Shown here one piece after another: positions 1 to 60,805 of a stretch of 60,805 bases of DNA (position 1 is its first letter; each line of letters begins with the position of its first letter). Under the pieces are notes generated by a model. The model ran no database searches. It was not told the origin of the DNA and saw nothing but the letters and a program-made list of their open reading frames with translations. Made by a program: the position numbers and the translations under genes. The DNA lies in contig JBJLJN010000019.1 in the NCBI GenBank assembly GCA_045559735.1, forward strand, positions 1 through 60,805, written 5' to 3'. The DNA is from Candidatus Thalassarchaeum sp. Lineage in GTDB: Archaea > Thermoplasmatota > Poseidoniia > Poseidoniales > Thalassarchaeaceae.

Positions 1-78
1 TGGTGCTCGTGCCGGGATTTGAACCCGGGTCGACGGATCGAGAGTCCGTCATGATGGACCGAACTACACCACACGAGC
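1..78 (-). tRNA. tRNA-Glu (anticodon CUC), CCA encoded
   Basis: Reverse complement reads GCTCGTG-TG-GTGTAGTTCGGTCCATCAT-G-ACGGA-CTCTCGA-TCCGT-CGAC-CCGGG-TTCAAAT-CCCGG-CACGAGC-A-CCA. It has a 7-bp acceptor stem, a 5-bp anticodon stem, a 7-nt loop with CTC at positions 34-36, and a canonical T-arm. Confidence 0.9.
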
Positions 79-486
79 GCGGTTCACAGCCACCGCCCTC
101 TGACTTATGAAAACAGTGGATAGGGAGCCGGTTACACGTAACCGTTCACTTTCACTTTCAGTATTCGGGCCTATTCCCTTGCTTGATATGCAGAAGCCAT
201 CACATAGGGCCATGAATGGAACACCGAACACAGGAACGGCACTTCTCTACAGGAAGCGCCCAGAGCCTTGCAGGGTAGTCTCACTGGCCACCCTGAGAAG
301 AACGAACGCAAGCATCAGACCACATTCGAGACCTGAGCTGGTGAGCAACACGGGGGTGGTTTCTGCCACCAACTCTTGGATGCCAATGCCTCTCCTGGCC
401 GCACCAGTGAATGTCTCGCCTTCAAGTTGGAAGGGTCTGCAAGACAGGGTCCGAGCCAGTCATGCAACGACAACGGTGGTGGCCTG

Positions 487-741
487 ATGTCGAAGACTAG
501 GAGACTGCGTGAGGAGGTCAGGACCTATCTCGAGGAGAATGATACTGCTAACACTGTCGAGATATTCGACCACTTGAACGACAGGTTCCGCTGGGGAGCC
601 ACCATGAATCAGGTCGGTAACATCCTTGCCAAGGACTTGAGATTCTCCAAGATTGGACATGTCCGTGGTCGTTTCAGAGGTAGTACATACACCGTCTGCG
701 TCTGGGGCCTGTCCCATCAAGCCCCACAAGCCGCAGCTTAG
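487..741 (+). CDS. Small hypothetical protein (84 aa), possibly winged-helix-like
   Basis: This is the ATG-initiated inner part of track ORF 376..741 (MSKTRRLREEVRTYLEENDTANTVEIFDHLNDRF...). Its composition is protein-like, unlike the upstream extension. I recognise no family. Confidence 0.35.
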   Translation: MSKTRRLREEVRTYLEENDTANTVEIFDHLNDRFRWGATMNQVGNILAKDLRFSKIGHVRGRFRGSTYTVCVWGLSHQAPQAAA

Positions 742-781
742 GCAGGGAAGGAATCAAGGCAGGATAGCCCCGAGTAGAGGC

Positions 782-1684
782 GTGAGGCGTAGTCACCTTG
801 GATCGTGGATAATCCTGTTCAGAGCGGGAAATTCGACTACCGGGGTATTCGGAGTCTTCCTAGGTGCCATGCTGGCACTTGGGGGATTGCCCAGTGGAGA
901 TCTAGCTACAATCTGCGTATTGCAAGCTGCTTCGGTGTGGTCTTTCATGTGTTCTTGGAACGCTCTGAACGATTACCTCGACATAGAGATCGATAAAGTA
1001 AACAGGCCGAGCAGGCCACTGCCCTCGGGAGAGATTTCCATCGATACCGCTCGGAAGGGCATTGTGGTGATGATGGCTATTTCGATACTCTCGATATTCG
1101 CTGCCATGAAAATGGTCATGGATATTAGAGGCGACTTGCAAGATTGGTATCCAGCCTTAATAATCTGGGTTGCCGCCCTGTTTTTGCTAGTGAATTACGA
1201 GTCTGCAGGGAACTACAGTATGCGACTGAAGGACAGAGGGCTACCAGGGAATTTGGCTATCAGTCTCTCTGTAGGTATGGTGGTACTATTCGGTGCAGCC
1301 GGCGTATTCGAGCCATTCAGTGAGCGAGCTTGGACCATATTCTTCGTTGCCGTCTTGTACAACCTATCGCGTGAGATTGTCAAGGACATAGAGGATGTGG
1401 AGGGAGACGAGGGTAGGCACACGTATGCCATGAGAGTAGGGTCTCAGAAGGCTAGGGCTGTGGCATGGGTCTTGCTGTTAATCACCTTACTATCCATCCT
1501 ACTGCCGTTTGGAATAGGAATCTTCCCAGAACTCCACCTGATTGCTGTGATTCCAGCAGTAGTGATGCTACTGATGGTCAAGCCGAAACTCATGACAGGT
1601 GAGGACAGGGCAGCTCAGATGTTAATCAAGAGGTCGATGTATCTGGCCCTAGCTGCACTACTAGGGAGCTCACTGCTTGGTTAA
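782..1684 (+). CDS. UbiA-family prenyltransferase, probably digeranylgeranylglyceryl phosphate (DGGGP) synthase
   Basis: Carries the first Asp-rich UbiA motif NALNDYLDIEIDKVNRPSRPLPSG and the second, KDIEDVEGDE, in a multi-TM hydrophobic protein. Track ORF 653..1684 starts at a TTG that overlaps the upstream gene. The in-frame GTG at 782, just after the upstream stop (741), keeps the conserved N-terminal helix (WIILFRAGNSTTGVFGVFLGA). The start is uncertain. Confidence 0.65.
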   Translation: MRRSHLGSWIILFRAGNSTTGVFGVFLGAMLALGGLPSGDLATICVLQAASVWSFMCSWNALNDYLDIEIDKVNRPSRPLPSGEISIDTARKGIVVMMAISILSIFAAMKMVMDIRGDLQDWYPALIIWVAALFLLVNYESAGNYSMRLKDRGLPGNLAISLSVGMVVLFGAAGVFEPFSERAWTIFFVAVLYNLSREIVKDIEDVEGDEGRHTYAMRVGSQKARAVAWVLLLITLLSILLPFGIGIFPELHLIAVIPAVVMLLMVKPKLMTGEDRAAQMLIKRSMYLALAALLGSSLLG

Positions 1685-2641
1685 TCAGAGCAACTCTCGG
1701 AAGCTGTGCCAGGCATCCTCGTTGCACAGCAGAGTGAGCAGAGACATCTGCGCCCACATTCGATTCTCTGCCTGATCGAGAACGACGCTGTTTGAGGAAT
1801 CTATCACCTCGTCAGTGACTTCCTCGCCGCGGTGAGCAGGAAGGCAGTGCATGAACAGGTAGTCGGGATTGGCATGAGCCACTAACTCCTGATTAACTTG
1901 GAAACCATCGAATGCTTCGAATTTGCCCTTCATCTGCTCTTCACCCATGGAGACGAAGATATCCGTATAGATTACTCCGGCACCGGTAACTGCCTCAACG
2001 GGCTCGTTCGAGCCTGAGATGATGGCACCTGTGCTGGAAGCTATTGCCCTCGCTCTTTGTATGACTGCTTCGTTGGGCTCAAATCCTCGCGGAGTGGCAT
2101 ATCGGACATCCCTGCCCAGGCAGACGGATGCAAGTAATAGGTCGTGAAACACGTTGTTTCCGTCACCGACCCATGCAATATGACCGTTGACGGAATCCCC
2201 CTTCTCGACCACAGTCATCAGATCGGCAGCTGCTTGGCAGGGATGATGTAGGTCAGATAGGGCATTTATTACCGGAACAGTGGCATGTCGAGCCAGTTCC
2301 TTGGCATCAGCGTGGTCGAAGCATCTGTATGTGATTCCGTCCAAGAATCGAGACAGGACCGCAGCGGTATCTGCTATAGATTCGCTCTTTCCCAACTGAA
2401 TGTCGTTTGAAAGCAGAGTCAGGGGCTGCCCGCCGAGCTTGCTTACCCCTACTTCGAAGGAAACTCTGGTTCTAGTAGAAGGCTTCTCGTAGATTGAACC
2501 TATTGACATTCCCTCAAGGGGCTTGAAGTCCATAGTCAGCTCTCCGCCGTGCTTGAATGCTATCGCCCAGTCGATGATTTCGCCCAGCTTATCAGCTAGG
2601 TCATCTATTGCCATCAGATCTCTCTTGTCAGCCCTTTTCAT
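1685..2641 (-). CDS. argF: Ornithine carbamoyltransferase
   Basis: Shows the STRTRVSFE carbamoyl-phosphate motif, HPCQ, VSMGEE, and HCLPAHRGEE. HCLPA is the OTCase form, as opposed to HPLPR in ATCase. Confidence 0.85.
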   Translation of the reverse strand: MKRADKRDLMAIDDLADKLGEIIDWAIAFKHGGELTMDFKPLEGMSIGSIYEKPSTRTRVSFEVGVSKLGGQPLTLLSNDIQLGKSESIADTAAVLSRFLDGITYRCFDHADAKELARHATVPVINALSDLHHPCQAAADLMTVVEKGDSVNGHIAWVGDGNNVFHDLLLASVCLGRDVRYATPRGFEPNEAVIQRARAIASSTGAIISGSNEPVEAVTGAGVIYTDIFVSMGEEQMKGKFEAFDGFQVNQELVAHANPDYLFMHCLPAHRGEEVTDEVIDSSNSVVLDQAENRMWAQMSLLTLLCNEDAWHSFRELL

Positions 2642-3506
2642 GCTCTATGTCACCTGCGAATCCATCCCGGGAGTCGGCCATTCCCCCAAATATGGTCTGT
2701 GCGAATGAAAGAACGTCGGCCAGCCCATCCTCATATTCGCTGGACAGCGGCACGAGGCCGGGTTGAATCGAAGCGTGCTGCATCATCCTGAGTTGTCCAA
2801 TAGCGAACTCGGCTCTTTGGCTGCCAGAATTTGGGTCCAGAGCCTGTTGAGACGATTCCTCATACAGTGCAGCCTCCAAAATATCTAGGTTGTCGCCCCA
2901 GTCCATTATCCTCTCTAGCACTTCTGGTTCCAACAAGTCCGACTTGGAGAGAAAGTTTGCAGTTGGCAGACCGAGCCTGAAGTGCACAATTGAGGAGAGA
3001 AGCATCTGCGAGACGAACCCACTCGGGGTCTGCGACAACATAGGGTCGAACAGGAATATCAGACACGCTCTGCCCTGACCAATAACATCGACTAGATGGC
3101 TGGATGCCTCCCTGAAGGCGAACAACTCTACCTGCCCGGGAGTATCTACTACCAACATGTCGCACGAAAGCCCCTCAATCACCTCAAACACATCGTCCGC
3201 CTGAGAGGCCACGAGGTCGGCAGCCAGAATCTGTGCACCGTTTGGCCCCAAGTCGTATTCGTCCATTACATCAGATAGAGAAACGAGCTCCCTGACATCG
3301 AACTCGGGATCGTAGTGTACCCTCTCTGCGCCGGGATCCAGATTAATCGCAAGAACATCGACTTCGAGAAATCTAGACCACCTCTGGAACGCAGTTACGA
3401 GAGAACTCTTGCCTGCGCCAGCTGTTCCCACTACGAATAAGACCGGCGGTGTAGTCCCATCTTGGCTGCTCACGCTCTCGCCCAAGGGCGAGAGGACTTC
3501 AACCAT
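2628..3506 (-). CDS. GPN-loop GTPase
   Basis: Has a P-loop GTAGAGKSS, the eponymous GPN motif (DLGPNGAQI) and the DTPGQVE switch. It overlaps the argF start by 14 nt. Confidence 0.8.
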
Positions 3507-3592
3507 TCGTGAGCACTATATCCGCCCCGACTCTACACAAGCAACGTTATACCACTCCAAGTATCGTCGAAGGCTACCAATGGAGCCCAAGC

Positions 3593-6187
3593 ATGTCGGA
3601 CGACCCTCCCCCTAATGAGTTCCCTCCGCCACCTCCACCTCCGCCCCCTCCTCCGGGGTTTGAAGAGGATGACGAAGAGGCAGAAGAGCAACCTTCTCCT
3701 GATTTGAGCACACCCCCACCACCCCCGCTTGGATTTGAGTTGTCCGAATCCGAGTCCAACGAGTCCAATCCTCCCTCTACTCCTCCTCCACCGCCCGGGC
3801 TCATGGAGATCGAGGAGAGGGAGATTTTCGAGGATGAGGGGTTGGAGAGAGGCATTGAAGACCTGCACCCCAGTTACTCGGAACCTTCTGAACTCTTCCA
3901 AGAAGGAGGCCAAATCCCCCCTGAGCCACCAATTGATATGATTGATGGTGAAGCATCGTTAGCTGACTCGTTAGTGGCCTTAGACGACTCACTTTCTGAC
4001 TCCAGTGAACCCGAGATAGAATGGTCTGATGCCTTGTCCAAGACGCCTGAGTCGATTTTAGAGGAATCATCTTCGGAATCAATGTCCACCCCTATAGTAA
4101 CTCCCACAACGCACCCATATCTGAGGTCGTCCGCTGAGATAGATGCAATACCCGGTGACAAACTCCATGCAACTCTAAGCGAAATCGAAGAATCTACTCT
4201 GAATCCGGATGGTTCTATTCACCGGCAATCCATCGAGGGAGAGCTGATTCTGAGAAACTCAAGCAAGAAGCATCGGGCCTGGGACATCGAGGTTCTGCTG
4301 TCCTCGACTGATTCCACCGATATCGGAGGTAGATCAATATCGGTCAGGGAGTTAGAGGCTTCTGAAGAGACAACCATCCCCTATTCTGCCAGCGGCCCAA
4401 CAATGCTCGTGATGAGAGAAGTCATTGACACAAACCCAGAGAGAGATCAGGAGGACAGCCAATCTCTTGTATTCTCACAGGAACATCAGGAGATTGAAGT
4501 CCACATCGAGGTTGAGAACTCCTCCTCAGTTTCTCTCTTAGATGTTGAATTAACAAGGAAATTCCCTGAAAACTTTGAGATTCCGGAGGGCCAGCAGTAC
4601 AACGTCTCAGAATCAATCGTCTCTTGGGATATCGGCAGGCTGGCTGCTGGAGAGAGCAGAAAACTCTCTCTGATGCCACGTGTCCTAACTCAAGGCATCG
4701 AGACGTTTTCTGCCGGCTTAACCTCGGCCAACTATAGCTCCGAGGACACCGTCTCCAGAGCCCAGTTCGATAGAGTATCTGGATCCACGCTGCATATGAT
4801 GAGAGTGGACAAGGTCGAGGACGATCGGCCGGGAATTTGGCACTGCAAGTCGGTGTTTGAGAACCGCTCTTCATTCGTTGTGACCCTGTCAGGAGTCACT
4901 GTTTGGCTTTCGGGAAGAGATCAACCCATACTCGATGTATCTGATCTGAGGCAGGATGTTCCCCCCGAAGGCAGTTGGAGCTCGATGGAGAAGAGAGTCG
5001 AGTCCGATACGCCGAGTTTCACCCATGAGTTCAGATCATCCATCCTACCTAGAGTCTCCGTCTCGACCAATGGATCCATCCGCCTCAAGGAACAGGAACT
5101 GACTGTCTTGGAGGCAGAACTCAACAAGCAATATGACATGTCTCGCATCAAGTCATTCTTGCCGGCCGACCTAGAGGCGATAATCACCGTGGAGAACACC
5201 GGCTCGGCCCCAATCAACGTCATGAGACTCATAGATGACGTCCCGGGAATCTTTTCTCCTCCTTTGGAATCTGACGTCAGCATCGAGATTGAGGGGACTG
5301 ACCTCACTGATCAGCAGTACACTATCGAGGTAATCGAAGGTGTTCAGCTCGAGGAGAAAATGATATCTCCTGATGGAAAGGGATACAGCCTCAGAATTAC
5401 TGTGGGGACATCCGCTCCGTTAGGGCTGCAACCGGGCAAGAAGATGGTACTGAGTTATCCGCTGCATGCCCCAGACCCATCTAATTCAAACAAACTGCTG
5501 GCTGCCCCAGTCAGACTCGATTTCGGCTCCGAGAAGTTCGGTCCCGTTGGAACCAGAAATGTCGAGAGACCACCCCAGATCGAGGTAGTCCACAGGCGGC
5601 GTAACATCAGTACCGGAAAAGAGGTCTTCCCGGCAGGGAATTCTGGCAGATACGAGGTCCTATTGATGTTTATCAACAACTCCGACAGCGCCCTTGAAGA
5701 CCTCTCACTGCATGATGTTGTACCGGGAACTTTCTCAATAGAGAAATCCTCTGTTCGATCGTCCATCGGCGGTAATCAGGATACTTCGATGACCAAGGAG
5801 TCCGCTCCCGAAGGGACCCATGTAGAATGGCCGATAGGCAGGATAGAGATGGGAGAGAGGATAGAGGTGACTTATGTCATCCAAGGAGACCCGGAATCAG
5901 AGTACAAGGTCTCAGATGCTCAGGACTTCCACGGAGCTACTTTTGGAGAGGAGGTGGATGAGGAACCAAATCTGCCAAAATGGATCGAAATAGAGGAGGA
6001 AACCGAGCCAGAGCCCGAACCTGAGCCTGAACCTAATCCTGAGCCAGAGCCCGAACCTGAGCCAGAGCCCGAACCTGAGCCAGAGCCCGAACCTGAGCCA
6101 GAGCCTGAAGGAGAGAAGTGCCCCATATGTGGTAATGAGGCCGAAGTAGGGGCTTCCATCTGCGTTGTTTGCAGCTATTCCTTCTGA
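3593..6187 (+). CDS. Hypothetical acidic protein: N-terminal polyproline-GF motifs, repeated Ig-like (DUF11/CARDB-like) modules, (EP)n repeat, C-terminal zinc ribbon
   Basis: Track ORF 3509..6187 starts at a GTG only 2 nt from the divergent GPN gene. The ATG at 3593 ([10 protein letters not shown]) leaves an 86-nt divergent promoter region. I see no signal peptide or TM segment. The motif PPPPPG(F/L) followed by acidic residues occurs three times. Repeated patterns such as [22 protein letters not shown]...[10 protein letters not shown] occur. The C-terminus is EPEPEP...[22 protein letters not shown]. Confidence 0.7.
6005..6109 (+). repeat. In-frame tandem 18-bp repeat (gagccagagcccgaacct, about 5.8 copies) encoding (EP)n
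   Basis: Units read directly at 6005, 6023 (diverged), 6041, 6059, 6077 and 6095 (partial). Three consecutive units are identical. Confidence 0.9.
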
Positions 6188-6252
6188 ACTTCAGTTTGGA
6201 CGCCTATGGCGTCCACCGAAGCGTTCATCCTGCTCACTCCTGACGAAGGCCC

Positions 6253-7179
6253 ATGGCACAACCATCGGGAGGCGATGCTCAGGCACAGGCGATGACATCT
6301 ATGATGTTGCCAATGATAGTGATGATACTAGTCATGTTTCTGATGTATTACATACCTGGCCTGAGAATGTTACTAGCAGATAGCGCTGGTCTGGCTATTG
6401 AGCCCGTACTACCGTTTCACGAGCAGTATTTCGTTCCAACCGTATTCATCGTAGGGGCAAGCATCATGGCAGTTAACACCGTCATCCGCGCTTATTTCAT
6501 CGACCCCATCAAGCAGGCCCACTTCAGTCATAGGCAGCGGCAGGTCTCGAGGCAGATTCGAGAGGCGCAGATGGCCAGGGACACAGCCCGAGTCGAGAAG
6601 ATGCAGAAGCTGCAGATGGAGATGATGCCCGAGCAGCTGGCCAACCAATCTGCAATGATGAGGCCGATGATGTTCACGATAGTATTCATCATAGCCATAT
6701 TCAGTTGGATACAGAGTGAGGTTGAGACTTTCAGAGTCTCCTTCGTCAGCTTACCTTGGGTTCCGATGTGGTCGTTCAACGAGAGAATCCTATGGATCTT
6801 CCCGGCTTGGATTGCGACCTACATCACAATGAGCGCACCCTTATCTAGAATTATCGACCGACATTTGAAGATACTCCGTTTCAGATCACATCCGGTAATT
6901 CTTGCCGCAGACCCCCTTCCTGAGCCCTTGTTGCATCTGATTAAGGAAGACAAGCCGACAAGCAACTCTCGCGAGAGGAGATCCCGGATGGCGCAGCGGA
7001 GGAGGGACGGACCAAGGAAGAGGGGCCAGACGACCGAATCCGAAAAACCCAAGGGAGGAAACATCCACACATCTGCACCCAAAGCTGGAACCATTTGTCC
7101 TGCCTGCTCAACCGACATGGTCTCAAGGAGTGAGAAGGGACGTCTGAGATGTGAAGTCTGCCGTCATGAGTGGAGGTGA
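6253..7179 (+). CDS. DUF106/EMC3-type (archaeal YidC/Oxa1-like) membrane protein with C-terminal basic linker and zinc ribbon
   Basis: Architecture is TM helices, then a charged coiled coil (RQRQVSRQIREAQMARDTARVEKMQKLQMEMMPEQ), then two more TM helices. It sits directly upstream of cmk and cbf5, the conserved archaeal position of DUF106. The C-terminus is RERRSRMAQRRRDGPRKRG...CPACSTDMVSRSEKGRLRCEVCRHEW. Confidence 0.55.
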   Translation: MAQPSGGDAQAQAMTSMMLPMIVMILVMFLMYYIPGLRMLLADSAGLAIEPVLPFHEQYFVPTVFIVGASIMAVNTVIRAYFIDPIKQAHFSHRQRQVSRQIREAQMARDTARVEKMQKLQMEMMPEQLANQSAMMRPMMFTIVFIIAIFSWIQSEVETFRVSFVSLPWVPMWSFNERILWIFPAWIATYITMSAPLSRIIDRHLKILRFRSHPVILAADPLPEPLLHLIKEDKPTSNSRERRSRMAQRRRDGPRKRGQTTESEKPKGGNIHTSAPKAGTICPACSTDMVSRSEKGRLRCEVCRHEWR

Positions 7180-7715
7180 ACATGCTCAGACTTACTGTCA
7201 GTGGCCCACCTGGGAGCGGAACCTCCACTTTGGTAGAGAAGATCTGCCGAAGCAGGAATTGGTCATCACTGAACGGAGGGAGGATATTCCGCGCCGAAGC
7301 ATCCTCCAGAGGCCTCTCGGTAGTGGAATTCAGTGCCCTCTGCAAACAGGACCTGAACGTTGACAGGGCTCTGGATGCGAAGTTGAAGGAGATACTCTCC
7401 AGCCCAGACTCACCAGATGTGGTGGAGAGTCGATTGAGCGGCTGGTGGGCGCATCAGATGGACCTCGACTGCCTGAGAGTTTGGGTCTCCGTATCTGATA
7501 AGGAGAGGGCTATGAGGATTCAGATTAGAGAGGGAGGAGAGTTGGAGGAGAGACTGCAGGAGTCCAAGCAGAGGCAGGCTGACGACAATCAGAGGTACAT
7601 GGAGCTATATGGCATAGACATGAGTGAAATGACACCCTACAATTTGATTATTGATGCAGACGAGATAGATGCAGACGAGGTCTTCCGCTTGGTATCGAAC
7701 GAACTTGGAGGCTAA
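7170..7715 (+). CDS. cmk: Cytidylate kinase, archaeal type
   Basis: N-terminal P-loop LTVSGPPGSGTSTL, about 180 aa, located between the DUF106 gene and cbf5 as in many archaea. An alternative start at 7182 is possible. Confidence 0.6.
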   Translation: MEVNMLRLTVSGPPGSGTSTLVEKICRSRNWSSLNGGRIFRAEASSRGLSVVEFSALCKQDLNVDRALDAKLKEILSSPDSPDVVESRLSGWWAHQMDLDCLRVWVSVSDKERAMRIQIREGGELEERLQESKQRQADDNQRYMELYGIDMSEMTPYNLIIDADEIDADEVFRLVSNELGG

Positions 7716-7716
7716 T

Positions 7717-8694
7717 ATGGAAGAGCCCGAGTTATGGCAGCTATCTGAGCCGGCGACGAATGCTGATTTTGGCTGTCGGCCTTATGAGCGGACCCTCGAT
7801 CAGCTGCTGAAATCCGGAGTTATTCTCGTTGAGAAGCCCCGTGGCCCAACAAGTCACCAGCTCACAGCTTGGGCGAGAAATCTCCTCGGTATCAGCAAGA
7901 TTGGACACGGAGGAACTCTTGACCCATTTGCGACCGGTTTGCTGACTCTGCTTCTCGGTAAGGCGACTCGCCTTACTGACATAGTACTGAGGGGCGACAA
8001 GACGTATGTCGGCGTACTCAGGTTCGGCAGGCCGGTGGATGAGTCGGAACTACAGGAACTCCTCACCAGACTTGAGGGAGTGATCTACAACGTACCTCCC
8101 TTGGAGTCTGCAGTGAAGATTCAAGTCAGGACGCGAACGATCCGTTCCATCAGAGTCGTAGAAGTAGACCCTGCCTCCAGGATTGCCGCATTCGAGGCCT
8201 CTTGCAGTGCTGGGACCTATGTGAGGACCCTCGCCAAGGACATTGGCCTTCTCCTGGGGACCAGTTGTGAGTTGACAGAGTTGCACAGAAGCCAAACTGG
8301 TTCGTTCTCCCAAAGCATGGCCTGCACGATGCAACAACTAGCGGATGCAGCATTTCTGTATCACGAACATGGTGACGGCAGAGCCTTGAGCAGGTTGATT
8401 TCACCTGTCGAGTCGCTATTGGGTGGCCTGCCATCGATTACCATCAAGGACGGGGCTGCCGCCGCACTATCTCACGGCGCCCCTCTAGCAAGGCCAGGAG
8501 TCATAAGTGCGCAGAAAGGAGTCTTAGAGGGAACTATGGTTCATTTGAAAACGGTGAAGGATGAAGCCGTCTCTGTGGCTGTGATGAAGGTTGATTCCGA
8601 TTCACTAAGTGAAATGAAATCAGGAGAGGTAGCAGTCGCCAAATCTGTCTTGATGGAACCAGGGACATATCCACAGAGCTGGTCCAAGGAGTAG
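7717..8694 (+). CDS. cbf5: tRNA/rRNA pseudouridine synthase Cbf5 (H/ACA RNP catalytic subunit, TruB family)
   Basis: Has the catalytic TruB motif GHGGTLDPFATG and a C-terminal PUA-like region. The ATG at 7717 follows the cmk stop (7713-7715). The track ORF start at 7669 would overlap cmk. Confidence 0.85.
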   Translation: MEEPELWQLSEPATNADFGCRPYERTLDQLLKSGVILVEKPRGPTSHQLTAWARNLLGISKIGHGGTLDPFATGLLTLLLGKATRLTDIVLRGDKTYVGVLRFGRPVDESELQELLTRLEGVIYNVPPLESAVKIQVRTRTIRSIRVVEVDPASRIAAFEASCSAGTYVRTLAKDIGLLLGTSCELTELHRSQTGSFSQSMACTMQQLADAAFLYHEHGDGRALSRLISPVESLLGGLPSITIKDGAAAALSHGAPLARPGVISAQKGVLEGTMVHLKTVKDEAVSVAVMKVDSDSLSEMKSGEVAVAKSVLMEPGTYPQSWSKE

Positions 8695-8889
8695 AACTAG
8701 TTGAGTTCGTGCTCCTCGTAAACCCACTCGTCAGTCTCCAGACGAATCTTCAACTTCATCATAATTACACACACCACTGCCCGGGCCTAGACTCGCTCAG
8801 TGTCATTGTTCGAGTTCCTGACTGGTATAATGATTCCCTGAAAATGACCGATTATCGGCCAACGGTATGTCTACAAGGCTTCAAACCGA

Positions 8890-11265
8890 CTACTTTCGAC
8901 GCTCGAAGGGCTTACTCACCCGGCCAGGTCCGAAGTATAGTGCAGTGAGAGAGATTAGGATCAATCCCACGGCAATGAATAACAGTGCAGGACCTCGTTC
9001 TATTGAGTCAATCACACCGCCATTCTCGTTCTTATCTGTAATGGGCACGGATATCGAAGCCTCGTTATTATCCTCGAACGTCTCGTCAATTGAACCAGTA
9101 GCATCTACGAGTACCTCAAACGTGACCTCGCTCCCACTGCTGGGAACCTGTGCATCACAGACTGCAACTCTCAACTCACCCGGAGCGATGCTGCCAATCA
9201 TCTCCGAACCGATCAGAACACCATCGGCACGGCACTTGACATCTACGGCATCGGCCGTCTCTATGCCAAGGTTCCTGACATGAGAATAGACTTCCACAAC
9301 ATCTCCTGGCTTGACTTGGGAGACTCTAGCGCCATCCTTCCAGATTTCGATCATCTCGACGGTTAAATCTGACTTGGCAGTTACGATAACCTCAATCGTC
9401 TGCGTCACACTCAGCTCACCGTCGCTGAGTACCACATCGACTAGATGGTTCCCCTTGGTGACTGGAGTCAGGACTAGATCGTTAACAGAGTCGAAGGTAG
9501 CCCATGACCTGCTCGCTTGTAGGTCGTGAGATTCAGAATCCACATCTGAGACATCTAGGTCGATGACCATCGTCTCTCCTAATTCGATGTATGCAGTCAC
9601 AGGAAGTCCTTCAAGCACAGGGGCATCATTCACGGGATTAACATCCACTGAGAACGAATCACTCCAAACATTGCCAAGAGAGTCCTCTACATCCACAGTA
9701 ATCATCGAGCTTCCCCATGCGTCCCTCACTGGCTGGACTCTGACATATCCCTGAACCACGCTGGCATCAATCACTCCGACATCACTGCTGGAGGCACTGA
9801 TTAGAAAATCTCCAGGAGCGGTATTATCGTCCTGACACCGTACATCCATCGGCAGGTGAACTCCAGGCTCATCTTCGTTGAATGACATGTCTTCCAAATC
9901 CAAGCACTCCGGGGCGTAGTCCCATCGGATTTCGAAGGATCCGCTGATTGACATTTCCTCAATGTGCACTACAGTAGTTTCCGCAGTACCGTTGGACGAC
10001 CACTGGAACCTGCTCGCCACTCCGACTTGCAGTTCTTCTTCCACCCCGGGTAGAGCAAATCCCACAGGTACATCAATCTCGAACTCTCCTTTGTCGACAG
10101 GGATACTCGTTACTAGTTCGTTGCCAATGGCGAAGCGAATGTAACTGGTTTCGGCCAGTCCAAGGATACTCCCACTGACTCTCCCATTCACAATCAGACG
10201 AGGATCATTGACATCCACTCTTGCACCAGAAACACAGCCATCGTGGATTTCGATTCTGAGGTGCTGCGCGGAATCCCGATTATCGAGCAAGTCACCTGAC
10301 TGCTTCTCGACGTAGTCTCCATCAATGTCCCCAGGTAGTGCCCAGATCGTGTGGTTCCCGGCGCCATATACGTGGATTCTGCCCAGTTCCTGCAGTGGTG
10401 GAACATCTACATTGAAACTCCAACTCCCGGTCGCCGGACTGGTTGGGGTCAGGCCACAGCTCTCGCTTTTCAGGCCCGAGATCTCTCCGTCGTATGGCCC
10501 GAAGTCCAGCACGGGCGAATTGGCTTCAAGCACAGAGGAGACTGCCTTGACAGTCTCAAAGGAGTACCAGGGCTGATGGTACTTCACTCGCATACCGACT
10601 GCATCTACCCTGACTTCAGAGTCATCTGAGCCTACATTGTCTGAGATGTAGTCTATTGTGAATTGTGTTCCTTCCAGTTCAACCCAGTCTTGTGAGACCA
10701 AGTCATCCAGTGCAAGGACCATAGGATTTGAGATTCGATGAATTGGACCCAGAGTGCGCGCGTAGGTTGTAACCAACTGATCCGTACCATGATTCTGAAG
10801 GATAACCCTCACAGAATCCTGATTGAGCACATCGGGTATCGAGAAATGCAAGACCATAGAGACATTCGCTACTATCATTCCGTGCAGGCCGGAGAAATCG
10901 TAGCCACTCATTGTAATGTTGGGACCCTTAGACCATGTGTAGAAGGTATCCGGCTCTCCAAGTGTTGAGTTGGAACCAGTTGGACTTGAGGTGGCCCAGG
11001 AAGTGACTTGGGCGAAATTATCCGGTCTGTTGTGAGTAAATGACAACTCATCATCGGCAACCATCCCAATTGAGTGCTCAGCCGGGTTGGATGAGAATCC
11101 GGAAGTGCTGCTGATATCCCAGAGATCGGGCTCAGAGAAATCTCCTGCCTCGAGCAACAGGCCCCCCTCGGCGCCGATGACAGTATCGGCACCGGTAATG
11201 GGGACGGTTTGAGCCATGCCAGCCATGAGCAAGGCTGCCAATATCGCTCGAATACGAGTCCTCAT
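8890..11265 (-). CDS. Secreted, C-terminally membrane-anchored surface protein with cadherin-like and CARDB-like domains
   Basis: A signal-peptide-like N-terminus appears from the internal ATG at 11265 (MRTRIRAILAALLMAGMAQT). It has the module boundary VNPVNDAPVLEG and a CARDB-like stretch (KPGDVVEVYSHVRNLGIETADAVDVKC...FEDNNEASISV). The C-terminus has a TM helix (ALLFIAVGLILISLTALYF) and a short basic tail. Confidence 0.7.
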   Translation of the reverse strand: MRTRIRAILAALLMAGMAQTVPITGADTVIGAEGGLLLEAGDFSEPDLWDISSTSGFSSNPAEHSIGMVADDELSFTHNRPDNFAQVTSWATSSPTGSNSTLGEPDTFYTWSKGPNITMSGYDFSGLHGMIVANVSMVLHFSIPDVLNQDSVRVILQNHGTDQLVTTYARTLGPIHRISNPMVLALDDLVSQDWVELEGTQFTIDYISDNVGSDDSEVRVDAVGMRVKYHQPWYSFETVKAVSSVLEANSPVLDFGPYDGEISGLKSESCGLTPTSPATGSWSFNVDVPPLQELGRIHVYGAGNHTIWALPGDIDGDYVEKQSGDLLDNRDSAQHLRIEIHDGCVSGARVDVNDPRLIVNGRVSGSILGLAETSYIRFAIGNELVTSIPVDKGEFEIDVPVGFALPGVEEELQVGVASRFQWSSNGTAETTVVHIEEMSISGSFEIRWDYAPECLDLEDMSFNEDEPGVHLPMDVRCQDDNTAPGDFLISASSSDVGVIDASVVQGYVRVQPVRDAWGSSMITVDVEDSLGNVWSDSFSVDVNPVNDAPVLEGLPVTAYIELGETMVIDLDVSDVDSESHDLQASRSWATFDSVNDLVLTPVTKGNHLVDVVLSDGELSVTQTIEVIVTAKSDLTVEMIEIWKDGARVSQVKPGDVVEVYSHVRNLGIETADAVDVKCRADGVLIGSEMIGSIAPGELRVAVCDAQVPSSGSEVTFEVLVDATGSIDETFEDNNEASISVPITDKNENGGVIDSIERGPALLFIAVGLILISLTALYFGPGRVSKPFERRK

Positions 11266-11367
11266 GGCACACAACGATAGAGGACACTGCTTCAATCCGT
11301 TGGTCTCACAAGTCGCCATAGGCTCCGGTACTGTTGATAAACAGGGAATTGCCCCTTACCTGCGTAC

Positions 11368-11443
11368 GGCTGTGATGGTGTAGCGGTTAGCACGGTGGGT
11401 TGTGGTCCCGCCGGCCCGGGTTCGAGTCCCGGTCACGGCCCCA
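11368..11443 (+). tRNA. tRNA-His (anticodon GUG) with encoded G-1 and CCA
   Basis: Reads G(-1)-GCTGTGA-TG-GTGT-AGCGGTTA-GCAC-G-GTGGG-TTGTGGT-CCCGC-CGGC-CCGGG-TTCGAGT-CCCGG-TCACGGC-C-CCA. GTG is the anticodon. The extra 5' G opposite C73 is the tRNA-His hallmark. Confidence 0.9.
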
Positions 11444-11444
11444 C

Positions 11445-12080
11445 TTATTTTCCCTCTTTGAGGATGTTTGAATCGATGTCATGCCCCATTCTGTCGACCT
11501 TGGTTATTAGGTAATCACGATTCTCATTACTGATTCCAACGATGATTGGCATCCTCTCCACGATATTGATTCCCAGCTCTTGTAACTGTGAAATCTTATC
11601 CGGGTTGTTGGTGAGCAGACAGACGTCATCCACACCTATGGAGGACAGTATCTCCGAGGCCACTCCGTAGTCTCTATTGTCCGCAGGGTGTCCTAGCATG
11701 AGGTTGGCATCGAGAGTATCGGCACCTCTGTCTTGCAGGTTGTATGCCTGAATCTTCGCGTGTAGACCTATGCCGCGACCCTCTTGTCTGAGATACACGA
11801 TACTGCCCCATCCGACTTCCTGAATCTGCCTCATTGCCGCATCCAGTTGAGCACCGCAATCGCACCTAAGGCTCTGCAGAGCGTCGCCCGTAAGACACTC
11901 GGAATGAACCCTTACCAAAACGGGGTTAGGACCTTTCATATCTCCCAGTGTCAGAGCAACGTGGTCGTATCCTGTTCCTTCTTCATGGAAAACCCGGATT
12001 CTGAAATCTCCATGCGGAGTTGGCAGACGAGCCTCAGCCGGTATGTCGCCCAGTTCGTTGATGTCTACAACACTCGTCAT
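11445..12080 (-). CDS. ribA: GTP cyclohydrolase II
   Basis: Strong resemblance to RibA throughout: EARLPTPHGDF, VRVHSECLTGDALQSLRCDCGAQL, RQEGRGIGLHAKIQAYNLQDRGADT, LLTNNPDK. I chose the start at ATG 12080 (MTSVV). Longer in-frame starts at 12149 and 12239 exist but overlap the upstream tusA-like gene. Confidence 0.85.
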   Translation of the reverse strand: MTSVVDINELGDIPAEARLPTPHGDFRIRVFHEEGTGYDHVALTLGDMKGPNPVLVRVHSECLTGDALQSLRCDCGAQLDAAMRQIQEVGWGSIVYLRQEGRGIGLHAKIQAYNLQDRGADTLDANLMLGHPADNRDYGVASEILSSIGVDDVCLLTNNPDKISQLQELGINIVERMPIIVGISNENRDYLITKVDRMGHDIDSNILKEGK

Positions 12081-12126
12081 GATTCTCCGAGTTTCTTCAT
12101 GCCTTTGAATGGTATCCTGAACCAAT

Positions 12127-12357
12127 TTACTTACGAATCCTAAATCCATACTCTCCTGCTTCTTCTTCAACTCCCAGAAGATTAAGATCCAAACGATCGC
12201 ATAGGGCAGGTATGTCGTGCAGAGTCTCCGGGTCATCACATAGAATCAGCATCTCGGTGCCAGAGGAAGCCAACTCGAAGGCCCTACGAGTCTCGTGAAC
12301 CGGGATCGGGCACATGAAGCCGACCAGATTGAGAGTGATGACGGACTCATCCGACAT
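12127..12357 (-). CDS. TusA/SirA-family sulfur-carrier protein
   Basis: 76 aa with the family CPxP motif in context (LVGFMCPIPVHETRRAFE). Confidence 0.7.
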   Translation of the reverse strand: MSDESVITLNLVGFMCPIPVHETRRAFELASSGTEMLILCDDPETLHDIPALCDRLDLNLLGVEEEAGEYGFRIRK

Positions 12358-12365
12358 TCCAACAC

Positions 12366-13790
12366 CTAGGGGCCGACTATCTGCGGGCTCAGGGTCAGGC
12401 CGTTGAATTCCCTCGCCTTGATTACGTCCATGACGTATGCTACCTTGTCCACGTGAATCTCGACATCGCTCCCATCATCATTCTGGTGAATCTCGCCGAT
12501 AGCTATGTCTGGTACACGTGCCTGTTCGATAATCCAATCAGCCAAGTCCCTCTTGCTGGAGTCTCCCTTTCCGACTGTGACTCTGACCGTGACCATTCCG
12601 AAGATGTCAGAGACCTCGTCCCAGTCCTCCCTCTTGCCGATGGGGTCGCGATTCACCCCAGCAGGGAGATCGGGAGGATTGGTGAATTCAATGGATAGGT
12701 TCCAAGTCGACGATATTTTTTCTACCTGAGAGGTCTCCTCACGTGTGACGAAACTCCATGCCACACCCTTCCTTCCCATCCTGCCAGTCCGTCCGATTCG
12801 ATGCACATAGGTCTCGGTGTCATCAGGTAGGTCGTAGTTTACGACGTGGTTGATGCCGTCTACGTCGAGTCCTCTGGCAGCGACATCAGTAGCCACCAGT
12901 ATACCCTCTCCCCCTTCCTTGAAAGAATCGATAACCTTCTCTCTCTTGCTCTGGGAAAGATCACCGTGAAGCCCCGTAGCTCTAATCCGGAACTTACCCA
13001 GCCTCTCAGTCAGGATTTCCACCATCCGCTTTGTATTGGTGAATATGAGCATCTGGTCGCCATCATCCATGTTGCTGATGATTCTTCCCAGAGCCCAGAG
13101 TTTGTTCATCCTCCCGACCTGAATCGCATATTGTTCGATTTCAGGAATTTCGACTTCCATATCCTCACTCATAATGTGGACGGGGTCTGTCATGAACTCC
13201 TCAGCAGCATCGAGGACCTCTTCTGGGAAGGTGGCACTGAATAGCAATGTCTGCTTGCGCGAGGCGGACTTCTCGAGAATCCAAAGCACATCGGGAAAGA
13301 ATCCCATATCGAGCATCCTGTCTGCTTCATCGAGGCAGAAAATCGAGATTCGTCCTAAGTCCAGATGGCCTCGCTTGGTCATGTCGATGACCCTCCCTGG
13401 AGTGCCCACTACTATGTCGCAACCTCTGTCCAGTTTCTTAGCCTGCTTCTCTATATCAGTTCCGCCGTACACTGTCTGTATCGCGAGCCCCTTGTCACCC
13501 TGCAGAGAATCCATCTCTTTGGCGACCTGAACTGCCAATTCTCTTGTAGGGCACAGGACGATTGCCTGTGGATGGCCCACTGGATCGCATGACTCGAGGA
13601 TTGGAATGCCGAATGCACCCGTCTTGCCTGAACCTGTCTTGGCTTGCCCGACGACATCCAGTCCGTTCCTCGCTACTGGAATCGCATCCTTCTGGATCTC
13701 AGTGGGCTGCTCCCAACCGCATGAAGAAACTCCCTTGGCTATCGAGGGTTCAAGGCCCCACGAGGAGAAGTCGAATTCCGATGAACTCAT
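12366..13790 (-). CDS. DEAD-box ATP-dependent RNA helicase with DbpA-like C-terminal RNA-binding domain
   Basis: Shows a Q-motif region, AKTGSGKT (motif I), DEAD (II), SAT (III) and HRIGRTGR (VI), plus a C-terminal extension of about 80 aa. Confidence 0.9.
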   Translation of the reverse strand: MSSSEFDFSSWGLEPSIAKGVSSCGWEQPTEIQKDAIPVARNGLDVVGQAKTGSGKTGAFGIPILESCDPVGHPQAIVLCPTRELAVQVAKEMDSLQGDKGLAIQTVYGGTDIEKQAKKLDRGCDIVVGTPGRVIDMTKRGHLDLGRISIFCLDEADRMLDMGFFPDVLWILEKSASRKQTLLFSATFPEEVLDAAEEFMTDPVHIMSEDMEVEIPEIEQYAIQVGRMNKLWALGRIISNMDDGDQMLIFTNTKRMVEILTERLGKFRIRATGLHGDLSQSKREKVIDSFKEGGEGILVATDVAARGLDVDGINHVVNYDLPDDTETYVHRIGRTGRMGRKGVAWSFVTREETSQVEKISSTWNLSIEFTNPPDLPAGVNRDPIGKREDWDEVSDIFGMVTVRVTVGKGDSSKRDLADWIIEQARVPDIAIGEIHQNDDGSDVEIHVDKVAYVMDVIKAREFNGLTLSPQIVGP

Positions 13791-13799
13791 CTTATCGCC

Positions 13800-14090
13800 T
13801 CAGAAGGTCTCCGAATCGCGGATCTCCCTCTGCAGTTCGCCCATCCAATACTTGCGACAGTTCTCCTTGGTCAGGAACTGGTCTTTACTCGAGAAACTGT
13901 GATTGAAGTGCCCCTTGTCTGCAGAAGCGAACTGCCCCTTCTGCCTCTTGTGGAACTTCTGTAGCACGTGTTGGCGCATGTATTGCCTGAATCTTATTGA
14001 CTTGCTGCGATTGATCCCCTTGGGCGTGACGCCCTCCCAGAGCCTCTCGAATCGCTCCAGCTTGTCTTCGAACTCATCGCCCATGCTCAA
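13800..14090 (-). CDS. Small basic hypothetical protein (96 aa)
   Basis: The ORF is apparently translationally coupled to its neighbours: a 4-nt overlap with the upstream HEAT gene and a 9-nt gap to the helicase gene. I recognise no family. Confidence 0.45.
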   Translation of the reverse strand: MSMGDEFEDKLERFERLWEGVTPKGINRSKSIRFRQYMRQHVLQKFHKRQKGQFASADKGHFNHSFSSKDQFLTKENCRKYWMGELQREIRDSETF

Positions 14091-15289
14091 TCCTCGCTGT
14101 GCGGCCGACCCGACTTCTGTTTATCATGTTCACGCCTAGCGGATGATTCACCGCTACGCGGTGGCTCATCGACTTCCTCTCTCTCTACTTTGTCTAGCGG
14201 AGCAAGGAATCGATTCTTCTCATCCTCCGTGCCGTCTATCTCGACATCTCTTGCAAGGGATGCCAGTTGGCGTCTTAGTGCCGATCTTGTCTCTTGACGG
14301 AGCAGCTCAGCCGCCGCATTGCGCAAATCCTCGCCAGTCATGACTACCGGAAGATGGTCTATACAGGCCTTCCTGAGTTTGTAGTCACGGCTCCTCGCTC
14401 CGTCGATAATCATCTTGCTGACTCTCGGATTCCTCATGTCAAGCCTCTTGAGAGCTCTGATTACGGACTTCCTGACTCCGGGGTCCTCATCCTGCATTGC
14501 GGCTTCTATCAGAATGGTAGCTATCGCTGGTTCTGCATTCGCCAGTTGGACCAGTGTACCCGATGCATTCTTCCTGACTTGCGGGTCCTCATCTTCCAAT
14601 GACCACCCTACTAGGTCCCAGCCCGCAGAGCCTGATCTCGTGGCAATTTTTCTCAGGATTCTTGAACCCCTTCTCCTCAAATCGCGATCATCCTCTCGAA
14701 TAAGCTCGTCCAGATGCAGACATCCTACCTCGGGCCAGCTCTCAGCAGTTAGCCTGAGCGCTTCGAAGGCATTCTTTCGATGGTTGTCCTCATTCCTCCT
14801 CAGCTCCCTCCTTAGTATCTGCTCGCAACCTGAGGGGAAGACAGGGGCCACAAGGGTCAGGCAGTCTCTTGCTGCCTTCAGGACATCGGGATGTTCATCC
14901 ATCAATCTGTCCGATAAGCACTGGAGCAACCCCTCATGCCGCTTAATAGCTAATGGAGGCAGGCCCCTGAGGGCTGCCACCCTAATCGCCGCGTCGTCGT
15001 CATCGAGGCATTCTAACATCACGTCGTGTGCTTCGTCAAGTCTGCTTTCCAGCACTTTGTGAAGGGCCTTTATCCCATCCGCTCTCACAGCGAAAGAACC
15101 ACCCTTGCCACGAGGAAGTTGCACACTGGCGACATCCCCCCTTGCAAGTGGAATCACCTCATGCTTGGGAATTCTCTCCCAAGCCCCCTCAGTGGGCAGC
15201 AAGCCTTGGATATTGACGTCAACTGAAACAGTAGAGGAACCAATCTTCTTCCAGGTCCGCGGGTCCCTTGCAACGTATCTTCCAGCCAT
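14087..15289 (-). CDS. HEAT-repeat (PBS-lyase HEAT-like) protein
   Basis: Has recurrent DDDAAIRVAALRGL, DEDPQVRKNASGTL and DEDPGVRKSVIRAL helical-repeat signatures. Confidence 0.65.
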   Translation of the reverse strand: MAGRYVARDPRTWKKIGSSTVSVDVNIQGLLPTEGAWERIPKHEVIPLARGDVASVQLPRGKGGSFAVRADGIKALHKVLESRLDEAHDVMLECLDDDDAAIRVAALRGLPPLAIKRHEGLLQCLSDRLMDEHPDVLKAARDCLTLVAPVFPSGCEQILRRELRRNEDNHRKNAFEALRLTAESWPEVGCLHLDELIREDDRDLRRRGSRILRKIATRSGSAGWDLVGWSLEDEDPQVRKNASGTLVQLANAEPAIATILIEAAMQDEDPGVRKSVIRALKRLDMRNPRVSKMIIDGARSRDYKLRKACIDHLPVVMTGEDLRNAAAELLRQETRSALRRQLASLARDVEIDGTEDEKNRFLAPLDKVEREEVDEPPRSGESSARREHDKQKSGRPHSED

Positions 15290-15395
15290 CAGCTTCGGCC
15301 CCCGATATCGCCTTGTCTCTTGAATCAGTTGCCGAAATGCTCAATCACAGAGGGATAAGCATCAAGCATATCAGAGCGATCACGGTTTGAGATTC

Positions 15396-15989
15396 ATGGC
15401 TGAGGGGTACCCACTGGAAGTCGGCCGACTCCTATACTCAGCATTGTCCGACGCGCAGCAGCAGTCTGCTACCAGAGACGACCTATCTCGGTCATGGTCG
15501 CTTGAGTTACAATGGTTCACACCTGAGGAATCAAATTCAATTATCGAACACCTATGTTCGGGGGGTTGGCTGGTTGTTGATGCAGAAATGCTCTCACCCG
15601 CCTCCGGACTTACCCTATCTATGCCCCCTCTGGGGTGGAGGCCGATACCGAAAATTATCCTCAATGCTCCAGAATTGGAGTTAGATTCACTCCCTGAAGA
15701 AGACGTTTCCCCAGCTCCCATATCTACTCAAAGGACTCAAGAAGTCAGAATCTCGAATCCAGGGAATGAGAATATCCCCCCCGATAGAGCCGAGAACTCC
15801 ATTCCTTCTCTGATTGAAATCATCTCCAATGGTTCGGGCTTGCAGAACAAGGAGGTACTACGTCGAGCCCAGCGCAAACGCAGGGCCTTGGGCCCCGTCA
15901 CCCTTTGGATGGCTCTGGCACTTGTGGCCAGGGAACAAGGTCTCGACATGGATGTGGTAGTGTCCTCGATCGACCTTGAATCAGGCTAG
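15396..15989 (+). CDS. Hypothetical protein
   Basis: Track ORF 15387..15989 begins at a TTG; the first ATG is at 15396. Composition is acidic and protein-like. I do not confidently recognise a family. Confidence 0.45.
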   Translation: MAEGYPLEVGRLLYSALSDAQQQSATRDDLSRSWSLELQWFTPEESNSIIEHLCSGGWLVVDAEMLSPASGLTLSMPPLGWRPIPKIILNAPELELDSLPEEDVSPAPISTQRTQEVRISNPGNENIPPDRAENSIPSLIEIISNGSGLQNKEVLRRAQRKRRALGPVTLWMALALVAREQGLDMDVVVSSIDLESG

Positions 15990-18580
15990 TATCCATTGCC
16001 GCTGCGGAACTCGGCAGCCAGCAGTCCCGGAAGGACAAGCAGGGCCATTACAAGAGAGAAAAGAACCGAGATTGAACTGACGACTCCGAAGTCCTGAATG
16101 ACCGGTATCGGAGAGAGGAGGAGAACCATGAATCCGCAGATTGTTGTGCTAGCGGATAGAAGCAAGGCGGTTCCGGTAGTGGAGTACATGTCTCGCATAG
16201 CCTCCCAGGTTCTCATCCCGGAGTTCCGATTCGCCTCTATCCTCCTCCAAACATGGATGGAGTAGTCGATTCCCAGCCCGATAGTTAGAGCTGTAATCAT
16301 AATCGTCAGGACGTTCCAGTTGATTCCAAGCATAGCCATCGCTCCAACCACCCATGCGCCGGCGATGCCGACAGGTAGGATGACCACCAGAGACTGCCCG
16401 ATTCGGCGAGTCAGCAGAACCAGTACCAGTATCGACACGAACAGGCTGATTACAGTAGTCTCGACCTGTGAGAGAACCAAACCGGAGAGCACATTGTTGA
16501 GGATTATCACATCCCCAGTAACGTGAACCTGTCCTCCGACGAGACTATCTCCTTCCAGCAATTGAGCTTGCTTGGCAAAGACGTCAGAAACCTCTTGCGC
16601 CTCTTCGCTGTTACTGACTAGGACGTCCACCCTCATTCTCAGGTATTTGATTGAGGATCCGTCCTCGCTCAGAGCCACATGCATGCTTACTCTGTCAGAC
16701 CAGGAATCACCTCGCAATGGGTCTCCTATGCTGTCGTTGTTCAACAGTGAGGATAATGCTGCTAAGATGTCCCCTTCAGAGAAGTTACCTGTGAGCCCCA
16801 AGCCCCCGTCAAAAATGTCCAGGTGGTACATCTCCCCGAATTCAGGATCATTCTCGACCGCATCACGTAATATCGGATAGAGGCCATCGTAGGAAGGACG
16901 CTGCAAGCCTGAGTTCGGATTGACCACCTCGGGCAAGGCCGATATTCTACTGTCCAATCGTTCCAATCCTCTCAGCAGGTCTCGCTCTTCTCCAGATAGA
17001 GAATCGGCTCCAACCTCAGGCTCCACCAGAAGGATGACTGTCTTCCAAGCAGCAGCATTGTAGGAGTCGTAGATGTCATTCCTAACCTCCACTATATCCA
17101 TGCCTTCCTCCGAGAGGAAGTCTGTTAGCTCAAAGCTAGTGTCCAACTCTTTTATCGCTACAATGACCGAGCCCATGGTAATCATAGCCACGATGAGAAG
17201 GACTCTGGCCGTGTTACGTCTCTGGAAGCGTGTGGACAGGTCTGCCAACACATCCATTCTAAGGCCGCGATGAGAAATCTCACCAGCACTCTTCTCGACT
17301 ACGACGTGAACCGCACCTACGGTGACGGTGCTGGCGACGAAAGCCGATACCACACCTAGAGCCAGTGTGAAGCCGAACGTTCGTAGCGGAGGCAACTCAG
17401 AGAAGGTGTTGGCGAGGAATGCGAAAACGGTGGTTATCACCGCGAGAGAAAGAGCCAGCCGTAACACAGAAATTGACTCAACCCATGCCCGCGCTGCGCT
17501 CCCCGAGCGATTCTTGGCTACCTCGTAAGCTCGTTGAAGGTGAATCGAGTAATCTATCCCCAGCCCTAGAACGACGGGAGCTACAGCCACCTCTAGGACA
17601 GAGAGTCGCATTCCCAACAGAGTGACTATTCCGTAGGTCCAGACCAACGCTGCTGAGAGTCCCATCAGCGGAGCTGCCACCATCATGAAAGAGCGGAATG
17701 CCAGTGCCAGCAGGGCCACTACAACGAGCACAGCAATCAGAAGCAACCAGACTAGGTTGTCCATCGTGGATTGATTTATATCATGACTAATCAGGTCGTC
17801 TGAGATTACTCCATATCTCAGTACGTTCTCTTCGCTGTCTGGTCGAGCATCGGTCAGAATATCTCTGATTCCGGCAGACAGATCTCTCCTGTTCTCGTTG
17901 CTGATATCCCCGTTGATCTCAATAACCCACATTGTGCTTGAAGCGAAAGGAGTCGGATTCCCCTCGCCTGTAAGCAACCATTCGCACACCGGGTCGTAAT
18001 CGAAGTCCGTATGCAGCATAGCAGAGGCCGCGAATGACGCTGAGGCGATAGCCTGGTCGTTACCAATGGCGTCAGAGCACTCCTCGCCACCAGTTACTGC
18101 GCTCAGAAGCTCACTCCAATCGGAGAATTCAGATAAATCCCTGTTCTGATCATCCCTCTCGCTCAACGCAGTCTCGATTATCCCTGCAGCATTGAGGTGT
18201 GAGGCGATGAACTCTCCATTCTCATTCGCATATTCTTCTATTCTATCGAGATCCTTGGACAATTGCTTCAACGCTCCTAACTCCAGAATGTTGCATGAAG
18301 AATCCTCGCAGGCATCCACTCCGTTGGCCGATTCACTGTAAGGTTGGACATCGATGTAAAGAAGATGAGGAGTGCCTCCCATCTCTTTGTTGACCCTGTC
18401 CTCAGCAGAATCTGAATCGGTCTCGGGGGCGAATGATGATATCTCAGTTGTAAAACCCTGGAAATCCATCAGCACTTGGGCCATAGCAGCAGTGAATAGG
18501 ACGCTCACGACTACAATGGCCAGCGAAGCCTTCTCAAACAGTCGCTCTAGAGCTTCCGAGGACATCATTCCCTCGGTCAT
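15986..18580 (-). CDS. RND-superfamily / MMPL-type exporter (COG1033-like), paralog 1
   Basis: Has two pseudo-repeated halves, each a large soluble loop followed by a TM bundle. The bundles carry GLGIDYSIH (twice). Confidence 0.75.
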   Translation of the reverse strand: MTEGMMSSEALERLFEKASLAIVVVSVLFTAAMAQVLMDFQGFTTEISSFAPETDSDSAEDRVNKEMGGTPHLLYIDVQPYSESANGVDACEDSSCNILELGALKQLSKDLDRIEEYANENGEFIASHLNAAGIIETALSERDDQNRDLSEFSDWSELLSAVTGGEECSDAIGNDQAIASASFAASAMLHTDFDYDPVCEWLLTGEGNPTPFASSTMWVIEINGDISNENRRDLSAGIRDILTDARPDSEENVLRYGVISDDLISHDINQSTMDNLVWLLLIAVLVVVALLALAFRSFMMVAAPLMGLSAALVWTYGIVTLLGMRLSVLEVAVAPVVLGLGIDYSIHLQRAYEVAKNRSGSAARAWVESISVLRLALSLAVITTVFAFLANTFSELPPLRTFGFTLALGVVSAFVASTVTVGAVHVVVEKSAGEISHRGLRMDVLADLSTRFQRRNTARVLLIVAMITMGSVIVAIKELDTSFELTDFLSEEGMDIVEVRNDIYDSYNAAAWKTVILLVEPEVGADSLSGEERDLLRGLERLDSRISALPEVVNPNSGLQRPSYDGLYPILRDAVENDPEFGEMYHLDIFDGGLGLTGNFSEGDILAALSSLLNNDSIGDPLRGDSWSDRVSMHVALSEDGSSIKYLRMRVDVLVSNSEEAQEVSDVFAKQAQLLEGDSLVGGQVHVTGDVIILNNVLSGLVLSQVETTVISLFVSILVLVLLTRRIGQSLVVILPVGIAGAWVVGAMAMLGINWNVLTIMITALTIGLGIDYSIHVWRRIEANRNSGMRTWEAMRDMYSTTGTALLLSASTTICGFMVLLLSPIPVIQDFGVVSSISVLFSLVMALLVLPGLLAAEFRSGNGY

Positions 18581-18620
18581 GCGGCGCCGAATCGCCGCCT
18601 ATGTATAACTTAGGCTCTGT

Positions 18621-18640
18621 TTGGACCCAGAGGGGTCCAA
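18621..18640. promoter_or_regulatory. Inverted repeat TTGGACCC-AGAG-GGGTCCAA in the divergent MMPL/rpoL intergenic region
   Basis: Read directly: 8-nt arms and a 4-nt spacer. A TATA-like TGTATAAC lies at about 18603-18610, about 25 nt from the MMPL ATG (18580), consistent with a leaderless transcript. Confidence 0.3.
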
Positions 18641-18687
18641 CATACAGATGAAAGCACTCAAAAGGGAGCGTCCGGTCGGCGGCTGAC

Positions 18688-18945
18688 ATGCCAATCAAGG
18701 TACTGTTGAATGAGGGACGCGAACTCAGGCTGCGCATGGCAGGGGAGGACCACACCTCGCTGCAGCTGTTCCGTGCAAGACTCAACTCGAGCAAGGACGT
18801 CGAGTACTCCAACTATTTCCAGAAGCATCCCGACCTCGATGAGCCAGAACTCTATATTCGTACAGTCAAGGGAAAGAGCGCTGAGAAGGTGTTTAAGAGC
18901 CTGTGTTCAGACATCTCAAAGGAACTGTCGAAGCTCAAGCTTTGA
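18688..18945 (+). CDS. rpoL: DNA-directed RNA polymerase subunit L (Rpo11)
   Basis: 85 aa with a GEDHT motif, YFQKHPDLDEP (the HP motif), and the size and pattern typical of archaeal RpoL. Confidence 0.75.
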   Translation: MPIKVLLNEGRELRLRMAGEDHTSLQLFRARLNSSKDVEYSNYFQKHPDLDEPELYIRTVKGKSAEKVFKSLCSDISKELSKLKL

Positions 18946-18973
18946 TGGCGGTGTTGTCTTGTCGTTCAGCTCT

Positions 18974-20356
18974 GTGGAGGAGCAATTGGGGCTGACTGGA
19001 TGGTCGGCTGAAGGCGATGGCATAGGGGGCCTCCTGAAGACTAGAGTCGAAGACTTCCGAGTCGAGGAAATCGCCCGCATCCCGGCCTTGGATCCCAAAG
19101 GCAGGTTCACAGTTGCCAGAGTGTCACTGAACAACTGGGAGACCAACAGATTCCTAGGGCGTCTGGCCAAGGCATGTGGAATCAGCAGGAGGAGAATATT
19201 CTCATCCGGAATGAAGGACAAGCGGGCCGTAACCAGCCAGATACTGGTCATCGACGCTCACCGCGCAAAGGTAGAATCAGCAGATATTACCGACGCGACT
19301 ATTGAGGTGATTGGACGAACTCACCATAAAATCGGCATGAGTGACCATGATGGGAACAGGTTCACAATCACTGTCAGAGGATGCTCCGACTCCGAAGGAA
19401 ATCCGATTGACAGTAAGGAGTCGATGTCCCGAGTCCGGCAAATCATCTCGGGTATGTCGGAGCGAATGGGTGCCGATTCATTCCCCAATTGGATTGGCCC
19501 TCAGAGATTCGGCTCGACCCGCCCCGTCACCCCTGAAGTCGGTAGGGCCGTAGTCGAGGACGATTTTGAGAAGGCCTGCGACCTATATCTTGGCATGGAG
19601 GGGCAGAGCGATACTGAGGATGTTTGGGAATTTAGGAAGTCGTGGAGGGACGGCAAAGATGCGAACTCTTGTCTTGAGATTATCCCGCAACACCTCGGTT
19701 ACGAGAGGTCAATCCTTGAATCTCTGGCCGAGAAGCCCGAGGATTGGCTGAGGGCTTTTAAGAGACTACCTCATTCACTTCAACTGCTCTCAGTTCATTC
19801 CTTGCAATCGTTGGCTTTCAACCATGCACTAGCCGCCCGGATGAACTCGGGGCACTCTTTGATAGAACCTATTCTGGGAGATCTGGTTGCTCCCTTACAT
19901 GCCAACGGTAGGATCGATGTCTCCAAGTTGGCAGAGGTGACTGAATCCAATCTTGAGAGGTGCCGAAGGAACTGTAATCTCGGAAGGCTATCAGTTACCG
20001 GACCTCTACCCGGATTGAACTCCGAACTCGCTTCGGGAGAGCAGAGAGAGATTGAACTCATAGGACTAGAAAAATCCGGCCTTACTGATGTTGATTGGAG
20101 AGTCTCGAGTATTCCCCGACTCACTTCCTCAGGAACCCGACGTCCACTCTCAGTGCCCTTCGAATCTTTCTCCGTGGAGGAGGCTCAAGAAATGCCTGAG
20201 GACCAACTCTCACAGAGGTGGAGAGATGGTCCTTCAAGCACAGATAGGTGGCACCCCGAGGGGGCTAGCCTGAGGCTCGGTTTTTCCCTGCCTCCAGGAA
20301 CTTATGCAACAGTATTAATGCGGGAGTTGATGAAGTCACCTTTGGATCACTACTAG
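18974..20356 (+). CDS. truD: tRNA pseudouridine synthase TruD/Pus7 family
   Basis: The N-terminal GIGGLLKTRVEDFRVEEI is the TruD signature region and the length suits the archaeal enzyme. Track ORF 18710..20356 overlaps all of rpoL in another frame. There is no in-frame ATG before the conserved N-terminus, so a GTG (18974) or TTG (18959) start is inferred. Confidence 0.7.
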   Translation: MEEQLGLTGWSAEGDGIGGLLKTRVEDFRVEEIARIPALDPKGRFTVARVSLNNWETNRFLGRLAKACGISRRRIFSSGMKDKRAVTSQILVIDAHRAKVESADITDATIEVIGRTHHKIGMSDHDGNRFTITVRGCSDSEGNPIDSKESMSRVRQIISGMSERMGADSFPNWIGPQRFGSTRPVTPEVGRAVVEDDFEKACDLYLGMEGQSDTEDVWEFRKSWRDGKDANSCLEIIPQHLGYERSILESLAEKPEDWLRAFKRLPHSLQLLSVHSLQSLAFNHALAARMNSGHSLIEPILGDLVAPLHANGRIDVSKLAEVTESNLERCRRNCNLGRLSVTGPLPGLNSELASGEQREIELIGLEKSGLTDVDWRVSSIPRLTSSGTRRPLSVPFESFSVEEAQEMPEDQLSQRWRDGPSSTDRWHPEGASLRLGFSLPPGTYATVLMRELMKSPLDHY

Positions 20357-20626
20357 TCAGAGCCGACCCATTTCCAAAGCTTCAATCTGGCCTATTAGAG
20401 AGTTTAGATCACGAACCCTCGTTTCGAACCCGTCGACAATTCCCTCGCCCTCGCCGAGAACGGCTTGAACCTCTATGAACATCATTCCGAATGCCAGAGG
20501 CTTAACCTCGACGGCTTGCACCTCCTCGAACTTGCCAATACTTACGGCGATCCCATCGTAATCAGGTGTACCATCTTCTGGCTGGTCAATAGTTACCTTG
20601 TACTTGACTACTACATGCCCCATCAA
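20357..20626 (-). CDS. Translation elongation factor aEF-1 beta
   Basis: 89 aa with PLAFGMMFIEVQAVLGEGEG, matching the conserved PIAFGLKAL-type core and size. Confidence 0.75.
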   Translation of the reverse strand: MMGHVVVKYKVTIDQPEDGTPDYDGIAVSIGKFEEVQAVEVKPLAFGMMFIEVQAVLGEGEGIVDGFETRVRDLNSLIGQIEALEMGRL

Positions 20627-20632
20627 ATCACC

Positions 20633-20800
20633 TCAGGGCCCGCTGAACCCGCACTCCGTGCAGATGTACTCTACTGCTTGGACTCTACATTGCTCGCTGC
20701 GCCCGATTGAGTGTCCACACTCAGGGCATGGGAAAGCAGTACTTCTCTTGTCAACTAATGGTAGACCCGATGAAGTACAGATGTCTGCTCTCTGACTCAT
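20633..20800 (-). CDS. Zn-ribbon protein (COG2888-like, usually adjacent to aEF-1beta)
   Basis: FPCPECGHSIGRSEQCRVQAVEYICTECGFSGP gives four CxxC-type pairs. It sits 6 nt upstream of EF-1beta. The inner ATG at 20800 was chosen; the track start is 20869. Confidence 0.65.
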   Translation of the reverse strand: MSQRADICTSSGLPLVDKRSTAFPCPECGHSIGRSEQCRVQAVEYICTECGFSGP

Positions 20801-20931
20801 TAGCGAACCCCGGTGACGCGGCGAATCGCACTCCCTTTTTAGCGTTGACTTGTCAATAACGCTTGGCAAGGGAGCAATACTCTTCTTAGGTTAGGGTGAA
20901 ATACGGCTGCCCAAGTTGATGGACGAGCAAA

Positions 20932-21384
20932 ATGTCGGAAGAGGAACTCACTCTTGCAGGCGGAGAAATCAATCTGAATGATTATGTCACTGATGAGGGC
21001 GGGATTTGGAGCCTCAGACAGTTAGAGAAGGTCAGAGGTTGGAACAATATCGAGTACGCTCCGGGCCTTTCGGGCAAGAATACACCATCCACTGGATTGT
21101 CGATGAATCGCGCTTACATCCCACCCGGGGGGGTGGCCAAGGCGCACATCCATGTCGACTTCGATGTGATGGTTTACTTGCTCAAAGGGAGCGTTAGGCA
21201 CGAATATGGATCCGGCTGCAGGAAATCTGTTGTCCACAGTGCTGGTGACATGTTCTACATCGAGCCAGGCTTACCACACGAGGTATTCAATTGCTCGGAT
21301 AACGATTGGGTCCACGCTGTGGTGGCCCGCTCGGACTCATCTGAGTGGCAGAATATCATTCCCTATGATCGAGACTCAGAGTGA
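20932..21384 (+). CDS. Cupin-domain protein
   Basis: Has the two-motif cupin pattern: G(V)AKAHIHVDFDVMVYLLKG ... GDMFYIEPGLPHEVFN. Confidence 0.6.
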   Translation: MSEEELTLAGGEINLNDYVTDEGGIWSLRQLEKVRGWNNIEYAPGLSGKNTPSTGLSMNRAYIPPGGVAKAHIHVDFDVMVYLLKGSVRHEYGSGCRKSVVHSAGDMFYIEPGLPHEVFNCSDNDWVHAVVARSDSSEWQNIIPYDRDSE

Positions 21385-22124
21385 CCTTCTTTACTCAGTC
21401 TTCTAAATCCGACCACCGTGTCCTCATCATCATCCGATTCATCAACCACTATGCCGAGTTCACTGAGATGTTCATTGACCTGCTCCAAAGCACTCCTTCC
21501 CCGGACTCTTGCACGGACGCGTGGTAATCTGTTTTGGCAAACTAGGTAAGTTTCGGAGGAAGAACTCCTGCTAGCTGTCGGGGAGAATCTTTGGACATTT
21601 GAGAACCGGTCCTTGGCCGCATCTACCAGTCCCTCTATACCGACTCCTTGGAATATCTTGGTCACGAAGGACCCCCCTGCGGGGACGAACCGCATAGCCG
21701 CATCCAGCACCAGTGTCGACAACTCAAGGGAGATGGTCTGGTCGGTGTCGTAACGTCCAGTGAGATTCGGCGAGATATCGCTGACAACCACATTTATTTC
21801 CCGTCCATCGAGGGTTTCGTCAATCCGCTCTATGGCCGAATCATCTGTAATATCTCCGATGATTACTAACGCCCCCTCTACTGGAGAGGTGGCAAGTAGG
21901 TCGACCCCGATAACCATCCCTTCGTCCCCGGATTCCTCAACTGCGACCTGCAACCACCCACCGGGGTGGCATCCTACGTCGAGCACGCAGTCACCCGATC
22001 TGATTAGGCCGAATCTATCCTGAATCTGCTTCAGCTTGTATGCGGAACGTGTTCTGTATCCCTTGGAACGAGCGATGCGCCTCCAGGCGTCCCTCCTGTT
22101 ATCCTGATACCAGCGTTTGCTCAC
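21363..22124 (-). CDS. rlmE: FtsJ/RlmE-type rRNA (uridine-2'-O-)-methyltransferase
   Basis: Shows RTRSAYKLKQIQDRFGLI, a SAM motif VLDVGCHPGGW, and VVVSDISPNLTG. Confidence 0.8.
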   Translation of the reverse strand: MSKRWYQDNRRDAWRRIARSKGYRTRSAYKLKQIQDRFGLIRSGDCVLDVGCHPGGWLQVAVEESGDEGMVIGVDLLATSPVEGALVIIGDITDDSAIERIDETLDGREINVVVSDISPNLTGRYDTDQTISLELSTLVLDAAMRFVPAGGSFVTKIFQGVGIEGLVDAAKDRFSNVQRFSPTASRSSSSETYLVCQNRLPRVRARVRGRSALEQVNEHLSELGIVVDESDDDEDTVVGFRRLSKEGHSESRS

Positions 22125-22174
22125 GGGACTTCCTCATGCTTCCGGTTAATGAAATGGTCATTACCGCATCGACA

Positions 22175-23116
22175 TCATAGGCCAATCTCTGACATCAGGG
22201 CGCTCGCAGTGTGCCTGATTGCAGCTTCGGACATCATCTCGGGCCTGAAACCGGTCGAGAATAGGCTCTCCACATCCAACGAGGTCTTGGGCACATCCCC
22301 TGCCCAGCCTCTATCTCCGCCCGTGTATTCGATTGAGACTCCCTCAAGGCCGCTTTCCTCGACTACTATCTCTGCTATACGGCGAACCGAGCATGTATCT
22401 CCTGTTCCTAGATTGTACAGGTTGACGTCTGAGTCCGTGTTGTCAATGAGGTGAACCATCGCCTGCACGCAATCGTGAGCCGACATGTATGATTTCTCCT
22501 GCATCCCATCGCCAAGAACCTCAAGTCTGCCTGGATTGGACTTCAGCTTGTGGATGAAGTCGTAGATCACTCCGTGAGTACCCCTCGGGCCGACGATATT
22601 CGCGAAGCGATGAATCCAAGACTTGGCACCGAAGGTCCCGCACCATGCTGTGATTAGTGCCTCGGAGGCCAACTTAGAAGCGCCGTACAGAGAGATTGGC
22701 TTGATTGGCCCATAGGTCTCGGGTGTAGGCATGATTTCAGCCTCCCCGTATACTGCGGATGAGGAAGAGAAAGAAATCTCTCCGACGTCCTCCAGTCTCA
22801 TCGCCTCTAGTACGTTGTAGGTGGCCACGGTCCCTTGCATGAGGTCGGTGTCAGTAACTGTCGTACCCAGTCTGATGTCAGGGTTGGCTGCCATATGGTG
22901 GACGACATCGACATCAGACATGACCCCCCTTACTGCTCCGGGGTCCAATAGGTCTGCCTTTACGACCTCGACAATCCCTGAGCCCTCATGGTGGGAGAGA
23001 AATTCCATCCTGCCACTGCTGAAGTTATCCAGAACCTTGACCGTCTTGCCTTCGGAAACCAGTCTATCTACTAGGTGTGAACCGATGAATCCAGCCCCCC
23101 CGGTGACCAACTCCAT
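22175..23116 (-). CDS. NAD-dependent sugar-nucleotide epimerase/dehydratase (SDR family)
   Basis: Has the Rossmann motif VTGGAGFIGSHL and the catalytic YGASK. Confidence 0.8.
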   Translation of the reverse strand: MELVTGGAGFIGSHLVDRLVSEGKTVKVLDNFSSGRMEFLSHHEGSGIVEVVKADLLDPGAVRGVMSDVDVVHHMAANPDIRLGTTVTDTDLMQGTVATYNVLEAMRLEDVGEISFSSSSAVYGEAEIMPTPETYGPIKPISLYGASKLASEALITAWCGTFGAKSWIHRFANIVGPRGTHGVIYDFIHKLKSNPGRLEVLGDGMQEKSYMSAHDCVQAMVHLIDNTDSDVNLYNLGTGDTCSVRRIAEIVVEESGLEGVSIEYTGGDRGWAGDVPKTSLDVESLFSTGFRPEMMSEAAIRHTASALMSEIGL

Positions 23117-23246
23117 GTGTCTGCCAGCCTACTGCATGACTTGAGTCCATCGGGCTTGAGTCCAACAATCTTGATACCATGCTAAATCACCTCTGACGGA
23201 GAGCCATTGCGAACGCTTCATTTGGCTCCCGCAGGGGCACCCTCGC

Positions 23247-26200
23247 GTGGGTGAAGAGGAACCGGGCGACAGATACTCTATCGCTGCCGACGAGGAACGC
23301 GATGACGAGAGGGCTTTCTGGGACCGATTCTTCGAGTCCCTGAAACCACTCAAACAGTCCTTGGACAATGCTAAGGAATCACTTTCATCCAGCTTCATCG
23401 GTGATGGAGTAGACACCATTGCACAGCTAGTCGATGATGCCAGTGATGCCGCCGATGCTGCAACTAGGAGAACAGCCGAGCTGGCCTATTCCTCGATTCT
23501 GAGGAGTCCGGCAGCCATTGTCGTCCTGCTTATTCTTGTTACAGCCACGATAGGCAGAGATGCGATGGAATTCGAACACCAGATTAACGGAGATGTAGAG
23601 ATTTATCTGCCTGATGGGGCCGATTCCACCGAACTTCTACAGCAGGTTCGCGAACAATGGTCTACTGACATCTTCATGCTCTATATCCAGACAGATAACG
23701 CCATCGCAGACCCTTCCATGCGAGGGACTGAGAATATCACTGATGTTGAGATTCTCAAACAGATATCTTGGATTGAAGGAGACGATCAGAACCGTGGAAT
23801 TGGGGGTTATCAATCCGGTTTGGACTACAACAAGGAGGACAGAGGAGCAATAGATGGTGTTGTTTGGGTACTGTCTCCTGCTCAGATAGTAAAGGAGGCA
23901 AACTCGTCCAGTTACAGGTTCAACTGCGCGATGGAAAAATACGCATTGCCCACAGGAGACGGAGAGGATTGTGCAATATCTTCACTGAATCCATTTGAGG
24001 GGTACTCTATTCCAGAAGGAGATGGTGCCCAAGAGAGAATCGACCGTTTCGTGGAGGACGCGGAGCCGCTGCTATCCAGCTTCGTCCGAGACACAAACGA
24101 CCTCGACCTAAACGTGGATAGCGACGAAGATGGAGACCCAACCAATGACCTAGACGGCGACGGTATCTGGGACACGGCTGTCGTAATCATTGGCCTAAAG
24201 TTCGACATGTCGGACACCGCAATCACCCCTCGTGATGACCCCAAAGGCAAGTCAGAGGAGAACCCATCGGGCCAATTAAGGGACCACAAGGCATTCATCA
24301 GACACGCCGAGTTGCTAATCTACGAGGAGTCTGACCCCACTATCTGTCCAATTTGTCACCGCACATACCTCTCTCCGACTTCAACGATGGATGAATTCAC
24401 GTCCACTGACGAAAGGAAGGCTGTGACAATCACCGGGCTGACTCCAGTGGTACACGACATCTCGGATGCAATCTATCAGGAGCTGGTGGACCGTATGTTG
24501 CCAATCAGCGGAGTGCTGGTATGTCTCGCCATGCTACTGCTGCACCGCAACCCGAAGGTCATCATCATCTGCGGGGCTCCAATCCTTATGAGTCTGGCAA
24601 TCACCTTCGGAATCACCGTAATCGCCGACATCACACTCACTCCTATGATAATCTCAGTCGGGCCGATTCTGGTCGGCCTCGGGGTCGATTACGCCCTTCA
24701 TCTTACGAATAGAATCGAGGAAAATCGGGTCGAACTGATTGAAGAGAGACTGGAGATGGCTTGGTCTGCCCAGAGGGATGGTTTCGAGACCGAGGACATC
24801 GACCCGTGGGACTCGCATATCACTCTCACAGCCACCGTAAGGGCAGTGTTGACCACTGGTCACGCCATCTTCCTCTCAGCTCTGACCACTATAATCGGAT
24901 TCAGCGTTCTTCGATGGCCAAGCCTCGTTCCTATAGAGCCGATGAGGACCGTCGGTACGACCCTGCTCCTGGGCATTGCGATTACATTTGTCATGTCGAT
25001 GATTCTGGTGCCGGCCTTGGTACAACTTCTGAAGTACAGAAAAACTCCCTTCAAGGCTTTCGACAGGCTATGGGAGAAAATTGGCGAGGTGCCGGTGAAG
25101 AACACGGCAATCGTACTACTTGTCACTCTGGTTCTCACTGCCGCGGGGGCTTCGATCCTCAAGGAGGAACTCGGGCAGGGAATCAGCGGGGCGGCCGACG
25201 AGGTACCCCCAGGCCTCCCGTCCTACGAGACGCTCAGAGAGTACAGCATCGTGTTCGAGGGTGGGCAGACGAATATGTTCATCGTAGATGCAACCCAACG
25301 AGGATCTCAGAATGGGACTGCACCTATCAGAGATCTGCCTATACTCGATGCGATTGAAGTCATGCAGGCGGATAAGATAGACCAAGTCGCCAATACTACT
25401 ACAATAAGTCTGGTCACTATCTTGAAATCTATACATGTAGATGTTGTTATTACCGCAAGAAATGACACCATTGGTCTGAACCAAACTCTGGAAATTTATG
25501 ATGAAAGTCTCTGGGATATTTTACATGATGAATGTTGGGACGAGTCGTCTAATCTATTACGCCCGGATTGCTGGCCATACGCTGCCACCAACAGGCAGGA
25601 TATGGTCAATGTTGCCTTCGACACCCTCTCTCCCGAGATCCGCTCAATGCTAATGAACTCTGATCAGGGAACGGGGGAGACCAAGACACTGGTGTATGTC
25701 AATCAACCCTACCTCAATTTGGGAGATGCCACCATTTTGCGTGATGCCATCGATGGCTTCCTCTCAGGCGGTAAGGGGTGTGATTCGGCTTGGACATGTG
25801 CCGGGCTGGAGATTGAGCAGGTGTTCAACTCGCTACTTACCGGGGGACTACCGGTATCGATAGACGTCAACGACGGGGTCCATGAGGCCCAGTCCGAGAC
25901 CACGATAGCCACCATGCTGATTCTGCTGATTGCCATGGCCTTCCTCTTCCGCTCTCCCAGACTGGCCCTCTTCACCATGATCGCAGTGGGCGTGGTAGTT
26001 GTTTGGCAACCTCTCCTGATGCGCAGCGGAGGGGTGAATGTGAACTTCTTCACAGCGATGGTAGGCACAATCGTGTTCGGTATCGGAGTAGATGATTCGA
26101 TTCACATCGTTGATAGAATCAAAGACGAACGGGAAACTCCTTCTGGCATCGTGAAGTCCGTGGCCAAGACCGGCCAGACCATCTTCGAGACCACTACTAC

Positions 26201-26438
26201 TACCTGTGCGGGCCTTGCAGCCGGTCTGTTCGTGGCGATCCCCGGTCTGCAGAACTTCTTCATCCTGATGATGCTCCTGCTGATATTGGCGTTGCTGACC
26301 AGTTCCATCCTGTTGCCTGCCATGATAGTGGCTTACTATGAGGTGGGGACTAGGATAACCAAAGGGGAGTCCTGGCTGGATTACGAGCATAGCGGGGCTC
26401 TGGCCACCGAATCCGTTCTCGATGCCATAGTCGAATAA
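23247..26438 (+). CDS. RND-superfamily / MMPL-type exporter (COG1033-like), paralog 2
   Basis: Starts at a GTG, with no earlier ATG. Two TM bundles carry GLGVDYALH and GIGVDDSIH, separated by large soluble loops. One loop contains a D-rich DLDLNVDSDEDGDPTNDLDGDGIWD calcium-site-like stretch. Confidence 0.75.
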   Translation: MGEEEPGDRYSIAADEERDDERAFWDRFFESLKPLKQSLDNAKESLSSSFIGDGVDTIAQLVDDASDAADAATRRTAELAYSSILRSPAAIVVLLILVTATIGRDAMEFEHQINGDVEIYLPDGADSTELLQQVREQWSTDIFMLYIQTDNAIADPSMRGTENITDVEILKQISWIEGDDQNRGIGGYQSGLDYNKEDRGAIDGVVWVLSPAQIVKEANSSSYRFNCAMEKYALPTGDGEDCAISSLNPFEGYSIPEGDGAQERIDRFVEDAEPLLSSFVRDTNDLDLNVDSDEDGDPTNDLDGDGIWDTAVVIIGLKFDMSDTAITPRDDPKGKSEENPSGQLRDHKAFIRHAELLIYEESDPTICPICHRTYLSPTSTMDEFTSTDERKAVTITGLTPVVHDISDAIYQELVDRMLPISGVLVCLAMLLLHRNPKVIIICGAPILMSLAITFGITVIADITLTPMIISVGPILVGLGVDYALHLTNRIEENRVELIEERLEMAWSAQRDGFETEDIDPWDSHITLTATVRAVLTTGHAIFLSALTTIIGFSVLRWPSLVPIEPMRTVGTTLLLGIAITFVMSMILVPALVQLLKYRKTPFKAFDRLWEKIGEVPVKNTAIVLLVTLVLTAAGASILKEELGQGISGAADEVPPGLPSYETLREYSIVFEGGQTNMFIVDATQRGSQNGTAPIRDLPILDAIEVMQADKIDQVANTTTISLVTILKSIHVDVVITARNDTIGLNQTLEIYDESLWDILHDECWDESSNLLRPDCWPYAATNRQDMVNVAFDTLSPEIRSMLMNSDQGTGETKTLVYVNQPYLNLGDATILRDAIDGFLSGGKGCDSAWTCAGLEIEQVFNSLLTGGLPVSIDVNDGVHEAQSETTIATMLILLIAMAFLFRSPRLALFTMIAVGVVVVWQPLLMRSGGVNVNFFTAMVGTIVFGIGVDDSIHIVDRIKDERETPSGIVKSVAKTGQTIFETTTTTCAGLAAGLFVAIPGLQNFFILMMLLLILALLTSSILLPAMIVAYYEVGTRITKGESWLDYEHSGALATESVLDAIVE

Positions 26439-26453
26439 CGAGCCGATAAGGGC

Positions 26454-26749
26454 GAGGGAGCAGGGAGTAAGCCCCTTTCTGTTCACCTTGCGGCTGGTCG
26501 CATTCAACTGTGCGTCCTACCCGGTCCTGCCGATGCCATACGGACCTGCTTGGACTTGCTCCGGCGGGGGTGCTCGTTCCAGCCACAATCAGGAAACCTC
26601 CCCCTTTCGGGTTCACAGTACGCCTGTTGCGGTTCGTTTCTGTTGCAGAGCCGGCCCTCCCGGACCTCCGACTTGCGTCGGACCACCTGCATCGCGGAGA
26701 GGGGACTTTCCTCAGTGTCGTACACTGTCAGCGACCCTCCTGCTCCCTC
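26454..26749 (-). ncRNA. rnpB: RNase P RNA (archaeal type A-like)
   Basis: The minus strand reads 5'-GAGGGAGCAGG...ACACU-GAGGAAAGUCCCC (CR-I, complement of 26701-26713) ... UGCAACAGAAAC ... GAACAGAAAGGGGCUUAC (CR-V, complement of 26467-26482)-UCCCUGCUCCCUC-3'. The termini form an 11-bp P1 helix. AAG-U-CCCC pairs with GGGGCUU to form P4 with the conserved bulged U. Length is about 296 nt. Confidence 0.85.
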
Positions 26750-26857
26750 ATATTCACGACGAGGCGCACCAACATGAACTTCTCGGTCCCTAATCGGACC
26801 TGTTCCTCTGGCCTCAAATCGGAAAGCATCATTCACATTCTATCACACCGCCGCTGC

Positions 26858-27559
26858 ATGGGCAGGGTCGAGGAACTAAAGCGCGAGGCGGGAATAACCG
26901 CCTGTTCCTTCGTTCGCGACGGCATGAGAATCGGCCTAGGTACTGGTTCAACTGTCAAATACACCGTCATAGAAATTGGCCGGATGATTTCAGAAGAGGG
27001 ACTGGAAGTGATTGGAGTCCCGACCAGTGAAGTCACTAGAGAACTCGCGGAGAGCCTCGGCATACCTCTGGTAACTCTTGAGGAAGCAGCTCCGCTCGAC
27101 ATCACAATCGATGGGGCCGATGAGTTCAACTCCGATTTCCAGCTCATCAAGGGCGGTGGTGGCGCACTCACTCGCGAGAAGCGAGTAGCAGCGAAATCCG
27201 AGGCAATGGTTGTGGTAGCAGACGATCGCAAGCAGGTCACAACCCTTGGAGCATTCGACCTACCATTGGAGGTGGACAAGAAGGATTGGCAGGGAGTTTT
27301 CGCAGAATTACAGGATATTTGTCCCGGACAGGTGAGCCTTCGAGGTGGAAATACTCCCTATCTCACAGACAATGATGGATACATCCTCGATTGCCAGTTT
27401 GGATCCACCATCACAGACCCGGCCTCGCTGGAAAATCGAATCAAATCAATAGAGGGAGTGGTGGAGGTAGGTTTGTTCATAGACATGTGTGATGCTGTGG
27501 TGATGGCTTCTCCATCCGGGGTTTCCACTTTGCTCAAGCAAGGCGGCAGGCTGGACTAA
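26858..27559 (+). CDS. rpiA: Ribose-5-phosphate isomerase A
   Basis: Shows GLGTGST, DGADE and KGGGGALTREK motifs. The real start is ATG 26858 (MGRVEELK). The 5' extension of the track ORF (from 26510) runs across the RNase P RNA gene. Confidence 0.85.
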   Translation: MGRVEELKREAGITACSFVRDGMRIGLGTGSTVKYTVIEIGRMISEEGLEVIGVPTSEVTRELAESLGIPLVTLEEAAPLDITIDGADEFNSDFQLIKGGGGALTREKRVAAKSEAMVVVADDRKQVTTLGAFDLPLEVDKKDWQGVFAELQDICPGQVSLRGGNTPYLTDNDGYILDCQFGSTITDPASLENRIKSIEGVVEVGLFIDMCDAVVMASPSGVSTLLKQGGRLD

Positions 27560-27603
27560 ATCTCGTCCGTCGCCGTTATAGAGGGGCGGCAATTCGCCGT
27601 ACT

Positions 27604-27680
27604 GGGTCTGTAGCTTAGTCAGGTAGAGCGACGGGCTCTTAACCCGTCGGTCGCGGGTTCGAATCCCGTCAGACCCGCCA
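27604..27680 (+). tRNA. tRNA-Lys (anticodon CUU), CCA encoded
   Basis: Reads GGGTCTG-TA-GCTTAGTCAGGTAGAGC-G-ACGGG-CTCTTAA-CCCGT-CGGTC-GCGGG-TTCGAAT-CCCGT-CAGACCC-G-CCA. Confidence 0.9.
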
Positions 27681-27741
27681 TCAAGACCCCCTCAAACCGA
27701 GTAACCTATACCGCCCGACCTTCACGCAGAAAGGAGCACCC

Positions 27742-29070
27742 ATGAGTAAGGAGTACTGGATAGGCCACGTCAACTCTGGCTCGCATGATGACTCAGTTGT
27801 CGAACTGAAAGGCTGGGTGCACAGGACCAGAGGCTCAAACAAGATATGGTTCATGGTACTAAGGGACTCCACCGGTACGGTGCAGTGTGTCATCAAGAGG
27901 GACACAGTAGGGGATGAGTGCTTTGAATCGCTGAGGAACGCCTTAATCGAATCCAGCGTAATCATCAGAGGCACAGTCAACTCTACTGACCGAGAGCACA
28001 GGCACGAGATTCAAGTCATCTCGGGCGAAGTCGTAGGCCCGGTTAATCCTGACAGACCATTTCCAATCACAGAATCAGCAATGGCCGATTCTGACGGGGG
28101 AGAGACCGAGTTCCTGCTCGACCACCGTCACCTATACCTTCGCACTGGTAGGATGACCACGATGCTCAAACTCCGATCTACTGTATTCGGGGCCATACAC
28201 TCCTACTTCCGCGACCGCGACTTCATCGAGTACCAAGCACCTAACTTCGTAGCTGGGGCTGTCGAGGGCGGCTCTACACTATTCGAGGTCCCCTACTTCG
28301 GGCGCAAGGCCTACCTGACCCAGTCTTGGCAGCTCTACGCCGAGGCCGCCATGCCCGCACTCGAGCGCCTATACACCATGGCACCGTCATTTAGGGCAGA
28401 GAAGAGCCGGACGCGAAGACACCTGACTGAGTTCTGGCATGCTGAGATGGAAATAGCTTGGGCGTCCAACGCCGAAGTAATGCAGCACGGTGAAGGGGTC
28501 GTCCGCCATATCGCTAGGGCTTTGCTCGACGAGAGGTCAGACGAACTCACAAGTCTCGATCGCGACTTGGATCTCGTAGCCCGCTATGCAGACAGCGAGT
28601 ATCCGAGAATGCGCTACGATGAGGCGATTGAGATTCTGCAGGGCAAGGGAGTGGATGTAGAATGGGGTCAGGACCTCGACTACTCAAAGGAGAAGGTACT
28701 CACAGCCGACTTTGAGGTTCCACACTTCCTGACTCACTACCCCCGTATCGCCAAGCCGTTCTACCACCGGCCGGATCCGGATGATCAGAATTACGTGCTC
28801 TGCCACGACCTGCTGGCTCCTGAGGGCTACGGTGAGATTATCGGTGGTGGAGAGAGGACTTGGTCGGAGAGCGAGATTTTGGAGAGGATCGAAGAGGAAA
28901 AAGCCCCGATGGAGGCCTACGAGTTCTACGTCGATGTGCGGCGCTATGGAGGGGTCCCTCACGGCGGTTTCGGCCTGGGTGTTGACAGAGTCTGCACATG
29001 GCTGGCTGGTGCCGAGCACATACGCGAATCAATCCCATTCCCCAGAGACAGCAGAAGGGTCACGCCGTAG
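27742..29070 (+). CDS. asnS: Class IIb aminoacyl-tRNA synthetase, most likely asparaginyl-tRNA synthetase
   Basis: Has an N-terminal OB anticodon-binding domain (GWVHRTRGSNKIWFMVLRD). Motif 2, SFRAEKSRTRRHLTEFWHAEME, together with LTQSWQLYAE, resembles AsnRS more than archaeal AspRS. Motif 3 is GGFGLGVDR. Confidence 0.65.
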   Translation: MSKEYWIGHVNSGSHDDSVVELKGWVHRTRGSNKIWFMVLRDSTGTVQCVIKRDTVGDECFESLRNALIESSVIIRGTVNSTDREHRHEIQVISGEVVGPVNPDRPFPITESAMADSDGGETEFLLDHRHLYLRTGRMTTMLKLRSTVFGAIHSYFRDRDFIEYQAPNFVAGAVEGGSTLFEVPYFGRKAYLTQSWQLYAEAAMPALERLYTMAPSFRAEKSRTRRHLTEFWHAEMEIAWASNAEVMQHGEGVVRHIARALLDERSDELTSLDRDLDLVARYADSEYPRMRYDEAIEILQGKGVDVEWGQDLDYSKEKVLTADFEVPHFLTHYPRIAKPFYHRPDPDDQNYVLCHDLLAPEGYGEIIGGGERTWSESEILERIEEEKAPMEAYEFYVDVRRYGGVPHGGFGLGVDRVCTWLAGAEHIRESIPFPRDSRRVTP

Positions 29071-29116
29071 GCGTGTACTGCGAATCACTCATACGAAGGC
29101 GTGCTCTGGGACCCTC

Positions 29117-30328
29117 ATGGAAGATTGGCGCGAACTGGATCTCGCCAACCCCACAGAGGAGCACGCAATGCTCAGGCAGATGGTGCGTGACTTCGTCGCC
29201 GACGAAGTCGAGCCTCAAGCCCTTGAGCACGACCGCGATGAGAACTTCAACGTAGCATTGTTCAGGAGGCTGGGGGAGCAGGGTATCCTCGGAATATCAG
29301 TCCCCCCTCAGTATGGCGGAGCTGGTATGGATGCAACTGCGGTTGCGATTATCAATGAGGAACTGTCATACTCCGACCCCGGACTCTGTCTGGCGTACCT
29401 AGCTCACGATCAACTGCTGGCTAACAACCTCGCTCACAACGGCAGTGAGGAGCAGAAGAGCAGAATACTCCCAAAGCTGTGCAGTGGTGAATGGATAGGG
29501 TGCATGGCGATGAGTGAGCCGGGTTACGGCACTGATGTGCTCGGTATGCAGACCTCGGCCATCCGCAACGACGACGACTCGTGGACGATTAACGGCAGGA
29601 AGATGTGGATTACCAACGGTTCCATCGACGATGAGGGAACTCCTGCCGACATCGTATGGCTGTATGCCAGGACCGGTACTGACTCGAAGGGCAGGGCCGA
29701 GATCACCACTTTCATCGTCGAGAAGGGTATGTCCGGATATTCAGTCGGCCAGAAGATCAAGGATAAGCTGGGAGTGAGGGCGAGCAATACCGCCGAACTG
29801 GTCTTCGATGACTGCGTTGTTCCCGCCGAGAATGTTGTAGGAGGTCCCGGTGAATCTATGATTCATATGATGAGGAATCTAGAGCTTGAGAGGATTGGGC
29901 TGGCCGCCATGGGCGTGGGCATAGCAAGACGCTGTCTGGCAGCCATGAACCAGTACGCCAGTGAGAGGGAGGCCTTCGGCAGCAAGATCCGAGACTTCGG
30001 CCAGATACAGAGGCACATAGGTGAATCATGGGCCGAGTATCGGGCAATGCGCTCATACGTCTACGACACAGCACGCGCGACCGATTTGTCCATGGCAGGA
30101 AACAGGTTAGACTCAGACGGCGTCAAACTGTTCGGAACCACAGCGGCCAAGTCCATCGCTGACAAGGCGATACAGGTTATGGGTGGTTATGGATATGTGG
30201 GCGAGTATACAGTCGAGAGACTGTGGCGTGACGCCAAGCTACTGGAGATTGGCGGCGGCACTCTTGAGAGTCACCAGAAGAACATCACACGAGACCTCGC
30301 GGACGATTCAGAACCCATCGAGAGATAG
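29117..30328 (+). CDS. Acyl-CoA dehydrogenase (isovaleryl/short-chain-like)
   Basis: From ATG 29117 (MEDWRELDL...). Shows the typical ACAD pattern CMAMSEPGYGTDVLGMQTSA, WTINGRKMWITNG and a C-terminal EIGGGTLESHQ. The track ORF start at 28781 overlaps the aaRS gene. Confidence 0.85.
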   Translation: MEDWRELDLANPTEEHAMLRQMVRDFVADEVEPQALEHDRDENFNVALFRRLGEQGILGISVPPQYGGAGMDATAVAIINEELSYSDPGLCLAYLAHDQLLANNLAHNGSEEQKSRILPKLCSGEWIGCMAMSEPGYGTDVLGMQTSAIRNDDDSWTINGRKMWITNGSIDDEGTPADIVWLYARTGTDSKGRAEITTFIVEKGMSGYSVGQKIKDKLGVRASNTAELVFDDCVVPAENVVGGPGESMIHMMRNLELERIGLAAMGVGIARRCLAAMNQYASEREAFGSKIRDFGQIQRHIGESWAEYRAMRSYVYDTARATDLSMAGNRLDSDGVKLFGTTAAKSIADKAIQVMGGYGYVGEYTVERLWRDAKLLEIGGGTLESHQKNITRDLADDSEPIER

Positions 30329-30404
30329 TGGTAGTCCCGGGAGGATTCGAACCTCCGTCACCGGGACCAAAACCCGGTATGATGGACCACTACACCACGG
30401 GACT
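30329..30404 (-). tRNA. tRNA-Gln (anticodon UUG), CCA encoded
   Basis: Reverse complement reads AGTCCCG-TG-GTGTAGTGGTCCATCAT-A-CCGGG-TTTTGGT-CCCGG-TGAC-GGAGG-TTCGAAT-CCTCC-CGGGACT-A-CCA. Its 3' end abuts the ACAD stop codon. Confidence 0.9.
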
Positions 30405-30490
30405 CCGAATCGATGGCGGGGCTCACATGCTTTTGATTTGACGGGACAGGCAATCGACAGCATCAAAGGTTCCCGGAGGGCCCTAACTCC

Positions 30491-33400
30491 ATGCGTCAAC
30501 GCTGGGCTTTCGTCTTGGCATTCCTGATGCTAGCCGCCCCTGCATCCGCTTTAATGACCGGGATCAATTCGCAAACTGGAGAGTCAACAGCAGCTGACCA
30601 CGACCCAGTTCCCTCAATATCTTCACCCACAATCCACAGCGTAAGTAACCCCTGGGTAGAATCGAGCCTCTCAGAACGAGTTGAGTCAGGCTCGGACAGA
30701 ATCAGAGTCACCGTCATCACACGCTCTCTGGCAACCCTCAACCAATGGCAATATGATCATGGAGCGATTGAGCAGCAGAAGCCGGCGAATCAAGGTGAGA
30801 TTCTGGTGGCTATCGATCCGATCGATGGAGAGATTGACCACAGGACTTTCTGGATGGACTCTGCTATCTTCCCCAAGCTTGCTGGAGTCCAAGGTTTGAT
30901 TGCGGTGCTTGATGCACAGAATTCACCTGAACCCTACGACACCACTCCTTTCCAGATTCCTCCGGGAATCGAGCCCGATTCCGTCAGAAGCGGTGAGATT
31001 CACGGGGCAATCGACGCATGGGAGAGGGGCTACTCAGGAGAGGGCATGGTGGTAGCAGTGGCAGACACCGGTGTGGACTTCGCCCATCCTGATCTGAACG
31101 GGACTCAGGCGAGGGTTCTGGATCCCAGTTCGCCATATCACGGGTGGCCGCTGATGTTCGATCACAACAGTATGTACCATTGGCTGGTAAATGGGAATGC
31201 CTACCCTTCGAGTTCGACTTGGTACGCGGACACTTCAAACATCGACTACGACAACAATACCGACGGCCTTCTGGATATCTCAGGCTACAATATCACCGGA
31301 CTCAATGCCTCACTATCCGGCGAATATCACCTCGGTGAGCACCCTGACTCCACTTTGCGGAACAAGGCCGGCGGCGATGTCCCGATTCTCGTAGTCGACG
31401 ACAGGTTCTCAGGCCTCTATGAGACGGTGTATCCAGACATCAATCGTGACGGCGAGTTCCACAATGACGTACCTATGAGGCCAGGTGAGGAGACCGCTGG
31501 TCTCGATACTGATGGGGACGGCCTGTGGGATATCTCGGGAGGTCTTGTCTATTGGGTGGCCGATGGACATAACGGAGTCCCGTACTCGGAAACATATGCC
31601 CCTCGTCATGGCTATAACAACAGGATTCCCGGGGCAGGTAATCTAACCCTGTTCATGCTGGAGTCGGGCAGTCACGGCACCCTTTGCGCAAGCGCGGTGG
31701 CCGCTCAGGGAGTTATCAGTGACGGAAAGGTTCTCGGAATGGCCCCCAATGCAACTATCTCCTCGATAGGCAACCACTATTCTGGGGGTCATTCACTAGA
31801 TGGCTGGAGATTTATCGCTGAAGGATACGATGGGGAGGTTCAGACTGAAGGTGACCAGCCAGACATTGGCTCGTTCTCATTCGGGTACTCTTCTGTAGAT
31901 GAGGCTGGAGCGGATGGATACTCCCTTTATCTCGACTGGCTGACTAGAGTCTACAACGACAACGCATCGTATTCTGTCGCCATCGGCAATGGCGGCCATG
32001 GCTTCGGCACAGCGAAGGTGCCTGGTGCCGCTCATGGAATATTCTCTGTTGGGGCTTTCAGTAGTCGTTCCAGCGACTCATGGGGACAGAGTGCACCATG
32101 GTCTAACAGAGGCCCTAATGTAGTTGGTAGGATGGATCCCGACATTGTATCAGTAGGTTGGTCGGCCACCGGTGATTTGCCCTTGAACTCCAAAAGCAAC
32201 GCGAACTCAGCATGGTCTACTTGGGGAGGCACCAGCCTTGCCACTCCGATTGCTGCCGGTCTGATGTCACTAGTCGCAGAGGCCTGGCAGGAGAATCTTG
32301 GAGATTACCCTGGCTCTCAGGAGTTCAGGGACTTTGTCCTCTCGACTTCAGATGACAGGGGATACGAACCACTGATTCAAGGAGGGGGATGGTTCAATGC
32401 GTCTAGAGCTATTGCAACTCTGGAGGGAGACAACGGCACGTGGTGGACAAGCCCGGCTCAGTGGAACAGCGGTACCTATCAGGGCATGCACAGGGATGCC
32501 AATATCAACCTCATGAGACAAGGGGAGTCCCAGGATGTCGATTTGGATTTCCACAACTATGCCAATCATTCGATGATGCTGAGCTTCACTCCTACTACTC
32601 ACAAACCCCTCGAACACAATCGTCACATCTGGCTCAGCAGAGGAGAGATAACTTGTACCGAAAACTCCAGTGCAGATTGCGATGATAGTCCTGCTTGGGG
32701 CAACCACACACATACTAATTCGGAATGTGAGGACTACAACTCGGGCAGACCACACCTTCTGATTCCACTACACATCTCAAATAACTCCAGCATCCAGCTG
32801 CCATCAGATACGACCCAACTGAGAGCTCGCGCCACTATCGAGTATTCAGCCTTCGACGGCGATCAGGATCGATCTGCCGACGAGCGAGTGTATCTCGAGA
32901 TTTTCAGATGGACCGACTTCGATGAGGATGGCACCTACATCACGCATTCCCAAGTCCCTGAGTACCATGTCATGCCCTCGGATGAGTGGACCGAATCAAG
33001 CGAACTCGAGCAGGTTACTTATTGGTGGAAAAAGGGCCCGAATGCAGAAGTCAGAGTGGGTCTGCCTTTCGAAGACTCCCGGGATGGATTACTGCTCGGT
33101 GTGTGGAACTACAACTGCTATGATTCAGATGATCCAGAATCAGGTGACCCAGTTAGAATTGAGATTGACTGGACCGCGTTCGGGAGCCTAGGCGATGATT
33201 GGATCACAGTCCCTACTCCTATAGTAATCCCTGCAAATGACTCGATGACGATTCAAATGACTGTTTCCGTCCCTTCTGATGCAGAATCGGGCATCCATCA
33301 GCACGGCGTGCTGATTGAGACATACCAGCTCAACCAAAGTGGTATGCCGAATTCAGAGTCATCGAGGAACTGGACTCTTCCAGTTGTCACCAACGTACCT

Positions 33401-36400
33401 TGGTCAGGCCCATTTACGCTCGTTCCTAAGCCATTGGACGGAAATGTCTCCAACCAGACCCTATATGATGAGAGCTGGATTAGTGGAGCCACTAGGTGGG
33501 ACTGGAGGGCTGAGAGCGGAGACTGGAGATTTTTGACTGTCGAATGGCCAGCGGAATGGGACACGGGGGGCACAGCAATCCTAGATGTCGACTGGTCGGA
33601 CACCGTAGAAGGTCTCGACGGGGATTTTAACTCAACATACTACGAGAATATCTACTCCGATATTGATGTGCTATGGCTTTCCGAGACTCCACACGCTTAT
33701 GCATCCGATGACCCCAATGCTTACGGGAACTCCACGTTCTACATCGAGTCCCGATCAATAAACAACTATGCTGGAAGCGGATCTCACAACTGGGGTACCT
33801 TCACGGACACTTCTCGAGAGATGTTCGCCGTTCCTGCACAGCAGGGCGTTCACCAATTGGTCCTCCATACTGCTCTGCACGGGGCCTCCTCTAATGATAA
33901 CCCGCTGAATGTATCGGTAGGATACATCGCTGCAGAGGAATCGGGATTCCAGAAGGTTGTGACCGACTGGTCCGAGGGTAGCGGTGAGGACTCTGTACAT
34001 GTAGTCTCAACAGTTCCGCTCAATATAGAATCCGTATCCTCCTACGGGTGGAGCCAGCCCGCCTACTTTGAAAATGAGACGGCCTTCCAAGACGATTCAG
34101 GTGACAAGATGTCCGCCTCATGGTGGCACAATATGACCATCAATAACTCCTCAGAGATAGACATCAGGATGAATTCCCATGAGGCCGCTGACCTAGATCT
34201 ATTCGTGTTTCGAGATTCCAACGGAGACGGTGTCTTCTCATCAGGCGAGGAAGTTGCTCGCTCAACATCATCCTCATCTTCCGAGAGTACTGTCATCACT
34301 GATCCTGAGGATGGCGACTATGCGGTAGCAGTGCAAGGCTATGACGTACCTGGAGATAGTGTTCAGTTCTGGATAGACATCGATGTAGTCGGTGGCGATG
34401 AATTAGTGATTACCGACAACTTCACCCTCACAGACTCGGAGATCTCTGCTCTTTGGCCTAACGGCAGCCAAACCCTCGCCGGAGAGGTGCCATCATCAGC
34501 ATTCCAGGTGAATTTTTCTTACTCTCGCCCAGTATATGCGGGTGTCTGGACAGGGCACATCGAAGTGATGGTCGAAGGAGGAATCAGTCTTCTTCTGCCA
34601 TACACCTATGAATTGGTGGAACTCGACCCCGAGATTACCTTCGTACAGCCCGAGAACATGACTGAGACCAATTCAGTCGTACCCGTGCAGATACACGCTC
34701 TAGATACTGGAATCGGATTTAGGCTGGACGACCTTAACTGGGATCCTGTTAACAATCTGACAAGGGTGCCCTATGCCGATTCGGTGGAAGCTATTGACAA
34801 CAATATGACATATCACAACCTGACTGATATATGGAACAGTGGAAATCACTTCGCTATCCCTGAGAATGTGAGTTTCAGAGAGGTCTGGATTAACGCAACA
34901 CTCCCTCCCTTGGAGCAATGGCATCGCTACATAGTCACTCTAACTGACTTGTCGAATCTCTCCTCGCAGGCCCATCTCGCTGTTTCCTATGATATCACCG
35001 CCCCCGCCTTGGTCCTGTCTGACATACCGTGGATAACGAGCGAACCGACCCTTACCTTCTCTATTCATTCCGAGCCTGGAGCCAGTATCACTCATTCTGG
35101 TATGCCCGTGCTACTAGATGAAGAAGGGAATGGGGAAATCACCATCCAACTGACAGAGGCAGAGCCGAGACAGGATCAGGATTCAACGTTCTACTATGTG
35201 CATGGGAACAGCGTCTTTGACATAGTAGTCACCGACGCTGCAGGTAACTCGTTCACTCGGCAACTCACTGTCGTACTCGACTCATCTCCTCCCTCTACCC
35301 AGCTAATACATTTGACAGACCAGTCGGGCTATCAATACGACTCGGCTGAAATAACCAATCCCGTCAACCTCACCGAGGGAACTCTGAGTGCGATAATCCC
35401 AGTAGATGTGAAAGAATGGTGTTTCAGATTATACTCGCTCGAATCCCCGCACCAACTCATCGAATGCGGGACTGAGCAGATAATTCCACAGCCCAGAATG
35501 GAAGACGTTCCCGGCCAAATCACTAAGACTGCCCAGTACAGTATCAACACGAGCGAGCTACCTGATGGTGATTACATGATTAGTATAGAGTTGACAGACT
35601 GGGCCAACAACATAGTTACTCAGGATTGGCCCATCTCACTAGATAGCACTGTTCCGGTGGTGCAGTGGTCAATCAGTCCTGGTAATGAGGCAACATTCTT
35701 CGATCACAGACAGGGCTTATCTTGGCTGGCCAGCGAAGAGGTGCACGTCACCTTCACTATCGACGGTGAGATAATCAGCGAACGCACAGCAATAACCAGC
35801 GGAGCACTATTCGAGCTCACTCACACAGGTATCCACGAGGTGTGTCTGGAGGCTGTGGACATGACTGAGCCACAGGAGAATGACAACAGGTTCAGAGAAT
35901 GTCGGCTGATGATGCTGGCTGCTTCAATTTACTCTACGCATGTCACTGCAAATTGGAATGGTGGGATAATGGCCATAGATGAAGTCCACGCGACTATTCA
36001 GAGAGGTCCGGACCAAGAGATATGGTGGAGTAGGACTGACTCAGAGCAGAGGAATCTGATAGAGCCCGGAGCTGAGATTGTCATGCTCAATTTCGAGCTA
36101 GTCGAGGGCGAGAATCAATTCGTGATAGAAATCGAAGCATTGGATCACTTTGACAATTACACTCTGTCCATTGTCAAAGATACCATCCCGCCCGTTCTGG
36201 CCATACAGGAGAGGGTGAACAGGACATCGACTCTTGGGGCCGAACGAGTACTGACCGGCACCTGCGAGCCTAATGCTCCTATTATGATATGGACAGAGGC
36301 TGAATCTGTTGACTTCACCTGTAATTCAAGTGGCCTGTTTGAGATTGCGATAGTGATTCCGGACACTCCCGGCTCACACATTATCAACGCTCTCACTTCC

Positions 36401-36643
36401 GACTCCGCCAACAACGAGAATTCGACGTCGATTGAGGTCTTTGAGCAGGATTGGATAGACTGGGCTATCGAAGATGCAAGGGGCTCCGGACCGATGCTAT
36501 GGTGGTTCTCTATAGCAGCAATCGCAGTTGTTCTTTTGGTCACAGTGCCGACCGTGGCAATAAGACGACGTCGAGCCAAGATGGAAAGCATACTCGAACA
36601 CGGTCCCGATATTGATGACATATTGACTGAGGTCGAATCATAA
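30491..36643 (+). CDS. Giant (2050 aa) secreted, C-terminally membrane-anchored subtilisin-family (S8) serine protease
   Basis: Signal peptide MRQRWAFVLAFLMLAAPASA. Catalytic Asp in VVAVADTGVDFAHPDL (about nt 31047-31097), His in SGSHGTLCASAVAA (about 31663-31701), Ser in GGTSLATPIAAG (about 32221-32259). About 1400 aa of unassigned extracellular sequence follow, then a TM helix (MLWWFSIAAIAVVLLVTVPTVAI) followed by RRRRAK and a short tail. Confidence 0.85.
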   Translation: MRQRWAFVLAFLMLAAPASALMTGINSQTGESTAADHDPVPSISSPTIHSVSNPWVESSLSERVESGSDRIRVTVITRSLATLNQWQYDHGAIEQQKPANQGEILVAIDPIDGEIDHRTFWMDSAIFPKLAGVQGLIAVLDAQNSPEPYDTTPFQIPPGIEPDSVRSGEIHGAIDAWERGYSGEGMVVAVADTGVDFAHPDLNGTQARVLDPSSPYHGWPLMFDHNSMYHWLVNGNAYPSSSTWYADTSNIDYDNNTDGLLDISGYNITGLNASLSGEYHLGEHPDSTLRNKAGGDVPILVVDDRFSGLYETVYPDINRDGEFHNDVPMRPGEETAGLDTDGDGLWDISGGLVYWVADGHNGVPYSETYAPRHGYNNRIPGAGNLTLFMLESGSHGTLCASAVAAQGVISDGKVLGMAPNATISSIGNHYSGGHSLDGWRFIAEGYDGEVQTEGDQPDIGSFSFGYSSVDEAGADGYSLYLDWLTRVYNDNASYSVAIGNGGHGFGTAKVPGAAHGIFSVGAFSSRSSDSWGQSAPWSNRGPNVVGRMDPDIVSVGWSATGDLPLNSKSNANSAWSTWGGTSLATPIAAGLMSLVAEAWQENLGDYPGSQEFRDFVLSTSDDRGYEPLIQGGGWFNASRAIATLEGDNGTWWTSPAQWNSGTYQGMHRDANINLMRQGESQDVDLDFHNYANHSMMLSFTPTTHKPLEHNRHIWLSRGEITCTENSSADCDDSPAWGNHTHTNSECEDYNSGRPHLLIPLHISNNSSIQLPSDTTQLRARATIEYSAFDGDQDRSADERVYLEIFRWTDFDEDGTYITHSQVPEYHVMPSDEWTESSELEQVTYWWKKGPNAEVRVGLPFEDSRDGLLLGVWNYNCYDSDDPESGDPVRIEIDWTAFGSLGDDWITVPTPIVIPANDSMTIQMTVSVPSDAESGIHQHGVLIETYQLNQSGMPNSESSRNWTLPVVTNVPWSGPFTLVPKPLDGNVSNQTLYDESWISGATRWDWRAESGDWRFLTVEWPAEWDTGGTAILDVDWSDTVEGLDGDFNSTYYENIYSDIDVLWLSETPHAYASDDPNAYGNSTFYIESRSINNYAGSGSHNWGTFTDTSREMFAVPAQQGVHQLVLHTALHGASSNDNPLNVSVGYIAAEESGFQKVVTDWSEGSGEDSVHVVSTVPLNIESVSSYGWSQPAYFENETAFQDDSGDKMSASWWHNMTINNSSEIDIRMNSHEAADLDLFVFRDSNGDGVFSSGEEVARSTSSSSSESTVITDPEDGDYAVAVQGYDVPGDSVQFWIDIDVVGGDELVITDNFTLTDSEISALWPNGSQTLAGEVPSSAFQVNFSYSRPVYAGVWTGHIEVMVEGGISLLLPYTYELVELDPEITFVQPENMTETNSVVPVQIHALDTGIGFRLDDLNWDPVNNLTRVPYADSVEAIDNNMTYHNLTDIWNSGNHFAIPENVSFREVWINATLPPLEQWHRYIVTLTDLSNLSSQAHLAVSYDITAPALVLSDIPWITSEPTLTFSIHSEPGASITHSGMPVLLDEEGNGEITIQLTEAEPRQDQDSTFYYVHGNSVFDIVVTDAAGNSFTRQLTVVLDSSPPSTQLIHLTDQSGYQYDSAEITNPVNLTEGTLSAIIPVDVKEWCFRLYSLESPHQLIECGTEQIIPQPRMEDVPGQITKTAQYSINTSELPDGDYMISIELTDWANNIVTQDWPISLDSTVPVVQWSISPGNEATFFDHRQGLSWLASEEVHVTFTIDGEIISERTAITSGALFELTHTGIHEVCLEAVDMTEPQENDNRFRECRLMMLAASIYSTHVTANWNGGIMAIDEVHATIQRGPDQEIWWSRTDSEQRNLIEPGAEIVMLNFELVEGENQFVIEIEALDHFDNYTLSIVKDTIPPVLAIQERVNRTSTLGAERVLTGTCEPNAPIMIWTEAESVDFTCNSSGLFEIAIVIPDTPGSHIINALTSDSANNENSTSIEVFEQDWIDWAIEDARGSGPMLWWFSIAAIAVVLLVTVPTVAIRRRRAKMESILEHGPDIDDILTEVES

Positions 36644-36711
36644 ACAGAAGACTCTTTGTTCGAGGATGAGAATTGAGTAAGGCTCATCCCTCTACCCCCT
36701 CCCGTAGTGAC

Positions 36712-37560
36712 ATGGAAATCAACAGCATTGCCGTTCTAGGGGCAGGCCAGATGGGTAACGGGATTGCCCAAGTCGCAGCCTGCGCCGGTTATGATGTGAC
36801 GATGATTGACATCGACCAATCCTTCGTAGATCGAGGGATGTCGTCAATCGAATCATCCTTGTCCAAGCTGGTCTCAAAGGATAGGATGAGTAAGGGGGAT
36901 GCGGATTCCGCGCTCGCACGCGTGCACGCGTCTACTAGGAATGTGTCCGCTTCCGATTGCGATCTTGTGATTGAGGCAATCCCGGAGATTCCCGAACTCA
37001 AGTTCTCTACCTTCTCCGAGTTGGACTTTATTTGCAAGGAAGATGCGATTCTGGCTAGCAACACATCGAGCATCAGTATCGACGATATCGCTGCATCGAC
37101 GAATCGGCCAGAAAGAGTAATCGGAATGCATTTCATGAATCCTGTCCCGATAATGAAACTCGTCGAAATCATCAACGGTTCGCAGACCTCAAAGGAAGTC
37201 AATGCAGCAGTAGTTGTAGCTGCAGAGAGGATGGGCAAGACAGCACTGTCATGCAATGACTCACCTGGCTTTGTCAGTAATAGAATTCTGTGCCCCATGC
37301 TCAACGAGGCGATACTAACGCTTCAGGAAGGAGTCGCTGAGCCCGAGGCCATAGACGGGATAATGAAACTCGGGATGAACCATCCGATAGGCCCTCTGGC
37401 CCTAGCCGACCTCATCGGTTTAGACACAGTTCTCCATATCATGAACGTCCTGCACGAGGGACTGGATGATGACAAGTACGCCCCTGCTCCTATGCTGATC
37501 GAAATGGTAGAGCAGGGACAACTTGGCCGAAAAAGTGGCAAGGGATTCTACACTTACTGA
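36712..37560 (+). CDS. hbd: 3-hydroxyacyl-CoA / 3-hydroxybutyryl-CoA dehydrogenase
   Basis: Has the Rossmann motif IAVLGAGQMGNGIAQV, then HFMNPVPIMKLVEI and a C-terminal GRKSGKGFY. ATG 36712 is preferred over the TTG at 36673. Confidence 0.85.
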   Translation: MEINSIAVLGAGQMGNGIAQVAACAGYDVTMIDIDQSFVDRGMSSIESSLSKLVSKDRMSKGDADSALARVHASTRNVSASDCDLVIEAIPEIPELKFSTFSELDFICKEDAILASNTSSISIDDIAASTNRPERVIGMHFMNPVPIMKLVEIINGSQTSKEVNAAVVVAAERMGKTALSCNDSPGFVSNRILCPMLNEAILTLQEGVAEPEAIDGIMKLGMNHPIGPLALADLIGLDTVLHIMNVLHEGLDDDKYAPAPMLIEMVEQGQLGRKSGKGFYTY

Positions 37561-37627
37561 TGATTTGATATACTGATAAGGTGCATTTTCCGCACTAACC
37601 AGTGGTGCCAAAGTTCAAGCATACACG

Positions 37628-37645
37628 CATGCCCCTAAGGGCATG
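37628..37645 (+). promoter_or_regulatory. 18-nt palindrome CATGCCC-CTAA-GGGCATG whose right arm contains the start codon of the 1081-aa gene
   Basis: Read directly: 7-nt arms and a 4-nt spacer, with the ATG at 37643-37645 inside the right arm. Its function is unknown. Confidence 0.3.
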
Positions 37646-40600
37646 ACCAGCCGTAGCGCTGCATCGACGATTACGGCACTCGTCATCATTTCCTGTATCT
37701 CAGGTGTTGTGCTCGCGAATGATGCCGGAAGTGGTGGCGATGTCGGTGACTCTACCTCAACAGCACATTCCTTGAGTGCGGTCAATGCGACATACTACGG
37801 AAATCTGACCAATTTGGCCGATGAGAATGACTACTACTCAATCTCTATGCCAAACAACACCGGCATCTATGCCGAGTTGATTTCACCCGGGTTCAATGGA
37901 TCCAACGGATCTGGATTCAGTTCGAGTTGCTATAATGCCACCTCTCCACCATGCGATTTTGATTTGTTCCTGTACAGCTCAACGGGATCCACAATCGACT
38001 CAAGCCTCTCCACTTCAGGCTTCGACGACGTGTCTTCCAATAGTACTAATGTTGGAGGCACCACTGTGTACGTCAACGTAGACCAATGGGATGGGGATGG
38101 GCAGTATGCGCTGATAATCAGTATCTTCTCGACATCGACAGGTGGCGGTGGAGGTGGGGGGAACAACTCCACGAGTCTGCACGATGCGGGAATGGGATAC
38201 GATGCTGGTAACACCTACTCAACTGCAATGAATCTGTCAGCAGTCAACCAGTCTCTCTGGGGGGATGTAGATTACTCCACCGATACATATGATTACTACA
38301 GGATTACCGTCCCAGCCCAGTATGGTTTCGCTTTGACTCTTGATTGGAATGGCACTTCGACTAACCCTGATTTGGATCTCGAGCTCTATGATGCCAATGG
38401 CTCTCGGGTAGCATATAGCTGGTTTGGCAAACCCGAGTCTCTTGGCCCCTACAATGGCTCAGGCGGGATAACCTACAACGTGGCAGTTGTAGCCTTCATT
38501 GGTTCGTCGGGAGACTATCTGCTCAACCTTTCCTTCTACAACCTTTCATCCAGCCCCATCTACAACCAGAACGACGCTGGTACTGGTGACGATGCTTCTG
38601 ATGACTACAACAATCCGACACCAATCAACACATCAATCGGCCAGAATGTCTTCGATGGATGGGCCTCGGACAGCGGAGACACCTTGGATGAATACTCAAC
38701 TGCTGTGCCGGCGAATCACGGCATATCTGTTATCCTGATCTTCGATGACTCATCGACGAATCTCGACCTCGCTCTGGCAGGTCTACCAAATCCCACAAAC
38801 AACATCATCGATACCTCCTCAACTTTCTACAGTCCCGAGTCCGTAACCTCAAACGGAACATACGTTGGAGATGCCTCTGTACTCATTGAGGTGAATGCAA
38901 TATCAGGGCAAGGAGACTATAATCTGACGATATGGATCTTCCATCTGGATTCCGACGGTGATGGACATTGGGATGATAATGAGACTGCTTGCCTTTCTGA
39001 CCCGGATGACCCAGCGAGCGTCCCAACAGACACCGACGGGGATGGCGAATGCGATGTGCTAGACGATGATGACGACGGTGACGGATATGATGATGCTAAC
39101 GACAGTTTTCCTCTCGATAGCAGTGAGTGGCAGGACACAGATGGAGACCAGATAGGGGACAACACTGACGAAGATGACGATGGGGATGGGTGGGATGATT
39201 CTGACGAGTATCAATGTGGCACTGATCCTCTAGAGTTCACGAGTCAGCCAGTAGATACGGACGGGGATGGCGAATGCGACATCGTTGATGATGACGATGA
39301 TAATGACGGTTATCTCGACATCTCAGACGCTTTCCCACTGGATGATGATGAATGGGCAGATACCGATGGAGATGAAATTGGTAACAACGCCGACTTGGAT
39401 GACGATGACGACGGATTTCCTGATTCGATTGAGGCTACTTGCGGCTCGGATCCTCTCGATGCCGAATCTATTCCCGCCGATCTCGACCAAGACGGCTCAT
39501 GCAACGCTGTTGACGGCGATGATGACAACGATGGCTATGCAGACATCTCCGACGCCTTCCCTCTCAACCCTAACGAATGGCTCGACACAGATGGTGACAA
39601 TCTTGGAAACAACGCTGACCAGGATGATGATGGAGATTTGGTATTCGACGCCACAGATGCCTTCCCACTCGACCCCAGTGAATGGGGCGATAACGATGGC
39701 GACAACATTGGTGACAATGCCGATTTGGATGATGACAATGATGGCTGGTCCGATCTCGATGAGGCCGATTGCCAGACCGACCCATTCTCTTCGATCTCCA
39801 TACCCATCGATTATGACGGCGACCATGTTTGCGACAGGATGGATTCGGATGACGACGGGGACGGGGTGGATGACATCTACGATATGTTCCAGTTCGATGC
39901 CTCTGAATGGGACGATTTAGATCTGGATGGAGTAGGTGACAACACCGATTTAGACGATGATGGGGATGGCTGGGATGATCTTGATGAGCCGAATTGTGGT
40001 TCTTCTCCGATTGACGCGAATTCATTCCCCTCAGATTCCGATATGGATAGAATATGCGATGTTCTTGACCCGGATGACGACAATGATATGATTCTGGATA
40101 TCAACGACGACTTCCCACTAGATCCAGCCGAGCATGAAGATTACGATGACGACGGTATCGGCAACAATGCTGATGACGATGACGATGACGATGGTTGGCC
40201 AGATGCTTTGGAGGTGATTTGCCAAACCATCCAACTATCTGCGAGCTCTGTACCTGAGGACACCGATGGTGATGGAACGTGTGATGTAATCGATGCTGAC
40301 GATGACGACGATGGGATAGGCGATCCCAATGATGCATTCCCCAAGGATCCTGACGAGTGGGAGGATCGCGATGGTGATGGGCTGGGTGACAGAGCTAATC
40401 CACTATCAATTGTTGATCATATCAGGCTCAATCCAGTGATTACCATAATATTGATAATCGCTATACTGGGGGGCACTGCAGCTGTTATATTGCTCAATAA
40501 CAGGAGAAATCAGTCGTCCTCTGTAGAGGTATGGCAGGACGACGAGTACAGCAGATTCGATGAGACTCCCGTCGTCCCATCATCACTTACCGAATATTCC

Positions 40601-40888
40601 ACTCTTCCTGAGACTCCCCTGATGAGCCCCGAGGCGGCCCCCGAAATCGAGCCTGACCAGATTGATGAAACTCTGTTATTGTCTTCGACTGAGAGGTCGC
40701 CTCCACCGCCGCCTCCCGGTTTTGAGTACCTCGCTATGCCCGATGAGGATTCACTAATCAGGGCTGATAGCTGGGAGGATCTCCCGGAAGGTGGAGATTA
40801 CGTGCAGACTGAGCCAATGAGATACATCGGAGAAGACTGTGGCACGTGGATCCGACAAGAGGATGATAGCTGGGTTTTGGATGAGTGA
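37643..40888 (+). CDS. Surface protein (1081 aa): signal peptide, 3 PPC-like (pre-peptidase C-terminal-like) domains, thrombospondin type-3-like Ca-binding repeat array, TM anchor, cytoplasmic tail
   Basis: N-terminal hydrophobic signal (ITALVIISCISGVVLA). Three modules begin NDAGSGGDVGD, HDAGMGYDAGN and NDAGTGDDASD. They carry the PPC-like motif DYYRITVPAQYGFALTLDW...DLDLELYDANG. A D-rich array (DTDGDGECDVLDDDDDGDGYDDANDSFPLD...) follows, then a TM helix (VITIILIIAILGGTAAVILL) and a 140-aa tail containing PPPPPPGFE. Confidence 0.8.
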   Translation: MTSRSAASTITALVIISCISGVVLANDAGSGGDVGDSTSTAHSLSAVNATYYGNLTNLADENDYYSISMPNNTGIYAELISPGFNGSNGSGFSSSCYNATSPPCDFDLFLYSSTGSTIDSSLSTSGFDDVSSNSTNVGGTTVYVNVDQWDGDGQYALIISIFSTSTGGGGGGGNNSTSLHDAGMGYDAGNTYSTAMNLSAVNQSLWGDVDYSTDTYDYYRITVPAQYGFALTLDWNGTSTNPDLDLELYDANGSRVAYSWFGKPESLGPYNGSGGITYNVAVVAFIGSSGDYLLNLSFYNLSSSPIYNQNDAGTGDDASDDYNNPTPINTSIGQNVFDGWASDSGDTLDEYSTAVPANHGISVILIFDDSSTNLDLALAGLPNPTNNIIDTSSTFYSPESVTSNGTYVGDASVLIEVNAISGQGDYNLTIWIFHLDSDGDGHWDDNETACLSDPDDPASVPTDTDGDGECDVLDDDDDGDGYDDANDSFPLDSSEWQDTDGDQIGDNTDEDDDGDGWDDSDEYQCGTDPLEFTSQPVDTDGDGECDIVDDDDDNDGYLDISDAFPLDDDEWADTDGDEIGNNADLDDDDDGFPDSIEATCGSDPLDAESIPADLDQDGSCNAVDGDDDNDGYADISDAFPLNPNEWLDTDGDNLGNNADQDDDGDLVFDATDAFPLDPSEWGDNDGDNIGDNADLDDDNDGWSDLDEADCQTDPFSSISIPIDYDGDHVCDRMDSDDDGDGVDDIYDMFQFDASEWDDLDLDGVGDNTDLDDDGDGWDDLDEPNCGSSPIDANSFPSDSDMDRICDVLDPDDDNDMILDINDDFPLDPAEHEDYDDDGIGNNADDDDDDDGWPDALEVICQTIQLSASSVPEDTDGDGTCDVIDADDDDDGIGDPNDAFPKDPDEWEDRDGDGLGDRANPLSIVDHIRLNPVITIILIIAILGGTAAVILLNNRRNQSSSVEVWQDDEYSRFDETPVVPSSLTEYSTLPETPLMSPEAAPEIEPDQIDETLLLSSTERSPPPPPPGFEYLAMPDEDSLIRADSWEDLPEGGDYVQTEPMRYIGEDCGTWIRQEDDSWVLDE
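38945..40400 (+). repeat. Array of about 6.5 diverged super-units of about 75-80 aa of thrombospondin type-3-like DxDxDGxxDxxD repeats (coding)
   Basis: Recurrent pattern C-x-(S/T)DP-x-D-x-x-S-x-P-x-D-x-DGDG-x-CD-x-x-D-DDD(N/G)DG-x-x-D-x-x-DAFPLD-x-x-EW-x-DTDGD-x-IG(D/N)N-x-D-x-DDDGDGW-x-D, read from the translation. Confidence 0.8.
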
Positions 40889-40973
40889 GAGCCGCGTTGG
40901 TTATTTTATTTCTGATAAGTCATGGATTATCGGCCATATAACGTCGAAATCCTCAATTTCAGGGCTATTTGGG

Positions 40974-40994
40974 TATTTACACCCCATAGGGGTG
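40974..40994 (+). promoter_or_regulatory. Putative promoter/operator: TATTTA box (40974-40979) immediately followed by palindrome CACCCC-ATA-GGGGTG (40980-40994)
   Basis: Read directly. It lies 63 nt upstream of the signal-peptide ATG at 41057. The same arrangement occurs upstream of the giant ORF at 46565-46593. Confidence 0.4.
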
Positions 40995-41056
40995 CTCTGA
41001 GCATCTTACGACACGATTATATCATTTCCATCGCCTCATGCACGTTAGTGACACCC

Positions 41057-44000
41057 ATGAACGAGAACGCCCCACGCTCTGTATGTCTAGTTGTACTGAT
41101 GATTGCCGCCATTGCACTGCCTTTGATGCAGACCGGACCTCCTCCTGAATTGGAGGTTATTCCGGCCAAGGAGGAGGTTGCTGCCAACCCCTGTCAGGGC
41201 TATGATGCCTGTTTAGGCCACGATGCTGGCGGATATAACTACGGGAACGAGATTTGTCCCGGGGGCTCAGGGGTGTGTCCTGTCGGTAATCTGACTACAT
41301 ACGTTGATTACGGCTCAAGCGAGACGACAACCACGTTCTATGGTCACATGGAGGGGTATTTCTCCCCCTACACTACCGATGACGACGATAAGTACTCGAT
41401 TTGGGTCCCTGCGGGCTACGGAGTCAATGCGACCCTTTCCTGGAACGGCACTGGAACCATGATGTACGGGGCAATCGGTAGCGGTTTGACTGGTACTTAC
41501 TCTGGCTATGACACCTTTGGATACGGCGCCATTTCCGGAGTGACAATGTCTACTATCGGTACTGCGGTGAGCAATACTCTTGTCGACATCTATCTTGACT
41601 GTTACTACTCCTATTGCTCACAAACAGGCTCCAACAGCCCCACTGGGTCTGGCTATGATTACAAGATGGAGATCACCACCTGGCCGTCTGATGCTGGAGG
41701 GTATGGCGATTCTACCCAGGCATATTCGACAGGAGTTACTTCCACTTGGGACAATGGCGATACCTATGTCGGTGCTTGCCAGCGCTATGGTGGCACTATA
41801 GCATGCCAAGTTCCTCACTCTACTAACAACGGAGCTGACACAGGTACCAAGACTCTCGCAGCCGGAGAGTCATTCGGCCTATTCGTCAATCACGACCACT
41901 ATGCAGATACCGAGTCTACACTCACTGTCACTTGTACCTCTGGTACTCAATCAGCAGCGATTGCTCAGAACGACGGTTTCCTTCCAAGCACTAACGATGC
42001 CGGAAAGTTTCTGGCATCGTTTTCCGGACCAGATGTATGTACAGCTGTAACCACTGACATATACAACGACGGCGGAATAGAGGCTTACTGGGCAGGTATG
42101 ACGCCTCCAGTAACGGGTCTTCTGACCGCTTCTCTGGTCACAACCCCGGCTTCTCATTACGGAGTAGTCGGAACCACTGACATCTCTGATACTTATGCAG
42201 TAGTCATCCCTGATGGGACCTTTGGCGCACTGACTCTGGACTGGGATGGAAATGTCGATCTGGATTTGAGAGTATACACCGACTCAGCCCTCACATCTCT
42301 GCATGCTGGGTCATACTACAGCCAGCCTGAGACAATTGATCTATCTTCATTGGGCGACGACATCACCGTATACGCCAAGGTCAGTTACTACAGCTACTGG
42401 TCTACAGATCCGGCCTCAGGGTACTCCCTGACGCTCGATCTCACGCCTTCAGTATTCCCGCCGTGCTGGTTCCAAGATGATGGGGCAGCAGTGGGCATGG
42501 GTGTTTACGACGGCACTGGTTCAGATGCACCCTCTTCCAGAACTGGTGCAACCACACTATCGGGCATGAGCGGATCCATCACAGGTATGATCTGCGATGG
42601 CACCGACAGCCTGGATACTGCGGATTGGTTCGAGTTCACAGTTCCAGCCGATCATGGTCTCTGGGCTATGCTGGAATGGACCAAGAACGAATCAACAGAT
42701 TATCTAATGCTTTACCAGTACATGGAACGCTTCGGCAGCCAGTACAGTGTATCCAACTCGATCAGTTCTTTCTTCGCTACACAGGCAGTGTCTTCCAACG
42801 AATCTTACAGCTGGAGAACTGATCTTTCCCTCACGACGACCAGTTGGATTGCAGTTATGGCCGGCAACATGGTCGATGATGAGGAGTACAACTACACCCT
42901 CACTTGGCAGATGTACAATCAGTCGGAGAGTTGGATCAACCCATCCAACGATGCAGGCTCTGGGGTCGATGCTGGTGACTCGTCTTACGCAGTCTCAAGC
43001 CCCGTGGTTCTACCGTCAGTCAATAACACCTACACTGGCCACGGCCACGACTACGAGGATATGTATGACCAATACAAGGTATACGTGCCTCAGAACTACG
43101 GTCTACACGTAGTTGTGAGCTTCCCTGCGCAGAACGACATCGATGTATTCGTTCGTCGTGTCTCGTCTGGCACCTCTTTGCTTAACATCGCATCTGGTTA
43201 CAATGACAATCCTGAGGACATCTGGATCTACCCAAGTAACGGTGGACAGGATCTGTACATCATCGTCTGGACTGACCGAGGTTCAGGTGCTTACACCATG
43301 GACATAGACCTGATTACCTCAGATACTGATCCCGACCCGGAGGATGACTGTGGCATAGGAATGGATGCTGCTGACACAATTTGGACTAGCTGGTCCGATG
43401 CCACTTGGCTGAACAACTCCAATCAAATAGACGCCAATGGCGATGCTAATGACACTGGAGGTGTATGCACGGGCTGGATTAGCGACCTAGTTGACGAGTA
43501 CGACGTCTACTTGATCAATATTCCACCAGCTCATTACCTGCAGTGGAATGTCTCATGGATACCCCAGCCTGGTGTAACCGTCTACACGTACATGTACAAG
43601 TGTCAGCTTCAGCACCTACCGTGTGGCTCTCAGTCTGCCTACTATGTTTCACAGCAGTACAATTCAGTAGGTTTCACAGCCGGCTCTACCGGACTGTGGT
43701 GGTCTTCAGGTGGATGGGCTGTTCTCGAAGTTAGATCAACTAATGCCGTCCATCTAGACTACACTATGGACATCCAGTTCTTGTCCCTCGCCAGTATATT
43801 CGGAGGCATACAGAATGATGCCAATTCAAGCTTCGATGCTGGCTCTGGAGCCGCAGATGCCGTTCATGTGAACACCTACATCAACCAGACTGGTGACACC
43901 TTGAATTGGCAAGGATGGAACCATCCATCGGTGGACACAACTGATCGCTACACGTTCGATGTACCTGTCAACCATGGCTTCGAGGCCTGTACTGAGCACG

Positions 44001-46057
44001 CGGGCAGGCAGTATGGTCCGACCGGCTCCGGTAGTGTACTGATGATTATGGATGTCTATGGCACTCCCTCTAGTCCTCTGCCTGCAAACACATATGTCTA
44101 CTATGGTTTGAACCCGATGTGTTGGTCGACCAATCAGAGCAGTGATTACTTCGGCGGCGAGGCGTTCATGTTGGGCGTGAGAAACTGGGCTCCGTATCTG
44201 TATTCTAATCCTGGAGAGGTTACTGACTACAACGTCTCAGTCACTTTCTTCACCCTCGACGCTGATGGTGATGGCTGGTATGATGACATGGAAGTAGCAT
44301 GCGGAACCGATCCATTCGACAATAGCAGCGTGCCTTCGGACATCGATGCTGATGGAATCTGTGATGCATTAGATAGCGACAGGGATGGTGACGGAGTGAT
44401 TGACGCCAATGACGCCTTCCCTGACGATGCCAACGAGTCGTCTGACCTTGATGGAGATGGCATAGGTGACAACACCGACAACGATCTCGATGACGATGGT
44501 TGGAACAACTCTGATGAGGTCGATTGTCTGACCGATCCACTGGATTCGACATTCTTCCCGGATGACTTCGACGGCGACGGCATTTGCGACTTAATCGACT
44601 CTGATGACGACAACGATGGCTATGATGACATGATCGATGTGTTCCCGATGAATGCTTCCGAATGGGCAGATAACGACAATGATTTCATTGGCGACAACCT
44701 CGATTTGGACGATGACAACGACGGCTACGACGATGAGACCGAGGTCGCTTGCCTGTCTGATCCACTCGATGTCATGAGCATTCCAGTCGATCAGGACCTG
44801 GACGGACTTTGTGATGCACAGGACAACGACCTCGACGGAGATGGCTACGACAATGACGTAGACGCCTTCCCGCAGGACCCTATTGAGTGGGTTGATACTG
44901 ACGGAGATGGTTTTGGAGACAACGAGGACACTGATGATGACAATGACATCGTGCTCGACGTGGACGACGCTTTCCCACTGGACTCCAGCGAATGGATTGA
45001 CACTGATGGCGACAATGTTGGTGACAATGCTGATCTGAACGATGACGGAGACGCCTGGACTGACGCAGAGGAAGCTTTGTGCGGCTCCGACTCTCTGGAT
45101 GCTGATTCAGTACCTGATGACTACGACAACGATGGCCTGTGCGACAAGGTAGATACCGACGACGATGGCGACGGCTGGCTGGACATCGACGATGCCTTCC
45201 CCTATGACGCCACTGATTATACTGATCTTGACGGCGATGGCGTGGGCGACTTCACAGACACCGACGACGATAATGATGGCTGGTTAGACTCCGAGGAGCC
45301 TAACTGCGGCACCGATCCTATGGACATGTTCTCTGTGCCTGATGATAATGACCGCGACCATCAGTGTGACATAGTCGACCCTGACGACGACAATGACGGT
45401 ACACTGGACGTCGATGACGACTTCCCGATGAACCCGGCTGAGAGCAATGATCTCGACGGCGATGGCATGGGAGATAACTCTGACAACGACGACGATGGCG
45501 ACGGCTGGTTGGATGTAACAGAAGCTCTGTGCGCTGCCGCCGGTGGCTATGGCGATCCAATGAACTCCGCTGTGGTTCCGAGAGACTCCGAGACTGACCC
45601 AGGTCCAGACGGAGTATATGGTACGGACGATGACGACCCTGACACGATTATCGGAGACACTGTCTGTGACGCTCTAGACCCAGATTGGGACGGCGACGGA
45701 GCTCCAAACCCTGCAGACCCAGACAACCCTGTTTGCAATGCAGATCTGTGTGAGGACTTCTTCCCATGGGATCCAACCGAGAAGCACGATGCCAACGGTG
45801 ACGGTCTGGGCGATAGTGGCACCGAACTGACATTCATGGATGACTTCCAAGCCGAGCCAATGCCGTTTATCGGCGCTGGCGTAGCAGTCATCGCCTTGGT
45901 TGCCCTAGTGCGCCGTGGCATGGGTGGCGACGATGAGGACGACTTCGACGAGGATTCTGACTACACCGAGGATTTCCTTGACGACGACGAACTCGATGAG
46001 GCCATTGACGAGGCCTTCGACGAGGACGATGAAGAAGTCGATGAAGACGAGGACTAA
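41057..46057 (+). CDS. Surface protein (about 1666 aa), paralog of the preceding gene: signal anchor, multiple PPC-like domains, thrombospondin type-3-like repeat array, TM anchor, poly-acidic cytoplasmic tail
   Basis: The start is taken at ATG 41057 (MNENAPRSVCLVVLMIAAIALPLM). The track start at 40922 adds a non-protein-like leader. DAG-type modules occur (SNDAGSGVDAGDSSYA..., QNDANSSFDAGSGAADA...) with the motif DQYKVYVPQNYGLHVVVSF...DIDVFV. A D-rich array (DADGDGWYDDMEVACGTDPFD...) follows, then a TM helix (FIGAGVAVIALVALV) and a D/E-rich tail. Confidence 0.8.
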   Translation: MNENAPRSVCLVVLMIAAIALPLMQTGPPPELEVIPAKEEVAANPCQGYDACLGHDAGGYNYGNEICPGGSGVCPVGNLTTYVDYGSSETTTTFYGHMEGYFSPYTTDDDDKYSIWVPAGYGVNATLSWNGTGTMMYGAIGSGLTGTYSGYDTFGYGAISGVTMSTIGTAVSNTLVDIYLDCYYSYCSQTGSNSPTGSGYDYKMEITTWPSDAGGYGDSTQAYSTGVTSTWDNGDTYVGACQRYGGTIACQVPHSTNNGADTGTKTLAAGESFGLFVNHDHYADTESTLTVTCTSGTQSAAIAQNDGFLPSTNDAGKFLASFSGPDVCTAVTTDIYNDGGIEAYWAGMTPPVTGLLTASLVTTPASHYGVVGTTDISDTYAVVIPDGTFGALTLDWDGNVDLDLRVYTDSALTSLHAGSYYSQPETIDLSSLGDDITVYAKVSYYSYWSTDPASGYSLTLDLTPSVFPPCWFQDDGAAVGMGVYDGTGSDAPSSRTGATTLSGMSGSITGMICDGTDSLDTADWFEFTVPADHGLWAMLEWTKNESTDYLMLYQYMERFGSQYSVSNSISSFFATQAVSSNESYSWRTDLSLTTTSWIAVMAGNMVDDEEYNYTLTWQMYNQSESWINPSNDAGSGVDAGDSSYAVSSPVVLPSVNNTYTGHGHDYEDMYDQYKVYVPQNYGLHVVVSFPAQNDIDVFVRRVSSGTSLLNIASGYNDNPEDIWIYPSNGGQDLYIIVWTDRGSGAYTMDIDLITSDTDPDPEDDCGIGMDAADTIWTSWSDATWLNNSNQIDANGDANDTGGVCTGWISDLVDEYDVYLINIPPAHYLQWNVSWIPQPGVTVYTYMYKCQLQHLPCGSQSAYYVSQQYNSVGFTAGSTGLWWSSGGWAVLEVRSTNAVHLDYTMDIQFLSLASIFGGIQNDANSSFDAGSGAADAVHVNTYINQTGDTLNWQGWNHPSVDTTDRYTFDVPVNHGFEACTEHAGRQYGPTGSGSVLMIMDVYGTPSSPLPANTYVYYGLNPMCWSTNQSSDYFGGEAFMLGVRNWAPYLYSNPGEVTDYNVSVTFFTLDADGDGWYDDMEVACGTDPFDNSSVPSDIDADGICDALDSDRDGDGVIDANDAFPDDANESSDLDGDGIGDNTDNDLDDDGWNNSDEVDCLTDPLDSTFFPDDFDGDGICDLIDSDDDNDGYDDMIDVFPMNASEWADNDNDFIGDNLDLDDDNDGYDDETEVACLSDPLDVMSIPVDQDLDGLCDAQDNDLDGDGYDNDVDAFPQDPIEWVDTDGDGFGDNEDTDDDNDIVLDVDDAFPLDSSEWIDTDGDNVGDNADLNDDGDAWTDAEEALCGSDSLDADSVPDDYDNDGLCDKVDTDDDGDGWLDIDDAFPYDATDYTDLDGDGVGDFTDTDDDNDGWLDSEEPNCGTDPMDMFSVPDDNDRDHQCDIVDPDDDNDGTLDVDDDFPMNPAESNDLDGDGMGDNSDNDDDGDGWLDVTEALCAAAGGYGDPMNSAVVPRDSETDPGPDGVYGTDDDDPDTIIGDTVCDALDPDWDGDGAPNPADPDNPVCNADLCEDFFPWDPTEKHDANGDGLGDSGTELTFMDDFQAEPMPFIGAGVAVIALVALVRRGMGGDDEDDFDEDSDYTEDFLDDDELDEAIDEAFDEDDEEVDEDED
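44256..45822 (+). repeat. Thrombospondin type-3-like DxDxDGxxDxxD repeat array (coding), homologous to 38945-40400
   Basis: Shows the same super-unit pattern (CxxDPxD..S.P.D.DGDG.CD..D.D.DGDG..D..DAFP.D..EW.DTDGD..GDN.D.DDD.D) through about seven units. Confidence 0.8.
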
Positions 46058-46083
46058 TCCTCGAGACATAACCGGCCCGCCCG

Positions 46084-46102
46084 GGGCCCCAGACTGGGGC
46101 CC
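46084..46102 (+). terminator. GC-rich hairpin (GGGCCCCAG-A-CTGGGGCCC) 27 nt after the stop codon, followed by T-runs
   Basis: The palindrome is read directly. Oligo-T tracts (for example cctatttttt and gttgttttttgtctattttt) begin about 130 nt downstream. Its role as a terminator is inferred. Confidence 0.35.
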
Positions 46103-46169
46103 TGACGGGTCTGGATAATTCAGCTAACACGCGCTCGCCCGCGCGCGTACGCGAGAGAGGGAAGGATCA

Positions 46170-46560
46170 GATGATAACTCCTAATGCGGATTTATCAGCC
46201 GGGAGAAGTGTGTTTCGAGCGTTCCGAACTAACCTATTTTTTACTCTAAATACCCCCTATTTTGAGTTGTTTTTTGTCTATTTTTGGCCCCTTTCATATA
46301 TAAAGAAAAAAGTAATTTCTTTCCTTATTAGATATCAAAATTCCCACTTTTTTACTATTCAATTTCAAGATTCGATTCGATTCGATTCAAAAGCTCGAAT
46401 TTTTCTTCTCCAGGGTGATCGAATTTGATTTTCGGCGGAACCGCAAATAGCTACTTAGTCGACCGATTTGAGATGTTATTTTTCACTGTATTATCAGCCA
46501 AAATCTGCCCCTGAATACCTTCAATGGCCGATTTCATACTCTATCAAAATCAATTATCAG
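46170..46560. other. AT-rich, non-coding island of about 390 nt containing a (GATTC)x4 microsatellite (46369-46388) and T-runs
   Basis: Composition is visibly far more AT-rich than the flanks. Track ORF 46171..46428 translates to F/I/L/Y-rich nonsense. Short direct repeats tcgaattt/tcgaattt and gattcgattcgattcgattc are read directly. Confidence 0.6.
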
Positions 46561-46564
46561 CCCC

Positions 46565-46593
46565 TATTTACCAAACCCACCCTATAGGGTGGG
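46565..46593 (+). promoter_or_regulatory. Putative promoter/operator of the giant ORF: TATTTA box (46565-46570), 5-nt gap, perfect 18-nt palindrome CCCACCCTATAGGGTGGG (46576-46593)
   Basis: Read directly. The palindrome ends 42 nt upstream of ATG 46635. If TATTTA is the TATA box, the palindrome occupies the region from TATA to the expected transcription start. Confidence 0.4.
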
Positions 46594-46634
46594 CTCCGAA
46601 ATGTTCTAAATGCTGGTAGGACCTCAGAAGTAAC

Positions 46635-49600
46635 ATGGTTGCAGCCATGCTTAGAACAAATGAGAACGACAATGCCGCTATTGGGCTTAGAACGACTGAC
46701 CTGAGAAACATCGCAATCGGCCTCGCCGCCGCGATTGCTCTGATCATGGTTGCTGGCCAAATTAGCGACAGCGGTAGCGCTAGCGCTACTGTTCTGGACG
46801 ATGCTCCAGACAAGAGATTCGGATCACCGACACCGGTGACAGACCCATCTTCATCCGCTACTGAGGATGTCGCTTACAGTTCAACCGGACAGTGGGTCGA
46901 CTCCGATGGTGCGATTACATTCACGTTCTCTGGCTGCGCCTCGTGGATGACTTGCGCTGACAACAACAACGGAGGAGCTGGTTCTGTCTCAACCTTCACA
47001 ATTTCAGGTACTCCAGCAGATGCTAACGTTGGTGCAACCACAGTGACGATTAGCGGTGCCCAAGGGGGGCAGACTGTCCAGCGATCTGTAACCATCACAG
47101 TTTCTGAAGTAAACGATGAGCCTACGGCGACTGCAAGCGCCGTAGGCGGCACTTTCACTGAAGATGGGTCTAACGTGGACCTGTTCTCCTCACCTTCAGT
47201 CGGAGATGGGGACTCTCAGGTCGCTCAGACCTGGGACAAGATTGTGATGACTATCACAAATGTCGCCGATGCAGAGGAGTACATCGTTATCGATGGCTCT
47301 GAGTGTGACATCACCGCGTCTGCCACCTGTGTCGCCAACACAGCGACTAATGAGGGAGCTGCGGTAGTCTCATTGAATTCCGGGACTGCAACATTGACCT
47401 GGACTGCTGATGATGGTACAATTGTCGATGCCGAGATGGTTGCACTGATTGATGCCCTTGCTTACAAGAGCGATGACCAGAGCCCGACCAATGGTAACCG
47501 TGTCATCACAATCACTCAACTGGATGACGAGGGCAGTACTGGTGGCAACCACGACAACTCGGTATCCCTCTCATTGGCTGCTACAGTTACTGTAGCGGGA
47601 GTCGATGACGACCCAGCCTTCGCTGGTACTGGCAACACTGGGACATATACCGAGGATGCTGGCGGCACAGTTAGCGACACAGCTGCTGCTACAGATGCTG
47701 ATGGTGAGACCATTACTTACAGTTGCACTTCTTGCAACGATGCAGGCTCAACTCAAACGCTTACTGACACTTACGGAGCTTGGGTTGTGACTGAGGCAAC
47801 CGGTGCATGGGTCTACACACCTGATGACACTGACAATGACTTGAATTCATTGAACGCTGCCGAAGCTGCCTCAGAAACTCTCACGATGATTGCTACTGAT
47901 GCATCTGGAGGTACCACTGACTCCATCACTATTACCATAACAATCACCGGAGCGAACGATGCTCCGACGACTGCTACAGGCTCTAAAACCACAGCTGAAG
48001 ACACTCTAGTCACACTTGCAGACAGCGACTTCACCTTCAACGATGTTGACGACGCACATACAGCCTTCACTCGAATCTACATCAAGGATTTAGAAAGCTC
48101 TGGAGATTTAGAGTGCTATGCTCGAAACGGAGTTGGAGCTGCGTGGGCAGATTGTCAGGATGAGGATTACGTCACTTCGGGAGCATATATCCGATTGACA
48201 CCTGCCACAGATTCAACTGCCACTGTTACTTTCAACTTCTGCGTTTACGATGGAGTCGCCTGTTCTGCATCTACTCAATTTTCAGTAACAGTTACTCCGT
48301 CAAATGACGCTCCGACGATTTCTATCCAGGACGACACTCTGGATACCAATGAAGACACATCTCTTACGATGAACACCGGAGGATCAGACGGATTCACTGT
48401 CGCCGATGCCGAGAGTGCAACTCTCACAGTGACCCTTGCTACCAGTGCTGGTACGCTGACTCTGGCTGATGTCAGTGCAGCTGACTTCTCAGGTGGTTGC
48501 AGTGGTGCAGCCGGAGATGGTACTACTGACACTACTATGACCTTCTGCGCTACCCCGACGAACACCAATACTGCGGTTGATGGACTGGTCTTGGCACCCG
48601 CATCAAACTCAGAGGCTACTCACACAATTACAATCACTGTCAACGACGGTGTCAACAGCGCTGTGCAAGATACCATCGCTGTCACGATCAATGCACAGAA
48701 CGATGCACCAACAGCTTCTGACGCTACTGTCACAGCACTTGAGGACGCTACCTACACATTCTCTTCCTCTGACTTCGGATTCACCGACGTCGATTCAGGC
48801 GCCTCACTCAAATCCGTAACTCTTCAGGCGGCAACCGCAGGAACTCTGTGGGTCGATTCTGATAGCAATGGAGCCGTCAATGGCGGCGAAGCAGCAGTAC
48901 AGAACAACGACGTAGTTCTAACCGCAAACATTGCCAAATTGAAGTGGAAGCCTGCAGCAGATGCAAGCGGTACGATTGGCACCTTCGCATTCATAGTGAC
49001 TGACAACGCCGACGCAGCCTCAGGCTCTTACACGATGACACTCTCGATAACCGCTGTCAACGACGAGCCTACCCTTACTGCTACGGGCCTTACTCCTACT
49101 TTCGCTGAGGATGGTGCAGCAAAAGACCTGTTTTCTGGACCAGCTGCCGGCTACGGAGACACTGATGGCTCCGAGAGCGCCGACCGAATTAACAGTCTGA
49201 CAATTACTGTCACAAACGTCGCTGACACAACCGAATACCTCACTGTCGACGGCACTGCTTGCGACTTGACTGATGGCAACTCCGAGACAACATCAGGCAA
49301 CTCAATGACCTGTGCTGTTACACTCTCTGGTAGCACTGCCACTGTGGCACTGTCTCACTCAGGTCTGACCTCTGCAGCCATCAACACCATCATCGATGCT
49401 ATGACCTACGAGAATAGCGACCAGAGCCCGACCATTGGCAGCACCCGTGTTGTGACCATTACTGCTATCGGCGATGATGGAGGTACAGCCAACGGTGGTG
49501 ACAACTCGAAGTCGGTAACAATCGCTGCGACAGTCACTCTTACCAAGTCGAACGACCTTCCAACTTCAGCGGCTGGCTCTAAGACCATCACAGAGGATCA

Positions 49601-52600
49601 GCAGACAGCTCTTGCTGCTAGTGACTTCACCTTCACGGATCTCGATGGTGACACAATTTCAAGAATTCGGATTACTACCACAGAGAGTGCTGGCGATCTA
49701 GAATGCAACAACAAGAACGGCGGCGGCGGCGGCTGGACTGACTGCGCCACAAATGACTACGTGGCTGCAGGAACAGATCTCAGGTTCCAGCATGCAACGG
49801 ACGATGTTTCATCAGAGACATTCAGTTTCGAGGTCCACGATGGCACTGGATACAGCAGCGCACAGTACGTCTTTACCATCTCGATAACACCTGTCAACGA
49901 TGCACCTGCCAACGCAGGCGACACGGCAACTGTTACCGAGGATACAGACTACAATAGTTGGACTGCAGCTACTGACTGGGGCTGGTCGGATGTCGATTCA
50001 GGAGACGCCCTTACACATGTCAAGATCTGGACTTGTCCTACCGCCGGCACGATGACTGTTGGAGGCAGCGCTTGCGACGCCGAGAATTCCCAGGCCACCC
50101 TGGCCAACCTGAACACTATCGTGTATTCACCCGTTGCTAATTCAGACACTGGCAATCCGACATTCACCTACAAACTGTATGACGGAGATGATTGGTCAGC
50201 AGCAGGGACAATGACGCTATCCTTCTCTGCTCAAAACGATGCTCCCTCCAATGCAGGTGACACGGCTACTGTTACCGAGGATGCAGCATATACTTCCTGG
50301 ACTCAAGCTACTGACTGGGGCTGGTCGGAAGTTGATACTGGCGACACTCTAGAGTCAGTTCTCTTTGTAACGTGTCCATCTTCTGGTACATTCACAATTG
50401 GTGGTGTTGCTTGTAATGCAGGTGTATCTTCATCCACTCTCGGGAATCTGAACTCCGTTTCATTCACCACTGCTTCCAACAGTAATGCAGGGGTGACATT
50501 CACCTACAAGCTGTATGATGGAGAAGCTTATTCTGCTGTAGGGACGATGACGATTTCAGTCACTCCTCAAAACGACGCCCCGTCCGCAGGAGCTACCGCA
50601 GACCAGACCATTTACGAAGACGTCGCTTACAGTTTCACCACCACCACTTCGACTGACGTCGATGGTGATACGTTGACAATCACCTGCGAGGAGCAGAATA
50701 ACGCAGGCAACGCTGAATCGGCTCTTCCCGCCTTCATCGCTGTTTCCAATCAAGGAGATGGTACTGCTGTTATTTCAGGTACTGCAGCTCATGCAAACTT
50801 AGCTGCATCCGATGACTCAGACAGCACTTACAACGTCCTTTGTACCACAACCGATAATGGTGCAGGATCTCTAACTGCAACCGACCTGTTCGTAATCACA
50901 GTCACTGAGATTAACGACGCACCAGTCCTCGCTTCTTCCACGGGTACCTCTGCTACTGCAGGCACCGCCATAGAGGACAAGTCCGGCGGAGTCACTTTCA
51001 CTCTGACAGCCACTGATGAGGAGTCAAACGATGCGACCTTCGCTGAAGGCTCATCATGTCCGGCTTGGATGACTGTAGCCGATGGCGGCGGCGCTGCCAT
51101 GACTGGTACGATCGCCATCGCAGAGGCAGCTCTGACTGATGCAAGAGTCGGTGACCACGATTGTGATGTCACCATCACTGATGGTACCACAACAGCACTC
51201 TACACTTACACTGTGACTATCTCTGAAATAAATGACGAACCTACTCTGACTGCGACAGGTGCCAGCCCAACTCACACTGAGGGAAGTTCGGGTGAGACTT
51301 TGTACTCGAACGCTGCCGCGGCCGACTCGGATTCACAAGCTACACAGACCTTCACTTCACTGACTCTCACCGTAACGAATGTGCAGGATACCACTGAATC
51401 CATCTACTTAGACGGAGGCTGGGAATCTCTAGCAGCCATGGGTTCGACCTCGACCACCGACACGAACTCATACACCTACCAGATTACCGGCTGTTCCACT
51501 ACCTGTACTGTCGCTTTGACCGGAATGACACTAACTGCTACGCAAATGCAGACCTTGGTTGATGGCTTGAAATACAAGAATACCGATGATAGCCCGACAG
51601 ATGCTAACCGTGTCGTCACCATAACTCAGATGACGGACAGCGGCGGCACAGGTGGCGCCGGCGCGGACGATACTGTAACTCTCAGCATTGTTTCCACTGT
51701 CAATGTCGATCTTGCCAATGATGCACCTGATGCATCTGGAGCATCTGCTACCATTGCCAATATCGCAGAAGATACCACCAATCCTGGAGGTTCAACAGTA
51801 TCTGCCGCGCTTAGTGGCGTTACTGACGCAGACGCAGGCTCAAGCGTCAACGGTATTGTGATTTGCTCATACACTCACGACGCTGCCAAGGGAACTTGGG
51901 CGTACGAGGTTGACGCAAGTGGGAACTGGGTTACCATTTCCACTCGCACTGATAACGAGAACTGTCTTGGCATAGAGGATGATGACAAGATCAGATTCGT
52001 TCCTGCCGCCAACCACAATGGTGCGGCAACCACTCTATCTGTGATAGTGGTCGACAACACCCAGGCCATCGCCTCTGGAACAGCGACCTACGACGCTTCG
52101 TCAACAGGAGGAACCACGGCTTTCTCCAGCAACACAGTCTCTGTTTCTCACTCAGTAACTGCAGTCAATGACGCCCCGATTGCTTCAGGCTCAACTACTC
52201 TCACTACCATCAACGAAGATGCGACCCCTACGGGACAGACTGTTACGGCCTTGTTCGCAAGCAACTTCGCTGACTCTGCAGACAGTGACGCTCTGGCAGG
52301 AATCTGTATCTCAAGCTATACCAGTGCTGCTGCCAAGGGAGTTTTATCTTACTCACAAGATGGTAGCTCATACAGTACAGTTGCTACCGTTGCTGCACTT
52401 AACGCTGGAACTACAATCAGAGCTGCTAACTATCTGAAGTTCACACCGACAGCTGACTACAGTGGCACCTCCCCGACAATCACAGTGGTCCTGATAGAAG
52501 ACTCAGGAGGCGCTGTTGCTGGCGCTGCAGCTACAAACGTAGACTGTTCTTACTCTGCTTCTGGAATTTACAGTACTGCTACTGTTGCACTCACAATGAC

Positions 52601-55600
52601 TGTGAATGATGTCAACGACGAGCCTACCCTTACAGTTACTACTGCTACTCCAACCTTTACTGAGGATGGCTCAGCAGTCTCATTGTATTCGAACGCGGCT
52701 GCAGGCTACGGAGACACTGATGGCTCCGAGAGCGCCGACCGAATTAACAGTCTGACAATTACTATCACAAACGTCGCTGACACAACCGAGTACCTCAATG
52801 TCGACGGCACTGCTTGCGACTTGACCAATAGCAACTCCGAGACAACATCAGGCAACTCAATGACCTGTGCAGTTACAGTCTCCAGTGGTACTGCTACTGT
52901 GACACTGACTCACTCAGGTCTGACCTCTGCAGCCATACAGACCATCGTCGATGCTATGACCTACGAGAATAACGACCAGAGCCCAACTACAGGAAGCCGC
53001 GTCGTGACTATCACTGCTATCGGAGATGATGGAGGTACAGCCAACGGTGGTGACAACTCGAAGTCGGTAACACTCGCTTCGACAGTCACCGTTGCATCTC
53101 TGAACGATGCTCCAACAGCTTCTGGCTCAGCCACTCTAGCTGCTATCAATGAGGATGCAACAGCATCAGGGGCTACAGTTTCATCTCTGTTCACCAGTAA
53201 CTTCGCTGATACCGATGGCGATGCGATTGGAGGAGTTTGTCTCACATCGTACACCGAGGCCACAAGCAAGGGTCAGTGGAAGTACTCTACCAATGATGGA
53301 GGCGCATGGACAGCACTGAGTGATATCACAGCCGCTACCGCAGGCGTCTACATCCGTGCTGCTGACGAACTTGCCTTCGTCCCTGCAGCTAACTGGAATG
53401 GTGCCGCACCAACTATGACTGCCACTTTGTCTGATGACTCGGGTAACGAGCCGGCAACTGCCGCTACTACAAACTGTGCAACAACTGGTACAACCACCGT
53501 TTACAGTACTTCAGGTGTGACTCTATCCCATACTGTAAACGCAGTCAACGATGCTCCAACCGTGTCTGATACAACACAGGCCCTTTCCTCTATCGCAGAA
53601 GATGGAACGCCGTCGACCACCACCACTGTCTCCAATCTGTTCAGCGCCTCGTTCGCTGACAGTGCAGATTCAGATGGATTCGCTGGCGTCTGTATCATCT
53701 CGTATTCCGAGGATACTAACGAGGGCCAGTGGAAGTGGTCCAACGATGGAAGCAGTTTCACTGCGATCTCAACAGTTTCATCTGATTCTTCCGGACTCAT
53801 CCTGGATGACGCTAGTCGTCTGCAATTCGACCCTGCGTCCAACTTCAACGGTGCTGCTAACACGATTAGCGTAGTTCTGGTCGAAGATTCGGGCGGAGCA
53901 CTCACCACTGATGCTAGTGCTGACGATTGTTCATCGAATGGCGGCTCCACAGTTTACAGCGCCGACGGAAGTCCAGTCGTACTATCTCACAGTGTGTCTG
54001 CTGTCAACGACGCACCGACTTCATCTGGTGGTTCATCCGCCCACGGCCATCCTAACGAGGACGCCACATACACCTTCACCACAACTGAGTCCCACTGGGG
54101 CTACTCTGACGTTGAGAGTACCGCTATGGCTACCGTCGACTTCACGACTCTGCCAAGCACTGGTACTCTGATGTACAGTGGCAACGCAGTTACCGTGGGA
54201 CAGGACATCGCTGCGGGCAGCCTCGGAGGGGTGACATACGTACCAGTCGCTAACGCTAATGGTGCAATCACGTTCACCTTCAAGACCACTGATGGATCCG
54301 ATTGGCAGAGTTCACCAGCGACTTACACCATTACTTACGCAGCTGTCAACGATGCACCTGACGTATCTAGTGCTACGGCTACTATATCTGCCATCAATGA
54401 GGATACTTCTGCACCCAGCGGTTCGACAATTTCCTCTATGCTGAGTAGTGTATCCGATGTCGATTCAGGCTCTTCGGTCAATGGTGTTGTAATCTGTTCA
54501 TACACTCACGACGCTGCCAAGGGAACTTGGGCGTACACTGCTGACGGCTCCTCTTGGTCCGACATCGCCACTCGCTCTGACACATCCAACTGTCTGGGCG
54601 TAGAGGACGATGATTCAATCAGATTCGTCCCTGCGGCTAACTATGCGGGAGCGGCAACCGCTCTATCCGTCCATGTAGTTGACAACACTCAGGCCATCGC
54701 CACTGGAACTGGAACCTATGATGCAGCATCGACGGGTGGTACAACCGCATTCTCCGCTGCACTGTCTGTCTCACACACAATCACTGCAGTTGACGATGCA
54801 CCTGCATTCTCGTCTGCATCAGGCAGCGTGAATGTTAACGAAGGCTCTACTGCAGTAGGAACTTACACGGCCACCGACGCAGAAAGTGATTCCATCACGT
54901 ACACGAAGTCGGGTACCGACGCCTCTCTGTTCGCAATCGGCTCATCTGACGGAGTGCTGACTTTCTCCTCTGCTCCAAATTATGAGAGTCCAGGTTGTGG
55001 ATCAGGTTCTAACTCTAACACCTGTACAGTGATAATCACCGCTACAGCCAACTCAAAGACGGATACGCACACACTAACTGTGAACGTCCAGGATCTCAAC
55101 GACGAGAGCCCTGTTTGGCAGACCTCCGCAAGCCAGTCTGTCGATGAGAACACTCGCAATGTCGTAGCTACACTATCGGTAACTGATGGCGATTCTGCGG
55201 ACAGCAACACAGCCACCTATGCTATCACCAGCAACGACAACAGCCTGTTCGAGATAAGCAGCTCAACTCTGAGATTCGCCGCGAGTGGTGGCGCCAACTA
55301 CGAGAGTCCGGGCTGTGGAGGCAGTTCTAATTCCAACACTTGTACAGTCACTGTCAGGGCTTCTGACGGTGCAAGCTCAGCCAACACTGCTGACCGCACC
55401 TTCACAATCACCATAGGAGATTTGAACGACCAGACACCAAGTTACTCTCGCTCCTCTGGAGATTTGACTCAGAACTACGCCGAGGCCACTACCACGGCGA
55501 TTGACTCGTTCTCGATTACCGACACAGATACAGGCAACTCGTTTTCCTGTAATGTCGGAGGAGACGACTCTGGTGATGTGAGCTGTTCGATTTCAAGCAC

Positions 55601-58600
55601 CACAGTAACAGTGTCTTTCGCCTCTCAGCCAAACTACGAGAGTCCTGCTGACAACGGCGGTAACAATGTCTACGACTTCACCATCTCAGTCAGTGACGCA
55701 TCATCCGGTGGAAACACTGGTTCGACTCTGACCTACGAAATCACAGTCACCGACACAGATGAGTTCGATGTCTCAACACCGACCGACTCCAACTCTGGTA
55801 GCAACACTGTCGCCGAGAACGCAGCTGACAACGCTGCGGCCGGAATCACTGCATCAGCATCCGATTCTGATGGAACTACCAACACTATCACCTACTCGAT
55901 GGTAATCTCTACTAGCGCTTGTAGCGGCTGGTTTGACATTGGCCAATCAGATGGTATCGTGCGTGTTGACGGCTCTAACGAACTCGATTACGAGACTGTC
56001 ACCAGTTGTGCCGTAGTAATTACTGCTACGAGTGCAGACACTTCGGCCAAGGATCTGTCTACTAGCATTTCCATTACGGATGTGAACGATCAGACGCCAG
56101 CTGCTACCGTAGCAGCTACCTACAACGTTGCCGAGAATGTAGCGACAGTCGCCTCAATCTCGGTGACAGATACAGACACATCCGGAACCCTTGCCTGCTC
56201 GGTCGCAGGAACAGACAGCAGTTTGTTCACTTGCTCAATTTCGAGTGGAACGGCCACCTTGGCATTCGCTTCTGCACCTAACTTCGAGAGTGCGGGAGAT
56301 TCCGGTGGAAACAACGTCTATGACATCCAAGTCACTTTCACAGACGGCGCTAACACTCTGGGAGCACAGACAACTGCAATCACAGTAACAGATGCCAACG
56401 AGGCACCTTCGATTACCAGTACTGCCGTAACAAGCGCTACTGAGGATGCTGCTTACTCCTACACTGTTCAGTCTAGTGATCCGGATGATGGAGATCCGCA
56501 TTCGAACTCCGTAACTATCACCTGCACTACCGGCTGCAGTTCTGGAGCCTGGCTTTCTGTATCTGGCGCAGTTCTCTCGGGAACTCCCGGTGACGATGAG
56601 GTTGGATCATACTCAGTCGTTCTGACTGCTTCGGATGGTTCACTGACTTCGACCCAGTCGTTCTCCATCACTGTGACAAATGTAAACGATGCAGGAAGCG
56701 TTGCACTGTCTGGAACCGCAGCTGAGGATTCGCAACTGACCGCTACTCCTTCAGATGATGACAACGATGGCTCTGGTGATACCTACACGTACGCGTGGCA
56801 GAGCTCTTCAGACCTCTCCACATGGTCCAGCATAGGCTCAAACTCCAACACCTACACTCTGACTCAATCTGAGGTTGGCAAGTACGTGCGCGTGACAGTA
56901 TCCTATACTGACGACGATGGAACAGTCGAGTCTCACTCTACGCAGACCACATCCACCATCTCTAACGTCAATGACGCTAACACCGCTGTACCAACAATCA
57001 GCGGCACACTCACTCAGGGACAGACCTTGACTGCAAGCCCAGCACCTCTGTCAGGCAACGATGAGGATGGCACGACTACCGCCGATGCAAGCTCGTACGC
57101 AGGTTACTCATATCAATGGCAGAGCTGTACTACCTCTGCTGCATCAAGTTGCAGTAACATGAATGGTAAGACATCTTCGACTTTGGCTCTTAGCAACGAC
57201 GAGGTTGGCAAGTACATGCGCGTCGTTGTTAGTTACACAGATGACCAAAGTACTGCCGAGAGCGTCAACAGTGCAATCTCCGCCGTAGTCGGTAACATCA
57301 ACGATGCAGCTTCGATCAGCGGTGCAAACACCGGATCTGTTACTGAAGACGCATCCTCACCTGCCAGCGGTACTCCGACTGTTACAGACCCAGATTCTGG
57401 TGAGAACACTCTGCTAACTGTTTCAGCTGGAACGGCCAGCGTCAGCGGTTACGGTACCTTCGGTGTTTCCAGTGGCACTTGGACTTACACTCTGGATGAC
57501 ACTGACAGTACAGTCAACGCTCTGATTGCTGGAGCCAGTCTGCAAGACACATTCGTAGTCACCAGTGCTGACGGAAGCGATACCATGACCGTTACAATCA
57601 CGATTACTGGTGCAAACGACGCAGCTACCATCGGCGGTACCACAACAGGAACCGCCCAGGAAGACACCTCTGATGGATCCGGTACTCTGACAGTGACTGA
57701 CGTCGATACAAACCAGGCATCTTTCACTGCGGTCTCATCCGCAACTGACAGTATCAGCGGCTACGGTACCTACACAATCACCACTGCCGGAGTTTGGGCA
57801 TACACGCTCGATGACTCTGACAGTGCTGTGCAGGCACTCGCTGCAGGCGCTTCGATGACTGACACCTTCTCGGTGACCAGCGCTGACGGTACTGCTCAGA
57901 CTGTTACCATCACGATTAGTGGTCTGAACGACGCAGCTACCATCGGTGGAGACACCACAGGAACTGCTCAGGAGGACACCTCTGACGGATCCGGTACTCT
58001 GACAGTGTCTGATACTGATTCAAACCAGAACACTTTCACTGCGGTCTCATCCGCAACTGACACTGCAAATGGCTACGGTACCTACACAATCACCACTGCT
58101 GGAGTTTGGGCATTCACGCTCGATGACTCTGACAGTGCTGTGCAGGCACTCGCTGCAGGCGCTTCGATGACTGACACCTTCTCGGTGACCAGCGCTGACA
58201 ATACTGCTCAGACTGTTACCATAACGATTAGCGGTCTGAACGACGCAGCTACCATCGGTGGAGCCACCACAGGAACCGCTCAGGAGGACACCTCTGACGG
58301 ATCCGGTACTCTGACAGTGTCTGATACTGATTCAAACCAGAACACTTTCACTGCGGTCTCATCCGCAACTGACAGTATCAGCGGCTACGGTACCTACACA
58401 ATCACCACTGCCGGAGTTTGGGCATACACGCTCGATGACTCTGACAGTGCTGTGCAGGCACTCGCTGCAGGCAGTACACTGTCTGACAGCTTCTCGGTGA
58501 CCAGCGCTGACGGTACTGCTCAGACTGTTAGCATCACGATTAGTGGTCTGAATGACGCAGCTACATTCGCTGGAGACACCACAGGAACCGCTCAGGAGGA

Positions 58601-60805
58601 CACCTCTGACGGATCCGGTACAGCTACTGTGGCCGACACAGATACTAATCAGGCCACCTTCACTGCATCCAGCGGCTCTGCCACCTACGGTACCTACGCC
58701 ATGGCTACCAGTGGTGCTTGGACCTACACCCTGGATGATTCGAAATCCGCTGTGCAGGCACTGACCAGCTCAGGCAGTCTGTCTGACAGCTTCTCGGTGA
58801 CCAGCGCTGACGGTACTGCTCAGACAATCTCGATTACAATTAGTGGTCTGAATGACGCACCTAGCATCGACAGTACAGCTGTGACAAGCGCTACTGAGGA
58901 TTCTGCTTACTCCTACACTGTTCAGTCTAGCGACACAGACACAGGAGAGACACCAAGCCTCACTTGCAGCTGCCCAAGCTGGGCTACATTCACTGACAAC
59001 AGTGATGGCACAGCTTCGTTCACAGGCACTCCTCTTGAGGCACATGTTGGATCATCAAGCGTGACAATTACCGCAGCTGATTCGGCTACATCCACAGCTC
59101 AGACATTCACTCTGACTGTTGCAAATACGAACGATGACCCAACCGGTTCACTTTCAATCACTGGAACAGCTCAGGAGGATGAGGTTCTCGGAATCGCTCA
59201 GTTGCTGGCAGATGAGGACGGCCTCGGCACCTTCAGCTACCAGTGGAAGAGAGATGGCACTGCAGTTTCCGGTGCTACTGGTCTGACATACACACTCGGA
59301 CAGAGTGATGTAGGTTCAGCAATCACCATCACAATCTCTTATACCGATGGCCACGATACCGCGGAGAGCGTCACCAGTGCTGCAACGAGCAGCGTTCAGA
59401 ACATTAACGATGCATCTACTGTCGCCATATCTGGAACTGCAACTGAGGATCAGACTCTGACCGCCACAGTCACTGATGAGGATGGCGCCACTGGCACCAT
59501 CACATACGAGTGGAGGCGTGACGGCACTGCAATCAGCGGTGCTACTGCTTCCACCCACTTGCTAACTCAGACTGATGTTGGTACAGCTATTTCCGTCTAT
59601 GTGTCATTCACAGATGACTACTCGAATGGCGAGACCGCTACCAGTTCCGCTACTTCAGCAGTTGCTAACGTCAACGACAACCCAACAGGTACTGTGACAA
59701 TCACTGGTACAGCTACCGAGGACCAGACTCTGACCGCTTCAGATACCCTAGCGGACGAAGATGGCCTGGGCTCGATAACCTACACTTGGAGCAACGGTGC
59801 TACAGGCTCGAGTATAGTACTCGGCCAGACTGATGTTGGCAACGCAATTACTGTGACCGCAGCTTACACTGACGGCCAGAGCACAGCTGAGAGCGTTGCA
59901 AGCTCTGCGACCTCAGCAGTTGCAAACGTCAACGACAGCCCAACAGGTGCAGTGACCATCACTGGTACTCCGACCGAGGACCAGACTCTGACCGCTTCCA
60001 ACAACCTAGCGGACGAGGACGGTATGGGCACTGTATCGTACGCATGGAGCAACGGTGCTACAGGCTCGAGTATAGTACTCGGCCAGTCTGATGTTGGCAG
60101 TGCAATCACTGTGACCGCATCTTACACTGACGGCCAGCTAACGGCTGAGAGTGTTGCAAGCTCTGCAACCGCAGCAGTTGCGAACGTCAACGACGCTGGC
60201 TCAGGACTCAGTCTTGCCAGCGATGGTGATGTATCCGACCCAGATGAGGACGACACACTCAGTGTGACCGGAACTCTATCTGACGAGGACGGATGTACTG
60301 GCACCACGTGCGCACTCACGTACGCATGGAGTACTGGAGAGACCAGCAGCACAATCGCCCTTGGACAATCCCATGTCGGAGAGACAATCTCGGTTACTCT
60401 GACCTACTCTGATGATCAGTCCGAGACGAACACGATCACTCTGACTGCAACTTCCGATGTTGACAACGTCAACGACAGCCCAACAGGTGCAGTGACCATC
60501 ACTGGTACTCCAACCGAGGACCAGACTCTGACCGCTTCTGATACCCTAGCGGACGAGGACGGCATAGGCGCAATTACCTACACTTGGAGCACTGGTGCTA
60601 CAGGCTCGAGTATTGTACTCGGTCAGTCTGATGTTGGCAACGCAATCTCTGTGACCGCAGCTTACCAGGACTCTCAGGGTACATCTGAGAGTGTTGCAAG
60701 CTCTGCAACCGCAGCAGTTGCAAACGTCAACGATGCTGGCTCAGGACTCAGTCTTGCCAGCGATGGTGATGTATCCGACCCAGATGAGGACGACACACTC
60801 AGTGT
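46635..60805 (+). CDS. Giant cadherin-like / VCBS-repeat adhesin, 5' partial in this window (>4723 aa, no stop before window end)
   Basis: This ORF is not in the supplied track. The frame with positions divisible by 3 has a TAG at 46617-46619 and its first ATG at 46635. I translated this frame by eye across 46635-55000 and 56400-60805 with no stop, and read 55000-56400 less carefully without noticing one. Every + strand ORF listed after 46.6 kb is in one other frame (start mod 3 = 1). The N-terminus MVAAMLRTNEN...IAIGLAAAIALIMVAG is a signal anchor. Dozens of modules of about 100 aa follow, bounded by (V/I)ND(A/E/S)P. Confidence 0.9.
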   Translation, partial: MVAAMLRTNENDNAAIGLRTTDLRNIAIGLAAAIALIMVAGQISDSGSASATVLDDAPDKRFGSPTPVTDPSSSATEDVAYSSTGQWVDSDGAITFTFSGCASWMTCADNNNGGAGSVSTFTISGTPADANVGATTVTISGAQGGQTVQRSVTITVSEVNDEPTATASAVGGTFTEDGSNVDLFSSPSVGDGDSQVAQTWDKIVMTITNVADAEEYIVIDGSECDITASATCVANTATNEGAAVVSLNSGTATLTWTADDGTIVDAEMVALIDALAYKSDDQSPTNGNRVITITQLDDEGSTGGNHDNSVSLSLAATVTVAGVDDDPAFAGTGNTGTYTEDAGGTVSDTAAATDADGETITYSCTSCNDAGSTQTLTDTYGAWVVTEATGAWVYTPDDTDNDLNSLNAAEAASETLTMIATDASGGTTDSITITITITGANDAPTTATGSKTTAEDTLVTLADSDFTFNDVDDAHTAFTRIYIKDLESSGDLECYARNGVGAAWADCQDEDYVTSGAYIRLTPATDSTATVTFNFCVYDGVACSASTQFSVTVTPSNDAPTISIQDDTLDTNEDTSLTMNTGGSDGFTVADAESATLTVTLATSAGTLTLADVSAADFSGGCSGAAGDGTTDTTMTFCATPTNTNTAVDGLVLAPASNSEATHTITITVNDGVNSAVQDTIAVTINAQNDAPTASDATVTALEDATYTFSSSDFGFTDVDSGASLKSVTLQAATAGTLWVDSDSNGAVNGGEAAVQNNDVVLTANIAKLKWKPAADASGTIGTFAFIVTDNADAASGSYTMTLSITAVNDEPTLTATGLTPTFAEDGAAKDLFSGPAAGYGDTDGSESADRINSLTITVTNVADTTEYLTVDGTACDLTDGNSETTSGNSMTCAVTLSGSTATVALSHSGLTSAAINTIIDAMTYENSDQSPTIGSTRVVTITAIGDDGGTANGGDNSKSVTIAATVTLTKSNDLPTSAAGSKTITEDQQTALAASDFTFTDLDGDTISRIRITTTESAGDLECNNKNGGGGGWTDCATNDYVAAGTDLRFQHATDDVSSETFSFEVHDGTGYSSAQYVFTISITPVNDAPANAGDTATVTEDTDYNSWTAATDWGWSDVDSGDALTHVKIWTCPTAGTMTVGGSACDAENSQATLANLNTIVYSPVANSDTGNPTFTYKLYDGDDWSAAGTMTLSFSAQNDAPSNAGDTATVTEDAAYTSWTQATDWGWSEVDTGDTLESVLFVTCPSSGTFTIGGVACNAGVSSSTLGNLNSVSFTTASNSNAGVTFTYKLYDGEAYSAVGTMTISVTPQNDAPSAGATADQTIYEDVAYSFTTTTSTDVDGDTLTITCEEQNNAGNAESALPAFIAVSNQGDGTAVISGTAAHANLAASDDSDSTYNVLCTTTDNGAGSLTATDLFVITVTEINDAPVLASSTGTSATAGTAIEDKSGGVTFTLTATDEESNDATFAEGSSCPAWMTVADGGGAAMTGTIAIAEAALTDARVGDHDCDVTITDGTTTALYTYTVTISEINDEPTLTATGASPTHTEGSSGETLYSNAAAADSDSQATQTFTSLTLTVTNVQDTTESIYLDGGWESLAAMGSTSTTDTNSYTYQITGCSTTCTVALTGMTLTATQMQTLVDGLKYKNTDDSPTDANRVVTITQMTDSGGTGGAGADDTVTLSIVSTVNVDLANDAPDASGASATIANIAEDTTNPGGSTVSAALSGVTDADAGSSVNGIVICSYTHDAAKGTWAYEVDASGNWVTISTRTDNENCLGIEDDDKIRFVPAANHNGAATTLSVIVVDNTQAIASGTATYDASSTGGTTAFSSNTVSVSHSVTAVNDAPIASGSTTLTTINEDATPTGQTVTALFASNFADSADSDALAGICISSYTSAAAKGVLSYSQDGSSYSTVATVAALNAGTTIRAANYLKFTPTADYSGTSPTITVVLIEDSGGAVAGAAATNVDCSYSASGIYSTATVALTMTVNDVNDEPTLTVTTATPTFTEDGSAVSLYSNAAAGYGDTDGSESADRINSLTITITNVADTTEYLNVDGTACDLTNSNSETTSGNSMTCAVTVSSGTATVTLTHSGLTSAAIQTIVDAMTYENNDQSPTTGSRVVTITAIGDDGGTANGGDNSKSVTLASTVTVASLNDAPTASGSATLAAINEDATASGATVSSLFTSNFADTDGDAIGGVCLTSYTEATSKGQWKYSTNDGGAWTALSDITAATAGVYIRAADELAFVPAANWNGAAPTMTATLSDDSGNEPATAATTNCATTGTTTVYSTSGVTLSHTVNAVNDAPTVSDTTQALSSIAEDGTPSTTTTVSNLFSASFADSADSDGFAGVCIISYSEDTNEGQWKWSNDGSSFTAISTVSSDSSGLILDDASRLQFDPASNFNGAANTISVVLVEDSGGALTTDASADDCSSNGGSTVYSADGSPVVLSHSVSAVNDAPTSSGGSSAHGHPNEDATYTFTTTESHWGYSDVESTAMATVDFTTLPSTGTLMYSGNAVTVGQDIAAGSLGGVTYVPVANANGAITFTFKTTDGSDWQSSPATYTITYAAVNDAPDVSSATATISAINEDTSAPSGSTISSMLSSVSDVDSGSSVNGVVICSYTHDAAKGTWAYTADGSSWSDIATRSDTSNCLGVEDDDSIRFVPAANYAGAATALSVHVVDNTQAIATGTGTYDAASTGGTTAFSAALSVSHTITAVDDAPAFSSASGSVNVNEGSTAVGTYTATDAESDSITYTKSGTDASLFAIGSSDGVLTFSSAPNYESPGCGSGSNSNTCTVIITATANSKTDTHTLTVNVQDLNDESPVWQTSASQSVDENTRNVVATLSVTDGDSADSNTATYAITSNDNSLFEISSSTLRFAASGGANYESPGCGGSSNSNTCTVTVRASDGASSANTADRTFTITIGDLNDQTPSYSRSSGDLTQNYAEATTTAIDSFSITDTDTGNSFSCNVGGDDSGDVSCSISSTTVTVSFASQPNYESPADNGGNNVYDFTISVSDASSGGNTGSTLTYEITVTDTDEFDVSTPTDSNSGSNTVAENAADNAAAGITASASDSDGTTNTITYSMVISTSACSGWFDIGQSDGIVRVDGSNELDYETVTSCAVVITATSADTSAKDLSTSISITDVNDQTPAATVAATYNVAENVATVASISVTDTDTSGTLACSVAGTDSSLFTCSISSGTATLAFASAPNFESAGDSGGNNVYDIQVTFTDGANTLGAQTTAITVTDANEAPSITSTAVTSATEDAAYSYTVQSSDPDDGDPHSNSVTITCTTGCSSGAWLSVSGAVLSGTPGDDEVGSYSVVLTASDGSLTSTQSFSITVTNVNDAGSVALSGTAAEDSQLTATPSDDDNDGSGDTYTYAWQSSSDLSTWSSIGSNSNTYTLTQSEVGKYVRVTVSYTDDDGTVESHSTQTTSTISNVNDANTAVPTISGTLTQGQTLTASPAPLSGNDEDGTTTADASSYAGYSYQWQSCTTSAASSCSNMNGKTSSTLALSNDEVGKYMRVVVSYTDDQSTAESVNSAISAVVGNINDAASISGANTGSVTEDASSPASGTPTVTDPDSGENTLLTVSAGTASVSGYGTFGVSSGTWTYTLDDTDSTVNALIAGASLQDTFVVTSADGSDTMTVTITITGANDAATIGGTTTGTAQEDTSDGSGTLTVTDVDTNQASFTAVSSATDSISGYGTYTITTAGVWAYTLDDSDSAVQALAAGASMTDTFSVTSADGTAQTVTITISGLNDAATIGGDTTGTAQEDTSDGSGTLTVSDTDSNQNTFTAVSSATDTANGYGTYTITTAGVWAFTLDDSDSAVQALAAGASMTDTFSVTSADNTAQTVTITISGLNDAATIGGATTGTAQEDTSDGSGTLTVSDTDSNQNTFTAVSSATDSISGYGTYTITTAGVWAYTLDDSDSAVQALAAGSTLSDSFSVTSADGTAQTVSITISGLNDAATFAGDTTGTAQEDTSDGSGTATVADTDTNQATFTASSGSATYGTYAMATSGAWTYTLDDSKSAVQALTSSGSLSDSFSVTSADGTAQTISITISGLNDAPSIDSTAVTSATEDSAYSYTVQSSDTDTGETPSLTCSCPSWATFTDNSDGTASFTGTPLEAHVGSSSVTITAADSATSTAQTFTLTVANTNDDPTGSLSITGTAQEDEVLGIAQLLADEDGLGTFSYQWKRDGTAVSGATGLTYTLGQSDVGSAITITISYTDGHDTAESVTSAATSSVQNINDASTVAISGTATEDQTLTATVTDEDGATGTITYEWRRDGTAISGATASTHLLTQTDVGTAISVYVSFTDDYSNGETATSSATSAVANVNDNPTGTVTITGTATEDQTLTASDTLADEDGLGSITYTWSNGATGSSIVLGQTDVGNAITVTAAYTDGQSTAESVASSATSAVANVNDSPTGAVTITGTPTEDQTLTASNNLADEDGMGTVSYAWSNGATGSSIVLGQSDVGSAITVTASYTDGQLTAESVASSATAAVANVNDAGSGLSLASDGDVSDPDEDDTLSVTGTLSDEDGCTGTTCALTYAWSTGETSSTIALGQSHVGETISVTLTYSDDQSETNTITLTATSDVDNVNDSPTGAVTITGTPTEDQTLTASDTLADEDGIGAITYTWSTGATGSSIVLGQSDVGNAISVTAAYQDSQGTSESVASSATAAVANVNDAGSGLSLASDGDVSDPDEDDTLS
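54790..56410 (+). repeat. About six consecutive canonical cadherin-type repeats within the giant ORF
   Basis: The translation shows ...SLFAIGSSDGVLTFSSAPNYESPG...TLTVNVQDLNDESPVW; ...SLFEISSSTLRFAASGGANYESPG...FTITIGDLNDQTPSY; ...WFDIGQSDGIVRVDGSNELDYETV...ISITDVNDQTPAA. This is the x-F-x-I-...-L-x-x-x-x-x-(D/N)YE ... (D/N)xNDxxP cadherin pattern. Confidence 0.75.
57300..58850 (+). repeat. Five tandem VCBS-type repeat units (315, 312, 312, 312, 300 bp) within the giant ORF
   Basis: Unit starts (AAC/AAT of NDAA(S/T)) are at 57300, 57615, 57927, 58239 and 58551, with the next boundary at 58851. Each unit encodes ...GT(A/V)QEDTSDGSGTLTV(S/T)D(T/V)D(S/T)NQ..F......GYGTYTITTAGVWAYTLDDSDSAVQALAAG.S..D.FSVTSADGTAQTV.ITISGLNDAAT. 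Units 2-4 share long identical DNA stretches. Confidence 0.85.
59149..60805 (+). repeat. Tandem modules of about 86-94 aa (N(V/I)ND.PTG.VTITGT.TEDQTLTAS..LADEDG.G...Y.WS.GATGSSIVLGQ.DVG.AI.VTA.YTDGQ..ESVASSAT) with a 540-bp two-module super-repeat, running off the window
   Basis: Module starts are at about 59149, 59404, 59671, 59929, 60187, 60469 and 60727. Segments 59929-60245 and 60469-60785 are near-identical at the DNA level with an offset of 540 bp. Two related modules lie at 56.69-57.30 kb. Confidence 0.85.

Follow-up and report, generated by a model that had tools for sequence, protein, structure and literature searches.

Beyond 46.1 kb, the ORF listing of the window analyzed here, i.e., an entire contig of 60,805 nt, gives only ORFs of ≤149 aa, mostly antisense, which raises the question of what its last 14 kb encode. 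An earlier note had read this seemingly empty stretch as one giant archaeal adhesin gene, still open at the window edge and unexplained by the listed features.

An open frame spanning the last 14.2 kb

Computational translation of 46635–60803 (forward strand) gave 4723 codons with zero stops, as the note had claimed, in a frame that stays open through the last base. The closest in-frame stop 5′ of the ATG at 46635 is TAG 46617–46619, and the choice of this ATG as the start is supported by ATGGTTGCAGCCATG, which is invariant in three related loci. Over all six frames, the longest open stretch spans 4728 codons and the runner-up 2068; with stops making up ~4% of random codons at the base composition of the window, 4723 stop-free codons would arise by chance with a probability of ~e^-200 (arithmetic estimate). 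The region looks empty after 46.6 kb because ORFs without a stop inside the window go unlisted: the ORF is indeed missing from the track, but this is no biological oddity. Genes of this kind regularly break short-read assemblies and drop out of ORF lists.

Two independent assemblies (L001 and L002) reproduce 36936–48401 at 99.99–100% identity, which within the gene covers 46635–48401 only. In codon usage, the giant gene resembles the housekeeping genes on the contig only at a correlation of 0.5–0.6, uniformly along its length, and the product so far is very acidic (pI about 4, K+R 1.6%). We confirmed the last 14.2 kb as the 5′ part of one real coding gene. Its last 71 nt (60735..60805, forward strand) are identical to 60195–60265; the contig ends within this exact repeat, and the gene is therefore truncated by an assembly break. 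The homologous gene in related long-read contigs measures ~17 kb, which suggests a finished length of ~5,800 aa. Searches for a 3′ extension through the 1711-aa upstream neighbor returned just two contigs, of 9.6 and 11.5 kb, that stop within the gene or short of it, and neither a protein scan of metagenome contigs nor an exact 30-mer from the gene tail found a match. Protein searches, covering proteins up to ~1.75× the query length, yielded no near-identical 3′-extending fragment (best identity 69%).

The host is an archaeon, probably a marine planktonic, Marine Group II (MGII)-like member of the Thermoplasmatota. The same contig carries a full-length RNaseP_arch match (233 bits) and genes for Cbf5 (DKCLD+PUA), a GPN-loop ATP_bind_1 GTPase and EMC3/DUF106, and cluster mates at 90% identity bear the name Candidatus Thermoplasmatota archaeon. 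Upstream of the giant gene (30491..46057, forward strand) lie a 2050-aa S8 subtilase, a 3-hydroxyacyl-CoA dehydrogenase, and two thrombospondin-type-3-repeat (TSP3) proteins of 1081 and 1711 aa, identified through Pfam/NCBIfam and, for the latter two, TSP3 motif counts as well. This gene order is repeated in the related loci L034, L036, L037, and L038, and all three large neighbors combine an N-terminal signal, a C-terminal TM helix, and an enrichment in N-glycosylation sequons. Genes for a type I secretion system (T1SS; ABC, MFP, TolC) are absent from the 46.6 kb upstream of the giant gene, and an archaeosortase gene was not found in the window. Marine sources, relatives labelled Euryarchaeota or Thermoplasmatota, and Thalassarchaeaceae names among the TSP3 matches together suggest MGII/Poseidoniales.

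A mosaic of beta-sandwich modules

Segmentation and clustering resolved about 40 beta-sandwich modules (labelled D01–D41) in about six families, where the earlier note had seen a mosaic of at least five; all module types that it named were verified. HMM searches matched Cadherin, VCBS, He_PIG, and Big_9 modules, with Cadherin_4 reaching an E-value of 1e-73 on the whole giant protein, and the ND(A/E)P-bounded units of the note correspond to 18 ND[AE]P boundaries, alongside 37 looser ND linkers.

Modules D01–D20 (aa 56–2723; 46800..54803, forward strand), delimited by segmentation, clustering, and Pfam searches on representatives, include He_PIG/VCBS-like units (D01, D03, D11, D12), Cadherin_3/Big_9-type units of ~115 aa (D04, D06, D08–D10, D19), a G.W.Y variant of the latter in five copies of 150 aa each (D14, D15, D17, D18, D20), and a lone module without family mates (D05). 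They also include “module B” (FTEDG...VTNV.D...Y.N.DQSPT), for which the four copies previously counted hold (D02, D07, D13, D16) but the length does not (~163 aa instead of ~135 aa). The AF2 model of aa 55–559 (pLDDT 85.4) consists of four tandem beta-sandwiches and structurally matches titin, N-cadherin, protocadherin-15, and GhpA. A module B profile retrieved 1211 cluster representatives, bacterial DUF4347 giant adhesins among them. Neither module B nor the 150-aa G.W.Y unit has a sequence match in PDB, and the beta-rich fold that AF2 predicts for the G.W.Y unit (pLDDT 76, 5-sequence alignment) obtained no significant Foldseek match (best E-value 0.03).

The following five modules (D21–D25, aa 2724–3257; 54804..56405, forward strand) are canonical cadherin (EC) repeats. 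The whole protein matches PF00028 in two stretches (41.4 bits, cut-off 28.8), D24 alone scores 32.9 bits, and PDB sequence matches to cadherin-23 and protocadherins extend over aa 2795–3354 (E-values 3e-9 to 1e-3). These repeats carry DLNDESP, DLNDQTP, and DVNDQTP linkers together with TDGDS/TDTDT and VDEN/VAEN, i.e., the predicted inter-repeat Ca2+-binding motifs DxNDxxP, DxD, and xEx. Next come an He_PIG Ig domain (D26; 46.4 bits, cut-off 24) and the first two copies of “module F” (D27–D28), all within 56406..57308 (forward strand). The profile of module F (EDQTLTA...Y.W...YTDD) matches the T4 Hoc Ig domain (E-value 1e-7) and a PKD domain, and homologues bear PF23197 IG_AIR9; eight EDQTLTA-type modules are present.

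A tandem VCBS array (D29–D33; 57309..58859, forward strand) was recognized through TIGR01965, tandem-repeat detection, and PDB 6xi1. TIGR01965 (cut-off 15.5 bits) matches seven stretches with a score of 378.5 bits (E-value 1e-115; best stretch aa 3682–3782), and the array has a period of 312 nt with copies 82–91% identical. Because it holds an exact 128-nt repeat (57721–57848 = 58345–58472), its copy number may be mis-assembled; we see a modest chance of such an error, restricted to D30–D32 and leaving the main conclusion unaffected. The frame then runs through another He_PIG module (D34) and a module F array (D35–D41; 58860..60803, forward strand), which ends in a higher-order F–F′ repeat of 540 nt and is open at the last base. 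A ligand-binding “head” domain (lectin, vWA, etc.) was not recognized by Pfam/NCBIfam in the 4723 aa.

Leader, gene bodies, and N-glycosylation sequons

The DNA immediately upstream of the start (46553..46634, forward strand) does not vary between the window, L034, and L035, in contrast to the divergent intergenic sequence around it. This conserved element comprises ATTATCAGCCC at 46553–46563, a perfect palindrome (CCCACCCTATAGGGTGGG, 46576–46593), and a TATA-like box (TTCTAAATGC, 46604–46613) ending ~21–23 nt 5′ of the ATG. Identity to L037/L038 reaches 89% over this element plus the first 60 codons, compared to 73–77% for the flanking genes, and the element is probably a promoter plus operator producing a leaderless or short-leader mRNA. 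A/T-rich boxes also lie 20–30 nt 5′ of some other ORFs, weakly supporting leaderless promoters generally.

The leader itself (aa 1–60; 46635..46814, forward strand) is 71–90% identical among proteins with otherwise unrelated bodies. It starts with MVAAM..., followed by a charged n-region, the hydrophobic IAIGLAAAIALIMVAG (aa 26–41), DSGSASA, and then ...DKRF; the hydropathy segment is placed at aa 21–39, and the hydrophobic stretch measures 16–19 residues. We predict a Sec-type signal peptide or signal anchor: the hydrophobic segment behind the signal anchor of the earlier note is present, and an uncleaved anchor and a cleaved signal both fit. A type IV pilin-like (class III) signal peptide was ruled out, as no G/A precedes the hydrophobic stretch at position −1.

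Nucleotide homology to L036–L038 breaks off at 46814–46819, i.e., around the end of the leader, and at least four allele classes occupy this one syntenic slot. The promoter region and the ~60-codon leader are kept across relatives while the gene body is swapped, a pattern that diversifying selection on a surface protein would be expected to produce. At the same locus, the pilon-polished long-read contig L035 carries a homologue, at least 15.4 kb long, which shares VCBS, module F, and He_PIG module types with the window gene and runs into TSP3 repeats. A more distant relative, L039, on a low-coverage (0.13×), error-prone long-read contig, has a TSP3 region matching throspo3_MtsC (E-value 8e-24) and ends in ...LPGFTAVISSLALLGAAIGVGLSGRRKND (stop). 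PGF, a TM helix, and RRK make up this extreme C-terminus, which scores 18.6 bits (E-value 0.001) against TIGR04126 (PGF-CTERM), below the curated cut-off of 24.5. Both homologues are split into many frame-shifted ORFs, probably through sequencing errors, since the adjoining housekeeping genes SRP54 and TrkH are likewise fragmented in these long-read contigs. Among the 150 best module B representatives, a full-length orthologue was absent (best bit score 348, no overall colinearity), and a whole-protein scan of genome contigs returned only bacterial loci, via module F and VCBS patterns, and no archaeal orthologue.

The giant protein is also strongly depleted in N-x-S/T sequons, with 2 observed vs 73 ± 7 expected (z = −10) and control motifs at normal levels. 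The depletion persists when one representative per module family is counted (1 vs 26.5 expected) and is present in each successive block of 1000 aa, those of the C-terminal third among them. Neighboring proteins show the opposite trend (42 vs 18 expected in the S8 subtilase, 22 vs 10.5 in the 1081-aa protein), whereas archaeal homologues (2 vs ~181 expected), the L035 fragments (2 vs ~71), and the other alleles at the slot (0 vs 12–16) are similarly depleted. In bacterial proteins with the same modules, the observed/expected ratio is 0.8–1.04. From these counts, sequon purging is a signature of the archaeal lineage that the bacterial homologues lack, and it implies that the protein is exported, exposed to oligosaccharyltransferase, and must stay unglycosylated. 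Our search of open-access text found nothing specific on sequon depletion in archaeal adhesins.

A candidate giant adhesin and its alternatives

Modules D29–D32 align colinearly over 424 aa with PDB 6xi1 (E-value 1e-67, ~50% identity), the tetra-tandemer of AhLap, for whose extender type Ca2+ rigidification is documented (PMC7493085). Bacterial RTX and long adhesion proteins (AhLap of Aeromonas hydrophila, MhLap, MpIBP, SiiE, LapA) likewise consist of long tandem beta-sandwich extender chains with acidic Ca2+-binding linkers, and they share VCBS and cadherin-like content and extreme acidity with the window protein. However, the host here is an archaeon without an outer membrane, the N-terminus is a predicted Sec-type signal with no retention-module match in Pfam/NCBIfam, and there is no PF00353 nonapeptide match in aa 1–4723, the C-terminus lying outside the contig. 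In relatives, TSP3 repeats and a PGF-CTERM-like tail form the C-terminal end instead, and sequons are purged from the window protein. The protein is best read as an archaeal counterpart of the giant adhesins that bacteria stiffen with Ca2+, and probably not as an RTX/T1SS member.

Similarly, bacterial DUF4347 giant adhesins (Candidatus Magnetaquicoccus WP_193771168.1, 5462 aa; Zooshikella) have multiple copies of module B (profile E-values down to 1e-294) and comparable sizes (2–8 kaa), but the N-terminal DUF4347 (PF14252) is absent from the window protein in a whole-protein Pfam scan, and their sequon ratio of 1.04 is normal. With eukaryotic long cadherins (cadherin-23, protocadherin-15), the window protein shares true EC repeats in D21–D25 (PDB matches 5tfm, 6vg4) and, as proposed here, Ca2+-rigidified tandem repeats spanning long distances; yet EC repeats account for only 5 of ~40 modules in a prokaryotic mosaic without a cadherin cytoplasmic domain. 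The C-terminus of L039 resembles substrates of archaeosortase A (PGF-CTERM), such as the haloarchaeal S-layer glycoprotein, at a score below the curated cut-off. Known PGF-CTERM glycoproteins are heavily N-glycosylated, in contrast to the sequon avoidance of the window family. The likeness to the MYXO-CTERM TSP3 protein MtsC concerns the TSP3 region of this distant relative rather than the window.

Orsi in 2015 and Rinke in 2019 reportedly described adhesion-domain/thrombospondin proteins in MGII (Poseidoniales) genomes. Habitat and lineage type agree with ours, and the window neighbors are TSP3 proteins, but such reports list domains and gene presence rather than a giant locus like the one described here. 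Ca-dependent adhesion domains, which have been connected with attachment to particles, have been reported in MGII genomes as enriched in particle fractions (PMC4511931; PMC6461757), and adhesion-domain and thrombospondin proteins in MGII are credited to Iverson 2012 in the citing passage of PMC4511931. In open-access text, we found no prior description of an MGII giant cadherin-type adhesin or of a conserved leader with a replaceable body.

Given these module matches and archaeal markers, we consider it likely that the gene, of which the window holds the 5′ 14.2 kb, encodes a giant exported, Ca2+-stiffened archaeal surface protein of the adhesin type, an adhesin function being suggested by homology. 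The conserved promoter and 60-residue leader would drive Sec export of a rod-like body in which Asp/Asn-rich “xNDxP” linkers connect 40 or more Ig/cadherin-like beta-sandwich modules. Judging from the homology to cadherins and to the AhLap extender, the linkers would bind seawater Ca2+ and stiffen the chain, so that the rod, at an estimated ~4 nm per module, might project >150 nm from the cell and let it adhere to particles, algae, or other cells. Since relatives run into TSP3 repeats and end in a PGF-CTERM-like tail, the most likely topology would place an anchor of the archaeosortase or TM type at the C-terminus and the N-terminal modules farthest from the cell; the opposite topology, with an uncleaved N-terminal anchor, would fit the strong conservation of the 60-aa leader just as well. 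Sequon purging would keep N-glycans off the rod in a host where sequons abound in the other surface proteins. Our confidence is evenly balanced on whether this is also an undescribed archaeal locus type, i.e., a fixed promoter/leader “socket” for interchangeable giant sequon-free bodies under lineage-specific selection.

The replacement of the body behind a conserved leader, with at least four allele classes at one syntenic slot, and the lack of a recognizable ligand-binding head would also suit a variable surface coat or decoy, i.e., a non-glycosylated “fur” that keeps viruses and grazers off the membrane or hides receptors, with viruses or grazers driving allele replacement. Lack of N-glycans could then strip glycan receptors from a far-reaching structure. 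We regard this reading as unlikely because all identifiable modules come from adhesin-typical families (cadherin, VCBS/AhLap extender, He_PIG, module B); adhesins too are typically hypervariable, and shielding and adhesion are not mutually exclusive.

Nor does an adhesin gene have to be what the cell carries if the assembly fused an archaeal contig to a bacterial adhesin gene via shared repeats, or collapsed or expanded an array. Modules at aa 3200–4723 do have their best genome matches in bacteria (35–52% identity), independent contigs confirm only the first part of the gene (46635–48401), and exact repeats occur in the VCBS array (128 nt) and at the contig end (71 nt). Still, such an artefact is very improbable: archaeal-type sequon purging, absent from bacterial homologues, extends through every 1000-aa block, GC3 (0.48–0.52) and RSCU stay uniform throughout the gene and differ from those of the bacterial loci (GC3 0.66–0.81), repeat copies are mostly just 82–91% identical, and long-read L035 combines VCBS, module F, and He_PIG within a single gene at this locus. 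The frame-shifted homologues in L035 and L039 could suggest instead that the gene is silent or decaying, on its way to becoming a pseudogene and without current function. With those frameshifts probably being sequencing errors, and with the window copy free of stops and frameshifts over 14.2 kb, this is hardly credible; near-total sequon absence and a leader that is better conserved than its flanking genes both require ongoing selection.

MGII-type archaea rank among the most abundant uncultured plankton, and to our knowledge their attachment to particles or algae has so far been inferred only from domain lists. If an adhesin, the protein encoded here would offer a concrete attachment candidate, in a conserved genomic slot beside a giant protease and thrombospondin-type proteins, and would indicate that archaea built their own Ca2+-stiffened giant adhesin from shared modules, with an export and anchoring logic different from that of bacteria. 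The near-absence of sequons next to sequon-rich neighbors and sequon-normal bacterial homologues provides a clean and testable evolutionary signal. A conserved leader in front of a replaceable body suggests that viruses, grazers, or substrates exert strong diversifying pressure on the cell surface of these archaea. Should the locus indeed be a socket for interchangeable bodies, marine Thermoplasmatota would display a naked Ca2+-stiffened rod on an otherwise glycosylated surface, and sequon depletion could serve as a signature for “bare” archaeal adhesins. The protein is large but no size record: the earlier ranking among the largest archaeal proteins was overstated, as archaeal proteins above 10,000 aa have been reported (bioRxiv 10.1101/2023.11.21.568195).

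A frame without stops in an archaeal setting

Translation of the frame from ATG 46635 gave 4723 codons up to 60803 without a stop, confirming the >14-kb frame that an earlier note had read from the sequence alone as a giant archaeal adhesin still open at the contig edge. The closest in-frame stop 5′ of the ATG is TAG 46617–46619, and conservation of this ATG in relatives supports 46635 as the true start. In a six-frame comparison, this open stretch was the longest by far (runner-up, 2068 codons); as base composition predicts ~4% of codons to be stops, its probability is ~e^-200 by our arithmetic, making a chance origin negligible. The note had also remarked that the ORF track looked empty here: the listing indeed shows only ORFs of ≤149 aa, for the most part antisense, for the trivial reason that ORFs running off the source sequence, i.e., without a stop in it, are omitted. 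The window spans the entire 60,805-nt contig. Its final 71 nt duplicate 60195–60265 exactly; the contig thus broke off where a short-read assembler reached a repeat, and the gene runs on past it. Overall, the giant ORF is a real feature and its initial interpretation was correct.

A full-length archaeal RNase P RNA (26456–26747, minus strand, 233 bits) and four tRNAs lie on the contig, which also encodes an archaeal/eukaryal-type Cbf5 (DKCLD+TruB+PUA), a GPN-loop GTPase, an EMC3/DUF106 insertase, and TruD. Several of its proteins have 90%-identity cluster mates named "Candidatus Thermoplasmatota archaeon", with marine metagenome sources, Tara included, and we infer that the host is specifically a member of Marine Group II (MGII, Poseidoniales). 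On the same strand, 5′ of the giant gene, lie genes for a 2050-aa S8 subtilase, a 3-hydroxyacyl-CoA dehydrogenase (3HCDH), and two Asp-rich proteins of 1081 aa (37643–40888, plus strand) and 1711 aa (40922–46057, plus strand) with 11 and 14 thrombospondin-type-3 (TSP3) motifs, respectively. The subtilase and both TSP3 proteins each have an N-terminal signal and a C-terminal transmembrane (TM) helix. The synteny S8–3HCDH–(~1080 aa)–~1700 aa–giant gene is repeated in four related loci (L034, L036, L037, and L038).

The best genome matches of the C-terminal third are bacterial (35–52% identity), and a chimera of archaeal flank and foreign sequence therefore had to be considered. Yet GC3 and RSCU are constant along the gene and differ from those of bacterial loci, each 1000-aa block is depleted in N-x-S/T sequons, repeat copies are mostly just 82–91% identical, and the related long-read contig L035 has the same module types in a single gene at the same locus, all of which argue against such a join. 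Two independent assemblies (L001 and L002) match 36936–48401 at 99.99–100% identity and thereby confirm that the archaeal flank is joined to the giant gene's initial 1.8 kb. The VCBS array may have been assembled with too many or too few units, since it contains an exact 128-nt repeat (57721–57848 = 58345–58472) whose length can confuse k=127 assemblies. In L036 (short-read-derived), the giant allele is called as a pair of ORFs that abut at 13093/13095 but lie in different frames (1030 and 824 aa, both sequon-free), reflecting a real frameshift, a programmed event, or an assembly error.

Module mosaic and length of the product

The protein starts with a leader (aa 1–60; hydrophobic segment at ~aa 26–41). 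Segmentation at recurrent xND(A/E/Q/S)P-type linkers yielded 40 complete modules and the beginning of a 41st (D01–D41), grouped by all-against-all comparison. Pfam/NCBIfam matches and clustering bear out the proposed mosaic of at least five families, cadherin and VCBS included: He_PIG/VCBS-like modules (D01, D03, D11, D12, D26, D29–D34; He_PIG 46 bits for D26, VCBS TIGR01965 378 bits in 7 stretches), module B, i.e., the FTEDG...DQSPT unit (D02, D07, D13, D16), Cadherin_3/Big_9 modules of ~115 aa (D04, D06, D08–D10, D19), a 150-aa G.W.Y variant (D14, D15, D17, D18, D20), canonical cadherin repeats (D21–D25; PF00028 41.4 versus 28.8 bits, PDB matches to cadherin-23 and protocadherin), module F, i.e., the EDQTLTA-type unit of 86–110 aa (D27, D28, D35–D40), and one lone module (D05). 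Domain, clustering, and structure results thus agreed with every earlier module claim, including at least five G.W.Y copies, the EDQTLTA-type modules, and four copies of module B, except for the length of the latter, which is ~163 aa rather than ~135 aa.

Module B had no match in Pfam or among PDB sequences. An AlphaFold2 model of aa 55–559 (pLDDT 85.4, 23-sequence alignment) consists of four beta-sandwiches in a string, that of module B being enlarged and carrying one helix; the closest structures are the titin I-band, N-, LI- and protocadherin ectodomains, and the GhpA grappling hook. The module F profile matches T4 Hoc Ig domains (E 1e-7) and a PKD domain, and its homologues carry PF23197 IG_AIR9. 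The visible product has a mass of 474 kDa and a pI of ~4.05, with 448 Asp, 140 Glu, and only 74 Lys+Arg.

In L035 (131 kb, pilon-polished), the homologue begins at 6452 and has not yet ended at 21881; it is split into ~14 frame-shifted ORFs encoding Ig-type modules and then TSP3 repeats. The final product called there, 1048 aa from 20755, would place the gene end near 23.9 kb, for an estimated length of ~17.4 kb or roughly 5,800 aa. L039, a low-coverage long-read contig from a distant relative that is 77–81% identical to L035 16314–21881, includes the gene end, where TSP3 repeats are followed by ...DNLPGFTAVISSLALLGAAIGVGLSGRRKND-stop; genes further 3′ include SRP54. These relatives (L039 7060–7308; L035 16564–21881) thus have ~2,000 aa of TSP3 repeats and a closing PGF-CTERM-like motif, with LPGF, a TM helix, and RRKND-stop forming a tripartite signal in L039. 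This end suggests archaeosortase-type anchoring in relatives, the TIGR04126 match (E 0.001, 18.6 bits) being under the 24.5 cut-off. The window gene (4723 aa) has more Ig-type modules than either relative and, if its tail were similar, would exceed 6,000 aa, an extrapolation across differing alleles. The suggestion that it ranks among the largest archaeal proteins holds for its large size but not as an exceptional one, given reports of archaeal proteins longer than 10,000 aa (bioRxiv 10.1101/2023.11.21.568195).

Sequon depletion and a conserved socket

Two new observations set this gene apart from an ordinary truncated giant ORF: the purging of N-glycosylation sequons and a conserved leader socket with an exchangeable gene body. 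Given 243 Asn and 30.5% Ser+Thr, 73 ± 7 sequons would be expected, while only 2 were found (z ~ -10), both N-D-S-P in linkers. Control motifs were normal (reverse [ST]-x-N, 55 versus 72 expected; D-x-S/T, 139 versus 134; Q-x-S/T, 30 versus 32) and N-x-[AG] was enriched (97 versus 52). Repeat redundancy does not explain the deficit, since one representative per module family still gave 1 sequon versus 26.5 expected.

On the same contig, the exported neighbours are 1.4–2.3× enriched in sequons (S8 protease, 42 versus 18 expected; 1081-aa protein, 22 versus 10.5; 1711-aa protein, 19 versus 14), and an 892-aa protein has 9 versus 4. Depletion recurs in archaeal homologues of the N-terminal 600 aa (2 versus ~181 in 23/24 proteins), in the L035 fragments (6452–21879; 2 versus ~71), and in other alleles at the locus (0 versus 12–16), whose neighbours have 19–23 versus 12–15; near-absence spans 46635–60803 in the window, L034 10001–11484, L036 10001–15566, and L037 10001–12544. 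Bacterial proteins with the same modules show observed/expected ratios of 1.04 (module B, 147 proteins), 0.80 (module F), and 0.89 (TSP3). The simplest reading of these counts is lineage-specific purifying selection against N-glycosylation, restricted to the giant-protein family, which would imply export of the protein and contact with oligosaccharyltransferase. Glycan exclusion could spare Ca2+ linkers from interference or the folding of modules evolved in non-glycosylating bacteria; it might also keep adhesion surfaces clear, or possibly provide an escape from glycan-binding viruses.

The socket (46553–46814) comprises an upstream element and ~60 codons. An 82-nt element, composed of ATTATCAGCCC, the palindrome CCCACCCTATAGGGTGGG, and TTCTAAATGC ~21–23 nt before the ATG, is identical in the window, L034, and L035, while the remaining intergenic DNA is not invariant. 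The perfect 18-nt palindrome (46576–46593), likewise invariant in L034 and L035, is a candidate operator directly 5′ of a TATA-like TTCTAAAT box, which suggests a leaderless or short-leader mRNA; support for A/T-rich TATA-like boxes as a general feature of other genes was weak. All three copies of TTATCAGCC in the window (0.21 expected) lie in the 577-nt intergenic region before the giant gene (46192–46200, 46491–46499, 46554–46562); only the gene-nearest copy is conserved in relatives, and the motif is a possible binding site for a regulator.

The socket is 89% identical in nucleotides to its counterparts in L037 (9919–10180) and L038 (9221–9482), against only 71–77% for flanking orthologous genes; in L036 the counterpart extends up to ~10185. 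Nucleotide similarity breaks off sharply at ~46814–46819, after codon ~60. Likewise, four relatives' proteins (P0030, P0036, P0040, and P0044) have only a 62–66-residue leader in common (71–90% identity), followed by unrelated modules, and in two others (P0031 and P0057) the leader leads directly into cadherin repeats. Overall, at least four allele classes, i.e., unrelated gene bodies behind the same leader, occupy the same syntenic slot.

Predicted function and neighbouring proteins

On sequence grounds, the product would belong with known giant multi-Ig Ca2+-dependent surface adhesins. D29–D32 are colinear with PDB 6xi1 (~50% identity, E 1e-67), a tetra-tandemer of the Aeromonas hydrophila long adhesion protein in which inter-domain Ca2+ ions rigidify the extender (PMC7493085). 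Modules are shared with bacterial RTX adhesins, along with extender-region function by homology, and with DUF4347 adhesins; however, the giant protein has neither the retention module and T1SS of the former nor the DUF4347 domain of the latter, and its host is archaeal. The best-supported model is that of a rod exported via Sec, anchored to the cell, stiffened by Ca2+ and >150 nm long, which would act as adhesin or extender of a planktonic archaeon; its gene neighbours encode a giant protease as well as TSP3 proteins. This model fits the particle association and Ca-dependent adhesion domains reported for MGII (PMC4511931, PMC6461757). The main rival, a variable protective coat or decoy, would accommodate both allele replacement at the locus and the missing "head" domain.

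The two TSP3 proteins are type I membrane proteins with 16–20% Asp and long, extremely acidic cytoplasmic C-terminal tails, and match the Myxococcus cell-cohesion model throspo3_MtsC. Elsewhere on the contig, ORFs 25848–26507 (minus) and 26510–27559 (plus) overlap the RNase P RNA gene; the latter has an RpiA domain from aa 169 only, and its true start is probably well downstream. The class II (Asp/Asn) tRNA synthetase gene (27742–29070, plus) ends ~290 nt inside the 515-aa acyl-CoA dehydrogenase ORF (28781–30328, plus), whose listed start is probably too early, with Pfam domains from aa 125. In the 892-aa protein (3509–6187, plus), no TM segment was found; besides a DUF11 domain, it has a stretch of poly-Pro close to the N-terminus and a long (EP)n repeat close to the C-terminus, and its end bears a CPICG...CVVC motif resembling a zinc ribbon.
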